Shown here in pieces: positions 1 through 64,000 of a DNA stretch of 64,000 bases. Within the stretch, counting starts at the first letter, position 1. Every line of letters starts with the position of its first letter. This stretch comes from Deltaproteobacteria bacterium (GTDB lineage: Bacteria; Desulfobacterota; GWC2-55-46). The stretch lies in contig JACRCH010000016.1 in the NCBI GenBank assembly GCA_016219115.1, positions 22,294 through 86,293 of the forward strand, written 5' to 3'. Made by a program: the position numbers and the translations under genes. The notes below the pieces were generated by a model. The model searched no databases. It was not told the DNA's origin and was given only the letters and a program-made list of their open reading frames with translations.

Positions 1-86
1 AGTCTCGGGCACAAAGGTGGGGATGAGGGGCGCTACCAACATGATGAAGATAGACTGGATAGGGAGCGAGGAGTGCAAGCTCTATA

Positions 87-785
87 TCAAGAAGGAGGGG
101 GGGCCGGAGTAGGTCGCTCTTCCGGCTTTACCGGCTTTTCCTGCGCCCGTATCTCCTTGAGCCTTTCGAGCACCACCTCGGCCCTCCTTTTGTATTCTAC
201 GGCCGTTTTGTTGTCCCGGTCGAGCTCTATGGCGGCGTCCCATACCTTTATCGCCGTCTCAAGGTCCTCCGCCTGAAAATACGCTATCCCTTTCTTAAGG
301 TGTTCTTCCGACGACCTGACTCTCTGTTCCTTTGACATGTTGGGGAGGTCATCGACGACCCGGCGCTGCCTTTCGGGGACCTTTCCTTCGTGAAATTCGC
401 CAAGCCTTTCGAGGGCCTTCTTGAACGCCTCCGATTCAAGGGTCAGCAGGTCCTTGATGCTTTCGATCTTCGAGAGGTGATCGTCGCCTTTAGGCGCCGC
501 GGCGTCCTTGCCGAGAGCGTCTTTTGCCGAGAGCGTTTTGGCCGCCTGCTTGTACTCTTCCCTGAGCTCGGCGTGGCTTTGGGCTATCTGTGACGACAGG
601 GCGCTCACCTCGGAGATGCCTTGCGCCGCCTTCATGGCCTCTTCTTTCCTGACGCGCTCGCGGGTAACGGAACTCCGGTGTACGCCAAGGAGGTAGACAG
701 CGTCGGAGACGATGAACCGCCGACTGACCTCGGCGTCGATGACAAGGAGCAGGAAAAATAATATCAGAAGTGTTTTGAGGCACAT
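87..785 (-). CDS. hypothetical exported protein with a TPR-like C-terminal helix pair
   Basis: 232-aa ORF with a hydrophobic N-terminal signal-like segment (MCLKTLLILFFLLLVIDA). Family not recognised; the C-terminus has a TPR-like motif (IAYFQAEDLETAIKVWDAAIELD). Confidence 0.4.
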   Translation of the reverse strand: MCLKTLLILFFLLLVIDAEVSRRFIVSDAVYLLGVHRSSVTRERVRKEEAMKAAQGISEVSALSSQIAQSHAELREEYKQAAKTLSAKDALGKDAAAPKGDDHLSKIESIKDLLTLESEAFKKALERLGEFHEGKVPERQRRVVDDLPNMSKEQRVRSSEEHLKKGIAYFQAEDLETAIKVWDAAIELDRDNKTAVEYKRRAEVVLERLKEIRAQEKPVKPEERPTPAPPPS

Positions 786-1248
786 AACCGCACCCGTTTC
801 GGAAGGTCGATACGATACCGCGATTCTAAGACCTCAAGATTAAATTCATTGGAACGCCGGATTAAAAGAAATTTACCGCATAAGGGCGGGCTGCGGGTGG
901 TTAAATGTGTAACATTTTGCAATATGGGCTGTCTGTGGCAAACGGTCCGTTTCAGAAATTGCTGACCGCAAGGTACTGGCGTACGGCGGGTTGCAAGAAA
1001 ATATCCTTCTTAAATTTTCGAGCCCTGTCTTTCACAACCCGGCGGGGCGTAGGGTGAGGCCGCCTAAGGCGTAGGAGGGTGCGCGAGCGGGGAAGAATTA
1101 GCGCAGCGGTTAAGCGGGCGAAGCGCACGGGGCGGCGAGGGAGAAAGCGGCCAGAACCCTACCCCCAGGAAACGCACGGCAGTGCGGAAAAGACTCTTGG
1201 CACAGTGGCCGGATCAAGTCTTTTTCAATCGCTTAAGCACCAACAAAA

Positions 1249-1501
1249 TATCAAGGTTCAGGTTGCAAACCTGAACCGGCTTAAGATCTTTTGCGCGCTG
1301 CCGCGCGCTTTTCGGGGTATTGGACTCCGCTCGTTGTCAAGCTCTATCGCAATAGATACCGGAGCTTGCTCGTTCGCTCTCCTCATGCTCGCTACGCAAT
1401 ACCCCTCCGGTATTCTGTTAAAGAACAAAACAAAAACCTTCTTCAATGAAATTTGGAGATTTTTAAGATACCCCGTAGCCTGGCCTGCGGGGAGGTTCAT
1501 T
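1249..1501. repeat. composite intergenic repeat, family R4 (hairpin GGTTCAGGTT..AACCTGAACC plus GCGCGCTGCCGCGCGC module), ending in the R1 hairpin-GGTTCAT unit
   Basis: Near-identical modules recur at 28040-28265 (GCGCGCTGCCGCGCGCTT...CTCGCT...). The hairpin unit recurs at 32058-32124 and 33256-33325. Confidence 0.7.
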
Positions 1502-1520
1502 TTTCAAATGAAGGCGACGC

Positions 1521-3236
1521 TTATCTTATGTAGGCCTCCGTCACATACCTTCTCATCATCCTGTGCGTGTTGAAGTAGTAGGCGATCTTGCCTATCGAGC
1601 TCTCCATCATCTTTATCCAGCCCTTCCTGTCATTGTAGTAGGTCGGGATGACGAGCGTTTCAAGCTTGTGATACAGGTCCTCGGCGTCCATCAGGTCGGT
1701 GCTCTCCGTGAGGGTCACCTCCGTCGGGCTCGCCCCTATCGCCCAGCCCGTGTGCCCCTCGATGTGCCCCTCGATCCACCAGCCGTCAAGGACGCTGAAG
1801 TTGACGACCCCGTTGTGGGAGGCCTTCATGCCGCTTGTGCCCGAGGCCTCCCTCGGCCTCATCGGGGTGTTGAGCCATACGTCCACCCCGGAGACCATCT
1901 TGAGGGCGAGGTCCATGTTGTAGTTGTTGAGGTACACTATCTTTATGTCCTTCTTCAACAGTTGTATGGTCTTGAATATCTCCTCGATGTTCTTCTTGCC
2001 GTCGAAGTCCTTCGGGTGCGCCTTGCCGGCGTATATCACCTGGAGCTTCCCCTTCGCGATCTTCCTCAGCCGCTCCGTGTCGGATAAGAGGAGGTTCGCC
2101 CTCTTGTACGCCGTGGCCCTCCTGGCAAAGCCGATCGTGAGGGTATCGTAGTCCATGGCCGCGCCCGTTACGGAGTTGACATGGTCGATGAGCTTTTTTT
2201 TAGCCTCCATGTGCGCTCCCCAGAGTTCTTCCTCCGGGACCTTGTCTACCCTGACGAATATCTCCGGCTCGTTCGCCCAGCCGGGAAGGTACTTGTCGTA
2301 GAGCCTCGCGAAACTCTCGGAGGTCCACGTGAATGTGTGCACGCCGTTGGTTATCGCCCGGATCTGGTAGCCCGGGAAAAGGACCTTGGAGACCTCGCCG
2401 TGCTTTTTGGCCACGCCGTTTATGTACTGCGACAGGTTCATGGCCAGGAGCGTCATGTTGAGTTTGTCCTTGCCGGCAAGGTCCTTGAGGACTTCGATGG
2501 GGAAGAGGTCGCCGAGGACCTTTTTAACGATATCGTAGGAGAACCTGTCGTGGCCCGCATCAACGGGCGTGTGGGTCGTAAAGACGCAGAGGTCCTTTAC
2601 CCGTTCGATGTCCCAGATCTCGCGCTCGTCCCAGACGCTCTCGATGTCCCTTTTGTGCCTGTTGAGAAGCTCAAGCGTCAAAAGGCTGGCGTGTCCCTCG
2701 TTCATGTGGTACTTCTTGATCCTGAAGCCTAATGCCCTCAACATGGACACCCCTCCGAGGCCCAATACCGCCTCCTGCTTGAGCCTGTACCTCTCGTCGC
2801 CCCCGTAGAGGCTGTCGGTAAGGGTCCTGTCCTCCGGGTCGTTTTCAGGGAGGTTGGTGTCGAGGAAGAATATCGGCACGTTCCATTTTTCGACGAGGCT
2901 GGAGATGTTGTAGGCCCAGACCTGGATGGCAACGTCCCTGTCTTCAAGCCTTATCCTGACCTTCTGCGGCAGAAGCGTCATCTGCCCGGCCGGGTTCCAA
3001 TCCTCCGCGTGCTCTGTCTGGCGGCCGAATTCGTCGAGGTCCTGCCTGAAGTAGCCCTTCCTGTATATGAGCGTGACCGCCACCATCGGAAGGCTCAAGT
3101 CGGCGGCGCTCTTGATGGTGTCTCCCGCGAGCACCCCGAGGCCGCCGCTGTAGGTCGGGATGTCGTTCTTGAAGCCTATTTCCATCGAGAAATAGGCGAT
3201 CTTCGGCTCCGAAGTCAACTCCTGGATATATTTCAT
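1521..3236 (-). CDS. glgP: alpha-glucan (glycogen/maltodextrin) phosphorylase, GT35 family
   Basis: 571 aa. The N-terminal motif SMEIGF...YSGGLGVLAGD is typical of the alpha-glucan phosphorylase subfamily and the length is consistent. Confidence 0.8.
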   Translation of the reverse strand: MKYIQELTSEPKIAYFSMEIGFKNDIPTYSGGLGVLAGDTIKSAADLSLPMVAVTLIYRKGYFRQDLDEFGRQTEHAEDWNPAGQMTLLPQKVRIRLEDRDVAIQVWAYNISSLVEKWNVPIFFLDTNLPENDPEDRTLTDSLYGGDERYRLKQEAVLGLGGVSMLRALGFRIKKYHMNEGHASLLTLELLNRHKRDIESVWDEREIWDIERVKDLCVFTTHTPVDAGHDRFSYDIVKKVLGDLFPIEVLKDLAGKDKLNMTLLAMNLSQYINGVAKKHGEVSKVLFPGYQIRAITNGVHTFTWTSESFARLYDKYLPGWANEPEIFVRVDKVPEEELWGAHMEAKKKLIDHVNSVTGAAMDYDTLTIGFARRATAYKRANLLLSDTERLRKIAKGKLQVIYAGKAHPKDFDGKKNIEEIFKTIQLLKKDIKIVYLNNYNMDLALKMVSGVDVWLNTPMRPREASGTSGMKASHNGVVNFSVLDGWWIEGHIEGHTGWAIGASPTEVTLTESTDLMDAEDLYHKLETLVIPTYYNDRKGWIKMMESSIGKIAYYFNTHRMMRRYVTEAYIR

Positions 3237-3424
3237 TAGCTCCTCATTGAAAAGGGATGAGAATCATATTTACGGCCAATTAATAATTATACATAATCGA
3301 GGGTGTTAATCAAGAGGGGTTTTCTTCCGCAAACGGGCCTCAAGGCGGAAAAATCCGCGGAATTGCGCCCCTCTTGCGCCCTTTCCGTGATAAAAACCAC
3401 ATGTCAAAGACCGCTCTTCCGTGC

Positions 3425-3430
3425 TATAAT
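3425..3430 (+). promoter_or_regulatory. candidate -10 box (TATAAT) for the transglycosylase gene
   Basis: An exact TATAAT lies about 23 nt upstream of the ATG at 3453, followed by a GGGGGG-rich Shine-Dalgarno sequence. Confidence 0.3.
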
Positions 3431-3452
3431 GCGGCAAAGAGGGGGGGGTCTG

Positions 3453-5888
3453 ATGCGTCGTCATAGAGTCACGGTCGTCAATTATTCCTTGAGCGTCGTA
3501 GCTACGGCTCTGGCCTTATCCGCCTCCTCCTGTTCATTTAACAGGGGCGCGGCTCTGGAGGTCCCGGCTACCGCCGCCCAGCGTACCGAGGCGGCTGGCC
3601 TGACGCAAGAGGTTGACGGAGCATGCAGGCCTCAAGAGTGTTTCGGCTCGGCCATCGCCCTTTTGAGGTCCGGCGAGGCCGAGAGGGCGAAGCTTGGTCT
3701 GACGGAGCTTGCCGACCGGTATCCGGATACCGTCTGGGCCGCGCGCGCCTCGTTCGTTCTCGCCGACTTCGCCATCGAGGAGGGGAGCCGGGAAGCCCTG
3801 GGGCTCCTTGAAGACGCCTCGACGCTGACGGACATTGGCGACTATATCCTTCTAAACAAGGCGCGCGCTCTCAAAAACAGCGGCCTCCTCGATGCTTCGC
3901 TTGCCGCTTACGGCTCCCTGGACACGCTGTACCCTGACTCGGTCTTAAGGGCTGAGGCCCGGTTCCGCAAGGCCGTGGCCCTTATGGAGGCCGGCGACTA
4001 CACAAGGGCGCGCCGGGCCTTTTCGGACTTCATAAGAGACTTCCCTGACAATATCCTCGTCCCTGACGCCTTGCTCGACAGCGCCGTATCTTCTATCGTG
4101 CTCAATGAGACGACCGAGGCCGTAAAGGCGGCCAACGCGATACTCGTGCGCTACCCGGCGCACCCTCTGGCGAGATACGCCGAATCCATCGTCTCCCGGC
4201 TCAAAAAGGACGCTTCTGCGCCGGAGCTCACGACGGAGGAGAGGTTCATGAGGGCGGACAGGCTTTTTGCCAACGCCCGATACAATGACGCCGCGGCCGA
4301 GTACGCGTACATCGCTAAAAACGCCGGAGAGAGGGAGCGGCAACGCTCTACCTTCAGGCTGGCGGTCACACAGGTGCGTCTCAAGAAGTACGACCTGGCC
4401 GAGAAGACGCTCAATGGATATCTGGGGCTCAGGGAGCCTGAAAGGGAACGCGAGGCGCTCTACTGGCTCGCGTTTACGGCGGCGAGGCAGGGAAAGGAAG
4501 AGCTTTTGGGCGACACGGGAAAAAGGCTCGGGGTAAAGTACCCGAAGAGCGCGGAGAGGGCCAGGGCGATGCTCCTGCTCGCCAACCTCTATCAGGGGAG
4601 GGCCCGGCAAGATAAGGCCGTCTCCATATTCAGGCAGGTGGTAAACGAGTTCGGGGAGACCGACGCGTCGGACGAGGCGCTCTGGAGCATCGGGTGGAGC
4701 GCTTACCGCGCCGGCAGGTACCCGGAGGCGTTCAAAAGTTTCCAGTCATACCGGGATACGAACCCGAAAGGCAAAAGAAAGGGGCAGTTCCTGTACTGGT
4801 CCGGCAGAAGCCTTGAGAAGACGGGAAGGGGGAAAGAGGCCGCGGCCTACTACAACAGGGTATGCGCCGCGGACCCTGCCTATTACTGCCAGATGTCCAG
4901 AGGCCGTCTCGACGCCATTAACGGGATCAACATAAAGGCGGCTCTCACACCGCCTGAACCAATGGCCCCGAACGGCGCGCAAACCGCGGATGTCACGGCG
5001 GAGGCGCAGCGTAACGATGACTTCTACGCCGATGGGCGTAACGAAAGGACCGATGACCGGGGTGCGGACCCGCAGGAGGATCCCCGGAGCGAACTGTCGC
5101 TGGATGTCCATTATCTGGCGGCCAGGGAGCTGTTGATACTGGCCCTTCCCGCGTCAGCCTCAAAGGAACTCTCGGTACTCACCTCCATGTACACGGACGA
5201 CCCGGAGTCGCTGCAGGACCTGGCGGGCCTCTTCTATCAGGCCGAGGATTACTACAGCGCCCTAAGGATATACTATGATTATCTCTCGAAGACTGACCCC
5301 CACGAGCGGACGGACGCGGCAACAGAGCTGCGGGCGTACTCCTTCCCGCCAGGGCTTGTCGAATCGGTAAGGCATAAGGCCCCCGCGGGGGTCGACCCGT
5401 GCCTTGTGGCGGCCGTCATGAGGGAAGAGAGCTCGTTCAACCCGAAGGCCGTATCCGTCACCGGGGCCCTGGGCCTTATGCAGATAATGCCTTCCACCGG
5501 CATGTTCGTGGCGAAGGAACTCGGCAGAGCCGGCTTCGAGCCTAAGGAGCTATTGAATCCGGAGACGAACATAAGGATAGGCTCATGGTACCTGTGGTAT
5601 CTGGGAAGGAAGTACAATAACGATATAGTCCTTACCATAGCCGGCTATAACGCGGGGCCGGGGGCCGTAAAGAGGTGGCAGGAGACGCTCCCGTCGGAGT
5701 TCGACGAGTTTATAGAGTCGATCCCGTATACCGAGACGCGCAATTACGCCAAACGGGTCTTGAAGAGCTACAACGAGTTCCGCAGGGCCTCGGGGACCGC
5801 CTTTAGGCAGGGGGCGGCAATACCCGACATCCTCATACAAAAGAAGAGCCCGGCGGCCTTCGGGCGTGCCGATAAGGAAAGGTCCTGA
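3453..5888 (+). CDS. slt: soluble lytic murein transglycosylase (Slt family), TPR-rich N-terminal superhelix plus C-terminal SLT domain
   Basis: The C-terminus has the SLT catalytic region (AVMREESSFNPKAVSVTGALGLMQIMPSTG ... AGYNAGPGAV). The N-terminal signal peptide (MRRHRVTVVNYSLSVVATALALSASSC) starts at the internal ATG at 3453. The ORF-track start at 3303 is probably an upstream extension. Confidence 0.8.
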   Translation: MRRHRVTVVNYSLSVVATALALSASSCSFNRGAALEVPATAAQRTEAAGLTQEVDGACRPQECFGSAIALLRSGEAERAKLGLTELADRYPDTVWAARASFVLADFAIEEGSREALGLLEDASTLTDIGDYILLNKARALKNSGLLDASLAAYGSLDTLYPDSVLRAEARFRKAVALMEAGDYTRARRAFSDFIRDFPDNILVPDALLDSAVSSIVLNETTEAVKAANAILVRYPAHPLARYAESIVSRLKKDASAPELTTEERFMRADRLFANARYNDAAAEYAYIAKNAGERERQRSTFRLAVTQVRLKKYDLAEKTLNGYLGLREPEREREALYWLAFTAARQGKEELLGDTGKRLGVKYPKSAERARAMLLLANLYQGRARQDKAVSIFRQVVNEFGETDASDEALWSIGWSAYRAGRYPEAFKSFQSYRDTNPKGKRKGQFLYWSGRSLEKTGRGKEAAAYYNRVCAADPAYYCQMSRGRLDAINGINIKAALTPPEPMAPNGAQTADVTAEAQRNDDFYADGRNERTDDRGADPQEDPRSELSLDVHYLAARELLILALPASASKELSVLTSMYTDDPESLQDLAGLFYQAEDYYSALRIYYDYLSKTDPHERTDAATELRAYSFPPGLVESVRHKAPAGVDPCLVAAVMREESSFNPKAVSVTGALGLMQIMPSTGMFVAKELGRAGFEPKELLNPETNIRIGSWYLWYLGRKYNNDIVLTIAGYNAGPGAVKRWQETLPSEFDEFIESIPYTETRNYAKRVLKSYNEFRRASGTAFRQGAAIPDILIQKKSPAAFGRADKERS

Positions 5889-5994
5889 GGCGCGAAGCCG
5901 CCCGTGCAGTCAGTTTTTGATAACCGTTTTGACCGTATAATTAAAAAGCGGTAAACCCCGGCTCTGCCGTGGGTTTACGGAGTTTGGCAGTTCC

Positions 5995-6145
5995 GGGAAT
6001 CTGATTTCCTGTAGCCTCTCCTTGCGAAATCCTCCCGTTTGACGGGGTATACGGAGGGGGGAGTGACTCTTTACCCTCCCCTTGAGCCTCCTCGCCATCA
6101 AGGGAGGGGAGGTTTTAGGAGATACCCTGCGGTAAGGGTATCCTT
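5995..6145. repeat. composite intergenic repeat (G-rich palindromic GGGGGAGGG units, family R2, plus degenerate R1 hairpin)
   Basis: CCTCCCCTTGA...AAGGGAGGGGAGG inverted units shared with 11338-11580, 30737-30860, 33418-33624, 41255-41345 and 43151-43362. Confidence 0.6.
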
Positions 6146-6152
6146 CTCTATT

Positions 6153-6764
6153 CTAACGCCATGGCCCCCCGAAGCCGCCCGGCCCTGCGTTCAACTTGTA
6201 CCCCTTCGGGACCTCGAAGAGGGACCTTGGCTGCGGGCCGATCTTGAGACCTTGAAGCTCGGTGGAGACCTCGGTCCAGGGCCGCCCCCTCTCTCTTGAA
6301 ACCATCTTCAAAAGTATCCCCTCGCCGGTCACCCAGATGTATCCTTCGTAAACGGTCCCGTTCTGGCCGACCGCCTCCATGCGGCTCTTTATGGTGATGA
6401 TGCCGTTTATCAGCTCCGGGCCTAGCCGCGTATATTGATAGTCGAGGTCCTCTGGGCTCTGTGAGCGCTCCATCGCCTGTCTTACAGGTATCTCGATGTA
6501 GGTCTTTTCCCCCGGCATCAGCAGCCAGACGACCAATTTGTCCATCCGGGTTATAGTCACCTGCTCTTTACCCGGCGCTCTCTCCTCCCTTCTTTCCATA
6601 TAGGGGGCGTGGTAGACCTTGCCGGTCGAGAACAGTCCGCCCGTTATCGTCATGGTCTCGGCAGAGTACTCTACCATCGGCTCCGCCAGCCTGCCGGCCG
6701 ATGCCGTCGTTGAGATTGCCAGTAAGAATAAGAGGCTTGAAAAGAGTCGGGCTGACCTTCGCAT
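6153..6764 (-). CDS. hypothetical exported protein
   Basis: An ORF with a clear signal peptide from the internal start (MRRSARLFSSLLFLLAISTTASA). No recognisable catalytic motifs. Confidence 0.45.
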   Translation of the reverse strand: MRRSARLFSSLLFLLAISTTASAGRLAEPMVEYSAETMTITGGLFSTGKVYHAPYMERREERAPGKEQVTITRMDKLVVWLLMPGEKTYIEIPVRQAMERSQSPEDLDYQYTRLGPELINGIITIKSRMEAVGQNGTVYEGYIWVTGEGILLKMVSRERGRPWTEVSTELQGLKIGPQPRSLFEVPKGYKLNAGPGGFGGPWR

Positions 6765-7013
6765 GGCGCATACTCCTTTAGACGGGGTGTTGAAAAACAG
6801 CACGACCCACCCTACGGGTGGGTGCCCCGGCAATCCATGGACATGGTTAAAAAGCCATGGATGGACTTTTTCAACATCCTGCTCGACGGGGTGTCAACCG
6901 GCAGAAACGGTCTTGGGATAAGATTATAACAGAAGGAGCGGTTTTCCGCTATTATTCTTAGTTTTTTTCCGGATTACTGGTAAAATCAAACTTGACCGGC
7001 CACGGAGGGTCTA

Positions 7014-8267
7014 TTGATGGAGCACGCAAGGTTTTTATTCCTTTTCATCTATATCGCCATAGCAGCCTTCGGCTACGCGCTTGAGTATCTCAATATCAGG
7101 CACTTGAGGAGGCGTCATTCGCCTCTGCCTCAGGAGCTTGAAAGGGAGATAGACCCGGACCTGCTCTCAAGGGCGGAGGCGTACACCATTGGGAAGACGA
7201 AGTTCGGGATAGTCTCATCGCTCTGCAATAACTCGGTCTTCCTCGTCTTTTTCTTCGGGGGCGGGCTTGAGTGGTATGACCGCTGGATAAAGTCTTTGGG
7301 CCATGAGTTCATGCTCTCCGGGGTCCTCTTCTTTATACTGCTCTCTTTCGCCGTCTCGGTCCTGAATATCCCCTTCAAGCTCTACCATGCCTTCGTCATA
7401 GAGAAGAGGTACGGGTTTAATACGATGACCCCGCTGGTCTGGGCAGCCGATCTTGTCAAGGGAGCGGCCGTCTCAACGGCGCTTATGGTCGTCGCCGTCT
7501 CGGCGGCCCTCTGGCTATACGCGGAGAGCCCTGAGTTCTGGTGGGTGTGGCTTTGGTTTTTCTACCTCGGCCTGAGCATTTTCCTGATGTATGTCTCGCC
7601 GTATGTAATAGAGCCGCTCTTCAACAAGTTCGAGCCCGTTGGGGACCCCGCCCTCGAGGAGTCGATAAGAGGGCTCATGGGAAAGGCCGGGATAAAGGTA
7701 TCAAGGGTATTCAAGATGGACGCATCCAGGAGGACCGCGCACACGAACGCGTACTTCACGGGCATAGGCAGGGTCAAGAGGATAGTGCTCTATGACACGC
7801 TCCTGGAGAAGCTTACAGGCAAAGAGATAGCGGCGGTACTCGCCCACGAGACAGGGCACTGGAAAAAAAGGCACCTCCTCAAGGGCATAATGCTTTCAGA
7901 GGCCGTGGCCCTCATTTCGCTCTACCTCGCGCATATCCTCCTTAAGGGAGGGTTCTTGAACGAGCTCTTCGGGATAAGCGGCGGGTCTTTCTTTACCGGG
8001 GTCTTTATACTGGGATTTTTAGGGTCGATAGCGAGCTTCCCCTTCGAGCCCATCTTCTCTTACATCTCAAGGAGGCACGAGCGTGAGGCAGACAGGTTCT
8101 CATACGGGCTTACGGGGGACTCAAGGGCGATGATAGGATCGCTCGTGAAGTTGTCAAAGGACAACCTCTCGAACCTCCATCCGCATCCGCTCTATGTGGC
8201 AATCCATTACTCGCACCCGCCCGTGGCCGAGAGGATAAGGGACCTGCGGAAGCTCGAAGGCGGTTAA
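7014..8267 (+). CDS. M48 family zinc metallopeptidase (Ste24/HtpX-like), multi-pass membrane
   Basis: HEXXH motif (LAHETGHWKKRH) with flanking TM helices. The C-terminal half matches the M48/CAAX-protease fold pattern. Confidence 0.8.
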   Translation: MMEHARFLFLFIYIAIAAFGYALEYLNIRHLRRRHSPLPQELEREIDPDLLSRAEAYTIGKTKFGIVSSLCNNSVFLVFFFGGGLEWYDRWIKSLGHEFMLSGVLFFILLSFAVSVLNIPFKLYHAFVIEKRYGFNTMTPLVWAADLVKGAAVSTALMVVAVSAALWLYAESPEFWWVWLWFFYLGLSIFLMYVSPYVIEPLFNKFEPVGDPALEESIRGLMGKAGIKVSRVFKMDASRRTAHTNAYFTGIGRVKRIVLYDTLLEKLTGKEIAAVLAHETGHWKKRHLLKGIMLSEAVALISLYLAHILLKGGFLNELFGISGGSFFTGVFILGFLGSIASFPFEPIFSYISRRHEREADRFSYGLTGDSRAMIGSLVKLSKDNLSNLHPHPLYVAIHYSHPPVAERIRDLRKLEGG

Positions 8268-8289
8268 AGACGGAGCGCGCCGGCCTTCT

Positions 8290-9783
8290 TCAGCGCGAGA
8301 AGCGTCTTTTAGCCCTTACCATCTCCAGGTTCTCCATCGCCTCCTGCGCCGGATAGATGGCTATGGCGGCGAGATACTCCCTTTCGGCCTCCTCGTATCT
8401 GCCTTTCATCTCGTAAGCGTAACCGAGGTTGAGGCGCGCCTTGAACTGTCCCGGGGATTGTTTGGCGGTATCCTCCCAGAAGGCAAGCTCGTCTCTCCAT
8501 ACATCGAGGCGGTTGAAGGATACGGCCGAGTAAAAGATGACTATGGCGGCAAGTACCGCGTAAAAAGCGGCCCTGGCCGGGGCAAAGCCTCCGCGGATCA
8601 GGTACAGGCCTTCAAGGACCCGTCCGGCCATAACAAAAAACGCTATGGCCGGCAGATACATGTATCTGTCGGCGTAGAAGACCGGTATCGGGACGATGTT
8701 CGACACCGGCAGGAACCATATCCAGAACCAGAAGAACCAGAACCGCGTCTGCCGCGTCCCCTTCCGGAGTACGAGTATGAAGACTGCGGCCCACGCGGCG
8801 AGCGAGACCGCCACAACAGGGGTTAAAAAAGAGTTGTATACGGTGGTATCGTAGTAGCCGCTCAAGCCAAATGGCCAGATGATAAGTCCGACGTACTTCC
8901 AGAATATAGGGAGCATCGTGGGGTAGACCGCCCCGAAGAGCATCGATAAAGAGAGGTTCGCGCCTTCAACCGAACCTGCGCTCACATGGGCGTAGACGGC
9001 TATGACGGAAGCCGCCGCGCTGAGCGCGAAGAACGGGATGATAGCGAGCGACCTTCTTTCGCCTTTTTTGAAAAAAAGCTCGTATGCCGAGAGCACCAGG
9101 GGGAATGTGACCGTAAGCGGCTTGGACAGAAGGGCCAGGACAAAGAGGAGCAGCGCCGCGAGGTAAGAGGAGGCCGAACCCCGCTCGCGGAACCTTAAGT
9201 AGCTTAAGAGCGCGAAAAAGGAGAAGAACGCAGCAAGAAGCGTCTTTCTCTCAGAGACCCACGCGACGTTCTCGACATTGATCGCGTGGACGGCAAAGAG
9301 GGACGCCGCGGCAAAAGACGCAACCGGGCGGCCTGTTATCCGCTTTACCACGGCATAGACAAGGGCTCCGTTGGCGGCGTGAAGCGCTATGTTGGAGAGG
9401 TGATACCCGGCGGGGTTTAAACCCCACAAAGCGTAGTCCAGCGAGTAACTCAGGAGATGGAGCGGGGCGTAGTTGCCGAAGAAGGGCCGGCCTGATATGA
9501 CCTTGAGGTTTTCCGCGGTGAGGCCGCGGATGAAGGTGTTGTTTATGACATATTCGTAGTCGTCCCACGAGGAGATGAAATCAAAGCCCAGACTCTTGAA
9601 ATAAAGGAGAAAGGAAAAGAGAAAGAGGGCCGCGTACGGAAGGAGCTTCAGCAGGGCGTTTTGCTTAGGATCTTTAATCTCCCCGGTCATTACACTGAAT
9701 CCCTCTGACGGCAGCGTTAAAATCGAGTCAGTCACCTGAGTCCGGGTATTATCAAAAATTTTATCGGTTAAGTCAACCTTCAT
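8290..9783 (-). CDS. TMTC/PMT_2-like (DUF1736) integral membrane glycosyltransferase with C-terminal TPR repeats
   Basis: Multi-TM N-terminus with DDYEYVINN... and FAVHAINVENVAWVSERK motifs shared with its paralogue at 12236-13990. The C-terminus has a TPR hairpin (LNLGYAYEMKGRYEEAEREYLAAIAIYP). Confidence 0.65.
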   Translation of the reverse strand: MKVDLTDKIFDNTRTQVTDSILTLPSEGFSVMTGEIKDPKQNALLKLLPYAALFLFSFLLYFKSLGFDFISSWDDYEYVINNTFIRGLTAENLKVISGRPFFGNYAPLHLLSYSLDYALWGLNPAGYHLSNIALHAANGALVYAVVKRITGRPVASFAAASLFAVHAINVENVAWVSERKTLLAAFFSFFALLSYLRFRERGSASSYLAALLLFVLALLSKPLTVTFPLVLSAYELFFKKGERRSLAIIPFFALSAAASVIAVYAHVSAGSVEGANLSLSMLFGAVYPTMLPIFWKYVGLIIWPFGLSGYYDTTVYNSFLTPVVAVSLAAWAAVFILVLRKGTRQTRFWFFWFWIWFLPVSNIVPIPVFYADRYMYLPAIAFFVMAGRVLEGLYLIRGGFAPARAAFYAVLAAIVIFYSAVSFNRLDVWRDELAFWEDTAKQSPGQFKARLNLGYAYEMKGRYEEAEREYLAAIAIYPAQEAMENLEMVRAKRRFSR

Positions 9784-9821
9784 CTGCCGCGGCCCGTGAA
9801 GGCGGCACGGGGCCGATAAAA

Positions 9822-9856
9822 AAACCCCGCGGGCTGAATTGCCCGCGGGGTTTTAA
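9822..9856 (-). terminator. rho-independent terminator-like GC hairpin (bidirectional)
   Basis: AAAAACCCCGCGGGC-TGAATTG-CCCGCGGGGTTTTAA has a perfect 10-bp GC stem flanked by A/T runs. It lies downstream of the minus-strand gene that ends at 10130. Confidence 0.55.
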
Positions 9857-9859
9857 TAT

Positions 9860-10065
9860 TTCCTTCTGGTTGAATGGGTGTACCACTCCGCAATCCCGTC
9901 GCTTTAGCGGCGGGTCAAGGCTGGCAAATATATATGATTTTTCCCTACCATCAAAATTCTCTGTCATTCATGGCGGAGAATTTTGATTAAGCGTTGCTTG
10001 CCGCGTATATAAAAACAGATCTCCCTTTGGGTACCCCGCTGGCAAGGCTTGCGGGGTGGTTCGTG
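9860..10065 (+). repeat. about 200-bp MITE-like intergenic element (family R3) ending in an R1 hairpin
   Basis: The sequence GTTGAATGGGTGTACCACTCCGCAATCCCGTCGCTTTAGCGGCGGGTCAAGGCTGGCAAAT...CATGGCGGAGAATTTTGATTAAGCG...GCCGCGTATATAAAAACAGAT is about 90% identical to 39692-39898 and, as an inverted partial copy, to 34095-34215. Confidence 0.75.
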
Positions 10066-10129
10066 TCCTTTCAGGGTTACTCTTATAAAGTTTTAAAAGT
10101 CCGGGGCTTCAGGAACGCTTCCTCCACGG

Positions 10130-10657
10130 TCACCTGGCCGACGACACCTCGTCGTTGCCAGCGAGCGCTATAAAGGACCTGAAGGTCTCTTCGGTCTCGA
10201 AGTAGTGTACCCTGCCGGAGGCGTCCGAGTATATGACGGAGTCGGCCTTGTCTATCGGCCTGTTTGTAAACGGGTCGGCGGCGCGCGTAAGGGAGTGGTT
10301 CTTCAAGAGCGTCTGGGCGTAACCGGCGCCCGTACCGTAGTAGGTCTTGCCGTCTATCTTTACCCCGTCCTGTTTCTTCTTCTCGCGCCTGTTGGTGACC
10401 ATGTTCACCTCATCCGGGCTCACACGCTTTAGCCATGCGGAGGCGGGACCGGCCTGAAGGTCCTTGGGGATACTGTTTTGGGTCTTGAGCGCTTCGCAGC
10501 GCTGGCTAGCCAGACGGCACTCCCTGATTGTATCGAGTTTTACCTGGGCCTGACCCCTGGTCCGGCTGGTGGCGCCGGAGACCGCGGGCGCCAGTGTCAT
10601 CGCAAACGCCGCGAGTGCCGATAAGACGATGGTCTTTCCGTAAAGATTTTTTTTCAT
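10130..10657 (-). CDS. hypothetical exported protein
   Basis: 175 aa with an N-terminal signal peptide (MKKNLYGKTIVLSALAAFAMTLAPAVSGA). No recognisable domain. Confidence 0.45.
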   Translation of the reverse strand: MKKNLYGKTIVLSALAAFAMTLAPAVSGATSRTRGQAQVKLDTIRECRLASQRCEALKTQNSIPKDLQAGPASAWLKRVSPDEVNMVTNRREKKKQDGVKIDGKTYYGTGAGYAQTLLKNHSLTRAADPFTNRPIDKADSVIYSDASGRVHYFETEETFRSFIALAGNDEVSSAR

Positions 10658-11337
10658 ACAACCCTCCTGTTAAGTAAAAATATTCCGTCCACATTGCGAA
10701 CAAGGTCAGTATTATACACAATTCCCGCCGTAAATCAAGCATATAAAAATAGCATCTATATGATTTGCAAGAGAATTTTCAGGGGTGTAGGATTTTTGAC
10801 GCTTTTTAAGGGTTTTTTGGGAAATTTCACAGGGTGAGAACGAGGGCAAAAGGAGCGCCGCCGCTGTCAATAAAACGCGGCAAACTCACCCCCTGGAAGG
10901 GGATGGCAGCATAGCAGCTTGAGGCATATCTCGACCTCTGCCCGTGCGTTCAAGTAACAGTCCGCCTCATCAACCTTGCGCCCGCAAAGACCGATACTCA
11001 CCGGTCCTTCACCGCCCTGAAGGCGTCCTTGACCGTCCCGTCATCGCCTATGCAGACTGGCAGCGGGGTCTCACCCGTCAGGGCCGTTACGGCAGGGATG
11101 AAAAAAAGATTAAAGAGAGATCGCGGCAAGCACCCGTTCAGTTATCAGAACTTTAATGCGTCCGTCATATTCCCGCAACATAGCCCCCGTAAAATAGTGC
11201 TGAATACATTGAAGCTCCCTCCTAGCCAAAGCCGCGGGAGGCAAAAACGGGCATGAAGCCGAAGAAAAAACATTTACGCACAGTCTCCGTATCCGGCCCG
11301 GAGAATTCAGTGGCTGACCGTCTGTCTCAAAAAGAAT

Positions 11338-11580
11338 TAACTTGGAATTCCCTGTAGCTTGCCCTTGTAAAACCCTCCCCCTTGATGGGGGAGGGGAGGG
11401 GTGAAAATAATCTTTCAGCCTTCGGAATTTCACCCTCCCCGCTTCCCGTTGCATCGGAAGAGCGCAACGGGGGCCCAGCCCTCCCATCAAGGGAGGGGGT
11501 ACTGGCGTACGGCGGATCGAGAACAACCTCTTTTTGTTCGTTTGATACCCCGAAGCTTGCCGCGGGGTGGTTCATTGCGA
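11338..11580. repeat. composite intergenic repeat (R2 G-rich palindromes plus R1 hairpin-GGTTCAT)
   Basis: AATTCCCTGTAGCTTGCCC...CCCTCCCCCTTGATGGGGGAGGGGAGGGGTGAAAA...TTTCACCCTCCCCGCTTCCCGTTGCATCGGAAGAGCGCAACGGG is almost identical to 33418-33600 and 43151-43330. Confidence 0.7.
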
Positions 11581-11814
11581 GGAGCGATTTGTGCTACGAA
11601 GGAATCTATAACCGGTTGATTTATTTAAAGATGATATTGCAACGCTACGCTCGCAAAGACAACAAAAGCAGTTTTTCAGCACCCTGTTAAACTTTATATT
11701 AAAGACTTTTAATTTATTGATAAGCGTTTTTTAATGATAGCGGATTATATTGTGAGGAGTTTTACGGAGGGACTGGCGTAGATCTTTCAAGCTTAAGGGT
11801 GTCTATGTCGGACG

Positions 11815-12198
11815 GTGAAGAGTGAGATGAAAAAAAGAGTGCTTGTCGTCGACGACGACATATCCACCAGGGTGCTGTGCACGGAGGCTCTCAACCTGGC
11901 TGGCTACACGGTTGACAAAGCCGCTGACGGCGGCGAGGCTTTAAAAAACCTGGGCTGGCTCCGCTACGACCTTGTGATATCGGATGTGGAAATGCCCGTA
12001 TTGGACGGTATAGGGCTTTACGAGAATATCCTCAAGGAGCACCCGTACCTGAGGGACCGGGTGCTCTTCATAACCGGAAATGTCTCTAACGACAAGCTCT
12101 CCGCGCTGGAGCTTATGAAGCAAAGATATCTGCTAAAACCCTTTAAGGTGTCACACCTGCTGGATATGGCCGCGGAGATAACTAAAGACCGACCGTAA
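11815..12198 (+). CDS. single-domain response regulator (CheY-like receiver)
   Basis: All canonical receiver residues are present: VVDDD, the phospho-acceptor in LVISDVEMP, FITGN and LLKPF. Confidence 0.85.
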   Translation: MKSEMKKRVLVVDDDISTRVLCTEALNLAGYTVDKAADGGEALKNLGWLRYDLVISDVEMPVLDGIGLYENILKEHPYLRDRVLFITGNVSNDKLSALELMKQRYLLKPFKVSHLLDMAAEITKDRP

Positions 12199-12235
12199 AC
12201 CAATCTAACTGAACCGGCAAACCTGAAAAACAGGC

Positions 12236-13990
12236 GTGATTAAAATCACCGCCGCCTGCATAAATTACGCCGTATCATCCCCCGTACGGCGTAAGGGATA
12301 TTTTACCGGGGGGCGGGGATTGAGAGTCGTGGACGACAGAAAGACAAGCGCGGTATTCAGGGCCGTTATGCCGCTAGCCCTGGTGGTATTGACCGCCATG
12401 ATATATCTCAATACGCTCGGGAACGGTTTTGTCTACGACGACCACTCCCAGATAATCAGGAACCCGTGGATAAAGGACATAAGGTATCTGCCGAGCGTCT
12501 TTTCCTCCCATTCCTTCGGCTTCCTTAACAACAGCGCCGTGCCGCAATCCTACCGCCCGATGGTCTTTGTAGTCTATATGCTCGAGTACGCGGCGTTCGG
12601 GTTGCAGCCCCGGGGCTGGCACCTCCTTAACTCGGTCTTCCACGCGGTAAACAGCGTAATGGTCTTCGCATTGCTCTTAAGGCTCCTTGACGGCTACAGG
12701 CGCGGCGACTGGCAAGAGGCGCCGGTCATGCGCTATCTGCCGCCCTTTTTCGGCGCCGTGCTCTTCGCCGTTCACCCCGTAAACAGCGAACCCGTCTCAT
12801 GGGTCGGCTGCGTACCGGAACTTTTATACACATTTTTGTGCCTGACCATACTCTACTCGCACGTAAAGACCTCCGGGATAAGGCATTCACGGGACTTCAA
12901 TAACATAAGGTATTCGGTCCTGACGTCCCTGCTTTTCTTTCTCGCGATTCTTTTTAAGGAGACGGCGGTCTTCCTGCCGGCGGTCATCCTTGTATACGAT
13001 TACATGACGGCGGAAGACGGGAGGTTCCTGACCCGGCAAAGGGTCGTAAGCTACATCCCCTACGCGGCGGCATGCGCGGCGTACATCGCGGTAAGGATTT
13101 CGGCCATCGGGCATCTGGCCCCGGAGCGGCTGCACCACTCTTATCTGAGCGTATTCCAGAACCTGCTGAACGCCCCGGTGCTCCTTGCCGGGCACCTGAC
13201 GCATCTCATATTCCCCGCAGATATGCCTTTTCAGCTCTTCGCCCCGGTGCTCTCGGTGTACGAGCCCAAGTTCCTGTTGTCCGTAGCCTTTATCTCCGCG
13301 GCCTCGGCGCTTGTCATGCTCTTCTGGAAGAAGGTCCATCCGCTCTACATAATAGCGCTCTTCCTGATCCTTCTTCCGCTCATCCCTACCCTTTACACGT
13401 CGGCCATAAGCCTTTTCCCGCATGCGGACAGGTATCTCTATTTCCCGTCGATAGGGTTGTCACTCTTCCTGTCCACCGCGCTCAAGCGCTTCATGGACTA
13501 CAGTTTGAAGAACGGGAGGAGGCGCTATGTCTGGGGGGTCGCCGGGCTCTTTATGGCGGTTGCGATATTTTTTTCATGGTCAGCCGAGAAGAGGAGCCTT
13601 GTGTGGAAAGATGACTTTACACTGTGGAGCATGTCGGCCGATGGCGGGCCGGAGAATTATTTCGCCCTTTATAACATAGGCATAGTTTACTTCACGCAGA
13701 ACAGGATGGACGAAGGGATACGGAAGATGGAAGAGTCGCTTGAGGCGAACAAACTCAGGGCGCATCCGGATAAGACAATGCTTATCGGCGCCCACAGCAG
13801 TCTGGCCAGGGCCTACAAAGAGAAGGGGCTCATCCAAAAGGCGGCGGAAGAGTACCGCGAGATCCTCCGGTTTTTCCCCGAAGACGGCCAAGCCCTCCTA
13901 AACCTCAAGGCCCTATGCGCTGAAATGGAGCCGGCAGAGGGACTTGTCCCCGAGGTCTGCTCCATTTCAGCGAGGATGCCGCCCTTGTAA
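12236..13990 (+). CDS. TMTC/PMT_2-like (DUF1736) integral membrane glycosyltransferase with C-terminal TPR repeats (paralogue of 8290-9783)
   Basis: Motifs YDDHSQIIRNPWIKD, YRPMVFV...GWHLLNSVFHAVNS and FAVHPVNSEPVSWV are present, with about 11 TM helices and a C-terminal TPR region. The true start may be the internal Met near 12368. Confidence 0.65.
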   Translation: MIKITAACINYAVSSPVRRKGYFTGGRGLRVVDDRKTSAVFRAVMPLALVVLTAMIYLNTLGNGFVYDDHSQIIRNPWIKDIRYLPSVFSSHSFGFLNNSAVPQSYRPMVFVVYMLEYAAFGLQPRGWHLLNSVFHAVNSVMVFALLLRLLDGYRRGDWQEAPVMRYLPPFFGAVLFAVHPVNSEPVSWVGCVPELLYTFLCLTILYSHVKTSGIRHSRDFNNIRYSVLTSLLFFLAILFKETAVFLPAVILVYDYMTAEDGRFLTRQRVVSYIPYAAACAAYIAVRISAIGHLAPERLHHSYLSVFQNLLNAPVLLAGHLTHLIFPADMPFQLFAPVLSVYEPKFLLSVAFISAASALVMLFWKKVHPLYIIALFLILLPLIPTLYTSAISLFPHADRYLYFPSIGLSLFLSTALKRFMDYSLKNGRRRYVWGVAGLFMAVAIFFSWSAEKRSLVWKDDFTLWSMSADGGPENYFALYNIGIVYFTQNRMDEGIRKMEESLEANKLRAHPDKTMLIGAHSSLARAYKEKGLIQKAAEEYREILRFFPEDGQALLNLKALCAEMEPAEGLVPEVCSISARMPPL

Positions 13991-14192
13991 GCCGCGCTCA
14001 GTCCTCACCGTCAGTCTCCGGAGCCCTCCGGGGCTACAACTGATAGAGGTCCTCATAAGGCCCGTTTCTACGGAAAAAACCCGCCAAACGCACAATTCAG
14101 CATGTTTTCAATTGAATATTTTTGAAAGCGGATATACACTATTTATATCCGGAAAAATATTTTCGTTCAAAACCAGCGTCCCCTTAAACGAT

Positions 14193-15983
14193 ATGCTCAA
14201 AATCAAAGCGGCCGCCGTCGCCAAGATAACTCGTCCGAGTTACTTGAAGGTCCTTGACAGAAAGAGGCTTTTTACGCTCCTGGACCGATGCCGCAAGCGT
14301 CAAGCCGTATGGATAGCCGGCCCCCCTGGCTCGGGCAAGACCGTGCTTGTAAGCAGCTACATTGAAAAAAAAGGTCTTCCAGCGATCTGGTACCAGGTCG
14401 ACCCCGGCGACTCTGACGCCGCGACCTTCTTTTATTATATGCGGCTTGCGGCCCAGAAGGCCGTCCCCAGGAAGAAGACACGGCTCCCACTCTTGACCCC
14501 CGAATACATTCCCGGAATACGCGCCTTTACAAAGAGGTTCTTTGAAGGCCTCTATGCGACCGTAAAGGCCCCTTTCTGCCTGGTCTTCGACAATTACCAT
14601 GAGGTGGGCGGCTCGATCTTCCACCGGATAATAAAAGACGGACTCGAGGTCGTCCCCGAGGGCGTGAGCGTGATATTTTTAAGCAGGAGCGGACCACCGG
14701 CGGAGTTCACGAGGCTGCGGGTAAGCGGAGCCATGGAGGTCGTCGACAGGGATGAGCTGGACCTGACCGCGGAGGAGGCCCGGGCCATTACGCGCATAAA
14801 GTCCGGACCCGCCATCACGAAGCAGGCAGCTTCCGAGATGCACAAAAGGACAGAAGGGTGGGCGGCGGGCCTTATCCTCATGCTCGAGCAGGTCAAAAAT
14901 GGGGTCGCCGGCATAGAGGACTTCAAGGAGATGACCCCGAAGGCCATATTCGATTACTTCTTATCCGAGATATTCCAGAACATGGACGACGATACGCGGA
15001 CGGTGCTCCTGAAGACCGCGTTCCTGCCGGATATGGACTCAAGGATGGCGGAAAAGCTCACCCGGCTTCCGGGCGCAGGGGAAATACTCTCGAGGCTCAA
15101 CCGCAACAACTACTTTACCGAAAGGCGTTTCCAGGTCAACCCGGTCTACCAGTACCACCCGCTGTTCAAGGAGTTCCTCCTTGCAAAGGCCAGGGAATCT
15201 TTTACGGGGGCCGACATCATGGGGCTGTTAAGAAAGGCCGCGGAGATACTCGAGGAGTCGGCGAAGTACGAAGACGCCTTCAAGCTCCTGAGGGACGCCG
15301 GCGACTGGGAGGGGGTATCGCGTCTTATAGTCAGTCACGCCGGCTCGCTGGTGTCCCAGGGCAGGTGGGCCGTACTCGAAACATGGATAAGAAGCGTTCC
15401 GCCGGAGACGCTCTCCGAAGACCCGTGGCTCCGTTACTGGCTCGGCGCCTGCGGGATGCAGACCAACCCGGATGGGGCAAGGAAGGACTTCGAGGCCGCT
15501 TACGGCATATTTGCAGGCGAAGGGACCGATGTGGCGGGGATATTCCTCTCGTGGTGCGGCGCGGTGAACACCTTCCTGTACGCCTGGAGGGACTACCATC
15601 CGCTCGACGGCTGGATAGCCGGGTTCGAGGGGCTGAGGAAAAGATACGGGGAGCCGCTTCCCGAGGAGATCGAAGACAATATCGCCGCGTGCGTATTCGG
15701 GGCGCTGATGTTCCGCCAGCCCTCGCATCCCGACCTCCCGGTGTGGGAGGAGCGGGTAAAGCAGATACTCCATAGGTCAAAGGACGAAGTCGGCAGGATG
15801 AGCGTCGGCCATAACCTGATCCTCTATTACCTATGGACGGGGAGGAATTCAAAGGCGGGCCTCGTAATAGAGACTCTTTCGCCGGCGTTCAAGGGACTCA
15901 ACGCCCCGCCGCTGGCGGAGCTTATGTGGCACTTTTCCCGGGCCCTCTACTACTACCATATGGCCTCTACAGGGACGCCCTGA
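14193..15983 (+). CDS. STAND/AAA_16-type NTPase regulatory protein, N-terminal part (probably frameshifted, continues in 15833-17398)
   Basis: Walker A (GPPGSGKT) and Walker B-like (CLVFDNYHEV) motifs with a MalT/AfsR-like helical domain. The ORF ends where the +2 frame ORF takes over. The proposed start is the internal ATG at 14193; the track start at 13944 overlaps the upstream gene. Confidence 0.6.
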   Translation: MLKIKAAAVAKITRPSYLKVLDRKRLFTLLDRCRKRQAVWIAGPPGSGKTVLVSSYIEKKGLPAIWYQVDPGDSDAATFFYYMRLAAQKAVPRKKTRLPLLTPEYIPGIRAFTKRFFEGLYATVKAPFCLVFDNYHEVGGSIFHRIIKDGLEVVPEGVSVIFLSRSGPPAEFTRLRVSGAMEVVDRDELDLTAEEARAITRIKSGPAITKQAASEMHKRTEGWAAGLILMLEQVKNGVAGIEDFKEMTPKAIFDYFLSEIFQNMDDDTRTVLLKTAFLPDMDSRMAEKLTRLPGAGEILSRLNRNNYFTERRFQVNPVYQYHPLFKEFLLAKARESFTGADIMGLLRKAAEILEESAKYEDAFKLLRDAGDWEGVSRLIVSHAGSLVSQGRWAVLETWIRSVPPETLSEDPWLRYWLGACGMQTNPDGARKDFEAAYGIFAGEGTDVAGIFLSWCGAVNTFLYAWRDYHPLDGWIAGFEGLRKRYGEPLPEEIEDNIAACVFGALMFRQPSHPDLPVWEERVKQILHRSKDEVGRMSVGHNLILYYLWTGRNSKAGLVIETLSPAFKGLNAPPLAELMWHFSRALYYYHMASTGTP

Positions 15984-17398
15984 TGTCCGTCGAGGAGGGG
16001 CTCTGTCTGGCGGAAAAGACCGGGGTGCGCCTTGTAGACGAGATGCTTTTCGGGGCCGGCGCTTTAAGCAGCATCCCTCTTAACGATATCGACGGGGCGG
16101 CCAGGTTCCTTGGAAAGATGGCCGGGGTCTTGAAGGAAAAGAACTTCTTTGGAGCAATCTTCTATCACCACATTGCCTCCCTGGTGGCGCTCAACAGGGG
16201 TGATACGCTCTCAGCCGTCGAGCACGCGAGGACCTCATGGAAGATGTCGGATGAGTGCGGCGGGCCCTTTATCCAGAATATCATGCACTACGGCTTCACA
16301 TATACGCTCCTGGAGGCCGGCAAGTACAGGGGCGTGGCCAGGCGCATAGAGGAAGTGAGGAGTCTGTCGCGCCGCACTAAAAGCGCCCTCATGGAATACG
16401 CGTGTCTGCTCCTGGAGTCCCTGCTCGCGATGAAGACCGGGGACGAAAAGACATTCCTGAACAGGCTCGGCAAAGCCATGAAGCTCGGAAGCGCCCGGGG
16501 GATAAGGTTCTACACGCTCCTTCTCCACTCGTCGTCTTCCATGCTCTGCGACAGGGCTTTGAAAGAAGGGTTCGAGCCTGAGTACGTAAAGACCCTTATA
16601 AGGGCCAACAACCTCGCCGCGCCGGACCCGGAGGCCGAGGGGTGGCCGTGGCGCCTGAAGGTACACGCCCTCGGCGGTTTCGAGATGTACAGGGATGACA
16701 CGAAGATAGAGTTCTCAGGAAAGGCGCAGAAAAAACCCCTTGACCTCCTTAAGGCCGTTATCGCCATGGGCGGGCGCGACGTCAGGGAGGAGAAACTGAC
16801 CGACGCGCTCTGGCCTGATGCCGAAGGGGACGCCGCCCACAGGGCCTTTGCCACTACGCTGCACAGGCTCCGCGCCCTTTTGGGGATTGACGGAGCGATA
16901 CAGCTTAGAGAGGGGATGGTATCGCTCGACGGGAGGCGCTGCCGGGTAGATGTCCGGGAGTTTGAGCGCGCACTTGAAAAGGTCGATGAGAGGGTAAAGA
17001 AGCTCGGTTACTCTGACAGTACGGAGAACCTCCTGGAGAAGGCCCTGGGCCTGTACCGCGGCAGCTTCCTGCCGTCGGAGTCGGAGAAGGGCTGGACCGC
17101 TCCGATGAGGGAGAAGCTGAGGGGTAAGCTTTTAAGGCATATCAGGTCCGCCGGGATCTCGCTGGAGGAGGCCGGGGAGTTCTCGAAGGCGGTCGTCTGG
17201 TTCCAGACGGGTATCGAGATGGACCCGCTGGCCGAGGAACTCTACCGTCATTTAATGGTAAGTTTTACCAGGCTCGGGCAGAGGTCCGATGCCATGGCAG
17301 CGTACGAACAGCTTAAGAAAAACCTCTTTTCCAAGATAGGTTTACAGCCATCCCTGAAGACCAGGTCTGTCTATAAATCTATCTTTCCGGCCTCGTGA
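15833..17398 (+). CDS. C-terminal part of the same regulator: helical/TPR-like region plus SARP module (OmpR-type winged helix plus BTAD)
   Basis: WRLKVHALGGFEMYRDD...KPLDLLKAVIAMGGRDVREEKLTDALWPD...TTLHRLRALLG matches the OmpR/SARP wHTH. It is followed by a BTAD-like helical bundle (LEKALGLYRGSFL ... AYEQLKKNLFSKIGLQPS). It overlaps the upstream ORF by about 150 nt in another frame. Confidence 0.6.
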   Translation: MDGEEFKGGPRNRDSFAGVQGTQRPAAGGAYVALFPGPLLLPYGLYRDALMSVEEGLCLAEKTGVRLVDEMLFGAGALSSIPLNDIDGAARFLGKMAGVLKEKNFFGAIFYHHIASLVALNRGDTLSAVEHARTSWKMSDECGGPFIQNIMHYGFTYTLLEAGKYRGVARRIEEVRSLSRRTKSALMEYACLLLESLLAMKTGDEKTFLNRLGKAMKLGSARGIRFYTLLLHSSSSMLCDRALKEGFEPEYVKTLIRANNLAAPDPEAEGWPWRLKVHALGGFEMYRDDTKIEFSGKAQKKPLDLLKAVIAMGGRDVREEKLTDALWPDAEGDAAHRAFATTLHRLRALLGIDGAIQLREGMVSLDGRRCRVDVREFERALEKVDERVKKLGYSDSTENLLEKALGLYRGSFLPSESEKGWTAPMREKLRGKLLRHIRSAGISLEEAGEFSKAVVWFQTGIEMDPLAEELYRHLMVSFTRLGQRSDAMAAYEQLKKNLFSKIGLQPSLKTRSVYKSIFPAS

Positions 17399-17514
17399 CC
17401 GCTTGACAGAAGTCCAAATCCGTAGTATCACTAGTGCAACCAATATCAACCCTGTTTTTCAATCGGTAATTCATCCGTAACCTTTTCCGTGTAATAATAT
17501 AAAAGGGAGTTTCC

Positions 17515-17991
17515 ATGCGCCAAGGGTGTGTGAAGTGCTTAAAGTTGCCACGTATCGCGGAGGATACATTGGCAGGCGACATCAACCGGAAGAGGATTTT
17601 GGTTGTGGCCGGCGATGAGACTGTCCGGCATTTCTGCCGCGCTTCTCTCGCCCCGGACCTCTATCACGTAGAGCTTGTCTCGGGCATGCACGAGGCGCTC
17701 GGGTCCCTGAGGTCCGTGCCGTACGACCTTGTGATCTCGGATATAGAGGTCCCGAAGCTCGACGGGATAGACCTGTATATAATCATCCTCAAGAAGTACC
17801 CTTACCTCAAAAACAGATTCCTCTTCATAATCGGCGACTGCTCAACGGATCTGCCCTCGTTCTTAAGCTACGTACAGATCGGATACCTCGCGAAACCCAT
17901 AAAAATATCGGAACTTATCGAAGCCGTCGGCAAGGCCGCAGCAGAGCGGCCTATGACGCCGGGCTCAAGTTCGCGGGACCGTTCCCTGTAA
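17515..17991 (+). CDS. receiver-like protein with degenerate acidic pocket (pseudo-receiver), paralogue of 11815-12198
   Basis: YDLVISDIEVPKLDGIDLY and KKYPYLKNRFLFIIGD parallel the response regulator at 11815. The N-terminal DD pair is replaced (VVAGDE) and the conserved Thr is replaced (FIIGD). Confidence 0.55.
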   Translation: MRQGCVKCLKLPRIAEDTLAGDINRKRILVVAGDETVRHFCRASLAPDLYHVELVSGMHEALGSLRSVPYDLVISDIEVPKLDGIDLYIIILKKYPYLKNRFLFIIGDCSTDLPSFLSYVQIGYLAKPIKISELIEAVGKAAAERPMTPGSSSRDRSL

Positions 17992-18111
17992 CATCCGTGA
18001 TAATGCTCGCCGAGGGGGCCGGCACTGGGTCGAATTGACCGCAGAGGCGCAAAAAGGGGCAGGCAGGGAGTAGAGAGGGAAGGGTCATAATAACGCATAC
18101 TGGAGGTTTCA

Positions 18112-18318
18112 GTGTTTAAGATAGAGTGCGCAAGCTGCAACTCGTGGTTTCATCTCCCTTTCAACAGCGAAGGCGACGAGGTGGAATGCCCGAACTGCAG
18201 TAAAAAGACCCCGGCCAAGGACGTATACGTCGCGGCGGGGCCTTACATGATATTCAGGGAAGTGTTGATCAAAAACATGCCCAAGTACAGACGCCTCATA
18301 CTCGAGGCCGAGAAGTAG
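18112..18318 (+). CDS. zinc-ribbon domain protein (MJ0042-type CxxC...CxxC finger), possibly the N-terminal part of a disrupted gene
   Basis: MFKIECASCNSWF...ECPNCSKK has two CxxC pairs. A single TAG separates it in-frame from the EAL fragment. Confidence 0.35.
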   Translation: MFKIECASCNSWFHLPFNSEGDEVECPNCSKKTPAKDVYVAAGPYMIFREVLIKNMPKYRRLILEAEK

Positions 18319-18672
18319 ATACTCGACCTGCAGAAAAAGTCCGCGCTAAAGACCTACGACATATCAGCGAAAAGCGTCAACGCATTTATCGAAAACCTCA
18401 AGGAGATGAACGTTGACTATATCAAGATAGCCGGCTCGTTCATCAAGAACTTGAGACAGAACGTAAACGACCAGCTCTTCGTAAAGGCGATAAGCGATGT
18501 GGCCAGGGGGATGGGGATAAAGACCATAGCCGAGTTCGTGGAGTGCGTCGAGCTTCTGCCGGTACTCAAGGAGTACGGCGTGGATTACGCCCAGGGGTAC
18601 GCGATCGGCCGGCCCGCGCCCGCCCCGGAGTACAAGGGCGCCATGACGGATGCGCTCAAAGATATCGAATAA
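18319..18672 (+). pseudogene. EAL-domain (c-di-GMP phosphodiesterase) C-terminal remnant
   Basis: VDYIKIAGSFIKNL...VKAISDVARGMGIKTIAEFVECVE...GVDYAQGYAIGRP matches the last roughly 90 aa of EAL domains. The N-terminal two-thirds of the domain is absent. Confidence 0.5.
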
Positions 18673-18689
18673 TCCGCCTCAGCCCCGGG

Positions 18690-18722
18690 AGACAAAAACA
18701 CCGGGTCATTGAACCCGGTCCA
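18690..18722 (-). terminator. rho-independent terminator for the sigma factor gene
   Basis: On the minus strand ACCGGGTTCAATGACCCGGT forms a hairpin followed by GTTTTTGTCTCC. It lies about 125 nt downstream of the stop at 18847. Confidence 0.45.
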
Positions 18723-18846
18723 CGCTTCCATGCCGTCTTACGCGAGTCCTCCGTCATTTTTCCCGATCAGTCCGGAAGGCGCAACCACATAATACCGTTG
18801 CCGGCCTGACCGACTGTAAGGGGTGAGGGGCAGGGTTTTTAGCTCG

Positions 18847-19887
18847 TCAGATGTGCTCCATCGATGAAATGTCGGCGCGCCTTGCCAGGTCGCGGAGCTT
18901 TCCCAGGGCCTTGCACTCGATCTGCCTGACCCTTTCGCGTGTCACGCCGAAGGAGTTGCCTATCTCCTCGAGGGTGTGCGGCTCCTCATGGTCGAAGCCG
19001 AACCTGAGCTTGAGTATCGTCCTCTCGCTCTCGTCGAGTATGCCCAGGAGCTTTCTTATCTTCTCTACCCTGTCGGAGTCCTCAAGCGACCTCTCCGGTG
19101 TGGGGAACCTGTCGTCCTCCAGCCTGTCCAACAGCGTATGGTCTGAGTTCTCGTGAGTAAGTGATTCAAGCGAAAGAGACTTTCTCGATATAGTATCGAG
19201 TTTTTTCACGTACCTGCCGGAAAAGCCGGTCTTCTGGGCGATCTCCGAGAGGTCAGGCTCCCTGTGCAGGATGGCAAGAAGCTCCTTGGATGCCCTGGTG
19301 ACCTTGTAGAGGTCCGTTGAGATGTGTATCGGTAGCCTCACGGTGTTGGACTGGTTAGCCAGGGCGCGTTCTACCGTCTGTTTTATCCAGAAGGTGGCGT
19401 ATGTGGAGAACCTGCACCCCTTGGTGGCCTTGAACCTCTCAACGGCCTTGATGAGCCCCAGGTTGCCTTCCTCAATCAGGTCCTCGAATGAGAGCCCGCG
19501 GTTCAAGTACCGCCGCGCGATGTTGACGACAAGGCGCAGGTTCGAGCTTATCATGGCGTCGCGCGCTCCTGTGTCGCCTCTGGAGATCTTTCTCGCGAGC
19601 CTGATCTCGTCCTCTTGCGTAAGGAGCTTGAATCGCTTGATCGACCCGAAGTATATCTTTATCGATTCCCTCGCCGGTACAGGGCCTTCGTGCTCACGGG
19701 CGGGTTTTGCCTCCCTAAAAAGACCTGAGACCGGTTTTCCTTCCGGCGCATCGGGGTATGTACCCATCTTGTAGGGCATAGGATAACCTGAACCTTTGCC
19801 GATGCCGGAATCCTTTTTCCCGGTTTGCATCTTTGAAACAACAGGCCTTTTTTTAGACTTCGTCACGGTGACAGTTCTCCCAAGCAT
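18847..19887 (-). CDS. sigma-70 family RNA polymerase sigma factor (group 2, RpoS/RpoD-like) with Lys/Gly-rich N-terminal extension
   Basis: Region 2 (DLIEEGNLGLIKAVERFKATKGCRFSTYATFWIKQ), region 3 and region 4 (LEEIGNSFGVTRERVRQIECKALGKLR) are present. The total of 346 aa fits RpoS-size proteins. Confidence 0.8.
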   Translation of the reverse strand: MLGRTVTVTKSKKRPVVSKMQTGKKDSGIGKGSGYPMPYKMGTYPDAPEGKPVSGLFREAKPAREHEGPVPARESIKIYFGSIKRFKLLTQEDEIRLARKISRGDTGARDAMISSNLRLVVNIARRYLNRGLSFEDLIEEGNLGLIKAVERFKATKGCRFSTYATFWIKQTVERALANQSNTVRLPIHISTDLYKVTRASKELLAILHREPDLSEIAQKTGFSGRYVKKLDTISRKSLSLESLTHENSDHTLLDRLEDDRFPTPERSLEDSDRVEKIRKLLGILDESERTILKLRFGFDHEEPHTLEEIGNSFGVTRERVRQIECKALGKLRDLARRADISSMEHI

Positions 19888-20010
19888 AAGACCCTCCGTT
19901 TTTTTTGTCCGTGAATAGAATTAATACGGCCAGTTAAAACCGAAAGTTTTCTGGATAGCCTATATCGGCCAGGTCTGCATTTTAAAATATGTTTGAACAA
20001 AGGATATAAA

Positions 20011-20027
20011 TTGCAAGTGGCATGCCA
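20011..20027 (-). promoter_or_regulatory. sigma-54 (-24/-12) promoter upstream of the sigma factor gene
   Basis: The minus strand reads TGGCAT-GCCAC-TTGCA, matching TGGCAC-N5-TTGCW with correct GG/GC spacing. It lies about 120 nt upstream of the start at 19887 and next to the sigma-54 activator gene. Confidence 0.55.
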
Positions 20028-20159
20028 GAATTGAAGTCTATAAAAATCAATGTGTTAGTCCGGGTGGGAGAATAAATAAGAATTGAATGATAAGTTTATT
20101 ACCATGTAATATGGTAAGAAACTTATCGCCAAGAATGGATAGAAGCGCCTTTAACCCTT

Positions 20160-21548
20160 CTATTTGTCAGATAACAGGAGTTTTTTTCTGAGCGTAAGCC
20201 GTGAGATGCCGAGTATCTTTGAGGCGGCTGATTTGTTGCCCCGCACCTTGGCGAGGACCATATTGATGTGTTTTTTTTCGGCTTCTTTAAGCGTCATGTC
20301 CGACGCGGACATCGCTAAAGGTTGTGCGGAGGCGGTCTTTGAGAGCTCATCGGGCAGATGGGCAGGCAGTATATCTCCGTTGCCGGAGAGTATGGTAGCC
20401 CTTTCAATGGCGTTTTTAAGCTCCCTGACATTACCGGGCCAGTTGTATCCCAAAAGTATGCGGTGGCATTCTGGAGAAAGCCTCTTTACCGCTCCGAGCG
20501 AGTTCTCGTAGGTCGATATAAAATAACGGGCCAGCGGGAGTATGTCTTCTTTCCTATCCCTCAGGGGTGGTAAGTTTATTACCATGACCTTTAACCTGTA
20601 GTAGAGGTCTTCCCTGAAACGGTTCTCCCTGACAAGGGCCTCAAGGTCCTTGTTCGTGGCGGCTATCACCCTTAAGTCCACCTTTATGTCCTTTGTGCCG
20701 CCAATCTTTCTGAAGGTCCTGCTCTCAAGGAACTTAAGGAGCTTAGGCTGGATCCTCAACTCCATGTCACCTATCTCGTCGAGAAAGACGGTGCCTCCCT
20801 CGGCAAGCTCAAAGAGCCCCTTTTTGGTCTGCTTGGCGTCCGTGAAGGCGCCCTTTTCGTACCCGAACATCTCGGTCTCAAGAAGCGTGTCGGGGATGGC
20901 GCTGCAGTTTATCTCGATAAAAGGGTGGGTCCTTCTGTTGCTGGCGAAGTGTATCGCGTTGGCCACCAGCCCCTTGCCCGTCCCGGTCTCTCCCTGGAGG
21001 ATTACCGAGGTGTTCGAGGTCTGGGCCACCGTGCGCACCATCTCCTCGACCTCCTTGAAGGAGCTGCTCGAGCTTATCATCCTCAGGTCGCATCTCTGCT
21101 CGGCCATGTGCGTCATCGACTCGGACCTGAGTTTTTTCGCGTCCCGCTCCTCCGCCCTCCTTTTACGCTCCAGGGCGAAGCGTATCGCGCGCACCAGCAT
21201 GCTTGAGTCCGCATGGCCCTTTACGAGATAGTCCTGAGCACCGGCCCTCACGGCGTTCGCCGCCAGCATCTCGTCGTCGAGGCCCGTAAGCACCACTATC
21301 GGGGTGGAGCGCGCCTTCTCATAGACTTTGAGGAAGGTATCGATCCCGCTTGTCTCCGGAAGCGTGAGGTCAAGAAGTATTATGTCGTAGCCGCCGGCGG
21401 AAGCTTCCCTGACGGCGGCCTTGAGGGTGTGGGCCTCCGTGATACTGAAAAGGTCCCCGGCGCCGGAATCCGCGAGCATCTCCCTGACAAGCCGGGAGTC
21501 GGCCGGGTTGTCGTCTACAAGGAGTATATTCAAAGGTTCGATATTCAT
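20160..21548 (-). CDS. sigma-54-dependent response regulator (NtrC family: receiver + AAA+ sigma-54 activator + Fis-type HTH)
   Basis: Receiver (LLVDDNPAD...IILLDLTLP), Walker A (GETGTGKG), the GAFTDA loop (EMFGYEKGAFTDA) and a C-terminal HTH (SKILGISRLTLRKKL) are all present. Confidence 0.9.
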   Translation of the reverse strand: MNIEPLNILLVDDNPADSRLVREMLADSGAGDLFSITEAHTLKAAVREASAGGYDIILLDLTLPETSGIDTFLKVYEKARSTPIVVLTGLDDEMLAANAVRAGAQDYLVKGHADSSMLVRAIRFALERKRRAEERDAKKLRSESMTHMAEQRCDLRMISSSSSFKEVEEMVRTVAQTSNTSVILQGETGTGKGLVANAIHFASNRRTHPFIEINCSAIPDTLLETEMFGYEKGAFTDAKQTKKGLFELAEGGTVFLDEIGDMELRIQPKLLKFLESRTFRKIGGTKDIKVDLRVIAATNKDLEALVRENRFREDLYYRLKVMVINLPPLRDRKEDILPLARYFISTYENSLGAVKRLSPECHRILLGYNWPGNVRELKNAIERATILSGNGDILPAHLPDELSKTASAQPLAMSASDMTLKEAEKKHINMVLAKVRGNKSAASKILGISRLTLRKKLLLSDK

Positions 21549-21605
21549 TTTCTCTTAGGGTTGATACCCCGTAGCCAGCTACGACTATTTGGATCAGATG
21601 TCCTT

Positions 21606-21640
21606 AAGATACCCCGCTAGCAAGGCTAGCGGGGAGGTTC
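21606..21640. repeat. R1 hairpin-GGTTCAT REP-like unit
   Basis: ATACCCCGCTAGCAAGGCTAGCGGGGAGGTTCATTGCG. The same unit occurs at at least 11 other sites, for example 10024-10062, 39862-39898 and 43323-43362. Confidence 0.7.
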
Positions 21641-21708
21641 ATTGCGCTCTTGTATAAAAATCCTTTTTGCGGTTGCGACGCCCGGAGGCGGTTAAGCCGC
21701 GCCCGGGT

Positions 21709-22152
21709 TTACCTGGGCGGAAGCTTCACGACCGTAAGCCAGAAGTCCTCCACGGCCTCAACGATCTTTATGAACTGGTCGAGGTCGACCGGTTTTTTGA
21801 TGTACGCGTTGACATGCAGGTCGTAAGCGGTAAAGACATCCTTCTCGTCGTCCGAGGTCGTAAGTATCACGACCGGTATCCTTTTGAGGTCCGGGTCCGC
21901 CTTTATCTCCGAGAGGACTTCGCGCCCGTTTTTCTTCGGCAGGTTCAGGTCGAGAAGTATCAGGTCCGGCTTCAAGGCGTCCCTGTGTTTGCCCTCTTGC
22001 CTCAAGTACGCCATGGCGTCCTCTCCGTCCACAGCCACGTGCATCCTGTTACGCACCTTGGCGTCCTTGAAGGCCTCTCTCGTAAGACGCACGTCCGAAG
22101 GGTTGTCTTCGACCATCAGGATCTCTATCGGGTCACCGTTCATTCTGGACAT
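21709..22152 (-). CDS. single-domain response regulator (receiver)
   Basis: [30 protein letters not shown] and YIKKP motifs. It overlaps the stop of the upstream kinase gene, so the two are translationally coupled. Confidence 0.85.
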
Positions 22153-24349
22153 ATCTAACCTCTTTTCTGTCGGGGATATTGAAGTAAAAGGTCGAGCCCT
22201 CGCCCGGTCTCGACTCGACCCAGATCCTTCCGCCGTAATTCTCGATGACCTTCTTGCAAATCGAGAGGCCGATCCCGGTGCCGGGGTACTCGGTCTTGCC
22301 GTGCAGGCGCTGGAACATCTCGAAGACCCGGTCGTGGTGCCTGGGCTCTATGCCTATGCCGTTGTCCGAGACCGAAAACTGCCAGGAGTCGGCCACGCGC
22401 TCCGCAGCGATGCGTATCTGCGGCGGCAAGGAGCCCCGGTACTTGACGGCGTTTCCGATAAGGTTCATAAAGACGTTCACTATCTGGCTGCTGGCGCGTA
22501 TCTTCGGGAGACCGTCGTAAGTTATGACCGCTCCGCTCTCCTCTATCGACGACTTGAGGTTGGCCAGGGCCGAGCGCACGGCCTCCCCGGTGTCGACCGT
22601 AGTGAACTCCTTCTTACGGCCCACCCGTGAGTATGAAAGGAGGTCGCTGATGAGCCTCTGCATGCGGGTGGCGCCGTCCACGGCGTACCCTATGAACTCG
22701 TCAGCGTCCGAATCCAGCTTGCCCTTGTAGCGGCGGGACAACAGCTGCATGTACCCGGCCACTATGCGGAGCGGCTCCTGAAGGTCGTGGGAGGCGGAGT
22801 ATGTGAACGCCTCAAGCTCCCTGTTCAAGGTCTTCAGCTCGGCCGTGCGGGCGTCCACAAGCTCCTCGAGGTGTTCGCGGTACCTTGAAAGCTCCTTTTC
22901 CGCCATCATGCGCCTGGTTTCAATCTGCGCCGACTCTATGGCGAAAGAGAGGTCAGCCGCAAGCGAGCTTAAAAGGCTTATCTGCGACTCGTCGAAGAAG
23001 TTCGGCTCCCCCGAATAGAAAGAGAGGGCCCCCACAACGCGCTCGCCCGAGAAGAGCGGAAAGGCCGCGCTGGAGCGGTAGCCTCGTTTCAGCGCCTCTT
23101 CGCGCCGTACCGCAATGTCCGGGTCGCTCTCGAAGTCGTCGCAGACGTAATGCCTGCCCTCGCGTATCGCGCTCCCGGTCGGGCCTCTCCCCTCGGGAGA
23201 ATCGGCCACCGAGATCCGCACGCCGGCGAGATAGCCTTCCTCCTTCCCCCAATGCGCCACCGGCTTTATAAGGAGGGTCCCGGGGTCTGCCATGCCGACC
23301 CATGTCATGAGGAAATTCCCATCCTCAACCCCGATCCTGCATGCCTCCCTGAAAAGGGTCTCCGGCTCCCTTATGCGGACGATCGACTCGTTGATCTTGC
23401 TTAAGACCGAATATAACCTGTTTAAGCGCACTACCTTCTTCTCGGCCTCTCTCCTCTCGTCTATCTCGTGCTTGAGCCTCAGGTTGGCCGACTCAAGGTC
23501 CTTTCCCTTGAGGTTGGCGGCCTGGGCGAAGTAGACCGCCGAGACAAGCACAAAGGTCCAGACAAAGCCCAGCGCCAGCGCTGCCCCCGGAAGGTCCGAG
23601 CGGATACTGGAAAGGAACGCCCGGCTGGGCCCGATGCGAACGCGCCATGTCACGCCGTAAAGCGCGATCTCCTGTTCGGCGGTGAAATCCGGTTCGTACG
23701 AATTGCCGGAAGAGTTGGCGTAGAGTATGTCCTTTCCGTCGAGGACCTCTACCGCGTAGTTCTCGGTCTCAAGATGCCGCATCACGGCAAGGATGCCGTC
23801 AAACACCTCCCGGTTTTTAAATACCACAACGATGGAACCCTTGAACGCATCGTTGCGGAAAAGCGGAAGTGCCGCAAGAAAACCCTTTTTTCCCGACGGA
23901 AGGTCGAGCAGATGTGAGAAGACCGTCTCGCGGGTCTCTTTCGCCTTTTGAAGCGCGTCGGAGACCGTTTTGGACGCGCCGGACCTGTAATCGAACCCGA
24001 CTCTGGCCTCGTTGCCCTCATGAGGCTCCACCCAGCGGAGCCTCATGTCGGGGCCGACAAACTCGATGCTTTCAATGCTGGGGTAGTCCTTTAAGTACAA
24101 CCTCGCGTCGTACCCCCACGCATCTTTCGTGAGCGTGCCGTCGTGTTCCAGCCTTTTGGCCATCCTCGCGAGAGCCTCAACGCGGAAGACGATATGGTCA
24201 CGTATGTCCTCCTTAAAAGCAGACGACTTCTCAGTGATATCGTGCTTTATGCTCTGGCGTTCCCACGAGGCGAGCCTCTGCCAGAGTATGAATGTAACGG
24301 TTATGGAGACTACTGCGATGATAACGGGTAAATAGCGGTTAGATCTCAT
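22133..24349 (-). CDS. sensor histidine kinase (periplasmic sensor domain, GAF, HisKA, HATPase_c)
   Basis: Two TM segments flank a periplasmic domain of about 250 aa. It has a GAF-like region, an H-box ([14 protein letters not shown]) and G-boxes (DNGIGI...GTGIGLS). The proposed start is the internal ATG (MRSNRYL); the track start at 24400 is a TTG. Confidence 0.8.
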
Positions 24350-24595
24350 TTTAAATAAAACCGATGGTTTAACGGGGCGCACTGTAAATACCCGGAACAA
24401 ATGGCCTCAGGAAGGCCGTCACCGCTTATCTTGAAAAGGCTTGAAAAATTTAAGCCATATTGGGTTTGATGTATGAGTAGAATACTACGGGTGAGAGAAA
24501 AAAGCAAGTTTTGAGGGCACTTTAGAAGCCCCGGCAGGCAGGGCATAGGGCTTTGGCGGCGGCTGACAGGGTCTTTGCCGGCAAGAAGTCTTCCG

Positions 24596-25120
24596 TCAGG
24601 TGGCGTCCTTGAGGACCTCGCTTCTAACCAGCTCGGTATAATCGCTCATCGGCTCCATCGAACATGAGCGCAAAGAGACCGCGATATCGGCTATTTTCTT
24701 ACCAGACCCCGGAAGAACAAGTGCGTTGGCAAGCTCGTAGAGCGGCAGCGCCAGATACGGGCGGTTTGAGATATCGGGGTCCGGGATGGTAAGTGTGGCG
24801 GAGTTGACGGTCATGGAGCCGAAGATTATAAGGTCGAGGTCTATCGTCCTATTTTCGGACCTGTCGGAGGTCCTTTCCCTGCCCAAATCATCTTCGATAC
24901 GGCGGAGCACCTTGAGTTTGAAAGACTCCGGCTCCATGTCGGTGTCAAGCCTTACGACGCAGTTGAGGTACGGCGGGTCATGGGGCCTTCCCTCAGGCTC
25001 TGTCCTGTAGACGGTGGAGACCCCGGTGACCCTGTGCGACCGGGCCAGGAGGCAGAGCGCCTCAAGGAGATGTTTCTCCGGGTCTATGTTGGAGCCGACG
25101 GCTACAAAGGCCTGGGTCAA
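24596..25120 (-). CDS. folK: 2-amino-4-hydroxy-6-hydroxymethyldihydropteridine pyrophosphokinase (HPPK)
   Basis: AFVAVGSNIDPEKHL...TIDLDLIIFG and the overall 174 aa match HPPK. Confidence 0.8.
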   Translation of the reverse strand: MTQAFVAVGSNIDPEKHLLEALCLLARSHRVTGVSTVYRTEPEGRPHDPPYLNCVVRLDTDMEPESFKLKVLRRIEDDLGRERTSDRSENRTIDLDLIIFGSMTVNSATLTIPDPDISNRPYLALPLYELANALVLPGSGKKIADIAVSLRSCSMEPMSDYTELVRSEVLKDAT

Positions 25121-25123
25121 CGC

Positions 25124-25477
25124 CTACTCCCTTTCGCGTTTTATCTCGACCCCGACGGTCCTGGCGAACCTCAAGGCCGAGGGCTTGTCCACCCGGACCC
25201 GCACTTTCCTTACGGCAGGGTGCTCAAGGCACAGTCCGGCTATCTTTTCCGCGAGCGCCTCCACGAGGAAGTACTGAGACTCCTCGGCCATGGCGAGGAC
25301 CTTTTTCTTCATGGCCCTGTAATCCACGGTATCCTCGAAGCGGTCGCTCCTGCCGGCCTTCCTCAGGTCCGCGTAGATGGCGAGGTTGATGACCACATCC
25401 TGCCTTTCACGCCGCTCATCGTCGTTTATGCCGATGATGCAGCGCGCAGTGAGGTCGTTGATGAGGATTCTGTCCAT
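25124..25477 (-). CDS. folB: dihydroneopterin aldolase family protein (FolB / FolX-like epimerase)
   Basis: The 117 aa include IGINDDERRERQDVVINLAIYADLRKAGRSD...DYRAM, the FolB/FolX fold signature. This is closest to FolX-like sequences. Confidence 0.75.
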   Translation of the reverse strand: MDRILINDLTARCIIGINDDERRERQDVVINLAIYADLRKAGRSDRFEDTVDYRAMKKKVLAMAEESQYFLVEALAEKIAGLCLEHPAVRKVRVRVDKPSALRFARTVGVEIKRERE

Positions 25478-26217
25478 CAGCGGCCCTCCTTCAAGTGTCT
25501 TCCGCCGTCAACGGGTATGACCGTCCCGGTGAGAAAATCATTTTTGAGGAGGAATATGACGGCGGAGGCGACGTCTTCGGGGTCTCCGTGCCGTTTTAAC
25601 GGGACGGTGTGCGTGAGGCCCTCGATGTAGCTCTCGTCTTCTCCGGGCGGCGGGAGTATCAGCCCCGGTGCCACGGCGTTTATCCTCACATCCGGCGCGT
25701 ACTCAACGGCCGTCATCTTCGTGAGTACCGAGAGGACGTGTTTGCTCAATATGTAGGCGACATGCTTCCAGTCGTAGTCCGCAAGCCTCGTGTCCAGGAT
25801 GTTTATGACGTCGCCTTTTTTGGAGAGCCTCAGAAGGTCCCGCGAGAGCGAAAAAGGGACCCACGCGTTGACCGTCATGGAGCTTAAGAGGTCTTCAAAG
25901 CTCAAGTCGCTCAAGGTGGACGGCGGGAACACGGAGGCGTTGTTGACGATGATGTCGATTTTGCCGGCGGCTTTCGCGGCCCTCTCCACGAGCGTCGAGC
26001 GCTCATCCGGCCTTTCAAGGTCGGCCTTTACCAGCCACGCCTCGACTCCGCAGGCCCTTAATTCCCCGGCCAAAGCGGCGGCCTCTGCCTCAGAGCGGTT
26101 GTAGTGGATGACGATATTCGCGCCTTCGCCAGAGAGCGCCATGGCGACCGCGCGCCCGATCCTTTTTCCCGCGCCCGTTATCAGGGCGGTCCTCCCCTTA
26201 AGACTATTTACCGCCAT
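25477..26217 (-). CDS. folM: short-chain dehydrogenase, FolM/pteridine reductase-like
   Basis: The NADP-binding motif TGAGKRIG resembles FolM ITGGGRRIG. NNAS and the catalytic Y...K (YILSK) are present. The C-terminus (PVDGGRHLKEG) mirrors FolM DGGRHLR. Confidence 0.65.
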   Translation of the reverse strand: MAVNSLKGRTALITGAGKRIGRAVAMALSGEGANIVIHYNRSEAEAAALAGELRACGVEAWLVKADLERPDERSTLVERAAKAAGKIDIIVNNASVFPPSTLSDLSFEDLLSSMTVNAWVPFSLSRDLLRLSKKGDVINILDTRLADYDWKHVAYILSKHVLSVLTKMTAVEYAPDVRINAVAPGLILPPPGEDESYIEGLTHTVPLKRHGDPEDVASAVIFLLKNDFLTGTVIPVDGGRHLKEGR

Positions 26218-26389
26218 TCTGTCAAGATTCCCTTCCCAGTATTTTTATTGTAAGACCGCTGAAGAAGACTGTTTTGGGGACCGTGCGGTCGGCGGATTAA
26301 AAGCTGACCGTACGACGGTATGAATAATATGGTCAAAAGGTTCGTCCGTCCATCCGCCGTCCGCGGGACGCTTTTGCGGAAAGTTTCCC

Positions 26390-26746
26390 TCAAACCATTC
26401 CCGGCAGCCTGTCTATTTTTGACGCGAGTATGAAGTCGTTACGCGTAAGGCCGCCGACCTTGTGAGTTGTGAGGGTCAGGCGGACCTTACTGTATAAGAT
26501 AAGGATGTCCGGGTGGTGTCCCTGAGATTCCGCAAGCTCGGCCACCCTGTTCACGAACGCCATCGAACCTTTGAAGTCGCCGAACTTGAACTCCCGTTCC
26601 ATAGAGCCTTCTTTAAGGACCCAGCCGGGGACTTCTCGGGCACGGCGCAGGGCCTCGTCTTTGCCGAGCGGGAGTTCGCCTGGCCGCGGGGGGGTGCAGT
26701 CTTCTCGGAAAAGTCTCATGTCATGTCCGCTGAAGTCGGCCGTCAC
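26390..26746 (-). CDS. phhB: pterin-4-alpha-carbinolamine dehydratase (PCD/DCoH)
   Basis: EREFKFGDFKGSMAFVNRVAELAESQGHHPDILILYSKVRLTLTTHKVGGLTRNDFILASKID contains the PCD signature [EDKH]-x(3)-H-H-P. Confidence 0.8.
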   Translation of the reverse strand: MTADFSGHDMRLFREDCTPPRPGELPLGKDEALRRAREVPGWVLKEGSMEREFKFGDFKGSMAFVNRVAELAESQGHHPDILILYSKVRLTLTTHKVGGLTRNDFILASKIDRLPGMV

Positions 26747-27939
26747 AGCGCGCCCCGGAGGTTTTTCCCATCGAAGCGGACCTTTCTCTTTATCAGCTCG
26801 CGAGCCGCGGGGACCTTATCCCAGACGTTGCACATCATGACGCCCCTGACGACCTTGTCCTTAAGGTAGTAGATGACCCCCGTGTCGTTTTCCTTTTGCC
26901 AGTCGGCGAAGGTCTCCATCGCTGAATCGACCTCGCCTACGGCCTCGTACCCGAAGTCGAACAAGTCGGAGAAGAAGTACGGCATGTAGGTGAATTCTTC
27001 GTTCGCGCCGGCCATGTTCCTTCCGGCCAGCGCGCCCTGGTTCAACGAGTTGTCCCAGTGCTCGATGCGCGTGGATTTTTGAAGCGCCGCGTACGGGAAG
27101 AAGGCGATGTCGCCGGCGGCGTAGATGTCGGCCTCCGAGGTCTGAAGAAGCCCGTTGACCTCGACACCGTTGCCGGTCTTCAGCCCTGCGCCTTCGGCCA
27201 GCTCGACGGAGGGGATTATCCCCGCTCCGACTATAACGGAGTCGGACTCTATCTCGGCGCCGCTGTCGGTCTTTGTGACGAAGCGGCGCCCTTTTTTCGT
27301 AAACGAAGCGGGCTTCACGCCTGAGAGTATCCTGATGCCGCGTTCGACGTAATGGCTCTGAAGCGCTCTGCCGAGCCCTTCGGGGAAGACCCTGTCGACA
27401 AGATAAGGCGAGGGGTAGACCATCGTGACGGCTACCTTGTTCCTGTTGAGAGCGGCGGCCAGCTCCGAGCCGATGAAGCCGCCGCCTATGATGACGGCTC
27501 TCATGCCCTCTGCCGCCGATGCCCTGACCTTCAGGTAGTCATCGAGGTAGCGGTAGTAGGAGATGCCGTCTAAATCCCCGCCGGGGACCTTTAGCCTCTT
27601 GGGTACGCCGCCCGTTGCCAGAAGGAGCCTGCCGTACCCGTAAGTCTCCGTCCCGGCGGTCACGGTCCTGTTTTTGGGGTCGATTGAAGAGGCCCTGGTG
27701 GAAAGGGCGAGAGTCACCGAGTGGTTCTTGTAGTAGTCGGGGTCGTGGAGGAAAATTTCCTCGATTTTTTTTTGGCCGAACCAGAGCTTTTTGGAAAGAG
27801 GAGGGCGGTCGTACGGGAGGTGCTTCTCGTTCCCGATCAAGAGGATGGAGCCTTTTGTGTCTATCTCTCTTATCCCCTGCACGGCCGAGGCCCCCGCGAG
27901 CCCTCCTCCGACGATCACATAATCGTAACGATTAGCCAT
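26743..27939 (-). CDS. FAD/NAD(P)-dependent oxidoreductase (pyridine nucleotide-disulfide oxidoreductase, AIF/ferredoxin-reductase-like)
   Basis: An FAD Rossmann motif (YDYVIVGGGLAGASA), the PYDRPPLSK motif typical of AIF and ferredoxin-reductase enzymes, and a second Rossmann motif (AVIIGGGFIGSELAAAL). Confidence 0.75.
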   Translation of the reverse strand: MANRYDYVIVGGGLAGASAVQGIREIDTKGSILLIGNEKHLPYDRPPLSKKLWFGQKKIEEIFLHDPDYYKNHSVTLALSTRASSIDPKNRTVTAGTETYGYGRLLLATGGVPKRLKVPGGDLDGISYYRYLDDYLKVRASAAEGMRAVIIGGGFIGSELAAALNRNKVAVTMVYPSPYLVDRVFPEGLGRALQSHYVERGIRILSGVKPASFTKKGRRFVTKTDSGAEIESDSVIVGAGIIPSVELAEGAGLKTGNGVEVNGLLQTSEADIYAAGDIAFFPYAALQKSTRIEHWDNSLNQGALAGRNMAGANEEFTYMPYFFSDLFDFGYEAVGEVDSAMETFADWQKENDTGVIYYLKDKVVRGVMMCNVWDKVPAARELIKRKVRFDGKNLRGAL

Positions 27940-28039
27940 GGATGACCTCCGGGATTTTTTAAAAGTCTGAAAACCCCCGTGTTTTTGAAGCCTCCGGAGG
28001 GCTTATTCTCTCATAGGGTAAATACCCTGCGGCTTGCCC

Positions 28040-28265
28040 CGCGCAATACATTAGGCCTTCTTGCGCGCTGCCGCGCGCTTCGGGGCGATTGCTCCTCGCT
28101 TGCAAGCCCGCTCGCAACGAATACAGAGGCTTGCTCGCTTGCTTTCCTTTATGCCCGCTTCGCAATGGACCTGGTGTTTTGTTAAAAAATACAAAAGACC
28201 TTCTGAAACAGGACATTGGCTGTTTTCATATACCCCGGAGCTTCTTGCGGGGAGGTCCATTGCCT
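28040..28265. repeat. composite intergenic repeat, family R4 plus R1, paralogous to 1290-1500
   Basis: GCGCGCTGCCGCGCGCTTCGGGG...CTCGCTTGC...CGCTTCGCAATG...ATACCCCGGAGCTTCTTGCGGGGAGGTCCAT shares the same module order as 1290-1500. Confidence 0.7.
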
Positions 28266-28310
28266 TTCCCATATTACAATCCCGTGCCTCTCATGTAAAG
28301 TCTTTTAGGG

Positions 28311-29165
28311 TCACGGTTTGGAAGTGACGACCCTTCCCCAGAGGTCTTTCGTCCCCCAAATACCCGAGCGCAGCGATTCGAGCAGTATTATCTGGCTGTG
28401 GTCCACGAAGAGGTTCACCTCCGGGCCATAGTTTTTTATGTACCAGCCGAAGACCTCCGGGTCGGCGGCCTCGAACATCGTCTTCTCAAGCCCCAATTCC
28501 TTGACAAAGGCCGTTATGATGTCTGTCCTCCATGAGCGGACCTGCTCGGTTATCCCTTCGGACTCGATCATTATCATATAGGCGCCGGCGTCAAGGTGCT
28601 TTTTCGCCTGCTCGACGGCCCAGCCCGGGTCGCTCGTACCCTCGGCCTCCAACTCCGCGACGGCGCTTGCTCCGCCGGAGCCGAATTGCACCCCGACCTC
28701 GGCCTTTACCTCGAGGCCCGCTTTGCGCGCCCTCTTCGTCAGGCGGACAAGGTCGTCCGCGGGGACCGTGATGAAGCCCTTTGATATCTCTATTATGTCG
28801 AAGCCGATGTTTTTGCACTCAAGGATGTATCTTTCCACGGCGTCTTTGCCGAGCGTGAGGACATGTTCGATGTAGCCGCCGGTGTCGGCCTTGACATCGT
28901 ATCTGTGGCAGAGGTCGATGAGTTCCATGACGGCCTTTTTCGGCATGAGGCTGAAGGACCCTCCGGCGAACTTCAGGATGTCGATGTATTGGCCCATCGT
29001 CTCAAGGATGTCTTCGAGGTAGCGCTTGCCCATCGGGGTGTAGTAGGGGCCGCGTATCTCGGTGACGCCGCGCTTGCGGGGTTTACCCTCCCGCTCGTTT
29101 AAAGGGAGAAAGGAGAAGGCCCTTTCCGTCGCGTTGCCCTTCGCCCTTTTTTTCTCGTCGGCCAT
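28311..29165 (-). CDS. phosphosulfolactate synthase (ComA) family protein
   Basis: GVTEIRGPYY...YIDILKFAGGSFSL...GFDIIEISKGFITVP...AGLEVKAEVGVQFG parallels the ComA/(2R)-phospho-3-sulfolactate synthase fold. It runs block by block with the ComA pattern G.T...DKG...YID.VKFGWGTS...GF..VEISDG. Confidence 0.65.
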   Translation of the reverse strand: MADEKKRAKGNATERAFSFLPLNEREGKPRKRGVTEIRGPYYTPMGKRYLEDILETMGQYIDILKFAGGSFSLMPKKAVMELIDLCHRYDVKADTGGYIEHVLTLGKDAVERYILECKNIGFDIIEISKGFITVPADDLVRLTKRARKAGLEVKAEVGVQFGSGGASAVAELEAEGTSDPGWAVEQAKKHLDAGAYMIMIESEGITEQVRSWRTDIITAFVKELGLEKTMFEAADPEVFGWYIKNYGPEVNLFVDHSQIILLESLRSGIWGTKDLWGRVVTSKP

Positions 29166-29227
29166 CGTTAGCCTCCTTTGTCTGTCGTCTCTGCCGGTCC
29201 CGTACGCCCGAAGCGGTCCGGGCGGGT

Positions 29228-29275
29228 GCGGTTTTAATCACAAAATTCCATGTAGCTTGCTCCGGGGTGGTTCAT
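29228..29275. repeat. short leader (TTTTAATCACAAAATTCC) plus R1 hairpin unit
   Basis: The same 18-nt leader precedes the repeats at 30737, 33418 and 43151. Confidence 0.6.
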
Positions 29276-30642
29276 GGCCGGGCCGCCTTTGAGAGCGGCT
29301 CCATCAGTTCCGCCGCGGTGATCCCCTCGATATTTTTCACCCGCCCGATGATGTCGGCCTGAAGCCTGGCGTCGATAAAAGGCCCGGTGAGCCTTATAAA
29401 CTTCTCCTCGACCCGTTCCCAGCCCATGGGGCTGGTGCGGAAGCCCTCGTAGCCTGTCTTCTCTCTTGTAAGGGTCCGCCCGTCCTTAAGCCTTACCGTG
29501 AGGCCGCAGGCGTGTCTTTCGGGAAAGAGCCGGGTAAGCTTCTCACTCGGGCGGACAATGACTTTTTTGAGAAGCCGCTGCACGTCGTCTCTTATTATCC
29601 TCTCGGGGGCGTACTCTTCGGGCATCACCTTGCCGTCAAGAAGCGCGACGGCCACCAGGAACTTAAGGCTGTGGTCGGCCTCTTCCTTCGTCCTGACCCT
29701 TGTCTTGTCGCCCTCAACGCCGCCGCCTATGATATCATAGGCGGCCTGAAAGATATCTATCTCGACGGAATCGACATCACGGGCCGAAAAACAGTGCTCT
29801 GCCTGAAGCTCGAGCGCGCCTTCAATCGCGGACTGCGAGTGTATCTCGGCGTTGTACTTCTTGAGTATCGTCCATGTCACCCGCTCAAGGTTCTCGTTCG
29901 ACCAGTCGATGACGAACTTCCCGGAGATGGATTCCATAAAGCCTTTGTTCCCCTCGAAGACCTCTTTCGGCCCCGTTACTCCCCTCATGGCGAGAAAAGC
30001 GGCGTTAGAGCAGCAGAAGGCGGCGTTCGGGTACGCCAGCCCCTTCCAGTGGCTGAGTTCCCCGGTGCGGGTCACCCTGAGCGCGTTGAAGGCCGTGCCT
30101 GAGATGGCGACGGCGTTTGTGGTCTGTTCGCCGTTTAAGCCCAATGCCTTTGAGACCCCGGCGGCCAGAGCGAAGGAGCCCTGAGTAGTGTGGTCAAAAC
30201 CCTTTGAGCGCACGGGGGCGACGTCACTTAGCCTGCATTGGACCTGGTAAGCCACGGCCAGCGCCGTCAGGAGGTCTTTCCCGCTTGCCCCTTTGTACTC
30301 GGCGGCGGAGAGCACAGCCCCGAGGTTGTCGCTCGGGTGGCAGGTCTCTCCCGGGGCCATGTAGCTGTCGTTAAAGTCGAGGTAGCGGACAAGGGCGCTG
30401 TTGTAGAAGGCCGCCTGAGAGGGCGAGGTCTTGCCGCCGCCTATGAGCGTAGAGAGGGGGTTGCCGCCGAACTCTTCTATCTGGGCTCTTATCATCCGCA
30501 CGGGCGGTTCGTTTCGCGCTCCGACGGCGCACCCCAGCGAGTCAAGCAGACGGAGCTTCAGCTGGACCAGTGCCTCCCTGGAGATATCCTCGTAGGAGGC
30601 CGATACGACGAAGTCCGCAAGTCTTTGAGCGTCGGTCATCAC
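29272..30642 (-). CDS. MmgE/PrpD family protein (2-methylcitrate dehydratase-like)
   Basis: The N-terminus (LADFVVSASYEDISREALVQLKLRLLDSLGCAVGA) is the MmgE/PrpD signature. 456 aa. Confidence 0.8.
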   Translation of the reverse strand: MMTDAQRLADFVVSASYEDISREALVQLKLRLLDSLGCAVGARNEPPVRMIRAQIEEFGGNPLSTLIGGGKTSPSQAAFYNSALVRYLDFNDSYMAPGETCHPSDNLGAVLSAAEYKGASGKDLLTALAVAYQVQCRLSDVAPVRSKGFDHTTQGSFALAAGVSKALGLNGEQTTNAVAISGTAFNALRVTRTGELSHWKGLAYPNAAFCCSNAAFLAMRGVTGPKEVFEGNKGFMESISGKFVIDWSNENLERVTWTILKKYNAEIHSQSAIEGALELQAEHCFSARDVDSVEIDIFQAAYDIIGGGVEGDKTRVRTKEEADHSLKFLVAVALLDGKVMPEEYAPERIIRDDVQRLLKKVIVRPSEKLTRLFPERHACGLTVRLKDGRTLTREKTGYEGFRTSPMGWERVEEKFIRLTGPFIDARLQADIIGRVKNIEGITAAELMEPLSKAARP

Positions 30643-30736
30643 GGCATAAGCCCTTTCGGATCCTGAGCCCCGGTGTTGCGGACGGGGCGTTTATTGACAA
30701 GTATAGCATGTAAAAAGACTTTCTTCCCGTCTTGAA

Positions 30737-30860
30737 GCGTTTTAATCACAAAATTCCCTCTAGCTTGCCAGAGGGTTTCCTTGTAAAAACCCTCCCCCTC
30801 TATGGGGGAGGGGAGGTTTAAAGAGATACCCCGCGGCTTGGCTGGCAGGGAGATTCAATC
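30737..30860. repeat. composite intergenic repeat (leader + R2 + degenerate R1)
   Basis: TTTTAATCACAAAATTCCCTCTAGCTTGCCAGAGGG...CCCTCCCCCTCTATGGGGGAGGGGAGG...GATACCCCGCGG. Confidence 0.65.
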
Positions 30861-31008
30861 CTTGAGAAATCAACCCCTTAAGGCGCGTGCCTGAGGTCTT
30901 GATGAAGGAGCTCTATCGAAAATCTCGACAAACGGCAAAAAATTTACTACATTAGATAGCTTGAGAATATCCTGAAAAAAGATAAGAGGAAGAAGAGAGG
31001 AAAGCAAG

Positions 31009-31983
31009 ATGAGCAAGGGTCCCGTATCACAGTTTATTGAAAGGCATTATCTCCATTTCAATTCGGCGGCGCTCGTTGACGCGGCCAGGGCGTACGAGGC
31101 GCATCTGGTCAAGGGAGGCAAGATGATGGTGACGCTCGCGGGCGCCATGAGCACTGCCGAACTCGGCAAATCCCTGGCCGAGATGATACGCCAGGGCAAG
31201 GTAGACATAATCACCTGCACGGGGGCGAACCTCGAAGAGGACGTCTTCAACCTCGTGGCGCATACGCACTACAAGAGGATCCCCAATTACAGGGACTTGA
31301 CCCCCGGGGAGGAATGGGAACTCCTGCAGAAGGGTTTTAACAGGGTCACCGACACCTGCATCCCCGAAGGCGAGGCGATAAGGAGGATCGAGCACCATAT
31401 CTACAAGCTCTGGCAGGAAGCCAACGACAAGGGTGAGGAGTACCTGCCGCACCAGTTCTTCTACGCGTTACTCCGCAGCGGTGTCCTTCAGCAGTACTAC
31501 GAGATTGACACAAAGGACAGCTGGCTTCTGGCGGCCTCTGAAAGGGACCTGCCGATAATAGTGCCGGGCTGGGAGGACTCCACGCTCGGCAACATCTTCG
31601 CCTCATACTGCATAACCGGGGAGCTCAAGCAGTCCACCGTCAGGTCGGGAATAGGCTACATGACGTTCCTGGCTGACTGGTACACGAAGAACAGCAAGGG
31701 CGCCGGAATAGGCTTCTTTCAGATAGGCGGAGGCATAGCCGGGGACTTCCCGATATGCGTCGTTCCGATGCTCCAGCAGGACCTGAAGAAAAAGGAGACC
31801 CCCTTCTGGGCGTACTTCTGCCAGATATCGGACTCCACCACGAGCTACGGGTCGTACTCCGGGGCCGTGCCGAACGAGAAGATAACATGGGGCAAACTCT
31901 CGGCCGAGACCCCGAGGTTCATAGTCGAGTCAGACGCTACGATAGTCGCCCCGCTCATCTTCGCGTGGATATTGGGCTGGTAA
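31009..31983 (+). CDS. deoxyhypusine synthase-like (DHS-like) NAD-binding protein
   Basis: MVTLAGAMSTAELGKSLAEMIRQGKVDIITCTGANLEEDVF matches the DHS-family pattern (TSNLISSG...VDVIVTTAGGIEED). The length of 324 aa is typical of bacterial DHS-like proteins. Confidence 0.75.
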   Translation: MSKGPVSQFIERHYLHFNSAALVDAARAYEAHLVKGGKMMVTLAGAMSTAELGKSLAEMIRQGKVDIITCTGANLEEDVFNLVAHTHYKRIPNYRDLTPGEEWELLQKGFNRVTDTCIPEGEAIRRIEHHIYKLWQEANDKGEEYLPHQFFYALLRSGVLQQYYEIDTKDSWLLAASERDLPIIVPGWEDSTLGNIFASYCITGELKQSTVRSGIGYMTFLADWYTKNSKGAGIGFFQIGGGIAGDFPICVVPMLQQDLKKKETPFWAYFCQISDSTTSYGSYSGAVPNEKITWGKLSAETPRFIVESDATIVAPLIFAWILGW

Positions 31984-32057
31984 CGGCCATAATAACCCGG
32001 AACGGAATAAAGAAGCTGGGCTTTGGATACGCAAAGCCCAGCGTTTGTTTTGTAGAG

Positions 32058-32124
32058 TACTGTATATTGAGGTTCAGGTTGTAAACCTGAACCCGCTGAA
32101 GTGCCGGCGCACGGCGGATATGGA
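32058..32124. repeat. R4 hairpin unit (GAGGTTCAGGTTGTAAACCTGAACC) plus conserved tail ...CGGATATGAC
   Basis: Copies are present at 33256-33325 and 1249-1284. Confidence 0.7.
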
Positions 32125-32153
32125 CGAAGGAAACAAACAAGGGGCTATCCAAT

Positions 32154-33110
32154 ATGACGGAAACGACGACCAAACTCCAGGGGACGCTTGCCGCTCCGGC
32201 GGATAAAAGTAACGCTCCAGCCGGTGATGACGAGACAGGGAGTCATTACCTTGGACAGTTCATCCCGCTGCACTACCACCACAACATGCTGATGGACGAG
32301 CACCGCATGGGCGCTTTCAAAGCCGCCATAGACCATGTTGTTTTCGACGGCGCAAGAGTTTTGGAGCTAGGCGGGGGTACGGGTGTGCTCTCGTGTTTCG
32401 CGGCGTCCAGGGCGAGCAAGGTATGGTGCGTGGAGTTTAATCCCGAACTTGTGGCGGAAGCGCGCCGCCTGCTCCCGCTCAACCGGGACGGGCACAAGGT
32501 GGAGGTCGTCCACGCGGATGCTTTCGATTACTTGCCGCCTGAACCAGTGGACGTGGTGATCTGCGAAATGCTCCATGTCGGAATGCTCCGGGAAAAGCAG
32601 GTGGAAGTGATCGAAGCGTTCAAGGAACGCTACCGCCGTCGCTTCGGCGGACCACAGCCGGTTTTCATTCCTGCGGCCGCCATTCTGGCTGTTCAGCCGC
32701 TGCAGCAGGCTTATGACTTCTTTGGCTTTCACGCGCCCATCATCCAGTTCCAGCAGCCGCAAGTGATCCAGGCAGGGACTATCGAGCTGGCTGCGCCGGC
32801 GGTCTACAGCATCATGGATATGTCACAGCCTGTCTCTCGCGACATTCGATGGAAGGGCACTTTCGTACTTGAGCGGGACGGCACGGTGAACGCCCTGCGC
32901 TTCGTCACCAAGAACATACTGGCGGTGGTGCCCCGGCAATCCGCCACTATAGACTGGATAATCAGCTACCTTGTGCTGCCCTTAGGCGAGCCGGTGGAAG
33001 CCAAAGCCGGCGACGCGCTCCAGGTGACTTTCAGCTACCTGGCGGGAGGGTCGATCCGGTCATTGGAGAAGAACATGAGAGCCGTGGTGAAGGCGGCAGG
33101 CAAAGGCTGA
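32154..33110 (+). CDS. class I SAM-dependent methyltransferase, PRMT-like (protein arginine methyltransferase fold)
   Basis: Motif I (VLELGGGTGVLSCFAA), the post-I acidic residue (CVEF), and the double-E-like loop (VVICEMLHVGMLRE, compared with PRMT IISEWMGY). A roughly 150-aa C-terminal barrel-like region follows. Confidence 0.6.
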   Translation: MTETTTKLQGTLAAPADKSNAPAGDDETGSHYLGQFIPLHYHHNMLMDEHRMGAFKAAIDHVVFDGARVLELGGGTGVLSCFAASRASKVWCVEFNPELVAEARRLLPLNRDGHKVEVVHADAFDYLPPEPVDVVICEMLHVGMLREKQVEVIEAFKERYRRRFGGPQPVFIPAAAILAVQPLQQAYDFFGFHAPIIQFQQPQVIQAGTIELAAPAVYSIMDMSQPVSRDIRWKGTFVLERDGTVNALRFVTKNILAVVPRQSATIDWIISYLVLPLGEPVEAKAGDALQVTFSYLAGGSIRSLEKNMRAVVKAAGKG

Positions 33111-33255
33111 ACAAGACGGGCGCGCATCCAAAGTCCCTCAGGCCGGGTTACGGAAGCGCGGCCCGACAACTCCATCCTCCGTTCAAAAAGCCACAACCGT
33201 CAAAACCAATCTTTGCGGTGTCAATTGTGTAAATTAAACCCATAGTTGCCCGGTA

Positions 33256-33325
33256 CGAATATTGAGGTTCAGGTTCATAACCTGAACCCGCTAAAGCTAC
33301 TGTTGCGGCGACTGCGGATATGACC
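33256..33325. repeat. R4 hairpin unit copy
   Basis: ATTGAGGTTCAGGTTCATAACCTGAACCCGCTAAAG...CGGATATGAC. Confidence 0.7.
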
Positions 33326-33417
33326 TCCTTCAAAACCGTCCTTTTAATAAGCCACCTCAAAACCGCTCACAAGTTTTTTTGCCCCTTGTCCGTCACGGAT
33401 ACTCCACCTGGTTCTTT

Positions 33418-33624
33418 AAATCACAAAATTCCCTGTAGTTTTCTACAGGGTTTACTTGTAAAATCCTCCCCCTCGATGGGGGAGGGAAGGGTGGGGGTGA
33501 AAACAGGTTTTCACCCTCCCCGCTTCCCGTTGCATCGGAAGAGCGCAACGGGAGCCCAGCCCTCGCAATCGAGGGAGGGCTGGGTTTAAGGAGATACCCC
33601 GGAGAAAAGCTCCGGGGTGGTTCA
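33418..33624. repeat. composite intergenic repeat (leader + R2 palindromes + R1 hairpin)
   Basis: Near-identical to 11338-11580 and 43151-43362. Confidence 0.75.
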
Positions 33625-33744
33625 TATCCTTCCGTTACAAGAGACATCCGGTCTAATCGCCCTTTAATCAGCGATAGGTATAATGGAGTCGTAAGAAAGG
33701 GATTTGAAAGACTTTAGAACGGAAACAGAAAAGGAGGCGGATAA

Positions 33745-33831
33745 AATGAGAGACGCGGGCGGGATACTTTCAATAGTGGTGATAATCGTAAATATCGGTG
33801 TCATGGGTACCATACTCTCGGCGCTGGTATA
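33745..33831 (+). CDS. putative 28-aa hydrophobic micropeptide
   Basis: A strong SD (AAGGAGG) sits 8 nt upstream of the ATG. The product is MRDAGGILSIVVIIVNIGVMGTILSALV, a single TM helix. Confidence 0.3.
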
Positions 33832-33855
33832 GCTGAGAAAAAAACGGAGGCGTCA

Positions 33856-33957
33856 GGTGAGCAAAATACAAGGTAATATTGAGGTCATCGCCACACTAAG
33901 CTACGCGGCGGTCTTCGCGGTAATATCCTTCGTGGCCGTATATTCGATGACCGCTTA
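33856..33957 (+). CDS. putative 33-aa hydrophobic micropeptide (GTG start)
   Basis: An SD (ACGGAGG) lies upstream. The product VSKIQGNIEVIATLSYAAVFAVISFVAVYSMTA is followed immediately by a terminator. Confidence 0.3.
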
Positions 33958-33980
33958 AAAAGAGGCACGAGGCCTGAAGA

Positions 33981-34020
33981 GGGGCGGCGGGAGTTGACTT
34001 CCGCCGCCCCTCTGTTTTCG
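33981..34020 (+). terminator. rho-independent terminator
   Basis: AGGGGCGGCGG-GAGTTGACTTC-CCGCCGCCCCT followed by CTGTTTTCG. Confidence 0.6.
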
Positions 34021-34094
34021 CGCCTCGGATTTGCTCTTAGGCAAGGTACGGAATTGTAAAAAATTTCTTTACAATCGTGTTGAAGAATCTATAT

Positions 34095-34215
34095 ATTAAA
34101 ATTCTCCGCCATAAATGACGGAGAATTTTGATGGTATGGAAAGATCATTTGTATTTGCCAGCCTTGACCCGCCGCTAAAGCGACGGGATTGCGCAGTGGC
34201 ACACCCATTCAACAA
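34095..34215 (-). repeat. inverted partial copy of the R3 MITE-like element
   Basis: It is the reverse complement of GTTGAATGGGTGTGCCACTGCGCAATCCCGTCGCTTTAGCGGCGGGTCAAGGCTGGCAAAT...CCATCAAAATTCTCCGTCATTTATGGCGGAGAATTTT. Confidence 0.7.
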
Positions 34216-34426
34216 ATCCCATCTATGACAAAACGCTATATCATGCTAAAAAGGCGTATTGAACGCCGGGGACTGAAAATCAAGCAGCCTCAGGTGAACT
34301 GACACCGCCGACTCATAGAGAAGCGTAAAGAACACCGGTCCAGGAGATAAGGTACACTTCTATCGGCGAGACCGGGCAAAAGGGGCCTCAATACGCAAAA
34401 CATGGCAGAGGGGTGGCATACGATCC

Positions 34427-35140
34427 GTGAGTCCGAAAGAAGCCGTATTCAGGGTAAGGGGCCTCACAAAGGTCTATGAGATGGGCACGGTGAAGGTGCA
34501 CGCCTTGAGGGGCGTGGACCTTGAACTTTATGAAAGAGAGCTTGTCGTGATGCTCGGGCCTTCGGGGAGCGGGAAGTCCACGCTCCTCAATATCCTCGGC
34601 GGGCTCGATACCGCTACCGGCGGGCTGGTCGAGTACCGCGGGAGGGATTTCACGAGGGCCGGCGAGTTGGAGTTGACCGAGTACCGGAGGTTCCACGTGG
34701 GCTTCGTCTTCCAGTTCTACAACCTCATCCCCAGCCTCACGGCCCGCGAAAACGTCGCCGTGGTCACCGAGATAGCGAAAAGACCGATGAAGCCCGAAGA
34801 CGCGCTCGCCCTTGTGGGCCTTAATGAAAGGCTCGACCACTTCCCGGCCCAGCTCTCCGGAGGCGAGCAGCAGCGGGTGGCCATAGCACGCGCCATCTCA
34901 AAAAACCCCGAGGTGCTTCTGTGCGACGAGCCGACCGGCGCGCTGGACTTCGCCACGGGGATCGTGGTCCTCGATGCCATTGAGAGAATAAACAGGGAGC
35001 TCGGCACCGCCACCGCCATCATCACCCACAACGCGGACATCGCTGCGATGGCGGACCGCGTAGTGCATCTGAGTAACGGCATGATCTCCGAGATCGGCGT
35101 CAACGCGGTTAAAAAACCGCCGGGGGAACTTCACTGGTGA
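34427..35140 (+). CDS. ABC transporter ATP-binding protein (MacB/LolD family)
   Basis: Walker A (GPSGSGKST), the ABC signature ([14 protein letters not shown]), Walker B ([11 protein letters not shown]) and an H-loop (ITHN). Confidence 0.9.
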
Positions 35141-35144
35141 GAGC

Positions 35145-37508
35145 ATGAAGGCGCTCGACCGCAAGCTTCTGAGGGACATGTGGAAGATGAAGGGGCAGGT
35201 CCTCGCAATCGTCCTCGTCATCGCGGGCGGCGTGTCGGCCTTTGTGATGCTCATAAGCACGATGATGTCGCTGAACCTGACGAGGGACAAGTTTTACAGG
35301 GAGTACGCCTTCGCCGATGCCTTCGCGTCGCTCAAACGCGCCCCGGAAGGCCTCAAGTACCGCATAAAGGAGATACCCGGAGTAAAGGAAGTCGAGACCC
35401 GCGTAGTCGCCGGGGTGAAGCTCGACATCAAGGGCTTCACGGAGCCGGTGACGGCCAGGGTGGTCTCCGTGCCCGACGCCGGAACGCCGCTGCTGAACAG
35501 GCTTTATCTCAGGCGCGGTCGTCTGGTGGACCCGTGGAGGGACGACGAGGCCGTCGTGAGCGAGGCCTTCGCCGAGGCGCACGGGTTCAACCCCGGCGAC
35601 CGCTTCGGCGCGGTCATCAACGGCAGGCGGAAATCCCTCACCGTAGTCGGCATAGCCCTCTCGCCGGAGTTCGTCCTGCAGACAAGGCCCGGGGCGATAA
35701 GCCCGGATTACAAGCGGTACGCGATACTGTGGATGGGCAGGAACGCGCTCTCGAACGCCTACGACATGAAGGGGGCGTTCAACGACGTCGTGCTGGCGCT
35801 AGACGGGGACGCCGACTTGAACGATGTCCTGGCGAGGCTTGACAGCCTCCTTGACCGCTACGGCGGCCTGGGCGCGTACGGCCGCAAGGACCAGATGTCA
35901 AACCGCTTCCTGCATGAAGAGTTCCGGCAGCTGCAAAGGAGCGCCGAGATATTCCCGACTGTATTCATAGCGGTAGCAGCCTTTCTCCTTAATGTGGTCA
36001 TCGGCAGGACCGTACTCACGCAGAGAGAGCAGATAGCGGCCCTGAAGGCGTTCGGCTACGGCAACGCCGCAATCGGGGCGCATTATATCAAGCTCGTGTT
36101 TTTGATCGTGCTCGCCGGCGCCGCGGGGGGGATCATTGCCGGCGTCTGGTTCGGTAAAGGGCTCGGAAGGATATACATGGAGTTCTACCGTTTCCCTTAC
36201 CTCATCTATGAGCTCAAGCCGTCGGTAGCCGCCACGGCGGTCCTCATCACGGCGGCCTCGGCGCTCGCTGGCACGCTCCATTCGGTGAGAAAAGCGGCTA
36301 TGCTGCCGCCGGCGGAGGCGATGCGGCCGGAGCCGCCGGCGCGCTACAGGAAGACGATAATAGACCGCCTGGGCCTGGGCCGTTTTTTATCCCAGCCCGG
36401 CCTGATGATAATCCGCGACATCGAGCGGCGTCCGGTAAGGGCCCTCCTCTCAACGACCGGCATAGCCCTTTCGTGCGCCATAATGCTGGCGGGGACATTC
36501 TCGACTGATGCCGTCGATTTCATGATAAACGTGCAGTTCAAGCTCTCGCAGAAAGAGGACATGACCGTCGTTTTTACGGAGCCTGCGTCGAGGAAGGCGG
36601 TCTACGAACTGGCGGGCTTGAGGGGCGTGGAGTACGCCGAGGTCTTCAGGACCGTCCCGGTGCGCCTTAAGTTCGGGCGGCAAAGCTACCGCACGACCAT
36701 ACAGGGCACGGAGAAAGGCAACCGCCTGCACCCGCTCATCGACACGCGCCTCAAGCCGGTGGAGCTTGCATCCGAGGGGATCGTGCTTACCGATTATCTG
36801 GGTGATATTCTCGGCGTAAAGCCGGGTGACATGCTGACGGTAGAGGTCCTTGAGGGGAGCAGGCCCGTAAGGCAGGTCCCCGTGACTGGGCTCGCCGGGC
36901 AGTACCTCGGGGTGATGGGCTATATGGACATGACCGCCTTGAACCGCCTTATGAGAGAGGGCAACTCCGTCTCCGGGGCCTATCTGAGCGTGGACGCCCT
37001 CCATCAGGAAGAGCTGTACGGGAAGCTGATAGAGATGCCGCGGGTAGCGGGGACGGTAGTGAGGAAGGACGAGATAAGGAACTTTTATGAGACACAGGCC
37101 AAGGTGCTCCTCTTTTTCACCTTTATGACGAGTCTGCTTGCGGGGACCATCGCCTTCGGTGTAGTCTATAACAGCGCCAGGATCGCGCTCTCCGAGAGGA
37201 GCAGGGAGCTGGCGAGCCTCAGGGTCCTCGGTTACACCAGGGCGGAGATCTCGTACATACTTCTCGGGGAGCTGGCCGTCTTTACGCTTGCAGCCATACC
37301 GCTGGGGTTTGTCCTGGGGCGGGTCCTGTGCGCGTACATAGCCCGGTCTCTGAGTTCAGACCTTTTCAGGGTACCTGTCGTTGTGAACCCGGCCACCTAT
37401 TCGCTGGCGGCCACGGTCGTGGTCGTGTCGGCCTGCGTTTCGGGCCTGATAGTGCGCCATAGACTCGATCATCTGGACCTAGTCGAGGTCTTGAAGTCAA
37501 AGGAGTAA
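35145..37508 (+). CDS. ABC transporter permease with two FtsX-like 4-TM modules (MacB/YbbP-type)
   Basis: 787 aa. An N-terminal TM, a large periplasmic domain and a TM bundle are each duplicated. It is translationally coupled to the ATPase. Confidence 0.8.
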   Translation: MKALDRKLLRDMWKMKGQVLAIVLVIAGGVSAFVMLISTMMSLNLTRDKFYREYAFADAFASLKRAPEGLKYRIKEIPGVKEVETRVVAGVKLDIKGFTEPVTARVVSVPDAGTPLLNRLYLRRGRLVDPWRDDEAVVSEAFAEAHGFNPGDRFGAVINGRRKSLTVVGIALSPEFVLQTRPGAISPDYKRYAILWMGRNALSNAYDMKGAFNDVVLALDGDADLNDVLARLDSLLDRYGGLGAYGRKDQMSNRFLHEEFRQLQRSAEIFPTVFIAVAAFLLNVVIGRTVLTQREQIAALKAFGYGNAAIGAHYIKLVFLIVLAGAAGGIIAGVWFGKGLGRIYMEFYRFPYLIYELKPSVAATAVLITAASALAGTLHSVRKAAMLPPAEAMRPEPPARYRKTIIDRLGLGRFLSQPGLMIIRDIERRPVRALLSTTGIALSCAIMLAGTFSTDAVDFMINVQFKLSQKEDMTVVFTEPASRKAVYELAGLRGVEYAEVFRTVPVRLKFGRQSYRTTIQGTEKGNRLHPLIDTRLKPVELASEGIVLTDYLGDILGVKPGDMLTVEVLEGSRPVRQVPVTGLAGQYLGVMGYMDMTALNRLMREGNSVSGAYLSVDALHQEELYGKLIEMPRVAGTVVRKDEIRNFYETQAKVLLFFTFMTSLLAGTIAFGVVYNSARIALSERSRELASLRVLGYTRAEISYILLGELAVFTLAAIPLGFVLGRVLCAYIARSLSSDLFRVPVVVNPATYSLAATVVVVSACVSGLIVRHRLDHLDLVEVLKSKE

Positions 37509-37513
37509 ACAGG

Positions 37514-38707
37514 ATGCGCCTTCAGAGATGGATAATCATGTTTTTGATAGCGTCCGCCGTCGTGCTGGCGATAGTCTACGGGTTCATGCCCGGGGCCGTG
37601 CCAGCCGATGTCGCAAAAGTTGCGCGCGGGGTCCTGCGGGTCACGGTGGAAGAGGAGGGAAGGACGCGGGTGGTGGAGAGGTTCGTCGTGTCGGCTCCCG
37701 TGGCCGGGTACATGCGCAGGCTTAAACTCGACGTCGGCGATCCCGTAAAAAAGGGACAGACCGTGGCCGAGCTTGAGCCCCTGAGGTCTGCCGTGCTTGA
37801 CCCCAGGAGCCGCGCCGCCGCGGAGGCCGCGGTGCGTTCGGCCGCGGCGGCGTTGAAATCAGCTCAGGAGAACGCCCGCGCAAGCGTCGCCGACGCTGAG
37901 TTCGCGGTGGCAAGGCTTGAGAGGACGAGGAAGCTCTATGAGGGCGGTTTTGTCCCGAAAAACACGATGGACCAGGTGGAGAGCGAGGCGAAACGCTTGG
38001 AGGCCGCGCGCCTGGCCTACGAGGCTTCCGAAAAGACAGCGCTCCATGAGCTTGAAAAGGCCCGTACCGCCCTCGGGTACTCCGCAGCCGAGGGTTCAAA
38101 GGACCATGGCCGGGTGGTGGCCGTGCGCGCGCCCGTCAAGGGAAGGGTCCTCAAGGTACATCACGAGAGCGCCGGGGTGGTAAACCCCGGAGAACCCCTT
38201 GTCGACATAGGGGACCCCGGGAGACTCGAGGTCAAGGTGGAGGTCTTGAGCGCGGACGCGGTCAAGATATCTCCGGGCACCACGGTGCTCTTCGAACGCT
38301 GGGGAGACGAGGGGGCGCTGACCGGCAGGGTGAGGGTTGTGGAGCCGGCCGGGTTCACGAAGATATCGAGTCTGGGGGTGGAGGAGCAGAGGGTGAATGT
38401 CATAGCCGACATCACTTCGCAGGCTGAGAGCCTGCAGAGGATGGGTGACGGATTCAAGGCGGACGCGCGCTTTGTCATCTGGGAGGGTAAAGGCGTGCTG
38501 CAGGTACCGGCAAGCTCGCTTTTCCGCAGACGCGATGCCTGGGCCGTATTCGTGGTCGGAAACGGCCGGGCGCGCGAACAAAAGGTGGAAGTCGGACACT
38601 CCAACGGGCTTGCCGCCGAGATACTTTCAGGGGTCGCCGAGGGTGAGACTGTCGTCACCCGCCCCGACGACTCGATACGGGACGGCACCCGCGTTACCCC
38701 GAGGTGA
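37514..38707 (+). CDS. efflux transporter periplasmic adaptor subunit (HlyD/MFP family)
   Basis: An N-terminal TM anchor, then biotinyl-lipoyl-like motifs (APVAGYMRRLKLDVGDPVKKGQTVAEL), a long coiled-coil region, a beta-barrel and an MP domain. Confidence 0.8.
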   Translation: MRLQRWIIMFLIASAVVLAIVYGFMPGAVPADVAKVARGVLRVTVEEEGRTRVVERFVVSAPVAGYMRRLKLDVGDPVKKGQTVAELEPLRSAVLDPRSRAAAEAAVRSAAAALKSAQENARASVADAEFAVARLERTRKLYEGGFVPKNTMDQVESEAKRLEAARLAYEASEKTALHELEKARTALGYSAAEGSKDHGRVVAVRAPVKGRVLKVHHESAGVVNPGEPLVDIGDPGRLEVKVEVLSADAVKISPGTTVLFERWGDEGALTGRVRVVEPAGFTKISSLGVEEQRVNVIADITSQAESLQRMGDGFKADARFVIWEGKGVLQVPASSLFRRRDAWAVFVVGNGRAREQKVEVGHSNGLAAEILSGVAEGETVVTRPDDSIRDGTRVTPR

Positions 38708-38877
38708 CGAGGCTCAGGCAAGAAGATGGTTTCTTCCCGGCGTAGATAAGCAGACGCCTTGTTTTACGGGTATAATTGCGGGTAGTTTTTCATAAGCCGG
38801 CTAAAACGTAAACATTTGACAAAACTTCTGCTATACTGTCAACAAGTAAAAAAAATAATATTTTGGGGGTATGTAAA

Positions 38878-39132
38878 ATGAACCTGCAAGAAGAGATCTC
38901 GAAAGTGGCTTATGAGCTCTATCAAAAAAGCGGCAAAATAGGCAGGGACCTGGAAAACTGGCTTGAGGCCGAAAAGATCGTTATGGCAAAATACGCCAAA
39001 AAAGAGGCGGCCGCCGCGAAACAGATAGAAGATGTGGCCGGGGCCGCGGCGCAAAAGGTCAAAAAAGCGGTGAAAGAAACGGTAGCAGGCATAAAGACAG
39101 CCGCGAAAAAGAGCCTGTCAAAGAGTAAATAA
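38878..39132 (+). CDS. DUF2934-like small protein with Lys/Ala-rich tail
   Basis: EISKVAYELYQKSGKIGRDLENWLEAEKIV matches the DUF2934 core (Y..G...G.D...W..AE). Confidence 0.45.
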   Translation: MNLQEEISKVAYELYQKSGKIGRDLENWLEAEKIVMAKYAKKEAAAAKQIEDVAGAAAQKVKKAVKETVAGIKTAAKKSLSKSK

Positions 39133-39691
39133 CAGACAGTCTTAAAAGACTTGCAGCGTAAGTATCTTCCTGAGCCCCCGTTCGGCCCGCGTTGCCAGTT
39201 TGAGACCCATGAAAAGTCCTTTTTTCCGTCATTGCGGGCGTGACGCCGCAATCCCGTTTTAAGGAAATCAGACGCCTGGAGATTGCCTCGTCGCTTACGC
39301 CCCTCGCAATGGCTACAAAAACAGGGTTTTTCAGCGTTCTCAAGTTGCGCCATCCTTGAGCGTCCGGGTTTTTTCAATGACCTCATCAGCGACCCTTTGC
39401 CGCACCCATCCGGTGAGGGCTCAAGGGTCTGTCTTTTTGACGGTCCGCCGCGCACCCGCGCCGGGGTCGAGTTCTGGCAATGGAATAACAGTATAAAAAG
39501 CACTTGGCTTGAGTCAGCCGGGTGCTTTTTTGTTTTTTGACCCTCCCGCAAGGCTTTCGTTCCATGGTTTTTGGCCTTCAGGGCGCTTTCCCTGCCTTGA
39601 CAAAATCCAAACAGGTGCTATCCTGCAATATATACGGCCCCGCATAGCTCAAGGGGCGTTCTTCACTCTACATAATCTAACCCTTTCATAT

Positions 39692-39898
39692 TTCCTCCGG
39701 GTTGAATGGGTGTGCCACTCCGCAATCCCGTCGCTTTAGCGGCGGGTCAAGGCTGGCAAATGCAAATGATCTTCCATACCATCAAAATTCTACGTCATTT
39801 ATGGCGGAGAATTTTAATTAAGCGCGGCTTGCCGCGTATATAAAAACAGATTTTCCAACGGAAACCCCGCTAGCCTTGCTAGCGGGGTGGTTCATAGC
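39692..39898 (+). repeat. R3 MITE-like element copy ending in an R1 hairpin
   Basis: About 90% identical to 9860-10065. Confidence 0.75.
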
Positions 39899-39996
39899 AT
39901 TAAAACATCCTATCTTTAACATCGTATGACGGGATACGAGGTCTTCGTCTTTTTTCAGCCCTTCTGAGGTCTTTTCTAAAGCAAAGGGGGAAAGCC

Positions 39997-41145
39997 ATGA
40001 AGTCAGGGTCAGGGCCGTTCAAAGGTTTCCCGGTAGAAAGAGAAGAGAAGAAAGCCGAGAACGATTTTTTCAAGCTCCTTGAACTGAAAGGCATATCGAG
40101 GAGAAGTTTTTTAAAGTACTGCGCCTCCACGGCCGCCCTTTTAGGTCTATCCGGCCTCCATGCGCCCATGATAGCCGAAGCCATCGAGAAGATGGCAAAA
40201 CGCCCGTCCGTAGTATGGCTCTGCTTCATGGAATGCCTCGGCTGCACCGAGTCCTTCGCCAACGCCACATACCCCGAGATAGACAAACTCATACTCGAGA
40301 TGATAAGCCTCGAGTACCACGAGGCCCTGATGGCCGCCGCCGGAGAGCGGGCCCATGAGAACCTCTGGAACGCCGTCAAGGAAGGCGGATACCTCTGCAT
40401 CGTCGAAGGCGCGGTGGCCACGAAGATCCCGAGCGCCATGACCGTAGGCGGCATGACCTCTATCGAGATAATGGAGAAGGTCGGCAGGAAGGCCAAAGCC
40501 GTGATAGCCGTAGGCACGTGCGCCACCCACGGGGGCACGCAGGGCGCCTCCCCTAACCCGACCGGGGCCGTGGGGATAGTCGAATTTTTCAAGACGAAGT
40601 CCATCGCTACACCTGTCATCAACCTCACGGGCTGTCCGGTGAACCCCGAAAATATCATCTCTACGGTACTCCATGTGCTGCTCCTCAACAAGCTCCCGGA
40701 GCTCGATGCTTACCAGAGGCCCTTGGAGCTGTACGGCCAGACTATCCACGACAACTGCCCGAGAAGGGCGCACTTCGACGAGGGACGCTTTGTGGAGGTC
40801 CTCGGGAGCAAGGAAGAATCCCTCGGGTACTGTCTCTACAAGGTAGGGTGCAGGGGCCCCCAGACCTACGCAAACTGCCCGAAGGTCCTCTGGAACAACC
40901 GCCAGAACTGGTGCATAGGCGTGGCCCCGTGCATCGGATGTTTTGAGCCGTACTTCTGGGACAGGTTCAGGGACTTCTATAAACCCCTGCCCGATGTGAA
41001 GCTCCCGGGCGTCACCACGAGCGCGGATAAGATAGGCATGGGCATAGCCGCGGCTACGGCCGCAGGGGTCGGGGCGCACCTCATCGGAAAGGCCCTCAAG
41101 GGAAAGAAGAAGGAGGGGGACTCCGAAGGGGAGGAGAAGAAGTAG
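39997..41145 (+). CDS. [NiFe]/[NiFeSe] hydrogenase small subunit with Tat signal peptide
   Basis: A twin-arginine motif (SRRSFLKYCASTAALLGL), the N-terminal Cys cluster (CFMECLGCTES) and further Cys motifs (GTCATHGG, CPVNPE, CPRRAHFDEG, CLYKVGCRGP, CPKVLW, CIGCFEP). Confidence 0.9.
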   Translation: MKSGSGPFKGFPVEREEKKAENDFFKLLELKGISRRSFLKYCASTAALLGLSGLHAPMIAEAIEKMAKRPSVVWLCFMECLGCTESFANATYPEIDKLILEMISLEYHEALMAAAGERAHENLWNAVKEGGYLCIVEGAVATKIPSAMTVGGMTSIEIMEKVGRKAKAVIAVGTCATHGGTQGASPNPTGAVGIVEFFKTKSIATPVINLTGCPVNPENIISTVLHVLLLNKLPELDAYQRPLELYGQTIHDNCPRRAHFDEGRFVEVLGSKEESLGYCLYKVGCRGPQTYANCPKVLWNNRQNWCIGVAPCIGCFEPYFWDRFRDFYKPLPDVKLPGVTTSADKIGMGIAAATAAGVGAHLIGKALKGKKKEGDSEGEEKK

Positions 41146-41206
41146 TAGGTATTTGAAGGCAAGAAGTCCTTTGAACCGGGGATTGCTTGCGCTCGTACCT
41201 TATAAG

Positions 41207-41345
41207 GCGTTTATGAGACACCCCGGAGCTTGGCTACCGGGGTGTCTCATAAAACCTACTCTCCCTTGAGGGGAGGGTGAAATGACCGGATGGTCAAAGA
41301 CTATTTTCACCCCCCTGCCCGCCTTCTTTCAGGGGGAGGGTTATG
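41207..41345. repeat. R1 hairpin plus partial R2 unit inside the hydrogenase operon spacer
   Basis: GACACCCCGGAGCTTGGCTACCGGGGTGTCTCAT followed by CTCCCTTGAGGGGAGGGTGAAA...TTTCACCCCCCTGCC...CAGGGGGAGGG. Confidence 0.6.
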
Positions 41346-41516
41346 TATGGACAAGCTACATGGAATTCCCGGATCGAAGAACCCCGCCATGAATGACGGG
41401 GGTTCTTCACGGTAAGGTGATTGTCATTTTTACAGCCCGCCTTGCCCCGCTTATAAAGCGGCGGGATCGCGGCGGGTACCCGTTCAATATCACATGACAA
41501 AAAGGAGTGTGAGGCG

Positions 41517-43136
41517 ATGGGGCAAAGGATAGTAATAGACCCGATAACGAGGATCGAGGGCCATCTGAGGATAGAGGTCGAGATAGCGGGCGGCAAAGTA
41601 ACAAACGCCTGGAATACGACCACGCTTTTCAGGGGCTACGAGATAATACTGCAGGGCAGGGACCCCAGGGACGCCTGGCACTTCTCCCACAGGATCTGCG
41701 GCATATGCCCCACGTCGCACGGACACACGGCCTCGATGAGTCTCGAGGATTCCTTCAAAGTAAAGCCGCCGGACAACGCGAGGATCATCAGGAACCTGAT
41801 GGAGGCCGCCCAGATAGGATACGACCACATACTCTGGTTCTATATCCTGAACGGCTTCGACTATGTCGATGTGGTCAGCGCCCTGAAGGCCAGGCCGAAA
41901 TCGCCGTCATTGAAGAAAGTCCAGGAGAGGATAAAGGCCTACGTTGACAGCGGGCAGCTCGGATTCCTCGGTAACGCCTACTGGGGCGCCCCCGAATACA
42001 AGCTCCCTCCGGAATTAAACCTCGAGCTTGTGGCGCACTACCTCGAATCGATCAAGGTGAAATCGCTGGCCACCGAAGCCGCGGCGGTATTCGGCGGCAA
42101 GTTCCCTTATGTGATGAGCACCCCTCCGGGAGGCGTGACCTGCGTGCCGACGCTCACGATGATAGCCGACTATCAGGACAAGATGAACAAGGTCAGGGCA
42201 TTCGTGGACGATACGGTCATCCCGGACCTGCTGGCGATAGCGCCGTACTACCTCTATCTTAAGGACTACGGGCCGGGGCACAAAAACTATCTCTCGATGG
42301 GCGTGCTCGACAGTAAGAGTCAGGACCCGTACGAGAGGCTCTTCCCCAGGGGCGCCATATTCTCGGACGCGCTGAAAATAGAGAAGGTGGACCTCCTCAA
42401 GGATATCGAGGAGTATGTCGGCCACAGCTGGTACACGGACCAGAGCGGCGGCGGCAGAAACCCCATGAACGGCGTGACGGAGCCGAAGTTTACCGGGCAG
42501 GAAGGGATAAAGGAGATAGACCACGAAGGCAAGTACGACTGGACAAAGGCCGTAAGGTTCAGGGGCAAGCCCATGGAGGGCGGCCCGCTGGCGCAGATGC
42601 TCACGGCGTACCTTGCCGGCAGGCCCCAGGCCAAAAAGCTCGTCGACGGTCTCCTCTCGGCCGTGGGCGCCCCTGGCAAGCTCAATATACTCCACTCCAT
42701 CCTCGGAAGGGTGGCTGCCAGGGTCTTAAAGCTCAAGATGACACTCGATGAGGTGGACGGCTGGGTCAACGAGCTTGTGGCCAACATCAAGGGCGGCGAC
42801 ATGCGTTTTTACACGCCTTACGAGATACCGGATTCGGCCAGCGGGGTAGCCGGGTGGGACGCCCCGAGGGGCTGCATAACCGACTACAATGTGATAGAGG
42901 GCGGGAAGCTCAAGCTCTGGCAGGCAGTACCGGCGTCGAACTGGAACTTCTCGCCGAGGGACGACAAGGGGGTAAGGGGGCCCGCCGAGGAGGCCCTGAT
43001 AGGAGTGCCGGTCCAGGACCCGAAGAAGCCGCTCGAGGTCTTGCGATTGATACACTCCTTCGACCCCTGAATGGCCTGCGCGGTTCACGTGATTGAACCG
43101 GAGACAAACGAGATACTCAAGTTCAGGGTAAGATGA
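41517..43136 (+). CDS. [NiFeSe] hydrogenase large subunit; selenocysteine encoded by in-frame TGA at 43068-43070
   Basis: The N-terminal Ni-binding motif RICGICPTSHGH is present. The annotated ORF stops at a TGA located exactly where the first Cys of the C-terminal DPCxxCxxH motif should be; read-through gives DP-U-MACAVHV-IEPETNEILKFRVR before the real stop at 43134-43136. A hairpin follows 11 nt later. Confidence 0.8.
43081..43100 (+). promoter_or_regulatory. SECIS-like hairpin downstream of the UGA
   Basis: CGGTTCA-CGTGAT-TGAACCG forms a 7-bp stem with a 6-nt loop, starting 11 nt 3' of the TGA. Confidence 0.5.
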
Positions 43137-43150
43137 CTCCCTGAGTGACT

Positions 43151-43362
43151 TTTAATCACAAAATTCCCTGTAGCTTGCCGCAGGGTTTCCTTGTAAAATC
43201 CTCCCCCTTTATGGTGACGGGGGAGGGGGGGGGTGAAAAAATGTTTTCACCCTCCCCGCTTCCCGTTGTATCGGAAGAGCGCAACGGGAGCCCAGCCCTC
43301 CCATCAAGGGAGGGCTGGGCTTAAGGAGATACCCCGCTGGCAAGGCTAGCGGGGTGGTTCAT
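43151..43362. repeat. composite intergenic repeat (leader + R2 + R1) between the large-subunit and cytochrome b genes
   Basis: TTTTAATCACAAAATTCCCTGTAGCTTGCC...GGGGGAGGGGGGGGTGAAAAAATGTTTTCACCCTCCCCGCTTCCCGTTGTATCGGAAGAGCGCAACGGGAGCCCAGCCCTCCC...GATACCCCGCTGGCAAGGCTAGCGGGGTGGTTCAT. Confidence 0.75.
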
Positions 43363-43411
43363 GGGTAAGGACAAAGGCCGGTAAGCTCCTGACGGCTATA
43401 CCCGAAAGGGG

Positions 43412-44002
43412 GTGCTCACGATGGGAGAACGGTACTTGAGGCATGATTTTTTTGAGAGGGCCGTCCATTGGGTGATGGCCCTCTCGGTAATACTGCTCAT
43501 CCCGAGCGGCCTTGACATCCGCTTTCCGGGCCTCATCCCCTGGGGCTTCGGTACGATGAACTCGGCCCGGTTCATCCACTTCGTCTCGATGTACGCGCTC
43601 ATATTCTCGTGGCTGGCGTACACCATTCATCTCATCGTTGATGAGTTCAAAACGGAGATAATCCGCTGGAGCGACATAAAGGGGCTGCCGGAGATGGTGA
43701 GGCACTATCTCTTCCTCACGGAGAAGCGCCCGGCCTATCCAAAGTACAACCCCTTGCAGAAGCTTGCTTTCAATATCGTATGGGTTATGATACTCATACA
43801 GGCCGCGACCGGTGCCATGCTCTACTGGCCCGCCCTGACCATGGGGATAACGAGCTACTTCGGGGGCCTGATGGCCGTGAGGGTCCTCCATGATTTCATG
43901 ACATATATCTTCATTTCCTTTATAATAATCCACATATACCTTGTATTAAGCTCGGATATAAGAAATCTGTGGGCCATGATCAACGGTTACTCGTACAGAT
44001 GA
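43412..44002 (+). CDS. Ni/Fe-hydrogenase b-type cytochrome subunit (HyaC/HupC-like)
   Basis: 196 aa, four TM helices with conserved His residues (HWVMA, HFVSMY, HDFMTYIFISFIIIHIY). Its position after the large subunit supports the call. Confidence 0.7.
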   Translation: MLTMGERYLRHDFFERAVHWVMALSVILLIPSGLDIRFPGLIPWGFGTMNSARFIHFVSMYALIFSWLAYTIHLIVDEFKTEIIRWSDIKGLPEMVRHYLFLTEKRPAYPKYNPLQKLAFNIVWVMILIQAATGAMLYWPALTMGITSYFGGLMAVRVLHDFMTYIFISFIIIHIYLVLSSDIRNLWAMINGYSYR

Positions 44003-44174
44003 TCTTTTGAGGAACGGGGTCCGGCCTTTTGGCAGCGTCGGAGAAACTATGGACGGATTGCCAAATTGCGAGACTAAAAAAGTCGAGCAATTTGTAAGAT
44101 TTGGACGAATTCATTTCGGCCAAATCGTGGTTGAAAAAGCCAGGGAGGGACTTTTTTAACATCCTGCTAGATAA

Positions 44175-44681
44175 ATGGCTAAAGCGAAGAAGGACAAGAG
44201 ATATCTGGTGCTCGGGGTAGGCAACATCCTCTTAAAAGACGAGGGCCTCGGCGTAAGGGCCATTGAGTACATCCGGGAAAGATACTCGGTCCCGGAATCC
44301 GTCAGCGTCGTCGACGGCGGGACCGGGGGCTTGAACCTTTTATCCCTCATAAGGGACTTCGACCACATAATCATCGTCGACGCCGTAGCCCCGAGGACCA
44401 CTCCCGGCGCTCTCTACAGAATACCCGGCAAGATGCTGCCCAAGAGTCCGCCTCTCATGACCACGGCGCACCAGCTCGGCGTCAGTGACATGCTGGCCAT
44501 AGCGGACCTCGAAGGCTACGACCCGGATGTCGTCGTTATAGGGATGGAACCCAAGGAGATCTCCGTCAGCCTGGAGCTGTCAAGCGTCATAAGGGAGAAG
44601 CTCCCGGAGGTAGCCGAGATGGTGGCTAAAGAGCTTGAGGGGTTCGGGGTCGTCCTGAGGGAGAGAAGCGGGCGTGCATGA
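44175..44681 (+). CDS. hydrogenase maturation endopeptidase (HyaD/HybD family)
   Basis: YLVLGVGNILLKDEGLGVRAIEYI...VVDGGTGGLNLL...IIIVDAV matches the HybD family. Confidence 0.85.
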   Translation: MAKAKKDKRYLVLGVGNILLKDEGLGVRAIEYIRERYSVPESVSVVDGGTGGLNLLSLIRDFDHIIIVDAVAPRTTPGALYRIPGKMLPKSPPLMTTAHQLGVSDMLAIADLEGYDPDVVVIGMEPKEISVSLELSSVIREKLPEVAEMVAKELEGFGVVLRERSGRA

Positions 44682-45015
44682 GATGTCGATCACTATGAGC
44701 ATGATGGAGATAGTCAAGGAGCAGATGATTAAACACGGCGTCAAGGACCTCAAAAGGCTCAAGGTCCGGGTCGGGGAACTGACGGCCGTGGAGCCTGAGG
44801 CCTTGCAGTTCTGTTTCGAGGTATACGTGAAGGGCACGCCTATGGAAGGGGCCGCCCTCGAGATAGAAGAAGCGCCGTTGATGGGAAGGTGCGTTGATTG
44901 CGATGAGGAGTTCCGGATGGAGTACTTCCTGCAAGCATGCCCCAGGTGCGAAGGCGGCGCGGTAACGAAAACAACGGGCCACGAGCTCGACATAGTGTCC
45001 ATGGAGGCGGAGTAA
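44674..45015 (+). CDS. hypA: hydrogenase nickel incorporation protein HypA
   Basis: MHEMSI N-terminus and C-terminal zinc-finger pairs (CVDCDEEF ... CPRCEGG). 113 aa. Confidence 0.85.
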   Translation: MHEMSITMSMMEIVKEQMIKHGVKDLKRLKVRVGELTAVEPEALQFCFEVYVKGTPMEGAALEIEEAPLMGRCVDCDEEFRMEYFLQACPRCEGGAVTKTTGHELDIVSMEAE

Positions 45016-45018
45016 GAT

Positions 45019-45693
45019 ATGCACGACATCCTGATAGAAGAAGGCGTCCTGGCGAAGAACGACGGGATAGCCGGGGAGAACAGGGAGATGCTCCGCGGCA
45101 GGGGGATATACTCCATTAACATGGTAAGCTCGCCGGGCTCGGGTAAGACCTCGATAATAGAAAAGACGGCCGGGCTTCTTGACGGGCTCTTGAGGCTCGC
45201 GGTGATAGAGGGCGACATCGAGACCGACCTCGACGCTGAGAGGATAAGGAGGCACGGCGTCCCGGCAAAGCAGATAACTACGGGGAGGGCATGCCACCTT
45301 GACGCACACCATGTGCACCACGCGCTCCCGTGGCTCTTTGAGCAGGACGGGATAAGGCTTCTTATAATAGAGAATGTCGGCAACATGGTCTGCCCCGCCG
45401 AGTACGACCTCGGCGAAGAGATGAAGGTAGCGGTTATGAGCGTTGCCGAGGGGGACGACAAGCCGCTTAAGTACCCGGCCCTCTTCAGCGCCTCGCAGGC
45501 GCTCATCATAAACAAGACGGACCTCCTGCCCTACACGGACTTCAACATGCACAGGGCGAGGGAGAACGCATTGCGGATAAACCCGGAGTTAAAGGTTTTT
45601 GAGACCTCGTGCACGAAGGGGACGGGGCTTCAGGAGTGGTGCGGGTTTCTTCTCAGTTCCGCCGGAGCGGCGGCAAAGGCGCCGGTGAAATAA
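45019..45693 (+). CDS. hypB: hydrogenase nickel incorporation GTPase HypB
   Basis: P-loop (SSPGSGKTS), a CH motif (GRACHLDAHHV), ENVGNMVCP and NKTDL. Confidence 0.9.
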   Translation: MHDILIEEGVLAKNDGIAGENREMLRGRGIYSINMVSSPGSGKTSIIEKTAGLLDGLLRLAVIEGDIETDLDAERIRRHGVPAKQITTGRACHLDAHHVHHALPWLFEQDGIRLLIIENVGNMVCPAEYDLGEEMKVAVMSVAEGDDKPLKYPALFSASQALIINKTDLLPYTDFNMHRARENALRINPELKVFETSCTKGTGLQEWCGFLLSSAGAAAKAPVK

Positions 45694-45818
45694 AAGCGGC
45701 CGCCTGCGGATGGAAGGAAGGGAACGGGGGCGGCCCGGCGCCGGGGGCGGAAATAAAAGAGTACAAGGAGAGGGCCGGCGGCGCATTCCAAGCGGCGTTT
45801 AAGGCTGCGTATAAAACC

Positions 45819-47114
45819 ATGTGTCTGACCATACCGGCGAAAGTCATAGCGATCGATAATCCGGTGCCGGGCTTTCCGGTAGCGAACATCACCGTCGAGG
45901 ACTCAAAGGGCAGGAAGGAAATAAAATCCCTGTGGCTGCCGGAGCTCAAGGTCGGCGACTGGGTGCTCTATGCCTACGACACGGCGATACGCAAGGTAAG
46001 CGAGGAGGACGCCAGAGAGATACTGGAGCTGCTCGAGCCCAAAAAGCATATCGACATATCCGCTTTGGACACCGGCTTCCTCGAAGTCCTGAAGGGCCAT
46101 TCCACGGGTAATCTCTCAAGGGACGGGATAGTGAGGCTTTTGAAGACCGAAGACCCCTTGGAGATGGAGACCCTCTTTGCCGAGGCCAATACCGTAAGGC
46201 AGGCTTCCTTGAGGGATTTTTTCTGTATCCACGGGATAATGGAGTTCTCGAACCACTGCGCCATGAACTGCTTCTACTGCGGCTTGAGGAGAGACTCCGC
46301 TGACGTGGTTCGCTACAGGATGACCCCGGATGAGATAGTGGGCGCGGTCGAAGACGCCGTCAACAGGCGCGGGTACAAGCTCATAGTGCTGCAGTCAGGC
46401 GATGACTTCCATTATACCGACATCAAGCTCGTGGAGATAATCAGGAGGATAAAAAAGTCCTCCAAGGTCTTTATCTTCATGAGCGTGGGGGAGCGCAGTA
46501 TCGAGTGCTACCGGAGGATGAAGGCTGCCGGGGCCAGCGGCGTGCTCTTCCGCTTCGAGACGTCCAACCGGGAGATCTACAACCTGATACATCCGGGCCA
46601 GTCATATGACCGGAGGATGGAGCTGTTGAAGGGGATGAAAGAGCTCGGTTACTACATAGCCTCAGGTTTTCTCATCGGCCTGCCGGGCCAGACGGCGGAA
46701 GACATCGCCGATGACATACTCGCCATGAAGGCGCTGAAAGTCAACATGGCCTCCATAGGCCCCTTCATCCCGTGCGCCTCGACTCCCCTGGCGACGCATC
46801 AGGCCGGGAGCGCGGAAATGACCCTGAAGGTGACCGCTGTCCTGAGGCTGCTGATGCCAAGGGCGAAGATCCCGGTCACGACAGCCCTTGAAACCATTGA
46901 GAGCGAAGAGGGCAGGAGGCTCGGGCTCTCCTCCGGGGCGAATTCGCTCATGTTCAACCTCACGCCCGAGAGATACAGGGGCGACTACAGGATATATCCG
47001 AACAAGTACCACGGCAAGGAGGAGGTCTGGGAGAAGTACGGTCTCTTTAACGAAGAACTCAGCTACAGGATGCTCGAGAAGAAGATGTTCGAGGCCTTCG
47101 AGGTGCTGAAATGA
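45819..47114 (+). CDS. HypC-like chaperone domain fused in-frame to a HydE-like radical SAM enzyme
   Basis: N-terminus: MCLTIPAKVIAIDN...KVGDWVLYAYDTAI...EDAREILELLE matches the HypC/HupF signature (MC[LI]..P, KVGD[WY]VL). It continues without a stop into LSRDGIVRLLKTEDPLEMETLF...IMEFSNHCAMNCFYCGLRRDSADVVRYRMTPDEI...IVLQSGDD...GPFIP, matching HydE (CxxxCxYCGLRRDN, VLQSGED). The start is placed at the Met of MCLTIP (coordinate derived from ORF-track residue count, about +/-3 nt). The 70 codons upstream in the track overlap hypB. Confidence 0.65.
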   Translation: MCLTIPAKVIAIDNPVPGFPVANITVEDSKGRKEIKSLWLPELKVGDWVLYAYDTAIRKVSEEDAREILELLEPKKHIDISALDTGFLEVLKGHSTGNLSRDGIVRLLKTEDPLEMETLFAEANTVRQASLRDFFCIHGIMEFSNHCAMNCFYCGLRRDSADVVRYRMTPDEIVGAVEDAVNRRGYKLIVLQSGDDFHYTDIKLVEIIRRIKKSSKVFIFMSVGERSIECYRRMKAAGASGVLFRFETSNREIYNLIHPGQSYDRRMELLKGMKELGYYIASGFLIGLPGQTAEDIADDILAMKALKVNMASIGPFIPCASTPLATHQAGSAEMTLKVTAVLRLLMPRAKIPVTTALETIESEEGRRLGLSSGANSLMFNLTPERYRGDYRIYPNKYHGKEEVWEKYGLFNEELSYRMLEKKMFEAFEVLK

Positions 47115-48502
47115 CAACCGGCGCATGGACGGAGACATTCATAGACGATAGAAGGATCGGCTCGGCGCTCGAGAAGTCCGCAAAGCCCTCGAAAAAAGCT
47201 GTGACGGAACTCCTCGCCAAAGGGCGCTCCCTTGCCGGGCTTACCCCCGAAGAGGCCGCGGTCCTGTTAAACGCCGAAGGTGAAGAGGCAAGGGCCGCGA
47301 TATTCGAGACCGCGACCCGCATCAAGAACGCCATATACGGCGACAGGCTGGTCTTTTTCGCCCCGCTCTACCTGAGCAACTACTGCGTGAACGACTGCGT
47401 TTACTGCGGGTTTCATTCCAGCAACAAGGCCGTCCGCAAAAAACTGACGATGGACGAGATAAGGGGGCAGGTCCGCCTGCTGATAGAGATGGGCCACAAG
47501 AGGCTGCTGCTTGAGGCCGGCGAGGACCCCGTGCACAACCCCATAGACTATCTCCTCGAAGCCGTAGACACTATCTACTCCGTCAAGACCGACAAGGGCG
47601 AGATAAGACGCCTGAACGTAAACATCGCCGCCACGAGCGTGGAGGACTACAGGCTCCTGAAAGCCAGGGGTATCGGCACATATCAGCTCTTCCAGGAGAC
47701 CTACCACAGGGCCACCTTTGAACGGCTGCACAGGGGGCCAAAGGGCGACTACCGCAGACAGCTCTATGCCATGGACAAGGCCTTCGAGGCCGGTATTGAC
47801 GATGTCGGCCTCGGTGTCCTCTTCGGCCTCCATGACTGGCGGTTCGAGGCGCTCGGGCTCGTCTCGCACGCCGAGTACCTCTCGAAGGCATTCGGAGTGG
47901 GCCCCCATACCATCTCGGTTCCGAGGTTCAGGCCCGCCGCGTCGGTGGAGCTTACGCCCGGATTTCCAGTAAGCGACGAAGACTTCCTGAAGCTCATAGC
48001 GGTCTTGAGGATAGCGGTCCCTTATACGGGGATGATAATAACTACACGGGAGAGGCCTGAGATAAGGGAGGCCGCCTTCAGGATAGGCATAAGCCAGACG
48101 AGCGCCGCGTCTTCTACTACCCCCGGCGGCTTCGGCCAGAAGGGAGAGCAGGGGGTGGAGCAGTTCGCGCTCTCGGACAAAAGGACCCTCGATGAGATAG
48201 CGATAAGCGTCATGAAGCAGGGCTACACCCCGAGCTTCTGCACCGCCTGCTACCGGAAAAAGAGGACAGGCGGTACATTCATGGACCTGGCCAGGCCCGG
48301 CGACATACAAGAGTTCTGCACTCCCAACAGCATCCTGACGCTCTTTGAATATATCGAAGACATCGCCTCTCCGGAGAGCAAGGCCCTCGGCATGGAGATA
48401 ATAAGGAAATCGCTTGAAAGCATCGAAAACCCCACTATAAAAGAAGAGACGGAAAAAAAACTTGAGAGGATCAGGCGGGGCGAAAGGGACCTTTATTTCT
48501 GA
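47111..48502 (+). CDS. HydG-like radical SAM tyrosine lyase (ThiH/HydG family with C-terminal CX2CX22C auxiliary-cluster motif)
   Basis: A radical SAM motif (CVNDCVYCGFHS). The C-terminus has SFCTACYRKKRTGGTFMDLARPGDIQEFC, which is exactly C-x2-C-x22-C as in HydG; this is absent from ThiH. The ATG overlaps the stop of the upstream gene. Confidence 0.75.
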   Translation: MTTGAWTETFIDDRRIGSALEKSAKPSKKAVTELLAKGRSLAGLTPEEAAVLLNAEGEEARAAIFETATRIKNAIYGDRLVFFAPLYLSNYCVNDCVYCGFHSSNKAVRKKLTMDEIRGQVRLLIEMGHKRLLLEAGEDPVHNPIDYLLEAVDTIYSVKTDKGEIRRLNVNIAATSVEDYRLLKARGIGTYQLFQETYHRATFERLHRGPKGDYRRQLYAMDKAFEAGIDDVGLGVLFGLHDWRFEALGLVSHAEYLSKAFGVGPHTISVPRFRPAASVELTPGFPVSDEDFLKLIAVLRIAVPYTGMIITTRERPEIREAAFRIGISQTSAASSTTPGGFGQKGEQGVEQFALSDKRTLDEIAISVMKQGYTPSFCTACYRKKRTGGTFMDLARPGDIQEFCTPNSILTLFEYIEDIASPESKALGMEIIRKSLESIENPTIKEETEKKLERIRRGERDLYF

Positions 48503-48680
48503 CAGACGAAAGACCTCTCCGGCGGACAACGGGTCTTTTTCCGTCCTCCCCTTAAGCGCGGAAAAGCGGTCCCCGGGCACGAAAACCGTCTTCTGTTAAA
48601 GAGGCAACAAAGTAACGGTCGGCACGGTTTTGCGGTTGAGACGGGTTTCCTTGCCGTACAAAGATATACGCAGAGACTGA

Positions 48681-48722
48681 AAAAGCGTTTAGCCTTAGAA
48701 GGCTAAACGCTTTTTCAGTCCC
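48681..48722. terminator. bidirectional rho-independent terminator
   Basis: AAAAAGCGTTTAGCCTT-CTAGAA-GGCTAAACGCTTTTT is a perfect palindrome with flanking A/T runs. Confidence 0.55.
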
Positions 48723-48910
48723 CCGGGGCGCAACATCCGCCGGAGCCTTTCTTGCGCCGTCCGCCAGGACCTTTTTCATCCCTTATTGCTTTAGGCGATG
48801 ACGCTCTCGCCAAAAACCGTTATACGGCGGGTTCCAACGAGCATAGACAGTTGTCAGGTTGACCGTATACCGTCGTTGGAGTATAATCATCTCTGGCCCC
48901 TTGGCGGCTG

Positions 48911-50707
48911 ATGTATCACAGGAAAAGACCGATGTTTCTGCCGACGACAAAAAAGGAGATGGAGGCGCTTGGCTGGGAGGGCCTCGATATAATACTGGTA
49001 ACGGGCGACAGCTATATCGATTCGCCCTTCGTCGGAGTGGCCGTAATAGGCAAGGTCCTCCTTGACTCCGGTTACAGGGTCGGCGTAATAGGGCAGCCGG
49101 AAATAAGTTCCGATGTTGACATCCTGCGCCTCGGCGAGCCGCGTCTGTTCTGGGGCGTTACTGGCGGCTGTATCGACTCCATGGTCGCCAACCGTACGGC
49201 GACAGGCCGCAGACGCAAGAGCGACGACTATACTCCCGGCGCCGTAAACAACCGGCGTCCGGACCGGGCCGTCATCGCCTACGCCAATCTCATCAGAAGA
49301 TATTGTAAAAAAGGGAGCCGCCCTATCGTCCTGGGAGGGATCGAAGCGAGTCTGCGCCGGATAGCCCATTATGATTTCTGGACAGACAGGATAAGAAGGT
49401 CCATCCTCTTTGACGCGAAAGCCGATTACCTTCTTTACGGGATGGCGGAGCGTTCCGTCGTTGAACTGGCCGAACGCTTAAAGGAAGGGAAAGACCCCGG
49501 AAGCGTGCGCGGACTCTGCTATATCTCCAAAGACCTCCCGGATGGCTGTCTGGAGCTTTCCGCGTTCGAGGAGTCTTCAAAAGACAAGGACGCTTTCACG
49601 AGGGTCTTCCAGGCATTCTACGATAACAACGACCCGGCTACGGCCCGCCAGCTGGCCCAAAAGCACGACACCCGTTATCTCATCCAGAACCCCCCGGCGT
49701 TCTATCTCTCACAGAAGGAACTTGACAGGGTATACGGCCTGGGATACGAGCGGGACGCCCACCCCTACCACCTTAAGGACGGCGAGGTAAAGGCCCTTGA
49801 GACGATCCGTTTCTCCATTTCCACGCACCGCGGATGTTACGGTGAATGCGGTTTTTGCGCCATCGCCGTTCACGAAGGCCGCCGCGTGAGGAGCAGGAGC
49901 AAGGAGTCGATCCTTGCCGAGGCCGGGGAGATGACCCGGCACCCCCTGTTTAAGGGAAGGATCCATGACGCGGGCGGACCGTCGGCGAATATGTACGGGT
50001 CCGGCTGCGAGCGGATGGAGAAAAAAGGCTGCTGTCCGAAGAAGAGCTGCATCTCCCCGAAGGTCTGTCCCCTTCTCAAATTAGGCCACGCTGAACTGCT
50101 GTCGCTGCTTAAGGCGCTGCGAGCCGTCAAGGGGGTTAAAAAGGTCGTCGTTGCCTCGGGACTGCGCCACGACCTGGTGCTGGCGGACAAAAAAGACGGA
50201 GAGAGATACCTTAAGGAGTTGGTCCTGCACCATGTCTCCGGACAGATGAAGATAGCCCCCGAGCACTCGGAGGCCAACGTGCTCGAGAAGATGGGCAAAC
50301 CCGGCTGCGACCGGGACGCCCTTATAAAGTTCAAGGAGCTTTTTTACAGGTTTACGCAGGAGGCTGGGCTGAAGCAGTTTTTATCCTACTACCTGATGGC
50401 CGCCCATCCCGGCTGTGACATTAGCGATATGAAAAGGCTCAAGTCGTTTGCCTTGAAAGAGCTCGGCACGCTGCCGGAGCAGGTCCAGGTATTCACGCCC
50501 ACCCCATCGACATATTCCACCCTCATCTACTGGACCGAACACGACCCCAAAACCGGCAAACCCTGTTTTGTGGAAAAGAGCGAGAGAGGCAGGGAAGAAC
50601 AGAAGTCCATACTGGCGGGTCCGAATATCAGGAACGAGAAGAAGCGAGAGCAGGACCCTAAAAGACATGGTCTTAAAAAGACTCACTTCAGGGGGAGGGG
50701 GAGATAA
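48911..50707 (+). CDS. YgiQ family (UPF0313) radical SAM protein
   Basis: The N-terminal domain (LDIILVTGDSYIDSPFVGVAVIGKVL) and the radical SAM cluster motif (HRGCYGECGFCAI) in its characteristic position. The C-terminal domain is Lys/Arg-rich. Confidence 0.8.
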   Translation: MYHRKRPMFLPTTKKEMEALGWEGLDIILVTGDSYIDSPFVGVAVIGKVLLDSGYRVGVIGQPEISSDVDILRLGEPRLFWGVTGGCIDSMVANRTATGRRRKSDDYTPGAVNNRRPDRAVIAYANLIRRYCKKGSRPIVLGGIEASLRRIAHYDFWTDRIRRSILFDAKADYLLYGMAERSVVELAERLKEGKDPGSVRGLCYISKDLPDGCLELSAFEESSKDKDAFTRVFQAFYDNNDPATARQLAQKHDTRYLIQNPPAFYLSQKELDRVYGLGYERDAHPYHLKDGEVKALETIRFSISTHRGCYGECGFCAIAVHEGRRVRSRSKESILAEAGEMTRHPLFKGRIHDAGGPSANMYGSGCERMEKKGCCPKKSCISPKVCPLLKLGHAELLSLLKALRAVKGVKKVVVASGLRHDLVLADKKDGERYLKELVLHHVSGQMKIAPEHSEANVLEKMGKPGCDRDALIKFKELFYRFTQEAGLKQFLSYYLMAAHPGCDISDMKRLKSFALKELGTLPEQVQVFTPTPSTYSTLIYWTEHDPKTGKPCFVEKSERGREEQKSILAGPNIRNEKKREQDPKRHGLKKTHFRGRGR

Positions 50708-51192
50708 AACAAACCGCGTGCAACAGATGCCCCCCGGGCATCTGTGAAGCGATTGCTTCTTTCTGAATAAACACCTCCGAACACCGCAACCGAATGTAAT
50801 GCTTCAAGCGTAATAGATATTTCCCGGAAAGTAACAGTCTATCAAACCGGGTGAAGTCCATCAACACGTCTAATTTCCTCAAAGATATTTTCGTCGGTGG
50901 CGTTGGCGGGTAAAAAATTAAGGTCGATTTTCATAGTTCCATAGGGTAGGCTGAGCCACCATGCCCTGCGCCCTGCCAGCCGTAACCAGCGAAAAAACCA
51001 ATAAAAACGCCCCACCGCGAACGGTGAGGCGTTAACAAGCCCAGACGTGGGTTCGTCTGAGCGTCCAGTCTGGCTCCCCGACTTTCCCATAATACTAACC
51101 GCAATAAGATAGCCGAGCCGGAAGTCTGGTTCCGCATCGTCCATGTAACTCCCGAAGATACCAATGATTTTTCCACTCACCAGGAACAGACC

Positions 51193-51642
51193 GTGGAAAT
51201 AGCCCTCGGCCCGAAGGTGGCGTTCGAAAACGGAAACATCGGGATCGTAAAACGGCGGGTGGCGCTTAACGGAGTGGTTAACGCCCTGCCGCGATCTGTG
51301 GTAAAGCTTAAGCCTCCGAAGACTCCGAGGGTGACGGAACTTCTACGGAAGGCGATGGAGTGGAAGGAACTTCTCGACGCAGGCGAGGTGCCTACCTTGG
51401 TTGAAATAGCTCGCCGAGAAGGCCTATCAAGGGCCAGAATCACTCAGATCATGAGCCTCTTGCGTCTGGCACCGGATATCCGGAACTATATCCTCTCGAT
51501 GCCTCGGGTCACTAAAAGGCCGGTGGTTACAGAGCGCTTGCTGCGCCCTATCGTAAGAGTTGAAAACCTGTTGGTGCAAGCAGAAAGGTTTCAGCAATTG
51601 CTGCGCCATAGAGGCAAGACATCAAACCTTTATCCCATGTGA
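51193..51642 (+). CDS. hypothetical protein with ParB-like HTH; possible mobile-element or partition remnant
   Basis: LVEIARREGLSRARITQIMSLLRLAPDIRNYIL resembles the ParB/Spo0J HTH (LSxxELAxxxGKSRSxVxNxLRLLxLP). There is no ParB nuclease N-terminal domain, the start is GTG, and the surrounding ORFs are fragmented. Confidence 0.3.
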   Translation: MEIALGPKVAFENGNIGIVKRRVALNGVVNALPRSVVKLKPPKTPRVTELLRKAMEWKELLDAGEVPTLVEIARREGLSRARITQIMSLLRLAPDIRNYILSMPRVTKRPVVTERLLRPIVRVENLLVQAERFQQLLRHRGKTSNLYPM

Positions 51643-51657
51643 CAATTCTTTTCTTTT

Positions 51658-52368
51658 TCATGAAACCGTGGATTGTCTAAGTATCTCCTCGACTTCCTCT
51701 GGGGAGAGGCTCAATTTGATTTCCTTGTTGTGCTTGTCGATATGCCCCACCTTTTTTCCGCCGAGCACCACATCCATACGCCATGTGCCGTGCTCGAAGT
51801 CTATATGAGGTTCAACTTCCATCTTCTGGACGATTTTGTTTTTTTCTTCCTCGGTCAGGTCGTAAATAGTGCCTTCTATTGCGGTAGGCACGTCAAGATA
51901 TCCCTTCGGGTCTTTACGGTATGCGTGGGCTTTGCCCTCCTTGCTCAAAATATCCGCTCTGCTCGCCTTCCATGGGCAGTCTATAACTTCAAAATGAAGG
52001 TGGCTTGGGTCCTTACCGGTTTTGCTGTAGGCATACCCGCTATGGCCGACCGTGCCGATAGTCTTTCCTTTTTTGACTATGTCTCCTACCCCCGCGCCTA
52101 TTGTGTTGAGATGCGCATACAGTGTATATATGTGGCGTTCGTTGTCCTTTGCCTTTGGGGCATGGTCAATGATCACGTGGTCCCCATAGCCGGGGACGTT
52201 GGCTTCCGAAGCTATAACGTCACCGCTTTCGCTCGCCTCAACAGGCGTGCCCTTTGGAGCGCCGTAGTCTATACCTTTGTGTTTTCTTCCCCCGGGCCTT
52301 GCCTCGTCGAATACTGAAGTGATATTGAAGCTGCCATGTACAGGCTCTTTAAATGTCAGTTCACCCAT
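51658..52368 (-). CDS. M23 family metallopeptidase (LytM-like) without signal peptide
   Basis: HKGIDYGAPKGTPVEASESGDVI and HSGYAYSKTGKDPSHLHFEV match the M23 HxxxD / HxH active-site motifs. It sits in a low-GC segment. Confidence 0.75.
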   Translation of the reverse strand: MGELTFKEPVHGSFNITSVFDEARPGGRKHKGIDYGAPKGTPVEASESGDVIASEANVPGYGDHVIIDHAPKAKDNERHIYTLYAHLNTIGAGVGDIVKKGKTIGTVGHSGYAYSKTGKDPSHLHFEVIDCPWKASRADILSKEGKAHAYRKDPKGYLDVPTAIEGTIYDLTEEEKNKIVQKMEVEPHIDFEHGTWRMDVVLGGKKVGHIDKHNKEIKLSLSPEEVEEILRQSTVS

Positions 52369-52425
52369 CGTCTTCCCCCTTCAAAAAACAGGAACGTACT
52401 CGGTTTAAATTGGCTTAAGACCTGG

Positions 52426-52959
52426 CTACTTGCAGAGATCAAGCAACCGTTTGGCGCGGACCATATTCCTGCGTAGTGCTTGCTCGCCCTCTTCAGTAAG
52501 CTCCCACGGCCTTGGATTCGAAACCTCGCTTTCGGCTTCTTTCAAGAATTCTTTCAACGCATAAAAAGCCTTCCTTTTTTCACCGCCAAGGAGATAAGCC
52601 CTTCCTAAAGGCAGAAGAACCTCATAACTTGAAACCTCATACCTTGTAACTTTGTATGCTTTTTTATAAAATCCGGCTGCATCAGCAAACCTCTTCTTTT
52701 TTTCTTCTTCAAGCCCTTTCAGCCAAAGTCCATAGAAATCAATATCTCCCTGAGCCCATGGTGCATCTTTATTCCTTCCAACTAACTCCAGGTTTTCTTT
52801 GACAAGTAAGGATTCTTCATAGATGGCCCTGAGAATATCTTGTCCGTCTTCAGGAGGCACATAGGACTTAGCGCATCCCAGAGGTCCAAAAAACAAGAAG
52901 AGTGACCACAAGGATATACAAAGAGAAATTAACGCAGGATTTTTGCACGCCTTATTCAT
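52426..52959 (-). CDS. hypothetical lipoprotein
   Basis: A signal peptide with a lipobox (LFLFFGPLGCAKS). Helical and TPR-like, with no catalytic motifs. It lies immediately downstream of the M23 peptidase gene on the same strand. Confidence 0.4.
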   Translation of the reverse strand: MNKACKNPALISLCISLWSLFLFFGPLGCAKSYVPPEDGQDILRAIYEESLLVKENLELVGRNKDAPWAQGDIDFYGLWLKGLEEEKKKRFADAAGFYKKAYKVTRYEVSSYEVLLPLGRAYLLGGEKRKAFYALKEFLKEAESEVSNPRPWELTEEGEQALRRNMVRAKRLLDLCK

Positions 52960-53066
52960 CTGTTTTACCTTTTCCCGCCGAATACGGAGCTGACATAGCT
53001 GCCTGTCAGCCGTATAAACGTCAACTCTCCCATTTGTCTTCCTCTTTTTGTGCAGTTTGGTATAAA

Positions 53067-53780
53067 TCAGTCTATTACATTTGGCCCACATTTTACCGTG
53101 CCGCTGGAGAGGTCTTCATGAAATTTCCACTCCCCTTTTTCCAACTTCAAGATCACAGGATATGTCATATCGGACGTTTTGGGACAAAGCTTCCTGTCTG
53201 AACGGGTGTACTTGTCAAGCAGTACGGTCTGGCTGTCCTTCCACTCGATAAATCGGTACAATGCGTATTCATTTACTGGAGGGTCAAAGGGCCTGTACGA
53301 GAGCTCCGGCACAATTCCATCGTCCTCAAAACGGTCTACAAAAACCCCGTTTTCGTTATAGCCGGAATCGTTTGCCGAGACTGAGACAAAACGTTTTCTG
53401 TCGGGTGAAAACTCCGGGAAGGCTGGCACCATATACTTCTCTCCGCTTTTATCGGATATCATCGAATACTCAAAACCTTCATAGTAGCCAATGAAAACAA
53501 GATAAAACCCGATATCCTTGTAGTAATCAACGAACTGATACAACGCACATGTTTCCCCTCTTGTGCAATCACTTGAATCAGAAAGGGTAACAAAAGAGCC
53601 GGACTTCAAGCGAAGGCGCAGCACATTGCCGTCTCTTTTGACATATGGCGCAAACTTCTTTAACTGTTCTTGTTCCTTAGCGCTTATGTCCTCGATAAGC
53701 TCTGCTTCTGACGGTAGCGCATGAACAAACGTCAGCAAAAAAAGTATAGTTGCAGAAAATAAAAAAATGCTCTTTTTCAT
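53067..53780 (-). CDS. hypothetical exported protein
   Basis: A signal peptide (MKKSIFLFSATILFLLTFVHALPSEA). 237 aa, low GC. Confidence 0.45.
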   Translation of the reverse strand: MKKSIFLFSATILFLLTFVHALPSEAELIEDISAKEQEQLKKFAPYVKRDGNVLRLRLKSGSFVTLSDSSDCTRGETCALYQFVDYYKDIGFYLVFIGYYEGFEYSMISDKSGEKYMVPAFPEFSPDRKRFVSVSANDSGYNENGVFVDRFEDDGIVPELSYRPFDPPVNEYALYRFIEWKDSQTVLLDKYTRSDRKLCPKTSDMTYPVILKLEKGEWKFHEDLSSGTVKCGPNVID

Positions 53781-54134
53781 TCAAAAGCTCCATTTGGTAT
53801 GATTGCCATGCAACCGCGTAGTCTTGCCTTTACCTCATGAGCCGAAGTTCAGTTCTTGTGCCGCTCCCGATTATAACAAGAGGGGACGTATGTGCAAAGC
53901 GCATATACGATAGTGTATTTTTTCTACCCCTGATTTTGCATCTAGGCTGTTTTAAAGCAAAATAGGGCGGAAATTATTCTACCCCGAAGCCTACTCGGTT
54001 TTAAAGGAGCTTGTACGATTTTACCAGAAATGAGTTTTCGGAGGAACATTGAAGTCAGCGGTTCGTATACCGGGTAATTCATTTTTGCGCGCTAACCAAA
54101 ATTCGACTTTAAGACCTGAATTCACCTTAAAATA

Positions 54135-54166
54135 AAGGGGGTTGCGACACTTACCGCAACCCCCTA
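54135..54166 (-). terminator. rho-independent terminator directly 3' of the tRNA fragment
   Basis: The minus strand reads GGGGGTTGCG-GTAAGTGT-CGCAACCCCC followed by TTTATTTTAAGG. Confidence 0.45.
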
Positions 54167-54178
54167 CAAATCTGGCTC

Positions 54179-54226
54179 CCAGGGAGGGATTCGAACCCCC
54201 GACCCGGTGGTTAACAGTCTGAAACT
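54179..54226 (-). tRNA. tRNA 3'-half fragment (T-arm + acceptor 3' strand + CCA); no 5' half present
   Basis: The minus strand reads ...CACCGGGTCGGGGGTTCGAATCCCTCCCTGGGAGCCA, with a GGTTCGAATCC T-loop and a CCA end. No complementary 5' acceptor strand is found upstream. Confidence 0.4.
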
Positions 54227-55023
54227 TTAAAAATTTGTAACTGAGCCTTCTGCCTGCACTTTTAAGAAAAAAACGAATTTTCAAACATTTGCGCCATTAT
54301 GTCCTTTGCGGCATTTTCCGTCCCTTAAGACCGATTCGGACGCTTTCGGCTACGTTTTGGTTACGTTGACAACTATTCGGAGTTAAGTAAGGGCCGTCCA
54401 TTCCTGCTGCAAAATACGCTGTCTCATCACTTATTGCTCCACTCCCCCCAACTGATATCGACAGAGCGTACTCCTTGCCGTCCATTATGTAACCACTCAC
54501 TTTAATTTATCGACTCGTCAGGGGTGCTGCAAGTCAGGGTTATACATTCTGATGGGTTAGAAATTCATTCGAGAGGGGTCATGGGTTTGCTTTGCCAAAT
54601 GGCAGCGTGACGTCAGTAAGCGTCCCGGTGACCTTTAATGCTCTGAATTTTGGCGGGTACTGGATTGAATACGTTCAAAATGATGAAACCAAAATGGGGA
54701 AGAAAAGTTCGATATATGTTCCTAATTATCGCATGGCACTGCTACGAGGCAACCCCTGGAAAATCAATGGACTCAAACCTGAACCAGCTTCTGCTGGTTC
54801 TTAGTTAATGGGAAACCAATGTTTTCAAGATAACCTGTCCTAAAGTACAGGTTCAAAAAACAGGAGTTTATATTATAAAATGACGATACTACCTCTAATA
54901 AATTTCGAAAAATAGTGTATATTTGCAGTTTGCATGATATGTCTGTTTATAAAGTGATAGAGTTTCTCTTACACAGAAAATTTCACCGGCGACATTGAAA
55001 AATAAACCGTATCTATGGTGTGA

Positions 55024-56928
55024 TTGATGGCACAGAAAGCTTCATGGCGTGAAATTAATATTGTATTAGCAATACTAGTTATAATCACCGTCTTCACCGC
55101 GCTCCCTGCCAATGCCGACAGCACCTTAAACCCTGAGGTACTAAAAGAGTCCGCTACCCTGCCATCAGTCAAAAGTCCCATCGGGGCTGCCCACCGCAAG
55201 GCCCTCAAGGCATATCAGACTACAAAAGACCCGAAGCATTCTATCAAGATACTGGAAGACGCAGGGGTAGCCGGACTTGCCGGCAAGGACCCTGAAACAG
55301 CCTCTCTTACAAAGGGTCAATATGCCGCCGTGCTCAACGACTACGCCTATTTTCTTTATCTTGCAGGGCAGAAGACAAGGGCTCTTCCCATACTTAACAG
55401 GGTCATAGAGGTCGACCCCGAAAGGGTGGCCGCATATCTAAACCGGGGCGATATCTATGGGGAGGTATACGGCAGGACAAAAGACATCCGCGACAAGGAA
55501 CTGTATGTAGCCGACTACAGGGCCTACAACGAGCGGATGATAAGGGATAAGAAGTCCTTCCTCGTCCCAGAGCGTGTAGAGCGGGGGCTTTATGCCCTTG
55601 AGATAAAACAACCGCCCGTGGAAAAGGAAAAGAGGCGGGAGTTGGAGGAGAAGCTCTACGAGGCCGCCAAGATGAACAACATCGAAGAGGTTGTAAGGCT
55701 TCTGAAGGAAGGAGCAGACCCTAACGCAGGAGCCTATGTTGCGCCCCTGCGTTACTCTGACAACGATGTGCTTCTCTACCAGAGCAAAAGCTACGAAACA
55801 CCGCTGGACTTTGCGGCCTTACAGAACAATATCGAGATGGCGAAGTACCTTATCTATAACGGCGCCACGGTGCATATGAGGTCTCTACAACGCAACACCC
55901 CCCTGCACTATGCCGCGTGTGGGGGAGACCTTGAAATGGTTAAGTACCTCTTGGGGAAAGGCGCCATATACGACTACCCGAACAACAACTCCTTTATGCC
56001 TGTCGGTTGGGCCATCGGCTGCAAGGACGGAGAGCATGAGGAGGAAGTCTTCGACTTCCTCCTGAGCATAAATAACGGAAGGTATATAAACGGGGCGACC
56101 TTAGACGAGATAATAAAGAATGCCGGGGGTCTTAAGGACAGGGAGAGGGGCCTGCGGGTAGTGCGCGACATTTTCACAAGGTTCAGGAAGCGCATTTCAA
56201 CAAAGGCCCTTGGTGAGAGTTATGTAAAAGCCGTGATGACTGACAACAGGAAGCTTGTCGATTTTTACAGAAAAAATAAAGTCAAGATAGATACTGACGA
56301 GTACATAGGGGCCCTTATAAGGGGGAAGAAGTTCGATGAGGCGAAGAAGGTTATTGAGTCGGCTAAGAAGCTCGGGAGAGAGACTTTTTCGAGTATAAGC
56401 TTAATACCTGTCTACAAAACAGATTGGAAGTGCGAGCGTGGGCAGGAGAGGTATGAAGGTAATGAGGTGGAGGAGTTATTGCTGCCTGCCATAAAGGCAT
56501 ACAATCTGAGTAAGCCTACGGAGTCTAACAACCATGACCTTATCTTTTCCCGGTTTTTAGACCAGCTCAGCTCTTATTCTTTCAAATATCCACTATGTTT
56601 TAATAAGGCGAGGACAATTAAAGTTGTCCGGTTGATGCTGGAAAATGGACTTAATCCAGCATTCCTCAATTCGGGATTCCATTATATTGTCGCACTCAAT
56701 GATCTTGAACTGGCAAAAGAGGTGCTTGAAAAAATAAGTGTTGATGAAAAAATTTGTTATTATTTATTTGCTAATGCAAGGTCGATGGAGATGGTCAGGT
56801 TTCTGGAGTCTCATGGATTCAGCCTTTCCAATGAAGAGTACAAGAGACTTGTCGAACATATGGAGAAAAAAACTTTCCCAGATACAGACCGGAGCGTTAT
56901 CGTGCATTATAAAACAAAAATCAAATAG
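55024..56928 (+). CDS. exported ankyrin-repeat / TPR-repeat protein
   Basis: A signal peptide (ILVIITVFTALPANA), TPR-like helices, then at least 3 ankyrin repeats (TPLDFAALQNNIEMAKYLIYNGATVH..RNTPLHYAACGGDLEMVKYLLGKGA). Confidence 0.75.
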   Translation: MMAQKASWREINIVLAILVIITVFTALPANADSTLNPEVLKESATLPSVKSPIGAAHRKALKAYQTTKDPKHSIKILEDAGVAGLAGKDPETASLTKGQYAAVLNDYAYFLYLAGQKTRALPILNRVIEVDPERVAAYLNRGDIYGEVYGRTKDIRDKELYVADYRAYNERMIRDKKSFLVPERVERGLYALEIKQPPVEKEKRRELEEKLYEAAKMNNIEEVVRLLKEGADPNAGAYVAPLRYSDNDVLLYQSKSYETPLDFAALQNNIEMAKYLIYNGATVHMRSLQRNTPLHYAACGGDLEMVKYLLGKGAIYDYPNNNSFMPVGWAIGCKDGEHEEEVFDFLLSINNGRYINGATLDEIIKNAGGLKDRERGLRVVRDIFTRFRKRISTKALGESYVKAVMTDNRKLVDFYRKNKVKIDTDEYIGALIRGKKFDEAKKVIESAKKLGRETFSSISLIPVYKTDWKCERGQERYEGNEVEELLLPAIKAYNLSKPTESNNHDLIFSRFLDQLSSYSFKYPLCFNKARTIKVVRLMLENGLNPAFLNSGFHYIVALNDLELAKEVLEKISVDEKICYYLFANARSMEMVRFLESHGFSLSNEEYKRLVEHMEKKTFPDTDRSVIVHYKTKIK

Positions 56929-56939
56929 GGAGGTAGAAC

Positions 56940-59900
56940 ATGGCGGTATTTAATACAACACAGCAAGAGACGGACTTCAAGAATCTGCTTCGGGAGGTTT
57001 ACTTACGGAATGAAGCACAACCTAATGAGTGGTATGTATTTACAAGTAATGCGGGTACGGGCACTAGCGGCTGGAGCTTCGGCCCGGCGCAGTGGGATGT
57101 GAGAAATAATCCTTCGGTCGCTATACCTATTTTAGATAAGATGAAAGATAGTAATGGAGTAAAATTATTTAGTGATACTGATATTAGTAAATTAAGAGGC
57201 TCTGAAAACATTACTGCTTCTGACCTGGAAAGATATAACGCTATACTTAATGCTAATCAGGTGTTGATTAATGCAGAATTTGAGCAGCATCTTAATAACG
57301 ATGTTGCTCTCATTGAAAACCTTGTTTCAGAACTTAGCGCATCAGGCAATCAACAGACGGCCGATTATATAACAAGCAACAAACTGGCACAAGTGATGTT
57401 GGTGGATTACAATAATCAATTCAAGATCAGTGGGGTTGACAGCAACGGAACAGTTAACGGTGCCAATGACGGCAAGATGATGAAATTTTTAAAAGGTCTT
57501 CAGGTTGATGATTACGGCGGTGGAAAGATGGATACGGGCCCAAGCTTTGATGTGACGGACATTATGAAGTTCTTAACAGGGACTAAATGGGCTTACAATT
57601 ATGAAAACGATGGTCAGGGTCCAAGAGATATATATAGAAGGCTTACAAACATCAGGGATACAGTCGGATCATTTTTAACAGATGCGGAACGTCAACTGAT
57701 AAATACTTTTTTAGGTATTCAAAGGCTCGGTTTGCTGGGTGATGCTATTCATGATGCTTGGCTGAACTATTTTAATACGGCAAAGACGGTAATAGTCACT
57801 CCAAGTTCGCATTGTCCACTAATTTTTGATTTGGATGGAGACGGCGTTGAGACAACGAATGTCAAGGCTGGCTATTATTTTGACCATGATGGTGATGGTT
57901 TCGCCCAACAGACCGGGTGGGCCGGACAGGATGATGGCGTACTGTTTAGAGACCTTAATGGAAACGGACTTATTGATAACGGAGCAGAATTGTTCGGGAA
58001 TGAAACTATCCTAACAAGCGGTGCAAAGGCGGCCAATGGATTTTTGGCGCTGGCTGAACTGGACAACAATGCTGACGGCAAGATAGACTCGAATGATACC
58101 GCATGGGGTGAGCTGAAAATATGGCAAGATAACAACAACGATGGATATACCACGGTTGATGAGATGCTTACGCTTGATGCATTAGGCATTCAGTCGATAA
58201 ATACCGGCTACACTACATCAGCCATGGTCGATACCCAGGGCAATGAACATCGTCAAACAGGCAGTTTTACTAAGACGGACGGAACAACAGGAACGGTTTC
58301 TGATGTGTGGTTCCGGACTGATAACGCATTTGCAATGGCAAAAGAATGGCTTGATGTGCCTCAGGATATTGCCGCCCTGCCTGATTTGAAGGGTGGCGGA
58401 ACTGTCTATGATTTGCACCAAGCGATGGTACGCGATACGAGCGGAGCATTGAAAACACTGGTTCAGAGTTTTATTGCCGAGGCTGATCCCATTATACGCG
58501 GCAATTTGATGGAGCAGATACTTATAAAGTGGACCGGAAGCGATGATATCGACCCTAATAGCAGGGGGCAATGGATTGATGCACGAAATTTGAGTGCCCT
58601 AGAGAAATTATTCAACAACCAATTTGTAGATATTAACGGCAATACAGACCCCAATACTATGAATGCGATCCTATTAAGGCAAGCGTTTCAGGGAGTGGTT
58701 GAAAAAAATTACGCACAGTTAATTGCCCAGACTCATATTCAAAACCTTGTCAATATGATCACATATTCCTGGGATGCTACTGCATCGGACCTTAAGGGTG
58801 ACTTGAGTGCTGTACAAACAGAAATACAGACCCAAATTAATACAAACTATGATACGGGCAAGCAGTTCCTTTCCGAATTCTCTCGAATTCTGAAAGGACT
58901 TAACGCAGAAGGAATAACAGACTTCACAAATTTCAGAGATTATTTTGCGTCTCAGAGTGAAGATTTGGCGTGGACAATCGATGCCGCAGGAAAATATTTA
59001 ATAAGCGGAACAGCCGGTAACGATGCTTTCAATGCAGCAGATATTAATAGCGCTTTGACCGGAGGTGACGGGAATGACACTTTATCTGGGCTAGATGGAA
59101 ACGATACGATATACGGGAATGCCGGTGTAGACTATTTAAACGGAGGCAACGGGGATGATTTGATTGCTGGTGGGGCCGGCAATGACTTCTTATACGGAGA
59201 GACCGGCAATGATACCCTTTACGGGGGCGATGGGAACGACAATATAGATGGCGGCGATGGCTCTGATTTTCTTTATGGTGGAGCTGGAGACGATTATATC
59301 GCTGGCGGAGCCGGCAGCGATACCTATCTATTCAACCTTGGAGACGGTCAAGACACCATAAGCGAGGGTGACTGGCCGGGGATTGATATAGACGTGCTCA
59401 GGTTCGGGAGTGGCATAACGAGTGCGGATCTTCTTATCGGAAGAGATATGAACAATCTTTACAACCTTACGGTCGGTATAAGCGGTACCTCTGACAAGAT
59501 CACGGTGGAGAACTGGTACGGTGACAATGCTTACAAGCTTGAGCGTTTCGACTTTGCCAACGGTACAAGCCTTACGGGAGCCGAGGTAGAGGCGATGGCA
59601 GTTATAAGGGGGACTGCCGGTGATGACTGGATTTATGGTAGTCCCGAGAATGAGAAATTCGAGGGTGGTTTAGGCAACGACTATATCTCAGGCGATGGGG
59701 GAAATGATACATACCTCTTCCAGCGTGGAGGCGGGCAGGATACTATAACTGATTATGACACGATAGTAGGCAATACGGATGTTGTCCAGTTCGACGTTAA
59801 TCCCCTTGATTTGATCTTTTCCCAATCAGGCAATAACCTCAGCCTCTCGATAAGTGGCTCTTCCGACAGTCTTAACGTGCAGAACTGGTATTCAGGCATA

Positions 59901-60089
59901 GATAACCAAACCGAGATATTTAAGGCTGCGGATGGAAGTCAGCTTCTGAGTACTCAAGTCGACCAGCTTGTCCAGGCCATGGCGTCGTTCTGCTCCAGCA
60001 ACGGTATAAGCTGGGAGCAGGCGATACAAACCAACCCACAAGATGTCCAGCAGATACTCGCTCAGAATTGGAGTCAACCTCAACCATAA
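56940..60089 (+). CDS. large RTX-family calcium-binding repeat protein (type I secretion substrate)
   Basis: Tandem GGxGxDxUx nonapeptides (GGDGNDTLSGLDGNDTIYGNAGVDYLNGGNGDDLIAGGAGNDFLYGETGNDTLYGGDGND...). Two HCBP-related modules (ITVENWYGDN...ERFDFANGTSL; LNVQNWYSG...IFKAADGSQL). An N-terminal acidic DxDGDG domain. No N-terminal signal peptide, consistent with a C-terminal secretion signal. Confidence 0.85.
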   Translation: MAVFNTTQQETDFKNLLREVYLRNEAQPNEWYVFTSNAGTGTSGWSFGPAQWDVRNNPSVAIPILDKMKDSNGVKLFSDTDISKLRGSENITASDLERYNAILNANQVLINAEFEQHLNNDVALIENLVSELSASGNQQTADYITSNKLAQVMLVDYNNQFKISGVDSNGTVNGANDGKMMKFLKGLQVDDYGGGKMDTGPSFDVTDIMKFLTGTKWAYNYENDGQGPRDIYRRLTNIRDTVGSFLTDAERQLINTFLGIQRLGLLGDAIHDAWLNYFNTAKTVIVTPSSHCPLIFDLDGDGVETTNVKAGYYFDHDGDGFAQQTGWAGQDDGVLFRDLNGNGLIDNGAELFGNETILTSGAKAANGFLALAELDNNADGKIDSNDTAWGELKIWQDNNNDGYTTVDEMLTLDALGIQSINTGYTTSAMVDTQGNEHRQTGSFTKTDGTTGTVSDVWFRTDNAFAMAKEWLDVPQDIAALPDLKGGGTVYDLHQAMVRDTSGALKTLVQSFIAEADPIIRGNLMEQILIKWTGSDDIDPNSRGQWIDARNLSALEKLFNNQFVDINGNTDPNTMNAILLRQAFQGVVEKNYAQLIAQTHIQNLVNMITYSWDATASDLKGDLSAVQTEIQTQINTNYDTGKQFLSEFSRILKGLNAEGITDFTNFRDYFASQSEDLAWTIDAAGKYLISGTAGNDAFNAADINSALTGGDGNDTLSGLDGNDTIYGNAGVDYLNGGNGDDLIAGGAGNDFLYGETGNDTLYGGDGNDNIDGGDGSDFLYGGAGDDYIAGGAGSDTYLFNLGDGQDTISEGDWPGIDIDVLRFGSGITSADLLIGRDMNNLYNLTVGISGTSDKITVENWYGDNAYKLERFDFANGTSLTGAEVEAMAVIRGTAGDDWIYGSPENEKFEGGLGNDYISGDGGNDTYLFQRGGGQDTITDYDTIVGNTDVVQFDVNPLDLIFSQSGNNLSLSISGSSDSLNVQNWYSGIDNQTEIFKAADGSQLLSTQVDQLVQAMASFCSSNGISWEQAIQTNPQDVQQILAQNWSQPQP

Positions 60090-60235
60090 CGAGTTTTTGT
60101 TATATGTTTTTGTGTAGCTTCCAGTTAATTTCACTCATCCCTATCAATACACATGGGGAGAGGATTGAAACACCACATTGAAGAATAGTATCGTTATTAA
60201 AGGTCGTATTTTATGGAAAGCGCGCAAGAGGTTAT

Positions 60236-62392
60236 GTGGACACGGAACAGCAAAAGGATGCCGGCGGTGACCATAAGAAGATAGATAGCGGTTTACACTG
60301 CCTTGTAACGATAGCGAAGTTTCATGGTGTTGCCGCAGATCCTGCCCAGATAAAACACACCTTTGCCATCGGATCGGATGGCATGAGTACCATTGATATA
60401 TTAAGAGCCTCCAGAGAATTAGGATTCAAGTCAAAAGCAGCAATAGTAAGATACGAAAGGCTACAAAGACTCCCGCTTCCAGCGATTGTAGAGGCTGAAG
60501 GCGGTGGGTATTTTATTCTTGCCAAAGTTGAAGGCGAGCAATTACTTGCCTTGAATCCTTTGGAAGGCAAGCCTAAGATTTTAAAAAAAGAAGAATTCTT
60601 AAGAGCATGGAAAGGCGGGATAATTCTTTTATCATATAGAGGTTCAGGATTTTTGTATTCAGAGGAAATCTTTGGGCTCAAATGGTTCATTCCCGCGATA
60701 TGGAAATACAGAAGAGCACTCAGAGACGTGTTGATTGCCTCTTTTGTACTTCAGATTTTTGCCCTTATCACTCCCATATTCACCCAAGTCATAATCGATA
60801 AAGTCCTTGTCCATAACGGTGTAACTACACTTGACGTCCTTGCCATTGGGTTAATAACGATTGCCCTCTTTGAGGCAATTCTGAATATTTTGAGGACATT
60901 CGTTTTCACCCATACCACAAGCCAGATAGATGTCACGCTTGGTGCGAAGCTGTTCAAACATCTAATGGCGCTACCTCTCAGATATTTTGAGGTTCGGAGA
61001 GTGGGAGATACCGTTGCCAGGGTACGGGAGCTTGAGAACATAAGGCAATTCCTTACGGGTGCGCCGCTTACGTCCATTCTGGATGTAATGTTCATAGCCG
61101 TGTTTGTGATAGTAATGTTTTTCTACAGTGCAACTTTATCACTGGTTGCCTTGGCGGCGCTCCCTTTTTTTGCTCTGCTATCAGCGATTGTCACTCCCAT
61201 GCTACGACACAGACTTGACGAGAGGTTCAACAGAGGCGCAGACGCACAGTCGTATCTGGTTGAAGCAGTTAACGGAATACAAACGGTAAAATCGTTTGCA
61301 CTTGAGCCTGAGGCTCAGAAAAAATGGGAAAGTCTTCTTGCAAATTACATCAAAGCAAGCTTTAAGACATACCAGTTGTCTGGCATTGCAGGAGGCATCG
61401 GGCAACTGATACAAAAATTATCTTATCTTGTTATTCTATGGGTAGGAGCGAAGCTAGTAATGGATGGGCAATTGACCGTCGGGCAGTTGATCGCCTTTCA
61501 GATGTTGTCGGGAAGAGTCAGCGACCCAGTACTAAGGCTTGTTCAAATGTGGCAGGAGTTCCAGCAAGCTGGTCTTTCCATAAGAAGGCTTGGCGACATA
61601 TTTAATACTAAGCCGGAACCGGCGATTGCCGCTACTAAAATGAGACTTCCATCCATCAAGGGAAGTGTCAGGCTTGAAGGGGTTAGGTTCAGGTATCGTA
61701 TCGACGGCTCTGAGGTGCTTAGGAACATTTCGCTTCATGTTGAACCTGGGACAACCATAGGGATTGTCGGAAGAAGCGGATCGGGGAAGAGCACTATCGC
61801 CAAGCTCATACAGAGACTCTACCTTCCAGAATCAGGCAAAATACTTATTGATGGTGTAGACATATCACTTGCGGACCCTGCTTGGCTTAGACGTCAGATA
61901 GGTGTTGTGCTGCAGGAAAACTATCTTTTTAATAGCAGCGTAAGAGATAATATTGCGATTCATTATCCTTCCGCGCAGATGGAAGAGATCATCAGGGCCG
62001 CACAGCTTGCCGGTGCCCATGAGTTTATCCTTGAACTTCCGGAAGGATACGACACCACAGTAGGAGAAAAAGGTACTGCTCTTTCGGGTGGGCAGAGACA
62101 GAGGGTTGCCATTGCGAGGGCGCTTCTTATGAATCCACGAATTCTTATATTCGACGAAGCAACCTCGGCGCTGGATTACGAGTCTGAAAGTATAATTCAG
62201 AGTAATCTTAAAAGAATATGCCATGGTAGGACCGTAATAATAATAGCACACAGGCTTTCCACTTTAAGGAACGCGGATAAAACAATAATGATAGACAGAG
62301 GTGAACTCATAGAATCTGGAAGTCATGAAGAATTAATTTCCAGGAAAGGACTATATTGCCATCTCTATAGCCAGCAGGAAAGGCATGTGTAA
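60236..62392 (+). CDS. type I secretion system ABC transporter (HlyB family) with N-terminal C39-like domain lacking the catalytic Cys
   Basis: A C39-like domain (DSGLHCLVTIAKFHG, Cys to Ser at the catalytic position), six TM helices, Walker A (GRSGSGKST), signature ([14 protein letters not shown]) and Walker B (ILIFDEATS). Confidence 0.9.
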   Translation: MDTEQQKDAGGDHKKIDSGLHCLVTIAKFHGVAADPAQIKHTFAIGSDGMSTIDILRASRELGFKSKAAIVRYERLQRLPLPAIVEAEGGGYFILAKVEGEQLLALNPLEGKPKILKKEEFLRAWKGGIILLSYRGSGFLYSEEIFGLKWFIPAIWKYRRALRDVLIASFVLQIFALITPIFTQVIIDKVLVHNGVTTLDVLAIGLITIALFEAILNILRTFVFTHTTSQIDVTLGAKLFKHLMALPLRYFEVRRVGDTVARVRELENIRQFLTGAPLTSILDVMFIAVFVIVMFFYSATLSLVALAALPFFALLSAIVTPMLRHRLDERFNRGADAQSYLVEAVNGIQTVKSFALEPEAQKKWESLLANYIKASFKTYQLSGIAGGIGQLIQKLSYLVILWVGAKLVMDGQLTVGQLIAFQMLSGRVSDPVLRLVQMWQEFQQAGLSIRRLGDIFNTKPEPAIAATKMRLPSIKGSVRLEGVRFRYRIDGSEVLRNISLHVEPGTTIGIVGRSGSGKSTIAKLIQRLYLPESGKILIDGVDISLADPAWLRRQIGVVLQENYLFNSSVRDNIAIHYPSAQMEEIIRAAQLAGAHEFILELPEGYDTTVGEKGTALSGGQRQRVAIARALLMNPRILIFDEATSALDYESESIIQSNLKRICHGRTVIIIAHRLSTLRNADKTIMIDRGELIESGSHEELISRKGLYCHLYSQQERHV

Positions 62393-62470
62393 ATGGTTGC
62401 ATTTGAATATTCTGAATTCTATTATTCGATTTTTTCGCCCTCTTGATTACGGCTTATTAGAGGTGTTGCT

Positions 62471-63799
62471 ATGATAGAATGGCTTAAAAAGGCATTAAGA
62501 AAGGATAAGCTTGAATATGAGTTCTTGCCTCCAGTCCTTGAAATAATCGAGACCCCGCCATCTCCATTTAAAAGCCTATTGATCTGGGTTGTTTTTTTAA
62601 TGGTTCTCATAGCCTTTGCTTGGGCCTATTTCGGTACGGTTGACGAAGTGGCTACGGCCAGAGGAAGAGTAATACCTGATGGAAGATTAAAGGTAGTACA
62701 GCCTATAGAAGCGGGCGTAATCAGGGGCATACATGTTCGGGAGGGACAGAGTGTTAAGGAAGGAGATGTGCTAATTGAACTTGACCCAACGATAAAGCTC
62801 GCAGATGTTGAAAGTAACGAAAAATCACTTTCAATTCATCAGGTGGACAGAGAAAGGCTTTTGGCAGAACTCCGAAGCGGCAATATGATTATCAAGGGAA
62901 GAGGAGAATTATTTGAATTACAGAAAAAATTAAAGGATGCAAGGGAGTCTGAATACAATGCAAGGGAAGAAGCAATTAAGTCTGTCATTGCTCAAAAGGA
63001 CAATGAGATTCGGGCTTCAGAGGCTATATTGGTGAAGCTGGAAAAAACATATTTGATTTTAAAAGAGCAGGAGAGTTCCCTTAGGAGCCTTTTCGAGCAG
63101 GGTTATCTTACCAAAAAGGATCTACTCGACAAACAGTTGCAGTTGTATGCATCTGAGCAGGAAGCTGAGGCGCAGAAAAAGACGGTACTGCAGGTGAGGG
63201 AAGGGTTGAATGAAAAAAAGATGAATCTCGATGCGCTCAAAAAAGAACGGGAGAAAGTGATACTCAACGATATTGTGGATAGTGAAAAGACAATTGCTCC
63301 GATAGAGGGAGAGGTAAGGAAGGCACGGAGAAAATATGAACTTGAAAGACTGAGTTCTCCGGTAGATGGTACTGTCCACGGTATTTCCGCGCATACAATT
63401 GGAGGAGTTGTAACGCCGGCACAGCCCGTTGTCACCGTTGTCCCGGTAGGAACACCTCTTATAGTTGAGGCAACAGCGCTTAACAGGGACATCGGATTTT
63501 TAGAAGTCGGACAGGAAGTAAATATCAAATTCGATACCTTTCCATTTCAGAAGTACGGCACTATTCAAGGAAAGGTTGTATGGATAAGCCCTGATTCCTT
63601 TGATGATGAAAAGCTTGGCCCTATTTACAAGATGAAGGTTGAGATGGAAAAGCGGAGTATGAATATTGACAATAGGGTTGCGTCAATCACGCCAGGGATG
63701 ACCGTATCCGTTGATGTTAAGACTGGTAAAAGGCGCGTAATAGAATTTTTCCTCTCACCTATAGTAAAATACACAAAAGAGAGTCTCATACTTAGATAA
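62471..63799 (+). CDS. type I secretion periplasmic adaptor (HlyD family)
   Basis: An N-terminal TM, the HlyD motif (TARGRVIPDGRLKVVQPIEAGVIRGIHVREGQSVKEGDVLIELDP), a long coiled-coil and a C-terminal beta domain. Confidence 0.9.
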   Translation: MIEWLKKALRKDKLEYEFLPPVLEIIETPPSPFKSLLIWVVFLMVLIAFAWAYFGTVDEVATARGRVIPDGRLKVVQPIEAGVIRGIHVREGQSVKEGDVLIELDPTIKLADVESNEKSLSIHQVDRERLLAELRSGNMIIKGRGELFELQKKLKDARESEYNAREEAIKSVIAQKDNEIRASEAILVKLEKTYLILKEQESSLRSLFEQGYLTKKDLLDKQLQLYASEQEAEAQKKTVLQVREGLNEKKMNLDALKKEREKVILNDIVDSEKTIAPIEGEVRKARRKYELERLSSPVDGTVHGISAHTIGGVVTPAQPVVTVVPVGTPLIVEATALNRDIGFLEVGQEVNIKFDTFPFQKYGTIQGKVVWISPDSFDDEKLGPIYKMKVEMEKRSMNIDNRVASITPGMTVSVDVKTGKRRVIEFFLSPIVKYTKESLILR

Positions 63800-64000
63800 C
63801 ACCGCCAATACGGCAACTGGTAGGGCGACAGCTTGGTGTCCAAGAAAAGTCTGGTTGCACTCAATTTTCTGGTAGAATGCAAGAGCAGGCCTCTGACGCT
63901 TGTCAAGCTAAATACTAAATCCGCCAAGGCTACATATAAGGCAGCTGTGAAGAGGCTAAAGGGCCTAACAGCAAGGGGCAGAAGGACCTTGTCCATGGGG

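Follow-up and report, generated by a model that had tools for sequence, protein, structure and literature searches.

A frameshifted and probably recently inactivated gene for a MalT-type STAND NTPase with a C-terminal SARP module

The locus and its genes

The DNA stretch analyzed here (the window, 64,000 nucleotides of a Deltaproteobacteria contig) contains two long open reading frames (ORFs), 13944-15983 and 15833-17398, the second of which is set one base back in frame. They overlap by 151 nt, much as described in an earlier note made from the nucleotide sequence alone, which had reported an overlap of about 150 nt in different frames. The real start of the first ORF is ATG 14193, because full-length homologues align in tblastn comparisons from their own residue 1 at this position. 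Judged by the alignments described below, ORFs 14193-15983 and 15833-17398 are two halves of one gene, which comprises 1068 codons once repaired and whose product begins with a MalT-type STAND NTPase, continues with a helical/TPR sensor and ends in a SARP module made up of a winged helix and BTAD. In the NCBI records the N-terminal half is deposited as HY889_01445 (596 aa) and the C-terminal half as HY889_01450 (490 aa, starting at GTG 15926), both labelled "hypothetical proteins"; they should be annotated as one frameshifted regulator gene.

The N-terminal 591 codons (14193-15965, + strand), in the frame that is in use before the lesion, encode the NTPase, the MalT winged helix and the beginning of the helical/TPR sensor, as delineated by NCBIfam and PDB matches and by tblastn of P0001 residues 1-591. 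The lesion itself lies at 15964-15965 (+ strand), where DNA alignments with two related contigs, L006 and L001, reveal a CC run in place of CCC in the closest intact relative, i.e. one base is missing and the frame moves back by one. What remains of the N-terminal ORF (15966-15983, + strand) is an out-of-frame tail that in the three-frame translation reads STGTP and ends with TGA at 15981-15983; full-length proteins no longer align in this frame beyond 15965. The C-terminal 477 codons (15966-17398, + strand; supported by Pfam, PDB and tblastn of P0001 residues 593-1066) open with Leu from the repaired CTC, continue with YRDAL and encode the remainder of the MalT-like TPR sensor, then an OmpR-type winged helix and BTAD, up to the stop at 17396-17398. 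According to the ORF list and its translation, the region upstream of them in the second ORF (15833-15965, + strand) is an open 5' extension with no homology, an alternative-frame reading of the N-terminal coding sequence that includes GTG 15926. Finally, sequence and alignments locate a TGATG at 15981-15985 (+ strand), in which the stop of the N-terminal ORF shares bases with an ATG that belongs to the C-terminal frame.

The regulator gene is followed by a CheY-type response regulator (17515-17991, + strand), which according to Pfam and to tblastn of the L001 response regulator-PilZ protein has lost a former PilZ domain: residues 6-125 and 208-242 of the L001 protein are found in the window and residues 126-207 are missing, the relic of the PilZ C-terminus being located at 17931-18035 in a frame other than that of the response regulator. 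This loss is probably older, because the corresponding L006 gene also encodes a receiver only (143 aa). The next gene, two genes downstream of the regulator, codes for a zinc-ribbon/PilZ protein, which is 215 aa long in L006 and 212 aa long in L001. In the window only its first 99 codons are left (18112-18408, + strand; tblastn and L006 alignment), interrupted by a premature TAG at 18316-18318, where L006 has GAG. Homology to L006 stops exactly at 18408, and from there the remnant runs in frame into the final 88 codons of a gene for an EAL domain (18406-18672, + strand; Pfam EAL, positions 168-236 of 236, E 1.6e-19). In L001 the gene after PilZ encodes a PAS-GGDEF protein, at which the contig ends. 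Because of the junction between 18408 and the EAL end, and of the PAS-GGDEF gene that comes after PilZ in L001, a multi-kilobase deletion has probably taken the PilZ domain together with most of what was likely a PAS-GGDEF-EAL gene. The response regulator that separates the regulator from the PilZ gene, and the two genes upstream, are intact.

Domain architecture and family of the repaired protein

In translation the N-terminal half exhibits an intact Walker A motif (GPPGSGKT) and a Walker B-like LVFDNYH. It matches the NCBIfam MalT model NF003420 over positions 5-411 of 903 (E 6e-57) and the MalT structure PDB 8bob, residues 5-410 of which align with query residues 10-412 (E 1.2e-31), and the WHD_MalT domain (PF25873) is precomputed for its protein cluster. 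A NOD with Walker A/B that is followed by a winged helix and is homologous to MalT 1-410 is characteristic of the MalT clade of STAND NTPases, and this is what the N-terminal half comprises. In the C-terminal half Pfam reports a TPR_MalT match and BTAD (PF03704, E 2.6e-21, 77 bits against a cut-off of 22.1). Trans_reg_C by itself scores 18.2 bits, below its cut-off of 26.2, but the winged helix is covered by structural relatives, as residues 820-1062 of the repaired protein align with residues 23-257 of AfsR (PDB 8k60, 8hvr) and 10-252 of EmbR. BTAD directly follows an OmpR-type winged helix, the arrangement that defines the SARP family. The domains named in the earlier note (NTPase and MalT/AfsR-like helical domain in the first ORF, helical region, winged helix and BTAD in the second) are the same as those identified by the Pfam, NCBIfam and PDB matches.

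Two known regulators come closest to the protein, and both differ from it. MalT of Escherichia coli, an ATP- and maltotriose-dependent activator of the STAND/LAL type, exhibits the same order of NTPase, sensor and C-terminal DNA-binding domain and aligns over its N-terminal 410 residues, but it ends with a LuxR/GerE helix-turn-helix where the protein described here has a SARP module. Neither Pfam nor NCBIfam searches found a GerE/LuxR-type helix-turn-helix in it, and it cannot be classified as a MalT orthologue, for it scores 193 bits against the MalT equivalog cut-off of 537. AfsR of Streptomyces coelicolor is built from the same kinds of modules (SARP, STAND NTPase, TPR), but there the SARP module is N-terminal, the NOD is of the NB-ARC type and the TPR is C-terminal, whereas here the NOD occupies residues 10-412 and matches MalT rather than NB-ARC, and SARP occupies residues 820-1062 of 1068. 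With 49 bits against the AfsR equivalog cut-off of 1430 and the modules in reversed order, the protein is not an AfsR-type large SARP, and its host range (Desulfobacterota and Proteobacteria) differs from that of AfsR, which is found in actinomycetes. Membership of the anti-phage (Avs-like) STAND proteins was considered as well; PADLOC assigned the intact relative P0122 to none of its families.

The alignments with AfsR and EmbR on the one hand and MalT on the other bear out the remark in the earlier note that the order with NTPase first and SARP last is the reverse of that in AfsR. Any suggestion that such an architecture is unusual did not stand: the order is opposite to AfsR, yet common. 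A search with the joined sequence retrieved more than 2600 protein matches, and 119 of the best 120 of these are single proteins of 1035-1116 aa with this very layout (97-100% query coverage, E down to 0), which supports the earlier proposal that both ORFs together make one regulator of about 1070 aa. The only exception among the best 120 is the first ORF of the window itself, HY889_01445, from a Deltaproteobacteria MAG. The end-to-end alignment of the repaired protein with 119 full-length homologues is far beyond chance; identity is 39-65% over 97-100% of the length to the 118 listed clusters (its own excluded) and about 93% to P0122. The Pfam content common to the listed family clusters consists of AAA_16/NPHP3_N, WHD_MalT, TPR_MalT and BTAD, and in the databases such proteins, of about 1060-1080 aa, already bear the names "BTAD domain-containing putative transcriptional regulator" or "MalT/DNA-binding SARP family transcriptional activator".

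Members abound in Desulfobacterota, Nitrospirota, Burkholderiales, Chromatiales and Xanthomonadales, where a genome often has several of them; Noviluteimonas caseinilytica JCM32879 (locus L033), whose genome is complete, is one example. This combination of a MalT-type NTPase with a C-terminal SARP module marks a large family that is widespread outside actinomycetes. Our literature search for a MalT-type NOD joined to a C-terminal SARP module returned SARP papers on actinomycetes only and no experimental work on a member of the family. The protein encoded at this locus is an ordinary member of this already annotated family, and its gene is most likely a recent pseudogene.

Position and origin of the frame change

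The 90%-identity cluster of the first ORF contains, besides HY889_01450, the intact 1069-aa protein P0122, encoded on contig L006, which shares synteny with the window at a DNA identity of about 93%. Orthologues are intact in L001 (65% aa identity), L002 (55%) and L006 (~93%), all syntenic with the window, as well as in L003 (45%), where the gene stands in a different context. Had the two halves been genuine separate genes, orthologous loci encoding two proteins should exist, as the earlier note had pointed out; L001, L002, L003 and L006 each encode one. Synteny with the response-regulator, TPR-membrane and PilZ genes is limited to L001, L002 and L006, and across 55 more distant loci there are no conserved neighbour genes.

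When four full-length homologues were aligned with the window by tblastn, the first frame was left at 15965-15974 and the second was entered at 15968. The change between 15965 and 15968 falls into the interval 15950-15980 proposed in the earlier note and within the string that it quoted; the note had the region and the string right, and only its join of the two frames has to be moved, the true join being three residues later. An alignment of 60 sequences is gap-free over the join, except for one missing residue. There L006 reads CATATGGCCCTCTACAGG (H M A L Y R) and the window reads CATATGGCCTCTACAGG, so that in the DNA alignment the L006 sequence is opposed by CATATGG-CCTCTACAGG in the window, while L001 has GCCTGCTAC opposite GCCT-CTAC. 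The intact relative P0122 reads HMALYRD at this point, and the repaired protein reads ...ALYYYHMA[L]YRDAL... According to these alignments, one C of a CCC run has been lost and CC is left at 15964-15965. Apart from it, the alignment with L006 contains a single indel within the gene, of 3 nt. A recent pseudogene is expected to carry a lesion that breaks the frame when it is compared with a close orthologue that is intact, and CCC to CC against L006 (~93% nt identity) is such a lesion.

As to its origin, we regard it as rather probable that the C was truly lost from the genome and the gene thereby inactivated not long ago, as part of a decay of its cluster in this lineage. We favor real, recent decay over an assembly error because the zinc-ribbon/PilZ gene downstream is also broken, and its damage consists of a substitution and a multi-kilobase deletion and is not an indel-type assembly error. 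The damaged neighbour is circumstantial evidence, however, and the intact state of the response regulator and of the two upstream genes counts against this reading. A less likely explanation, though one to be taken seriously, is that the organism possesses an intact gene with CCC and that one C was dropped from the consensus of a metagenome-assembled contig. The source is indeed a MAG (an Illumina groundwater MAG, as we assume), and contraction of a homopolymer by one base is the classic form of a consensus error. However, the C run is only three bases long, and over the ~9.5 kb aligned with L006 no other mid-gene indel breaks a frame, all others being intergenic or at the extreme ends of genes, from which we conclude that the assembly is not generally indel-prone. 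The nonsense substitution and the large deletion two genes downstream also speak against an artefact, as loss of function in the cluster is already demonstrated by them.

Selection does not separate these two explanations. In comparison with L006, dN/dS is 0.17 for the N-terminal part and 0.27 for the C-terminal part, against 0.13-0.36 for neighbouring genes, i.e. purifying selection on both halves is indistinguishable from that on the intact neighbours. Because there is no relaxation relative to neighbouring genes, any inactivation must be recent, but unrelaxed values are equally compatible with an artefact and with a recent mutation. We also looked for the same population elsewhere: an exact look-up of the first ORF gave no contig, among the JGI metagenome contigs scanned, none (0 matches) fitted a pattern that allowed for either allele, and only one contig carries both ORFs.

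A functional fission, in which the NTPase half and the TPR-SARP half would be made as two proteins and the latter would be set free as a SARP activator, possibly a constitutive one, we consider very improbable. The candidates for restart of translation would be the TGATG overlap (15981-15985) or GTG 15926. At the former, a change specific to the window has turned AGG, present in L006 and L001, into ATG, so that ALRSV of P0122 is ALMSV here and the new stop overlaps with this codon, AGGGA is present 7 nt upstream of this ATG, and activity has been reported for the SARP domain of AfsR in isolation (PMC10936776). It is conceivable on these grounds that a real frameshift has been tolerated, with translational coupling at the new ATG yielding an activator freed from NTPase control, but we give this only a slight chance. 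The Met falls in a variable alignment column (R, E, K, S and Q in relatives) and can be explained by chance, and AGGGA is coding sequence that is kept in L006. Moreover, none of the best 120 matches is a homologue split at this point, the cut would divide the TPR sensor midway, at a point that in P0122 is covered by positions 123-314 of the TPR_MalT profile, and neighbouring genes are decaying. As regards the second ORF as an independent gene, it can be dismissed, because GTG 15926, with GGAG five bases before it, sits in the coding sequence of the regulator; GGAG lies within the Ala-Glu codons of PLAELMW in the real frame, and the intact P0122 reads PLAELMW too. Least credible of all, with a practically negligible probability, is the programmed -1 ribosomal frameshift that the earlier note had listed as an option and that would make the full-length protein from two frames: it is suggested by geometry alone (downstream frame one base back, overlap of 151 nt), but no canonical X XXY YYZ heptamer was found by scanning 15815-15983, the frame changes at G GCC TCT, which is no slippery sequence, and the split recurs in none of the relatives, all of which, including the ~93% identical one, use a single frame.

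Predicted consequences for the regulator

If the lesion is a real mutation, as we prefer to think, translation from ATG 14193 would now stop at TGA 15981-15983 and yield a 596-aa protein devoid of a DNA-binding domain, and the SARP half would be left with no start of its own. A mechanism for the intact protein can be proposed from its matches to MalT, from the SARP matches to AfsR and EmbR and from published work (PMC10936776; PMC11301090; bioRxiv 10.64898/2026.09.02.748808). By analogy with MalT and AfsR, its NOD-sensor part would bind ATP and a ligand, which would relieve autoinhibition and cause the protein to oligomerize. The SARP module of AfsR binds direct repeats in promoters and contacts RNA polymerase (PMC10936776, PMC11301090), and the module described here may likewise bind direct repeats at target promoters and recruit or contact RNA polymerase.

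A search of four intergenic regions for direct repeats resembling SARP boxes found only one 9-nt pair, of doubtful meaning, a scan for promoters and terminators gave matches at chance level, and Rfam and tRNA scans of the whole window found nothing. In this lineage the regulator adjoins genes of c-di-GMP signalling (PilZ, GGDEF/EAL), which have been damaged alongside it, and this hints at a possible functional link between them.

Changes at the regulator gene

Sequence differences between the window and L006, the contig of a syntenic close relative, are found both just ahead of the regulator gene and within it. Directly 5' of the start codon L006 carries a 15-nt tandem duplication (AAAACCAGCGTCC..., at 4991), of which the window has a single copy (14183). 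An AGG-to-ATG change (Arg to Met), found only in the window, gives rise to the sequence TGATG at 15981-15985; here, the stop produced by the frameshift overlaps a possible restart codon.

Response regulators that flank the cluster, and gene remnants

The cluster is flanked by a paralogous pair of CheY-type single-domain response regulators (11815-12198 and 17515-17991), an arrangement also present in L006 and in L001, the syntenic locus of a more distant relative; each is ~42-43% identical to the L001 orthologue of its partner. In the response regulator at 17515-17991 the receiver domain is directly followed, out of frame, by a relic of a PilZ C-terminus (17931-18035). Aligned with the L001 RR-PilZ protein, this relic is 60% identical over residues 208-242; the counterpart of residues 126-207 has been deleted in the window. 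The response-regulator gene of L006 is likewise receiver-only.

A broken zinc-ribbon/PilZ gene with an EAL fragment occupies 18112-18672. It contains a premature TAG at 18316-18318, where L006 has GAG, and its zinc-ribbon/PilZ homology ends at position 18408, where an EAL domain's final 88 codons take over in frame. The fusion implies a multi-kilobase deletion, which would have taken out most of a likely PAS-GGDEF-EAL gene together with the PilZ domain.

Other differences and repeated elements

A stretch of about 1.46 kb (8355-9811) is not present in L006. It contains a minus-strand ORF (8290-9852) of 520 aa, a distant paralogue of the TPR-membrane protein from 12236-13990 (22% identity, E 2e-17). 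Scans of the entire 64 kb (1-64000) revealed no tRNA genes and no Rfam families at the gathering threshold.

Two copies of an intergenic element, about 90-110 nt long, lie at 33425-33535 and 43160-43270 of the window, and a further copy at 8870-8975 of L006, with about 84% column identity between the copies. Its core is palindromic and C-rich/G-rich (CCTCCCCC...GGGGAGGG...GGGGGTGAAAACAGGTTTTCACCC), and the element resembles repeats of the REP or MITE type. The L006 copy sits between the response-regulator and PilZ genes, a site at which the window has none.

Follow-up and report, generated by a model that had tools for sequence, protein, structure and literature searches.

The question raised by this locus is whether a gene for a sigma-70-family sigma factor is transcribed by sigma-54 RNA polymerase under the control of the two-component genes that adjoin it, as had been predicted by an earlier reading of the sequence alone (the sequence-only reading). 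The stretch of DNA analysed here, 64 kb in length and hereafter called the window, derives from a groundwater deltaproteobacterium; the source and all related organisms are uncultured MAGs. All four genes that the prediction placed on the minus strand are present, as judged by open reading frames and Pfam domains:

22133 to 24400, minus strand: sensor histidine kinase (Pfam CHASE, GAF_2, HisKA and HATPase_c).
21709 to 22152, minus strand: stand-alone receiver of 147 residues (Pfam Response_reg, 75.5 bits).
20160 to 21548, minus strand: NtrC-family sigma-54 activator of 462 residues (Pfam Response_reg, Sigma54_activat, AAA_lid_14 and HTH_8).
18847 to 19887, minus strand: group-2 sigma-70-family sigma factor of 346 residues (Pfam regions 1.2, 2, 3 and 4), with a GGAGG ribosome-binding site ahead of its ATG at 19887.

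For comparison, 61 fetched loci (674 kb) were screened for the promoter motif, the dyad and the RpoN box described below; the window and six of its relatives (L002, L003, L005, L006, L007 and L008) make up the orthologous set (n = 7). Based on these data, we consider it likely that the window carries a self-contained signal-to-sigma-factor cassette, in which a two-component activator and a predicted sigma-54 promoter drive the sigma gene.

The kinase is laid out as a transmembrane segment, an extracytoplasmic CHASE domain, a second transmembrane segment, GAF, HisKA and HATPase_c, with two hydrophobic segments (about residues 21-45 and 268-295) bracketing the CHASE domain; translation probably begins at Met18, near 24349. 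Kinases of 777-797 residues, matched by length and position, occupy the equivalent place in L002, L003 and L008, and L006 and L007 have short kinases made up of HisKA and HATPase domains. Receiver and kinase genes share 20 nt (start of the former, stop of the latter), and an open reading frame of 146-159 residues is found at the position of the receiver in L002, L003, L006 and L008. The activator has the REC-AAA+-HTH composition of the NtrC class, comprising a receiver (69.8 bits) with D12/D13, the phospho-acceptor D60, T88 and K110, an AAA+ domain (PF00158, 225 bits) with Walker A GETGTGKG at 186 and Walker B FLDEIG at about 255, and a C-terminal Fis-type HTH (HTH_8, 41 bits, residues 419-457), even as its score against the NCBIfam ntrC model (344 bits) falls under the cut-off of 558.6. 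Its orthologues in the six relatives are 58-65% identical, and the sigma-54-contact loop, GAFTDA at 233, is kept in all seven proteins; this G5-to-D form occurs naturally in FlgR of Campylobacter, a validated activator (PMC3162934). As predicted from these motifs, the ATPase and sigma-54-contact loop of the activator are intact.

Between the activator and sigma genes, a near-consensus -24/-12 element had been placed about 120 nt before the sigma gene, at 20011-20027. The element is real and its 3' end lies 125 nt ahead of the sigma ATG, but the range given for it was one base too long:

20012 to 20027, minus strand: predicted sigma-54 (-24/-12) promoter, TGGCATGCCACTTGCA, with GG at 20026/20025 and GC at 20014/20013.
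19888 to 20001, minus strand: predicted 5' untranslated leader of 114 nt, its start at about 20001 taken from the -24/-12 register.

The core of this promoter, TGGCAT-N5-TTGCA, has the 10-bp GG/GC spacing of its class (GG-N10-GC) and differs at two positions from the extended 24-nt consensus mrNrYTGGCACG-N4-TTGCWNNw. It is the sole match to TGGCAY-N5-TTGCW on both strands of the 64 kb, where 0.05 matches were expected and 5 of 100 shuffles contained one. The order of activator, exact -24/-12 motif and sigma gene was kept in all six syntenic relatives (L002, L003, L005, L006, L007 and L008), with the motif upstream of sigma or of a spoVG-sigma pair. On relaxing the motif to TGGCAY-N5-YTGCW, 11 matches were found in the 674 kb of the 61 loci, 10 of which share the strand of a sigma gene and fall in the interval separating it from an activator gene. 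The RpoN box was absent from all six frames of the window and of the 61 loci; we infer that rpoN is present in the genome, the basis being the intact activator. Folding of the leader is unremarkable (z = -0.89), and no match to it was found in Rfam.

Upstream of the -24 element, where the sequence-only reading had advised looking for enhancer-type inverted repeats, we found two dyads conserved in sequence and position throughout the orthologous set, together with additional elements (offsets are counted from the predicted start site):

20112 to 20128, minus-strand reading: distal putative enhancer dyad, CGATAAGTTTCTTACCA, with 2 mismatches to TGGTAA-N5-TTACCA, centred at about -119.
20088 to 20104, minus-strand reading: proximal putative enhancer dyad, TGGTAATAAACTTATCA, with 1 mismatch, centred at about -95.
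20045 to 20057, plus strand: tentative IHF-like site, AATCAATGTGTTA (exact match WATCAANNNNTTR), its centre at about -50, in the stretch that separates the dyads from the promoter.
20568 to 20584, within the activator coding sequence: tentative third dyad, a perfect TGGTAA-N5-TTACCA, at about -575.

The two 17-bp dyads, spaced 24-25 bp from centre to centre, occur in 7/7 orthologous loci; measured from the T of TGGCA, one is centred at -93 to -97 and the other at -69 to -72. Across the fetched loci (674 kb), no dyad with 1 mismatch or fewer lies outside these enhancer positions. The IHF consensus has 4 matches in the window vs. 1.2 expected; at the same offset the relatives carry a YAA-N4-TTGAW element in which AAC is invariant, with 1-2 mismatches to the exact IHF consensus, which is seen in the window only. 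Of the 33 invariant columns in the alignment, nearly all fall on the two dyads, the AAC of the IHF-like element, TGGCA and TTGC. As the -24/-12 core and the enhancer have been kept among loci whose sigma proteins are only 48-65% identical, selection for function is indicated. The third dyad, encoding MVINLP with the rare codons GTA, TTA and CCA, is not conserved (relatives differ by 2-7 mismatches) and may have arisen by chance or may serve as an enhancer site at a distance. Given that the activator gene and the dyads co-occur, which is the ground for this assignment, we infer that the adjacent activator binds the dyads.

Natural controls were provided by two loci of different make-up: in L004, with an Rrf2 gene upstream, and in L058, which has no activator, neither the promoter nor the dyads were found. 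In L058 a candidate promoter, TTGACA-N17-TACAAA, precedes the sigma gene, and this sigma-70-type candidate implies that the sigma family can use other promoters. Four more distant loci (L053, L057, L059 and L060) have another activator, with a GAYTGA loop and 32% identity (measured in L053 and L057), and carry TGGCATG-N4-CTGCA ahead of a REC(-PilZ)-sigma pair along with their own distinct conserved upstream motifs. These loci are an independent replication of a predicted sigma-54 promoter before the sigma gene, bringing the total to the window plus 10 related loci (6 syntenic and 4 more distant). The conservation of promoter and dyads, the intact activator and the joint absence of these elements from relatives without the activator lend support to the predicted two-component, sigma-54-dependent control of the sigma gene.

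We postulate that a signal would be sensed by the membrane kinase through its extracytoplasmic CHASE and cytoplasmic GAF domains, and that the kinase would then phosphorylate Asp60 in the receiver of its presumed partner, the activator encoded two genes downstream, with the stand-alone receiver possibly serving as a second phosphoryl acceptor in the role of sink or modulator. Once activated, the activator would assemble on the tandem 17-bp dyads at about -119 and -95, and a bend at the IHF-like site at about -50 would probably aid its contact with sigma-54 RNA polymerase, which is predicted to wait in a closed complex on TGGCAT-N5-TTGCA in an rpoN-dependent manner. The GAFTDA loop would touch sigma-54, and ATP hydrolysis would open the promoter. 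The resulting transcript would comprise the leader of about 114 nt and the group-2, RpoS-like sigma factor, which may in turn redirect core polymerase to its own regulon.

One could argue that the promoter is functional but driven by another sigma-54 activator, the adjacent system having other targets and the dyads binding, e.g., a repressor. Dozens of activators are possible per Thermodesulfobacteriota genome (PMC12316311), and one copy of the dyad also lies within the activator gene in the window. However, dyads and promoter come and go with the orthologous activator gene (present in 7 loci, absent from L004 and L058), a different activator is accompanied by different upstream motifs, and tandem 17-bp dyads some 70-95 bp upstream of -24 are the classic NtrC-type layout established for glnAp2; we thus regard control by another activator as unlikely. 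It is also conceivable that most sigma transcripts stem from read-through of the upstream operon, or from a sigma-70-type promoter that escaped recognition, with the sigma-54 site being silent or a polymerase roadblock. Indeed, the kinase-receiver-activator operon and the sigma gene are not parted by a strong terminator (none was scored on the sigma strand from the activator stop to the sigma ATG), so that transcripts of the operon could extend into the sigma gene as well, and the candidate promoter in L058 shows what an activator-free arrangement might use. In contrast, the 272-bp interval between activator stop and sigma ATG yielded no sigma-70-type promoter on the sigma strand, and a silent site would be at odds with a -24/-12 core and enhancer that outlast the divergence of the proteins, so that we hold this explanation to be quite improbable.

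The paired palindromes might alternatively act in RNA, as a hairpin that ends or stabilises the transcript of the upstream operon, rather than as a protein-binding enhancer. In the window the dyads do fold into an A/U-rich hairpin of 16 pairs (-18.4 kcal/mol, z = -6.9), with U-rich sequence just after it, and long hairpins are also found in L005 and L008; nevertheless, the fold is not conserved (L006 has two separate small hairpins, and the value for L007, z = -1.25, is not significant), no relative has a consistent U-tail, and the terminator scan gave the hairpin no score. What is conserved are the half-sites TGGTAA/TTACCA and their fixed distance to the promoter, without compensatory changes, and this is the pattern expected of a protein site. 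An RNA role for the palindromes is therefore, in our estimation, very unlikely, and we retain the reading in which the adjacent activator would act through the dyads on the sigma-54 promoter.

The identity of the sigma factor itself is less straightforward. The label RpoS-like holds in so far as the protein is of group 2 (regions 1.2-4 in about 300-350 residues, without region 1.1) and finds its best NCBIfam matches among the RpoS models, but these matches are under the curated cut-offs (NF004207, 289.8 vs. 394; TIGR02394, 287.2 vs. 378.7), the gene lies outside a surE-pcm-nlpD-rpoS neighborhood, with the kinase, receiver and activator genes upstream instead, and the protein groups with relatives that bear an N-terminal WPLPY-like motif. 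The nearest solved chains are RpoS (233 bits), slightly above Firmicute SigA (229 bits). Its own N-terminal extension is rich in lysine and carries YPMPY (residues 35-39). One related genome encodes both an activator-linked, motif-bearing sigma factor (P0023, in L059) and a shorter, canonical nlpD-linked RpoS (P0060, in L061), from which the WPLPY-like motif and the N-terminal extension are absent; hence the window sigma and canonical RpoS may be paralogues. So far, the activators beside such sigma genes are of two unrelated types, and either type comes with a putative enhancer of its own. With less than even confidence, we would venture that the window sigma belongs to an unrecognised group-2 subfamily of uncultured Thermodesulfobacteriota, marked by [WY]P[LM]P[YF] and paralogous to RpoS, in which sigma-54 wiring is a family trait maintained via interchangeable adjacent two-component activator modules. 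Accessory genes for SpoVG and REC-PilZ are found between promoter and sigma gene, and a Fur-family gene adjoins the short paralogue. In a study of Borrelia rpoS, SpoVG, PlzA (a PilZ protein) and BosR (a homologue of Fur) come up as regulators. By analogy, this parallel suggests convergent or ancient regulatory logic for 'second' stress sigma factors.

To our knowledge, experiments have placed a group-2 (RpoS-type) sigma gene under direct sigma-54 control in essentially Borrelia alone, where this control governs the switch from tick to mammal, and our literature search returned no report of a sigma-54-controlled group-2 sigma gene in Deltaproteobacteria. The window and the 10 related loci would place Borrelia-like wiring, in its textbook enhancer-dependent form, in free-living uncultured subsurface bacteria, and would allow the Borrelia pathway to be compared in evolutionary terms. 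The cassette is compact, makes clear predictions as to activator site, promoter and target, and could be rebuilt in E. coli with no need to grow its host; it may also help to show how a signal from outside the cell (CHASE) or from the cytoplasm (GAF) commits these groundwater lineages to switching transcription globally. No concept is overturned by these data, as cascades from sigma-54 to alternative sigma factors (RpoS, HrpL and FliA) are already known.

Among such systems, canonical proteobacterial RpoS resembles the window sigma in domain composition and in being its best match by models and structures, and differs from it in the cut-offs, the nlpD synteny and the N-terminal extension discussed above. 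In Pseudomonas syringae, HrpR and HrpS, which have no receiver domains, act with sigma-54 to transcribe hrpL, encoding an ECF sigma factor. In Geobacter, the top-scoring RpoN promoter lies ahead of the fliA-containing operon (PMC2725144). The window would share with both the two-tier cascade from sigma-54 plus activator to a sigma-70-family alternative sigma factor, but its target is a group-2 sigma factor, unlike HrpL (ECF) or FliA (sigma-28). The kinase gene in Borrelia adjoins the activator gene. An NtrC-type activator and sigma-54 directly transcribe rpoS from a -24/-12 promoter in Borrelia burgdorferi (PMC11109971, PMC2940757), and activation of rpoS by Rrp2 requires no enhancer there, according to Blevins 2009 (cited in PMC11109971). 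Like this Hk2-Rrp2-RpoN-RpoS pathway, the window is predicted from its sequence to have a sigma-54 promoter just before a group-2 sigma gene along with a two-component NtrC-type regulator; unlike Borrelia, it is from another phylum, its activator gene abuts the sigma gene, its sigma factor scores under the RpoS family cut-offs, and conserved dyads, an IHF-like site and an HTH_8 domain are present. The analogy to Borrelia in the sequence-only reading applies to regulatory logic more than to mechanistic detail, a conserved putative enhancer being present in the window where Rrp2 does without one. In the NtrB-NtrC system, a kinase phosphorylates a REC-AAA+-HTH activator, and glnAp2 has tandem 17-bp dyads about 100-140 bp upstream of a TGGCA-N6-TTGC-type promoter; enhancer-dependent sigma-54 activation of glnAp2 was reportedly described by Reitzer and Magasanik in 1986 and Popham in 1989. 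The window matches this arrangement in its REC-AAA+-HTH activator and in its tandem 17-bp dyads upstream of a predicted sigma-54 promoter, and departs from it in its half-site (TGGTAA/TTACCA vs. TGCACC/GGTGCA for NtrC), its dyad spacing of 24-25 bp between centres, its activator's score under the ntrC cut-off, its CHASE-GAF sensor and its target, a sigma factor gene rather than nitrogen assimilation. Since conserved tandem dyads together with HTH_8 indicate an enhancer-dependent design, the module in the window looks enhancer-dependent, in the manner of glnAp2.

The sequence-only reading had placed a kinase, a receiver, a sigma-54 activator and a sigma-70-family gene on the minus strand, and all four are present there, co-directional and with the domains as stated. 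The window, at about 56% G+C, has its nearest relatives among MAGs of uncultured groundwater organisms, which carry the label "Deltaproteobacteria" or Thermodesulfobacteriota. In the kinase, the CHASE domain lies ahead of GAF with a hydrophobic segment on each side (two in all), and a gap of 272 bp separates the activator gene from the sigma gene.

Features of the sigma module in the window
24400..22133, minus strand: histidine kinase, 755 aa, with CHASE, GAF, HisKA and HATPase_c domains
22152..21709, minus strand: stand-alone receiver, 147 aa, its start overlapping the kinase stop by 20 nt
21548..20160, minus strand: NtrC-type activator, 462 aa, with Response_reg, Sigma54_activat (225 bits), AAA_lid_14 and HTH_8
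20128..20112, read on the minus strand: distal dyad
20104..20088, read on the minus strand: proximal dyad
20045..20057, plus strand: IHF-like element, exact IHF consensus WATCAANNNNTTR
20027..20012, minus strand: sigma-54 (-24/-12) promoter TGGCATGCCACTTGCA
19887..18847, minus strand: sigma-70-family protein, 346 aa, with regions 1.2, 2, 3 and 4

The description of the promoter as near-consensus was borne out, in that TGGCATGCCACTTGCA is the sole match to TGGCAY-N5-TTGCW on either strand of the 64 kb (0.05 expected) and has two mismatches to the extended 24-nt consensus mrNrYTGGCACG-N4-TTGCWNNw, as quoted in PMC2725144. If GG is taken as -25/-24 and GC as -13/-12, transcription would start near 20001, leaving a leader of 114 nt before the sigma ATG at 19887, which is preceded by GGAGG. 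The predicted fold of this leader did not differ from that of shuffled sequences (z = -0.89), and an Rfam scan of the window returned zero matches and thus neither a riboswitch nor a known leader in the 5' UTR. Scanning of 18700-20300 revealed no sigma-70-type promoter on the sigma strand in the gap. A six-frame search of the window and 61 related loci, which make up a tiny fraction of each genome, did not find the RpoN box.

When species-representative genomes were scanned with the sigma protein, 52 loci were obtained, with L001-L008 being close relatives (48-80% identity). Six of these (L002, L003, L005, L006, L007 and L008) extend far enough upstream and have an activator gene immediately before the sigma gene or its operon; the exact TGGCAY-N5-TTGCW was found between the activator and sigma genes, on the sigma strand, in all six, with zero matches anywhere in the other 46 loci. 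After later look-ups had enlarged the set to 61 loci (674 kb), the relaxed TGGCAY-N5-YTGCW had 11 matches, 10 of them between activator and sigma genes. L004, with an Rrf2-family gene in the activator's place, harbors neither promoter nor dyads, and L058, which has no activator and no sigma-54 site, carries a candidate TTGACA-N17-TACAAA instead. A different activator type is found in L053, L057, L059 and L060 (in L053/L057 it is 32% identical to that of the window and has the loop GAYTGA); these four loci have other upstream motifs in common and display a conserved TGGCATG-N4-CTGCA followed by a REC or REC-PilZ gene and then directly by the sigma gene. Together, the L004/L058 controls and the replication in these four loci indicate, at the level of sequence, that members of this sigma family are repeatedly under sigma-54 control, by way of two unrelated activators; the distribution also indicates that promoter and enhancer are gained or lost jointly with the activator gene. 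With such strong phylogenetic footprinting in support of the claimed activator-driven promoter ahead of the sigma gene, we consider it likely that the predicted sigma-54 promoter is real and activator-dependent.

The interval between sigma-54 promoter and sigma gene carries an inserted SpoVG gene in L002 (6365..6700) and L003 (6572..6907) and an inserted REC-PilZ gene in L053 (5605..6402), L057 (5515..6282) and L059 (5702..6427).

Enhancer inverted repeats, which the sequence-only reading had suggested looking for, are found as two 17-bp TGGTAA-N5-TTACCA dyads upstream of the promoter in all seven loci (the window and the six relatives with the exact promoter). The distal dyad is centred 93 to 97 nt and the proximal one 69 to 72 nt before the T of TGGCA, or about -119 and -95 relative to the predicted start, and the dyad is absent elsewhere in the fetched loci when up to one mismatch is allowed. 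When the seven regions were aligned with MAFFT, 33 columns proved invariant, and almost all of these belong to one of the two dyads, to an AAC triplet, or to TGGCA or TTGC; the triplet is part of a YAA-N4-TTGAW element that precedes TGGCA by 18-30 nt. Involvement of IHF is tentative because the IHF-like element of the relatives is 1-2 bases off consensus. In the classical NtrC-type architecture, a -24/-12 promoter is combined with tandem 17-bp dyads and a bend site.

A third and perfect dyad, TGGTAAGTTTATTACCA, resides within the activator coding sequence (20568..20584), some 575 bp ahead of the predicted start, where it encodes MVINLP; because this is achieved via the rare codons GTA (0.13), TTA (0.07) and CCA (0.03), the dyad is unlikely to have arisen by chance given the peptide (~3e-4). 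The corresponding codons in the relatives have 2-7 mismatches; this dyad may be coincidental or may act as a remote enhancer site.

The paired dyads might also be read as an RNA hairpin or terminator rather than a protein site, as an A/U-rich hairpin can form from those of the window (-18.4 kcal/mol, z = -6.9). However, neither the fold nor any U-tail is kept in the relatives, and we rejected a terminator as their conserved function on these grounds; conservation lies instead in the sequence of the half-sites and involves no compensatory changes, which favours a protein-binding site. It is possible that another activator or DNA-binding protein uses the promoter or the dyads, but the activator gene and the sites co-vary, which speaks against this. 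Some basal transcription of the sigma gene may also come from read-through out of the upstream operon, since the scan of 18700-20300 on the sigma strand scored no terminator, the intergenic region offering just a weak stem of 5 pairs within the leader.

As for the linked activator, its receiver residues (D12/D13, D60, T88 and K110) and AAA+ motifs (Walker A GETGTGKG, Walker B FLDEIG and loop GAFTDA) are present. The loop, canonically GAFTGA, is GAFTDA in 7/7 activator orthologues at an overall identity of 58-65%, and G5-to-D is a natural variant in FlgR, a validated Campylobacter activator (Francke et al., PMC3162934); GAFTDA is thus compatible with sigma-54 contact.

With respect to the sigma factor, the best NCBIfam matches are RpoS models, both below cut-off (289.8 vs. 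394 and 287.2 vs. 378.7), and the closest solved structures are RpoS chains (233 bits, vs. 229 bits for Firmicute SigA). The earlier term "RpoS-like" is thus apt as to best matches among models and structures, but the scores fall short of the curated RpoS cut-offs. A housekeeping sigma, as implied by the NCBI name RpoD/SigA, was rejected given the 346-aa length, the lack of region 1.1 and the better fit of RpoS models; the name is generic because region 1.1 is missing and the protein is far shorter than the matched primary RpoD chains (>600 aa). The window protein is best regarded, from these matches, as an RpoS-like group-2 sigma and not as RpoS. The residue that we take to be equivalent to E. 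coli RpoS K173 / sigma-70 E458 appears to be Thr and gives no specificity call.

The Lys-rich N-terminal extension of the protein contains YPMPY (aa 35-39; 19771..19785), and [WY]P[LM]P[YF] is found at the equivalent place in most activator-linked relatives (N-termini of the sigma proteins P0002-P0035 and others). This motif, which may serve to dock a regulator or adaptor, is missing from shorter sigmas of 298-317 aa that reside in other gene contexts, one being Fur-peroxiredoxin (L054-L056) and another surE-pcm-LOG-nlpD (L061), the classical rpoS neighbourhood. As L061 shares an assembly (GCA_040961615.1) with the activator-linked L059, the motif-bearing activator-linked and short nlpD-linked sigmas are paralogues in that lineage. 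In a neighbour-joining tree of 135 sigma sequences, the window groups with motif-bearing, activator-linked sequences; the tree gives no clean split of a single motif-bearing clade from the short nlpD- or Fur-linked sequences and does not resolve deeper branching, so paralogy rests on the single genome with both types. The window's sigma is probably paralogous to canonical RpoS. In L058, a WPLPY-encoding stretch (~6300..6500) lies in a different reading frame upstream of the 301-aa sigma call (P0008), which suggests a frameshift or assembly error in its N-terminal extension.

Elsewhere in the window, a receiver gene (17515..17991, plus strand) is followed by in-frame stops and then by the last ~70 residues of an EAL domain (18406..18672); 17515..18672 has the look of a degraded gene for a REC-EAL c-di-GMP phosphodiesterase and is convergent with the sigma gene. 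Since a gene for a 521-aa protein with a C-terminal BTAD (bacterial transcriptional activator) domain and MalT-like TPR repeats (15833..17398, plus strand) lies upstream of this remnant, there is a second regulatory gene cluster. At 41517..43070 and 45609..50707 lies a hydrogenase/maturation neighbourhood unrelated to the sigma module, with genes for the large subunit of a NiFe(Se) hydrogenase and for three radical-SAM proteins, each of which has a different further domain (HupF/HypC, BATS or Radical_SAM_N). Over ~52000..64000, G+C falls from ~57% to ~45%, and this region is a type I secretion/RTX island probably gained by horizontal transfer.

Genes of the putative RTX island
55024..56928: ankyrin-repeat protein
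56940..60089: RTX calcium-binding repeat protein
60236..62392: C39-peptidase ABC exporter
62471..63799: HlyD-family protein

Among known systems, HrpRS-HrpL of Pseudomonas syringae is another sigma-54-to-sigma-factor cascade. In Geobacter, the top-scoring RpoN promoter precedes fliA, and the text on the RpoN regulon gives fliA as a target without naming rpoS (PMC2725144); our literature search found nothing on sigma-54-dependent rpoS in Deltaproteobacteria/Geobacter. The logic of the window module matches that of the Borrelia Hk2-Rrp2-RpoN-RpoS pathway (PMC2940757, PMC11109971). However, Rrp2 acts enhancer-independently, as Blevins 2009 is cited in PMC11109971, and the window module has a conserved enhancer and HTH; the analogy drawn in the sequence-only reading therefore stands for regulatory logic but, on this one point, not for mechanism. 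The Fur homologue BosR controls rpoS mRNA stability in Borrelia, where SpoVG and the PilZ protein PlzA are other regulators binding both DNA and RNA (PMC11109971). The short-paralogue sigma gene is preceded by Fur-family and peroxiredoxin genes in L054-L056 (5258..6315), and the presence of SpoVG, PilZ and Fur-family genes by sigma genes makes for a curious parallel. This kind of system is already known, and the window appears to hold a cleanly delineated member of it that belongs to uncultured bacteria and is enhancer-dependent in design.

Follow-up and report, generated by a model that had tools for sequence, protein, structure and literature searches.

HynAB of D. fructosovorans, D. vulgaris Miyazaki F and D. 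gigas, the standard periplasmic [NiFe] hydrogenases (HydDB group 1b, 'prototypical'), have cysteine at the first position of the C-terminal DPCxxCxxH motif of the large subunit and proline at the medial-cluster position of the small subunit. It is established that this proline gives a [3Fe-4S] cluster (P238C work on D. fructosovorans). We know of no HynAB operon with a cytochrome b gene. In HysAB of D. baculatum and D. (Nitratidesulfovibrio) vulgaris (structures 1cc1 and 2wpn) the first cysteine of the motif is replaced by selenocysteine (Sec). The D. baculatum structure has a small-subunit cysteine at the medial-cluster position, where the cluster is [4Fe-4S]. Electrons from HysAB go to periplasmic cytochrome c3 and, to our knowledge, the enzyme has no cytochrome b subunit. 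The [NiFeSe] enzymes, of which the main survey is reportedly that of Baltazar et al. in 2011, are prized because they produce H2 at high activity and tolerate exposure to O2. HydABC of Wolinella succinogenes and Hya of E. coli are membrane-bound, cytochrome-b-linked uptake hydrogenases of three subunits, with Cys and not Sec at the motif. Sec insertion in bacteria is exemplified by E. coli fdhF, whose SECIS element is a hairpin in the coding sequence directly 3' of the UGA with a G at the start of the apical loop; the stem of fdhF-type elements is said, after Liu et al. in 1998, to begin about 11 nt after the UGA.

In the phylogeny of PMC4730141, the HysAB clade held all putative and established [NiFeSe] enzymes sampled there. 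Group 4 [NiFeSe] hydrogenases, truncated at UGA in public annotation, were recovered in silico by read-through together with SECIS-like hairpins (PMC13582414, Front Microbiol 2026). Unlike those group 4 enzymes, the locus described here codes for a group 1 uptake enzyme, in which Sec would stand at the canonical place near the C-terminus.

The hydrogenase operon lies within the window, that is, the whole 64-kb stretch of DNA that was analysed, and all features given below are on the forward (+) strand. The gene for the small subunit (39997..41145) was identified by matches to PF01058, PF14720 and TIGR00391 (343 bits); its product carries a TAT signal (TIGR01409; SRRSFLK) and a hydrophobic C-terminal anchor, the latter read directly from the translation. 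The large-subunit gene comes next, followed by genes for a b-type cytochrome membrane subunit (43412..44002; PF01292, 100 bits; TIGR02125, 97 bits, under the cutoff of 121.5) and for a maturation endopeptidase of the HyaD/HybD type (44175..44681; PF01750, 97 bits; TIGR00072, 140 bits against a cutoff of 47). Two nickel-insertion accessory genes were found further on: hypA (44674-45015), recognized by its translation, in which a GTG start gives the N-terminus MHE, and annotated at the equivalent place in the related loci L201 and L203; and hypB (45019-45693; TIGR00073, 257 bits). The hydrogenase gene order is common to L001, L201 and L203. Membrane-bound, cytochrome-b-linked group 1 uptake enzymes are marked by a small subunit with a TAT signal, a cytochrome b gene behind that of the large subunit and an endopeptidase of their own, all of which occur here; the order small subunit, large subunit, cytochrome b and endopeptidase, with the TAT signal and the C-terminal anchor, is that of HydABC and Hya. 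A scan of 39700-44200 for promoters and terminators gave nothing above the shuffle expectation.

The large-subunit open reading frame (41517-43070) consists of 517 codons (41517..43067) and an in-frame TGA (43068..43070), directly before which the translation reads LIHSFDP. The preliminary description had placed this TGA at the first cysteine position of DPCxxCxxH, and its coordinates were verified. By its sequence, the large subunit is of the group 1 [NiFe]-hydrogenase type; PF00374 matches residues 39-524 of the read-through protein with 519.5 bits (cutoff 25.8). Both the N-terminal metal-binding motif, RICGICPTSH, and DP-U-MACAVH have aligned counterparts in 1frf_L and 1h2a_L, the UGA replacing the first C-terminal Cys. 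This codon falls on the first (Ni-terminal) ligand position of DP-U-xx-C-xx-H and is aligned with the Cys of DPCIACGVH.

Beyond the TGA, the six codons for M-A-C-A-V-H (43071..43088) complete a UxxCxxH motif that is kept in all Sec-type and Cys-type relatives. Its Cys serves as the second of the C-terminal metal ligands, and its His (codon 43086-43088) marks the protease cleavage site. Read-through had been claimed to give this motif and then a short tail, and a tail of 15 residues (VIEPETNEILKFRVR, 43089..43133) was indeed found in the same frame, ending at the true stop of the gene, which is also TGA (43134..43136). This extension, the removal of which is expected after nickel insertion, is almost identical to the C-terminus of the D. 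fructosovorans precursor (HVIEPETNEILKFKV) and to the C-terminal extension of HynAB (VIEPETNEILKF[KR]V).

The same arrangement is widely kept among relatives. The 15 closest database protein clusters (77-91% identity) and another 40 at greater distance all end exactly at 'DP', so that the 55 Sec-type clusters among the best 120 database relatives are truncated without exception; 66 Cys-type relatives among the matches listed run on as DPC[IL]AC[AT]VH with a homologous tail. The prediction that standard gene callers would truncate the gene thus held, but the accompanying statement that one nickel ligand would be lost has to be corrected, since both C-terminal ligands go. The nearest relatives found by the genome-collection scan were at most 81% identical. 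In the DNA of relatives from independent assemblies, the TGA is followed by a conserved in-frame tail and a stop at the equivalent place; the TGA itself is present in L001, L154, L201/L202 and L203, which are such assemblies, and in 115 distinct Sec-type sequences. The tail after the His is 15 or 20 residues long in 98 of these 115. TGA, tail and hairpin are retained across lineages only about 55% identical in protein sequence.

The 7-bp stem-loop reported in the preliminary description is present within the coding sequence at 43081..43100, with the 5' arm CGGTTCA (43081-43087), the loop CGTGAT (43088-43093) and the 3' arm TGAACCG (43094-43100). The stem starts at the 11th base past the TGA, leaving a spacer of 10 nt. 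The hairpin folds with -9.8 kcal/mol, and thermodynamics was not used in its support because the z-scores were only -0.59 over 40 nt and -2.07 over 26 nt. Mean folding energy also discriminated weakly between the regions downstream in Sec-type and Cys-type genes (p = 0.018; confounded by GC content). The support for a Sec codon comes from comparison with relatives, and not from folding energy. The homologue set contained 115 distinct Sec-type and 67 Cys-type sequences; the pattern used for the metagenome collection specified five of the seven 5'-arm bases (GT and CA; the two other positions N) and left the 3' arm unconstrained. At least six of the seven pairs were formed in the exact register of the window in 91/115 Sec-type and 0/67 Cys-type homologues, which bears out the claim that the hairpin is placed as expected for a bacterial SECIS. 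Perfect hairpins of at least 6 bp were found in 112 of the 115 Sec-type as against 18 of the 67 Cys-type sequences. The covariation score of the hairpin was 0.180 compared with 0.053 in shuffles, and none of 500 shuffles reached the observed value, although the Fisher and shuffle figures overstate independence because the homologues are related to one another. Slid registers gave far lower covariation scores.

Across the hairpin alignment 83.7% of cells were paired, and three pairs, accounting for 55 cells, vary on both sides. The compensatory arm variants include CGGTTCA/TGAACCG, GCGTTCA/TGAACGC, GGTGCA/TGCACC and CCGTCC/GGACGG, some of which alter the encoded amino acids in a coordinated manner. 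In close relatives the stretch GCG GTT CAC GTG ATT GAA CCG is frozen while the flanking codons vary synonymously; its sole change, GAA to GAG in L201, retains a G-U pair. Judged from these alignments, the comparative evidence for the hairpin goes far beyond chance. The apical loop, CGUGAU, has G at position 2, in agreement with the bacterial SECIS consensus given in PMC13582414, and no fewer than 90% of the 115 sequences have G in the corresponding alignment column (22). Since this G also opens a conserved Val codon, coding constraint adds to its conservation. The hairpin resembles the fdhF element in its place in the coding sequence directly 3' of the UGA and in the G near the start of the loop, and differs from it in having a short perfect 7-bp stem and a loop of 6 nt, and in that neither a bulged U nor an extended lower stem is evident. 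No Rfam family matched the hairpin: SECIS models gave no match at the gathering threshold in the whole window or at E up to 10 in 42950-43250, where chance miRNA and sRNA matches were all that the scans returned. The missing match carries little weight, as the bacterial SECIS models of Rfam are lineage- and gene-specific.

On these grounds the UGA at 43068-43070 very probably encodes Sec, and the catalytic subunit that contains it would belong to a group 1 [NiFeSe] uptake hydrogenase that is periplasmic, anchored in the membrane and linked to cytochrome b. Four other explanations were weighed. TGA differs from TGC or TGT by a single base, and one of them is a sequencing or assembly error at a genuine Cys codon; the codon recurs, however, in the independent assemblies named above and in the 15 close protein clusters, and the window has the hairpin that accompanies TGA-type genes only, so the chance of an error is negligible. 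Hardly any probability is likewise left for UGA being read as a sense codon throughout the genome (as in genetic codes 4 or 25), which would make a SECIS unnecessary and for which the in-frame TGA alone speaks. TGA is the commonest stop in the window, ending 18 of its 33 confident genes, the large-subunit gene itself (43134-43136) among them, at positions that fit the family models; the code is therefore not reassigned. The window was also scanned for a second in-frame TGA with conserved coding sequence or long open reading frames on either side and a nearby hairpin, and no convincing one, and hence no further selenoprotein gene of this kind, was found. Recoding of UGA is context-specific, not genome-wide. 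Gene callers and the NCBI annotation treat the TGA as a true stop in every relative. On that view either the gene is a truncated pseudogene or its product is a large subunit without its two C-terminal metal ligands, the downstream frame and hairpin being remnants. Decay is incompatible with a conserved TGA followed by an intact tail of 21 codons, a stop that is kept in place and a hairpin that is frozen and covaries; the entire maturation operon is intact, and it is established that a large subunit lacking these C-terminal ligands cannot bind the Ni-Fe centre. A true stop is accordingly regarded as highly improbable.

The remaining alternative accepts the hairpin and the recoding but supposes that the UGA is read as Cys or another residue by a tRNA of the tRNA-ReC type, giving an ordinary [NiFe] enzyme. 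According to PMC13582414, tRNA-ReC-like tRNAs with UCA or GCA anticodons mediate SECIS-dependent recoding of UGA and occur in genomes with recoded hydrogenases. No tRNA within the window identifies the reader of the codon: tRNA-Sec, selA, selB and selD were all absent from the 64 kb (ARAGORN; Pfam on open reading frames, mostly of at least 110 aa), and ARAGORN found 13 ordinary tRNAs and no tRNA-Sec in the fetched loci of relatives. Against a Cys reading, Sec at this exact position is experimentally established in [NiFeSe] hydrogenases (1cc1 and 2wpn), and the covarying Cys-for-Pro change in the small subunit parallels the known [NiFeSe] enzymes. Cys would moreover be obtained more cheaply from a plain TGC or TGT, as in the 66 Cys-type relatives. 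Recoding as Cys or another residue is considered very unlikely, and Sec is the reading followed below.

The small-subunit change referred to lies in the motif NWCIG, whose Cys is aligned opposite the Pro of NWP(V) in D. gigas and D. fructosovorans. Cys occupies this medial-cluster position in 17 of 22 Sec-type loci and in none of 19 Cys-type loci, all 19 of which have Pro; in the sequences compared, the Cys-for-Pro change thus tracks Sec. In the large subunit, UGA takes the place of the first cysteine in the C-terminal motif and the frame runs on to a conserved stop, and NWCIG provides the medial-cluster Cys of a [NiFeSe] enzyme, for which the cluster type is a prediction. The likeness to HysAB extends further, to TAT export as a periplasmic enzyme, the C-terminal peptide and the dedicated endopeptidase. 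The true HysA of L058 also has a hairpin at an equal distance from its UGA, with a CGUGC loop, and the loop of the window hairpin likewise begins with CGUG.

Membership of HysAB was nevertheless rejected. The comparison with HysA put forward in the preliminary description was right as to the type of active site but did not carry over to the family: the window proteins scored 392.5 against a cutoff of 780 on NF045518 (large subunit), 262.3 against 470 on NF045520 (small subunit) and 103.9 against 190 on NF045519 (protease), while the L058 HysA, 38% identical to the window protein, scored 902 on the Hys large-subunit model. True HysA lacks about 24 residues that the window protein has at positions 133-156 or thereabouts, and the window operon differs from HysAB in its b-type cytochrome and in the C-terminal anchor of its small subunit. 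The model NF033181 ('NiFeSe_hydrog', nickel-dependent hydrogenase large subunit) was rejected as well, with 514 for the window protein against a cutoff of 600; other Sec-type proteins scored 471-515, the Cys-type proteins of L003 and L006 627 and 621, and HysA 717. The closest solved structures are those of HynAB (1frf, 1h2a and 2frv, with 466, 456 and 426 bits, respectively); E. coli Hyd-1 in the PDB scored about 377 bits against the window large subunit. These scores are only indicative of the HydDB subgroup (1a, 1b etc.). The C-terminal domain of the small subunit is also nearest to HynAB, from which the window enzyme differs in Sec for Cys at the motif and Cys for Pro at the medial cluster. 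As far as can be judged from its sequence, the enzyme is [NiFeSe] by active-site type and stands outside HysAB.

The recoding itself is of a kind already well known, and the mechanism is the textbook one. During translation of the large-subunit mRNA the hairpin at 43081-43100, with its CGUGAU loop, would act as a bacterial SECIS and recruit SelB-GTP-Sec-tRNA(Sec) to the UGA in the A site, so that Sec is inserted and termination avoided. Translation would continue for 21 codons past Sec to the real stop at 43134-43136, a TGA that lacks a hairpin of this kind. The Ni-Fe centre would then receive its two C-terminal ligands from Sec and from the Cys three residues further on. Nickel insertion dependent on HypA and HypB is expected to precede removal of the tail, when the endopeptidase encoded at 44175-44681 would cut after the His and release the 15 residues. 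The mature large subunit would be exported together with the small subunit, which bears the TAT signal. As Cys replaces the medial-cluster Pro, the small subunit probably has three [4Fe-4S] clusters, and may hand electrons to the b-type cytochrome and onward to the quinone pool as the putative acceptor.

The hosts of the Sec-type relatives are Desulfobacterota-like MAGs, Thermoleophilia, other Actinomycetota and Coriobacteriia. A rough NJ tree placed the Sec-type lineages as a grade around a single Cys/Pro-type clade (Nitrospirota and others). Tentatively, and with considerable doubt, these enzymes may represent a large radiation, as yet essentially undescribed, of group 1 [NiFeSe] hydrogenases that are linked to cytochrome b and stand apart from the HysAB clade; in this radiation Sec and the medial Cys would have evolved together, and since the Sec-type lineages form a grade in the rough tree, Sec could be the older state in it. 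None of the six members tested reached the cutoff of a curated NCBIfam model, and this, combined with truncation at 'DP', would make the group invisible to standard surveys.

The basic picture of Sec recoding is left unchanged by these results. The correct annotation of the gene is a selenoprotein of 539 residues, whereas the standard call lacks both C-terminal metal ligands and would describe a normal-looking "[NiFe] hydrogenase large subunit" that is actually non-functional. Because all 55 Sec-type clusters are cut short alike, surveys of hydrogenase diversity and of selenium use undercount Sec-dependent H2 metabolism, in sediments and groundwater as well as in vent communities. A membrane-bound, quinone-linked version outside Hys would also provide a useful comparison for the contributions of Sec and of an all-[4Fe-4S] relay.

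The open reading frame of the hydrogenase large subunit (41517-43070, +, 517 codons) ends after ...LRLIHSFDP at a TGA (43068-43070), as the preliminary description had claimed. In-frame translation beyond this codon gives M-A-C-A-V-H (+, His codon 43086-43088), a C-terminal tail V-I-E-P-E-T-N-E-I-L-K-F-R-V-R (43089-43133, +) and the real stop, a second TGA (43134-43136, +); the proposed read-through into MACAVH and a short peptide was thus borne out, the peptide having 15 residues. In alignments to solved [NiFe] large subunits, the first TGA falls at the first Cys of DPCIACGVH. Ligand loss upon truncation is real, but its extent had been underestimated: both C-terminal ligands (U and C of UxxC) go, not one.

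With selenocysteine (Sec, U) entered as C, the read-through protein matched Pfam PF00374 (519 bits). Its top solved-structure matches were standard periplasmic [NiFe] enzymes, namely those of D. fructosovorans (1frf_L, 466 bits), D. vulgaris Miyazaki (1h2a_L, 456 bits) and D. gigas (426 bits). The small-subunit gene, with a twin-arginine signal, lies upstream (39997-41145). Downstream are genes for a b-type cytochrome subunit (43412-44002), a HyaD/HybD-type maturation endopeptidase (44175-44681), hypA (44674-45015, GTG start giving MHE...) and hypB (45019-45693). Elsewhere the window carries a type I secretion cluster (55024-63799, +) of an ankyrin/TPR protein, a 1049-residue RTX-repeat protein, an ABC exporter with a C39 peptidase domain and an HlyD adaptor, together with two genes unusual in bacteria, a homologue of (2R)-phospho-3-sulfolactate synthase (ComA; 28311-29165, -) and a deoxyhypusine-synthase-like gene (31009-31983, +).

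The window also contains a family of dispersed repeats, intergenic and about 150-250 nt long, with palindromic sub-units CCCTCCCTTGAKGGGAGGG; GGGTGAAA...TTTTCACCCCCC; CAAGCTACAKGGAATT. Copies at 41168-41390 (+) and 43145-43411 (-) lie on either side of the large-subunit gene, inverted relative to each other and about 67% identical, and more are found near 11346-11500, 29244-29345, 30752-30767 and 33427-33519. The unusual 370-nt spacing of the two subunit genes is explained by the upstream copy; relatives are without such a gap (9 nt in L001). Each motif was found 6-7 times against 0.03-0.65 expected, and the family looks like a REP/MITE-type element.

The read-through protein was searched against a collection of 5.8 billion proteins, and C-termini were read for the best 120 matches. 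Among these, every one of the 15 closest clusters (77-91% identity; lengths of 485-519 residues, 517-519 in all but one) stops at exactly ...HS[FY]DP. Forty further clusters among the distant matches (53-59% identity), with names including Gaiellales, Thermoleophilia and Candidatus Aquicultor, end at DP, and the remaining 66 sequences, with names including Nitrospirota, Desulfobulbaceae and Deltaproteobacteria, read on as DPC[IL]AC[AT]VH and then a similar tail, again of 15 residues. The predicted truncation by gene callers is therefore seen in the relatives' database proteins, all 55 Sec-type clusters ending at DP. Based on relatives' DNA from a genome collection (loci L001-L080; closest match a Deltaproteobacteria MAG, 77-81%), the DP-ending genes have TGA followed in frame by [MI]-[AG]-C-x-V-H and a conserved tail (Sec-type), and the other genes have TGC or TGT (Cys-type). 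A DNA-pattern scan of metagenome contigs enlarged the Sec-type set to 115 distinct 45-mers.

Group 1 large subunits of the Coriobacteriia type share the TGA (L040 and L043; among metagenome loci, for example, L084, L137, L140, L158, L182 and L192), so that Sec use at the motif position reaches that lineage too; there the tail differs (...VVDTKTGK...SSPMGVM) and the hairpin register is shifted (GTCCAC-GTG-GTGGAC). One pattern match, in metagenome locus L104 (Ga0265797_10018552, 6796-6825), has TGA, IGCYVHVR and a stop after two tail residues, without a good hairpin, and may be a decaying copy.

The 7-bp stem-loop proposed as a bacterial SECIS is present at 43081-43100, with arms CGGTTCA (43081-43087) and TGAACCG (43094-43100) enclosing CGTGAT (43088-43093) and 10 bases between TGA and stem. 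Its folding energy does not stand out (z = -0.59 over 40 nt, -2.07 over 26 nt) and was given no weight; the candidate SECIS, a predicted SelB-binding site, is strongly supported by register-specific pairing and covariation. Within the first 45 nt, 112/115 Sec-type versus 18/67 Cys-type sequences can form an uninterrupted stem of 6 bp or more, and six or all seven pairs form in the exact window register in 91/115 versus 0/67. These counts, like the covariation figures below, are to be read with the kinship of the 115 sequences in mind and with a scan pattern that fixed five of seven bases of the 5' arm (GT, CA; two positions free) and left the 3' arm unconstrained. Compensatory arm variants include CGGTTCA/TGAACCG, GCGTTCA/TGAACGC, CCGTTCA/TGAACGG and GGGTTCA/TGAACCC, as well as GGTGCA/TGCACC, CCGTCC/GGACGG, GTGTGC/GCACAC and TCCACC/GGTGGA. 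Several swaps alter residues on both arms jointly (Ala-Val...Glu-Pro to Gly-Val...Glu-Arg), and RNA pairing is therefore kept at the cost of protein sequence.

When the window's structure was imposed on an ungapped alignment of all 115 Sec-type sequences, 83.7% of cells were paired and 55 had changed on both sides. The covariation score was 0.180 versus 0.053 in shuffles (0/500 reached 0.180), and sliding the 3' arm by 1-3 columns lowered pairing to 8-58%. Within the window's own clade (L154, L001, L201/L202 and L203, all independent assemblies), GCG GTT CAC GTG ATT GAA CCG is invariant but for one GAA-to-GAG change that keeps a G-U pair, and codons on either side vary synonymously. The apical loop begins with CG, and its second position is G in at least 90% of the 115 sequences, in agreement with the bacterial SECIS consensus (PMC13582414); this G is also the first base of the Val codon, and coding constraint contributes to its conservation. 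No Rfam model matched the hairpin in Rfam scans.

Could the frame after TGA be an accident? The post-TGA peptide HVIEPETNEILKFRV is near-identical to HVIEPETNEILKFKV, the tail of the D. fructosovorans precursor, and this alone makes an accident very unlikely. The tail after His has 15 residues in 55/115 and 20 in 43/115 Sec-type sequences, a pattern that would not be expected of a non-coding continuation. Genome-wide UGA reassignment was rejected: TGA is the stop of 18/33 confidently identified window genes, including the large-subunit gene itself at 43134-43136, and a window-wide scan turned up no second in-frame TGA between two convincing coding stretches. Recoding is thus local and depends on context, in the manner of Sec insertion directed by a SECIS. 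Neither a tRNA nor a sel gene was found within the 64-kb window. Textbook Sec insertion is the best-supported reading.

In standard [NiFe] enzymes, a Pro in the small subunit keeps the medial cluster in the [3Fe-4S] form. At this position the [NiFeSe] enzyme of D. baculatum carries Cys, and it contains three [4Fe-4S] clusters; in D. fructosovorans the cluster is converted by the P238C substitution. The window's small subunit reads NWCIG, and its Cys aligns with the Pro of the NWPV motif shared by the D. gigas and D. fructosovorans enzymes. Among fetched loci with both subunit genes readable, Cys occurs in 17/22 Sec-type and Pro in 19/19 Cys-type operons (Fisher p = 3e-7, which ignores kinship). 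This Cys is an independent [NiFeSe] hallmark, from which a [4Fe-4S] medial cluster is predicted. Together with the conserved frame and hairpin, it supports the claim of a [NiFeSe]-type large subunit with a Sec codon, into which selenium would be incorporated.

Group 1 [NiFeSe] enzymes are described as the Hys type of sulfate reducers, a single clade (PMC4730141), and as variants within HydDB group 1a (PMC5037454); [NiFeSe] enzymes occur in groups 1 and 3 (PMC13582414). Membership in this classical HysAB family was rejected for the window enzyme: its large subunit scored 392 against a cutoff of 780 (NF045518), its small subunit 262 against 470 (NF045520) and its protease 104 against 190 (NF045519). 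In L058, from MAG Proteobacteria bacterium OH_CBlB_133, the second hydrogenase gene (~6190-7710, +) is a true HysA (902 bits, NF045518; motif DP-U-LGCAVH), about 4 kb from a Cys-type group 1 [NiFe] large subunit (10001-11572). This HysA has its hairpin at the same place (loop CGUGC) but shares only 38% identity with the window protein and has a gap of ~24 residues opposite window residues ~133-156. HysA (717) and Cys-type relatives (621-627) pass NF033181 (cutoff 600), which the window protein (514) and five other Sec-type relatives tested (471-515) miss. No curated model therefore covers this Sec-type lineage (six members tested), hence the uniform truncation in annotation; the lineage is systematically mis-annotated. 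In a rough neighbor-joining tree of 121 sequences, midpoint-rooted with no outgroup or support values and so tentative in topology, the 66 Cys-type sequences form one clade with Sec-type sequences in several lineages around it.

Directly 3' of hypB lies one ORF (45819-47114, +) that joins a HypC domain (MCLTIP..., PF01455) in frame to a HydE-type radical SAM enzyme, the latter scoring above cutoff (TIGR03956, 277 bits); HydG comes next (TIGR03955, 571 bits; 47111-48502, +). No hypD/E/F, HydF or [FeFe] hydrogenase was found within the window, and close relatives of its hydrogenase carry a normal hypF-hypC-hypD-hypE instead of the fusion. The fusion is common to more than 100 protein clusters of ~430 residues (Deltaproteobacteria, Planctomycetes/Kuenenia, Falkowbacteria), all named plain 'HydE'. 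It forms a stand-alone pair with a HydG-like gene in two contexts examined, and in Kuenenia lies ~8 kb from hypA/hypB. The pair appears to be a two-gene module widespread in other phyla. A literature search found no paper on the HypC-HydE fusion; as pure speculation, it might be a radical-SAM route bringing diatomic ligands to HypC for [NiFe] sites.

The codon, motif, frame, operon, local recoding and conserved, covarying hairpin are established here. In the proposed mechanism, the hairpin would recruit SelB with Sec-tRNA(Sec) to the UGA and translation would run on as far as the second TGA. The metal centre would be bound by Sec and the Cys that follows it; once Ni has been inserted with the help of HypA/HypB, the endopeptidase would cut after His, removing 15 residues. 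The heterodimer would leave by TAT and dock on the cytochrome b subunit, with quinone as the probable acceptor. The large-subunit gene is almost certainly a genuine selenoprotein gene, of a kind already known, in a lineage outside classical HysAB. It is possible, though we consider it rather unlikely, that the enzyme belongs to a large unrecognised cytochrome-b-linked [NiFeSe] radiation in which Sec and the medial-cluster Cys co-evolve.

Follow-up and report, generated by a model that had tools for sequence, protein, structure and literature searches.

A HypC–HydE Fusion and HydG in [NiFe] Hydrogenase Operons: A Candidate Radical-SAM Route to the [NiFe] Cofactor

Gene Content of the Locus

The stretch of DNA analysed here (the window) is 64,000 nucleotides long and comes from a Deltaproteobacteria bacterium. 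It carries an operon for a [NiFe(Se)] hydrogenase. The genes follow one another in the order small subunit, large subunit, cytochrome b, protease, hypA, hypB. They are followed by a gene that joins a HypC domain to a HydE-type radical-SAM enzyme, and then by a gene for HydG. The features are:

39997..41145, + strand: [NiFe(Se)] hydrogenase small subunit with the Tat signal RRSFLK (Pfam Oxidored_q6 and NiFe_hyd_SSU_C; TIGR00391, 343 bits; TAT signal domain)
41517..43136, + strand: putative [NiFeSe] hydrogenase large subunit (Pfam NiFeSe_Hases, 494 bits)
43412..44002, + strand: b-type cytochrome membrane anchor of the hydrogenase (Pfam Ni_hydr_CYTB, 100 bits)
44175..44681, + strand: hydrogenase maturation endopeptidase (Pfam HycI, 97 bits; TIGR00072, 140 bits)
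44674..45015, + strand: HypA nickel metallochaperone (TIGR00100, 104 bits, cutoff 88)
45019..45693, + strand: HypB nickel GTPase (TIGR00073, 257 bits, cutoff 121)
45819..46034, + strand: HypC domain of the fusion, aa 1-72, with an N-terminal Met-Cys2 (Pfam HupF_HypC, PF01455)
46035..46100, + strand: linker, aa 73 to about 94, between the Pfam and NCBIfam domain limits
46101..47114, + strand: HydE radical-SAM domain of the fusion, aa 95-431 (TIGR03956; cysteines C147, C151 and C154)
47111..48502, + strand: HydG radical-SAM tyrosine lyase, a CO and CN synthase (TIGR03955, 571 bits)

The large subunit gene has an in-frame TGA at 43068-43070, within DP-U-MACAVH, and a 15-residue C-terminal extension after it. 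Translated across the TGA, the gene reads ...HSFDP*MACAVHVIEPETNEILKFRVR*. The TGA may encode selenocysteine, a reading taken from the DPUxxCxxH motif; the sequence after the UGA folds into a SECIS-like hairpin no better than shuffled sequence does (z 0.18). A tRNA scan of the window found no tRNA-Sec, and an Rfam scan of the window was likewise empty. NF033181 scores 476 bits against the large subunit, below its cutoff of 600; the match covers the part before the TGA.

Downstream, at 48911-50707, lies a YgiQ radical-SAM gene. It was left out of the system, as it is not conserved beside the fusion elsewhere.

The Fused Protein and HydG

The fusion is a single uninterrupted ORF at 45819-47114 (+), which encodes 431 aa with 0 internal stops. 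Its open frame extends over 45609..47114 (+), and no stop separates the HypC-like from the HydE-like part. The upstream GTG (45609) can be ruled out as the start. All homologues begin with MCLTIPA, which places the true start at the ATG of position 45819. A sequencing or assembly artefact at the junction is ruled out by the missing stop, by an even G+C content (0.57 / 0.54 / 0.57 across the junction) and by more than 150 independent fused sequences. The AF2 model of the fusion has a pLDDT of 85.5. Residues 71-80 of the linker region, at about 68, are the lowest of the N-terminal half, and residues 81-90 are at 89. The protein has 7 cysteines in total, none of them past aa 319.

HypC domain. 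PF01455 matches the window protein over the whole model (E 3.7e-15, 56.2 bits, cutoff 28.5), and TIGR00074 gives 44 bits, slightly below its cutoff of 48. Four relatives gave TIGR00074 scores of 50.7-57.7 bits in three cases and 44.9 bits, below the cutoff, in the fourth. The HypC domain is always at the N-terminus of the fused proteins, as a free N-terminal cysteine requires. Cys2 directly follows the initiator Met in 153/153 distinct fused proteins, and MCLT(I)P is invariant in the family. At the position of E. coli HypC His51, histidine is found in 0/153 fused proteins; A, I, T, S, V or M takes its place. His51 has been implicated in the HypC–HypD iron site (PMC12134894).

Stand-alone HypC genes in the same loci retain His51. 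Canonical copies of this kind are present in L031, L046, L052 and L082, for example, and in some Thermodesulfobacteriota loci one lies directly upstream of the fusion. One locus (L036) has a stand-alone HypC copy and no called fusion ORF. A stand-alone HypC with His51 in the same locus as the fusion would be easiest to understand if the genomes concerned also encode HypD.

HydE domain. The HydE model TIGR03956 matches aa 95-410 with 277.8 bits, above its equivalog cutoff of 254.6, and relatives score 273-371 bits. Pfam Radical_SAM covers aa 141-299. The domain aligns with structures of T. maritima HydE (TmHydE) at 238 bits, and TmHydE also gives the top Foldseek matches to the AF2 model (target-normalised TM 0.85-0.91). 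M310, M378 and K396 align with TmHydE M224, M291 and K309, respectively, which have roles in handling the HydG synthon (PMC11826987). Among 44 aligned fused proteins, M310 and M378 are invariant and K396 is conserved in at least 90%. Cys136 and His138 are invariant in the fused family; TmHydE has neither.

HydG. The TIGR03955 match covers the full-length model, and its 571 bits compare with a cutoff of 312. The protein aligns with structure 4WCX at 548 bits. It has a CX3CX2C motif at aa 92 and a CX2CX22C motif at aa 377. The His of its LVSHAEY segment aligns with the His of MLYHANH in 4WCX, presumably His265, the ligand of the dangler iron. The TGA of the fusion and the ATG of hydG overlap (ATGA), an arrangement from which translational coupling of HydG to the fusion is predicted.

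The first-pass annotation, made from the window alone, had described these genes correctly. HypC and HydE do form one in-frame ORF without a stop, and both domains are recognized by HMMs. The quoted HydE motifs are there, CX3CX2C as CAMNCFYC at aa 147 together with VLQSGDD. The neighbouring enzyme does carry the C-terminal cluster motif of HydG.

Distribution of the Fused Family

Surveying other genomes for HypC–HydE fusions, as that annotation had suggested, yielded more than 150 distinct fused proteins, and the architecture is found in over 100 protein clusters. Scanning a single genome from each species gave 114 relatives, and 80/80 of the loci kept were fused, matching from residue 1. The fusion occurs in Thermodesulfobacteriota, Brocadiaceae, Methylomirabilis, many Patescibacteria, Omnitrophota, Elusimicrobia, Atribacterota and one archaeon. 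Together with HydG it is found within [NiFe] operons of groups 1, 3b and 4, in at least eight phyla.

A HypC–HydE–HydG triple fusion of 881 aa is present in two independent assemblies, in a group-3b locus of the CPR. It was found with a 100-aa query made of HypC plus linker, which is too short to serve for family counts.

Gene Neighbourhoods

A census was taken of 81 loci, each covering ±10 kb around the fusion. HydG is present in 63/81 and directly adjacent to the fusion in 53. A [NiFe] large subunit is encoded in 50/81 loci (62%). Any [NiFe]-related gene occurs in 57/81, within three genes of the fusion in 50/81; the other 24/81 have no [NiFe] gene in the available sequence.

Several operon types recur. 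Omnitrophota have HypA–3b β–γ–δ–large–protease–FUSION–HydG. Planctomycetia have a group 4 Mbh-like operon that continues as protease–HypA–FUSION–Rex–HydG. The CPR have 3b β–γ–FUSION–HydG–δ–large–HypA, and very small CPR operons contain only structural genes with HypA, the fusion and HydG. The window operon belongs to group 1 and is putatively of the NiFeSe type. Close relatives of the window protein are found in a maturation-only cassette, protease–hypA–hypB–FUSION–hydG, where the fusion occupies the slot after hypAB in which hypCDEF normally follow.

By tblastn, HypD, HypE and HypF were found in 0/81 loci within ±10 kb, and the HydF cluster motif likewise in 0/81. The window had been said to lack hypD, hypE and hypF, and this stands. 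A tblastn search of all 64 kb with E. coli HypD/E/F and with [FeFe] HydA gave a best E of 0.65, and Pfam scans of the 29 large window ORFs found none of these families.

The fusion had also been expected to occur with [NiFe] but not with [FeFe] hydrogenases. A large subunit is encoded in 50/81 loci and HydA is absent from 78/81, but the expectation fails in the remaining 3/81. These three loci belong to one Omnitrophota lineage, and in each an [FeFe] hydrogenase of group A lies no more than about 6 kb away. The fused copy stays in the NiFe operon of this lineage, directly after the NiFe protease. In the locus annotated in full (L067), HydABC, TM1266 and HydG lie downstream. That locus and a second (L077) end in another, unfused HydE-like ORF by the [FeFe] enzyme; the third ends too early.

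The reverse test started from group-3b large subunits in 80 metagenome loci. The fusion was found in 3 and HypD/E/F in 5, never both. This either/or pattern is consistent but weak, because most contigs are too short. As HypD/E/F lie near only 5/80 of these unselected group-3b loci, the 0/50 seen at [NiFe]-associated fusion loci is suggestive, not overwhelming. Published neighbourhood counts (PMC12727194) were dropped as a baseline for hyp co-localisation, the search behind them having been seeded with the hyp genes themselves.

A Candidate Route to the [NiFe] Cofactor

According to current reviews, every [NiFe] hydrogenase owes its cofactor to six Hyp proteins, and the anaerobic origin of the CO ligand is the most pressing open question (PMC12134894, PMC12130793). 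No description tying HydE, HydG or radical SAM to [NiFe] maturation was found in the open-access full-text literature searched.

The first-pass annotation had put forward the fusion beside HydG as a candidate for a radical-SAM route supplying the [NiFe(Se)] maturation chaperone. Operon context and the absence of HypD/E/F and HydF nearby make it a much stronger candidate, on the comparative sequence data. We incline to the view, with a little more confidence than doubt, that the fusion and HydG form a radical-SAM route dedicated to [NiFe] hydrogenases, in which Fe–CO/CN is handed to the tethered HypC and HypDEF is replaced. Replacement of HypDEF in [NiFe] maturation by the radical-SAM module is probable. 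The fusion and HydG would be the iron-ligand half of a [NiFe(Se)] maturation kit, and HypA, HypB and the protease its nickel and processing half.

The route would begin with HydG, which would split tyrosine and assemble, on the cluster at its C-terminus, a synthon of Fe–CO/CN, as its near-complete conservation relative to HydG of known structure suggests. The HydE domain would then accept the synthon and strip its cysteine carrier by radical chemistry, as the conserved equivalents of TmHydE M224, M291 and K309 suggest. The product would be a mononuclear Fe(CO)x(CN)y held by the conserved methionines. It would not be transferred to HydF; the free N-terminal Cys2 of the covalently tethered HypC domain would capture it, and the domain would then insert the Fe unit into the apo large subunit in the usual manner of HypC. 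Nickel would be supplied by HypA and HypB, after which the protease would trim the C-terminal extension. As a whole, the module would stand in for HypD, HypE and HypF and for the missing anaerobic source of CO.

HydG produces 2 CO and 1 CN, and the [NiFe] site needs 1 CO and 2 CN. The proposed route would therefore have to include a ligand exchange step, which counts against it. In large subunits adjoining the fusion, the Arg, Pro-Thr and four-Cys motifs are the customary ones. We take them to include the residues that contact cyanide, which would speak for a normal set of ligands. A fuller form of the proposal is more tentative, and we hold it with rather less than even confidence. It states that hypD/E/F are absent genome-wide, that tyrosine, via HydG, is the source of each of the three diatomic ligands at the [NiFe] site, and that HydE releases mononuclear Fe–CO/CN straight onto the fused HypC.

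If true, there would be a second, radical-SAM pathway to the NiFe(CN)2CO cofactor, partly shared with [FeFe] maturation, and the maturation of both main hydrogenase classes would be linked. The assumed universality of HypCDEF would be broken by a widespread module of two to three genes. The module would also be a direct, testable candidate for the anaerobic supply of CO (and CN), and a compact maturation kit for heterologous production of [NiFe] hydrogenases.

Alternative Explanations

HydG and the fusion might supply the carbonyl only. They would load Fe–CO (or Fe–CO–CN) onto the HypC domain under anoxic conditions, and HypD/E/F encoded elsewhere would provide cyanide from carbamoyl phosphate, making the pair an anaerobic counterpart of HypX. 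We consider this unlikely, though it has real attractions. It sidesteps the mismatch between 2 CO : 1 CN and 1 CO : 2 CN, and it would explain the canonical His51 HypC directly upstream of the fusion in some Thermodesulfobacteriota. The absence of HypD/E/F covers only the ±10 kb loci and the 64-kb window, and an anaerobic CO source is an acknowledged gap of the Hyp pathway (PMC12134894). However, HypD/E/F adjoin the fusion in 0/81 loci, while hypA, hypB and the protease often do, and the very small CPR operons hold only HypA, the fusion and HydG beside the structural genes. All 153 fused HypC domains lack the His51 of the HypC–HypD iron site, and HydG unavoidably makes cyanide alongside CO. 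Replacement of the whole HypD/E/F module fits the data at least as well.

It is also conceivable, but improbable, that these are ordinary maturases of the [FeFe] H-cluster. They would be a HydE subfamily with a HypC-like OB-fold domain, served by HydF and an [FeFe] hydrogenase encoded elsewhere, and clustering or co-regulation would account for their proximity to [NiFe] genes. Both proteins exceed the HydE and HydG equivalog cutoffs, the NCBI names agree, and all known catalytic residues are retained. These include the two methionines that, in canonical HydE, have been proposed to bind a pair of Fe(I) units which then dimerise; ordinary [2Fe]-precursor chemistry fits their conservation just as well. 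The group A enzymes of the three Omnitrophota loci point the same way, but where the adjoining [FeFe] system can be followed (L067, L077) it has an unfused HydE-like ORF of its own. The HydF motif is missing from all 81 loci and HydA from 78, and in distant phyla the pair either interrupts the run of [NiFe] structural genes or follows hypB or the protease at the operon's end. A [NiFe] large subunit accompanies it in 62% of loci, where chance would give a few per cent within 10 kb (a rough estimate, not a computed one), and the defining feature of the [NiFe] iron carrier, an invariant N-terminal Cys, is retained in the HypC domain. Very improbable is a third explanation, by which these hydrogenases need a different small molecule or modification made by HydG and the HydE domain, and HypC serves only to dock the enzyme onto the large-subunit precursor. 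Substrates are diverse within the BioB/PylB/HmdB-like group, to which HydE belongs, and the Cys136 and His138 missing from TmHydE are a peculiarity of the fused family. Against this, HydG is very close to characterised HydG and its C-terminal cluster motif is complete, the synthon-binding residues of HydE are conserved, and the active-site motifs of the large subunits are standard.

Relation to Known Systems

HydE, HydG and HydF. The module resembles the maturases of [FeFe] hydrogenases in passing the equivalog models, in its radical-SAM and CX2CX22C motifs and in the equivalents of M224, M291 and K309. The fusion and HydG are adjacent and apparently translationally coupled, as hydE and hydG often are. 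Unlike those maturases, the fusion has a HypC domain N-terminal to HydE and the genes lie inside [NiFe] operons, with no HydF, and usually no [FeFe] hydrogenase, in the 81 neighbourhoods. The fused family also differs in its invariant Cys136 and His138 and in having no C-terminal auxiliary-cluster cysteines.

HypC, HypD, HypE and HypF. The fusion takes the same operon slot after hypA and hypB as this scaffold, retains the essential N-terminal Cys in its HypC domain, and shares the partners HypA, HypB, protease and large subunit. In contrast to the scaffold, it comes without HypD/E/F in all 81 neighbourhoods and in the window, and its ligands would derive from tyrosine by radical-SAM chemistry, not from carbamoyl phosphate. 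Stand-alone HypC acts with HypD, whereas the fused HypC lacks His51 and is joined to a 340-aa enzyme.

HypX. Like this aerobic source of CO, the module would be an accessory carbonyl supply encoded with hyp genes. Fold and chemistry are unrelated, HypX using formyl-tetrahydrofolate and formyl-CoA. HypX is oxic and added to HypC-F, whereas the fusion module is found in anaerobes and seems to replace HypD-F.

HydEF. The HydEF fusion of Chlamydomonas reinhardtii, reportedly described by Posewitz et al. in 2004, likewise joins HydE to a protein thought to receive its product. There the partner is HydF, at the C-terminus, and the target is an [FeFe] enzyme; here it is HypC, at the N-terminus, in a [NiFe] context.

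HybG, HupF and HoxL. These are also HypC-family domains dedicated to particular hydrogenases, and HupF carries an extension (PMC12134894). Unlike the fusion, they are small proteins that still work with HypD, and none is fused to a radical-SAM enzyme.

The fused proteins and their HydG partners are currently named '[FeFe] hydrogenase maturase HydE/HydG' at NCBI, which conceals the HypC domain. As a result, CPR, Omnitrophota and anammox genomes could be mistakenly credited with [FeFe] hydrogenase capacity in metagenome surveys.

The fusion gene in the window

The HypC and HydE domains are encoded in one gene, and hydG follows it directly.

45819-47114, + strand: HypC–HydE fusion, a single uninterrupted reading frame of 431 aa
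47111-48502, + strand: hydG, full-length HydG (TIGR03955, 571 bits)

The HypC part (aa 1-72) matches the whole HupF/HypC Pfam model at 56.2 bits against a cutoff of 28.5, and the HydE part (aa 95-410) matches equivalog TIGR03956 at 277.8 bits, above the curated cutoff of 254.6. An upstream GTG start was ruled out because all homologues start with MCLTIPA; the start is thus the ATG at 45819, which puts the HypC cysteine at position 2. The hydG start overlaps the stop of the fusion (ATGA). Its product carries CX3CX2C at aa 92 and CX2CX22C at aa 377, and matches the HydG crystal structure 4WCX at 548 bits.

The fusion is set in a group 1 NiFeSe operon. Upstream lie, in order, genes for a Tat-signal small subunit, the large subunit, cytochrome b and a maturation protease, then hypA and hypB. 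The large-subunit frame reads through an in-frame TGA (43068-43070) to give DP-U-MACAVH and a C-terminal tail of 15 residues (to 43136), suggesting a selenocysteine codon. Compared with shuffled sequence, the hairpin downstream of the UGA has no extra folding stability (z 0.18), and tRNA and Rfam scans of the window gave no tRNA and no Rfam match. Searches of the 64-kb window by tblastn with E. coli HypD, HypE and HypF and group A [FeFe] HydA gave no match, and Pfam scans of 29 large window ORFs contained none of these families. The first-pass annotation had described an in-frame fusion without a stop, a following HydG-type gene with the CX2CX22C motif, and no hypD, hypE or hypF; this description of the locus is accurate.

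Distribution

A search of a 5.8-billion-protein collection found more than 100 clusters (50-96% identity) with both PF01455 and PF04055. Scanning a single genome for each species gave 114 relatives, and 80 loci were kept. All 80 match the query from residue 1 and are therefore fused. The proposed survey of other genomes finds the fusion in many phyla. Hosts include Thermodesulfobacteriota/Deltaproteobacteria, Brocadiaceae, other Planctomycetota, Methylomirabilis, many Patescibacteria lineages, Omnitrophota, Elusimicrobia, Saganbacteria and WOR-3, as well as a Caldatribacterium complete genome and one archaeon. The fusion is real, widespread and no assembly artefact. NCBI names these proteins only "[FeFe] hydrogenase H-cluster radical SAM maturase HydE".

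Using the first 100 residues of the fusion as query, a search without profiles found an 881-aa protein with a third domain.

Database locus L171, 10001-12646: triple fusion, HypC + HydE + HydG

Its HypC part scores 50.7 bits with TIGR00074, above cutoff, its HydE part 371 bits and its HydG part 631 bits. Two independent assemblies contain it, the second being ERR12035938. In L171, a CPR locus, it is flanked by β/γ on one side and by the small and large subunits on the other, all belonging to a group-3b hydrogenase, and HypA is close by. All three activities are thus joined in one polypeptide in a [NiFe] context.

Gene neighbourhoods

ORFs were called within ±10 kb in the 80 loci and the window and clustered all-against-all, and neighbour families were labelled with seeds and profile searches.

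Genes at the 81 fusion loci (±10 kb)
HydG present: 63/81
HydG directly adjacent to the fusion: 53/81
[NiFe] large subunit: 50/81
Any [NiFe] structural or maturation gene: 57/81
[NiFe] structural or maturation gene at most 3 genes from the fusion: 50/81
[FeFe] HydA: 3/81

In 24 of the 81 loci, the available sequence holds no [NiFe] gene. The expected pairing of the fusion with [NiFe] but not [FeFe] hydrogenases has exceptions in the three loci with HydA. Neither E. coli HypD, HypE or HypF (tblastn, E < 1e-3) nor the HydF CxH…HCxxC motif was found within ±10 kb at any of the 81 loci.

After HydG, the commonest neighbours are group-3b large, δ, γ and β subunits, protease, HypA and HypB, followed by group 4 Mbh-like subunits. 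The operon patterns are strikingly regular:

Omnitrophota: HypA–β–γ–δ–large–protease–FUSION–HydG
Planctomycetia: group 4 … protease–HypA–FUSION–Rex–HydG
CPR: β–γ–FUSION–HydG–δ–large–HypA
Brocadiaceae: FUSION–HydG–HypA–HypB–small–large

Independent contigs with pre-computed Pfam annotation give the same picture. Two close relatives of the window fusion (76% and 81% identity) lie in maturation-only cassettes without structural genes, protease–hypA–hypB–FUSION–hydG or hypA–hypB–FUSION–hydG. These are a "hyp operon" with hypCDEF swapped for the fusion and hydG. In a reverse scan of 80 metagenome loci collected from group-3b large subunits, the fusion was found in 3 and HypD/E/F in 5, never together; the background rate of hypDEF beside these subunits is about 6%, and most of the contigs are short.

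Many [NiFe] large subunits beside the fusion have the last His of DPCxxCxxH as their final residue (including L023, L026, L029, L031, L035 and L040), and such loci usually have no canonical HycI-family protease gene. Where a C-terminal extension is present (Omnitrophota, the window), a protease gene is adjacent.

In Kuenenia MAGs (L002 / L019 19503-20988), a type I restriction-modification system lies between the fusion and hypA and hypB, the sole NiFeSe_Hases match is a 66-aa fragment, and HydG is absent within 10 kb. In these MAGs the module is perhaps in decay.

Catalytic residues and the HypC domain

The window HydG closely resembles HydG of known structure: both cluster motifs are retained, and so is the His aligned with the dangler-iron ligand of 4WCX. 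For the fusion, an AF2 model (pLDDT 85.5, pTM 0.86) has TmHydE of T. maritima, synthon-bound forms included, as its best Foldseek matches, and the HydE domain is predicted to fold likewise. In TmHydE, M224 and M291 bind Fe(I)(CO)2(CN)S intermediates and K309 is the radical-relay lysine (PMC11826987). Mapped via a phmmer alignment (native number = chain number − 10, checked on C63, C67 and C70), these are M310, M378 and K396 of the fusion, each of them invariant or conserved to 90% or more among 44 diverse fused proteins. Because of this conservation, the HydE domain should accept and process the HydG synthon. Cys136 and His138, in the motif [KR]DF[FI]CIHG (window 46224-46232), are invariant in the fused family; canonical HydE differs at these positions, which read H..R in TmHydE and L..R in an unfused Omnitrophota HydE-like ORF. 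Cys136 and His138 may serve as additional metal ligands close to the entrance of the barrel.

The HypC domain is always N-terminal, as expected if a free N-terminal cysteine is required, and begins with invariant Met-Cys-Leu-Thr-(Ile)-Pro. His51 of HypC, with HypD Cys41, has been implicated in holding iron (PMC12134894, a 2025 review); the residue aligned to E. coli His51 is His in 0 of 153 distinct fused sequences.

In several Thermodesulfobacteriota loci, the gene just upstream of the fused one encodes a canonical stand-alone HypC; the two copies compared (L031 5900-6124, L082 6836-7060) keep His51. The further examples are in L043, L049, L052, L029, L045 and, without a called fusion ORF, L036. 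In CPR-like group-3b metagenome loci, stand-alone HypC can lack the His51 equivalent: L097 (7273-7473) encodes a 66-aa HypC with Gln there, and L093, L096 and L101 are similar. HydE, HydG and HypDEF are absent within 10 kb of these four.

A possible route and its alternatives

A radical-SAM route dedicated to [NiFe] hydrogenases, with the module replacing HypD/E/F, is the best-supported reading and somewhat probable. HydG would make an Fe–CO/CN synthon, and the HydE domain would strip off its cysteine carrier, two steps for which strong homology argues. Cys2 of the tethered HypC domain would then take up the iron fragment and deliver it to the large subunit, as architecture and gene context suggest, and HypA, HypB and the protease would finish maturation.

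One weak point of this route is stoichiometry: the HydG synthon has two CO and one CN, against Fe(CN)2CO at the site. Large subunits beside the fusion have the invariant Arg, Pro-Thr and four-Cys motifs in their standard form; these include the cyanide contacts and would imply Fe(CN)2CO. Another is that the conserved methionine pair would suit canonical dimer formation no less than mononuclear release. That HydE and HydG make a different product is very improbable. A CO-only feeder acting with a HypDEF set encoded elsewhere is rather unlikely; the absence of hypDEF, hydF and hydA (hydA in all but 3/81) applies to the ±10 kb loci and, for hypDEF and hydA, also to the 64-kb window.

It is quite doubtful that the fusion and HydG are ordinary [FeFe] maturases. 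The three [FeFe]-bearing loci (L067, L077, L083) belong to one Omnitrophota lineage. In the fully annotated L067 (5350-21229), the fused gene directly follows a NiFe-3b operon and its protease; downstream come Rex, a histidine kinase and HydC/HydB/HydA of a group A6 [FeFe] hydrogenase (NF040763, 833 bits), and after these TM1266, HydG and another HydE-like ORF, this one unfused. This ORF, partial because the locus ends there, is putative and named from its canonical "GADRYLL" signature; with it, one 20-kb stretch holds two HydE-type copies. L077 has the same order, terminal ORF included, and L083 ends inside HydA. In L067 and L077, the fused paralogue accompanies the [NiFe] enzyme and the unfused copy its [FeFe] counterpart, and HydG may act for the two enzymes alike.

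According to two papers from the field, every [NiFe] hydrogenase has its cofactor made by six Hyp proteins (PMC12134894, PMC12130793; both 2025), and the anaerobic origin of CO has been called the most pressing question (PMC12134894). Open-access and bioRxiv full text contained no paper tying HydE, HydG or radical-SAM chemistry to [NiFe] maturation, and no mention of a HypC–HydE fusion. The parts of the module are all from known families; if the function holds, the pathway is new.

Other genes in the window

A YgiQ-family radical-SAM gene (48911-50707; TIGR03904, 759 bits) lies 400 nt downstream of hydG and is not conserved beside the fusion at other loci. Unrelated to the fusion are a phosphosulfolactate synthase gene (ComA, 268 bits) adjoining one for a PrpD/MmgE-family protein (28311-30642, - strand) and a deoxyhypusine synthase-like gene (31009-31983, + strand).
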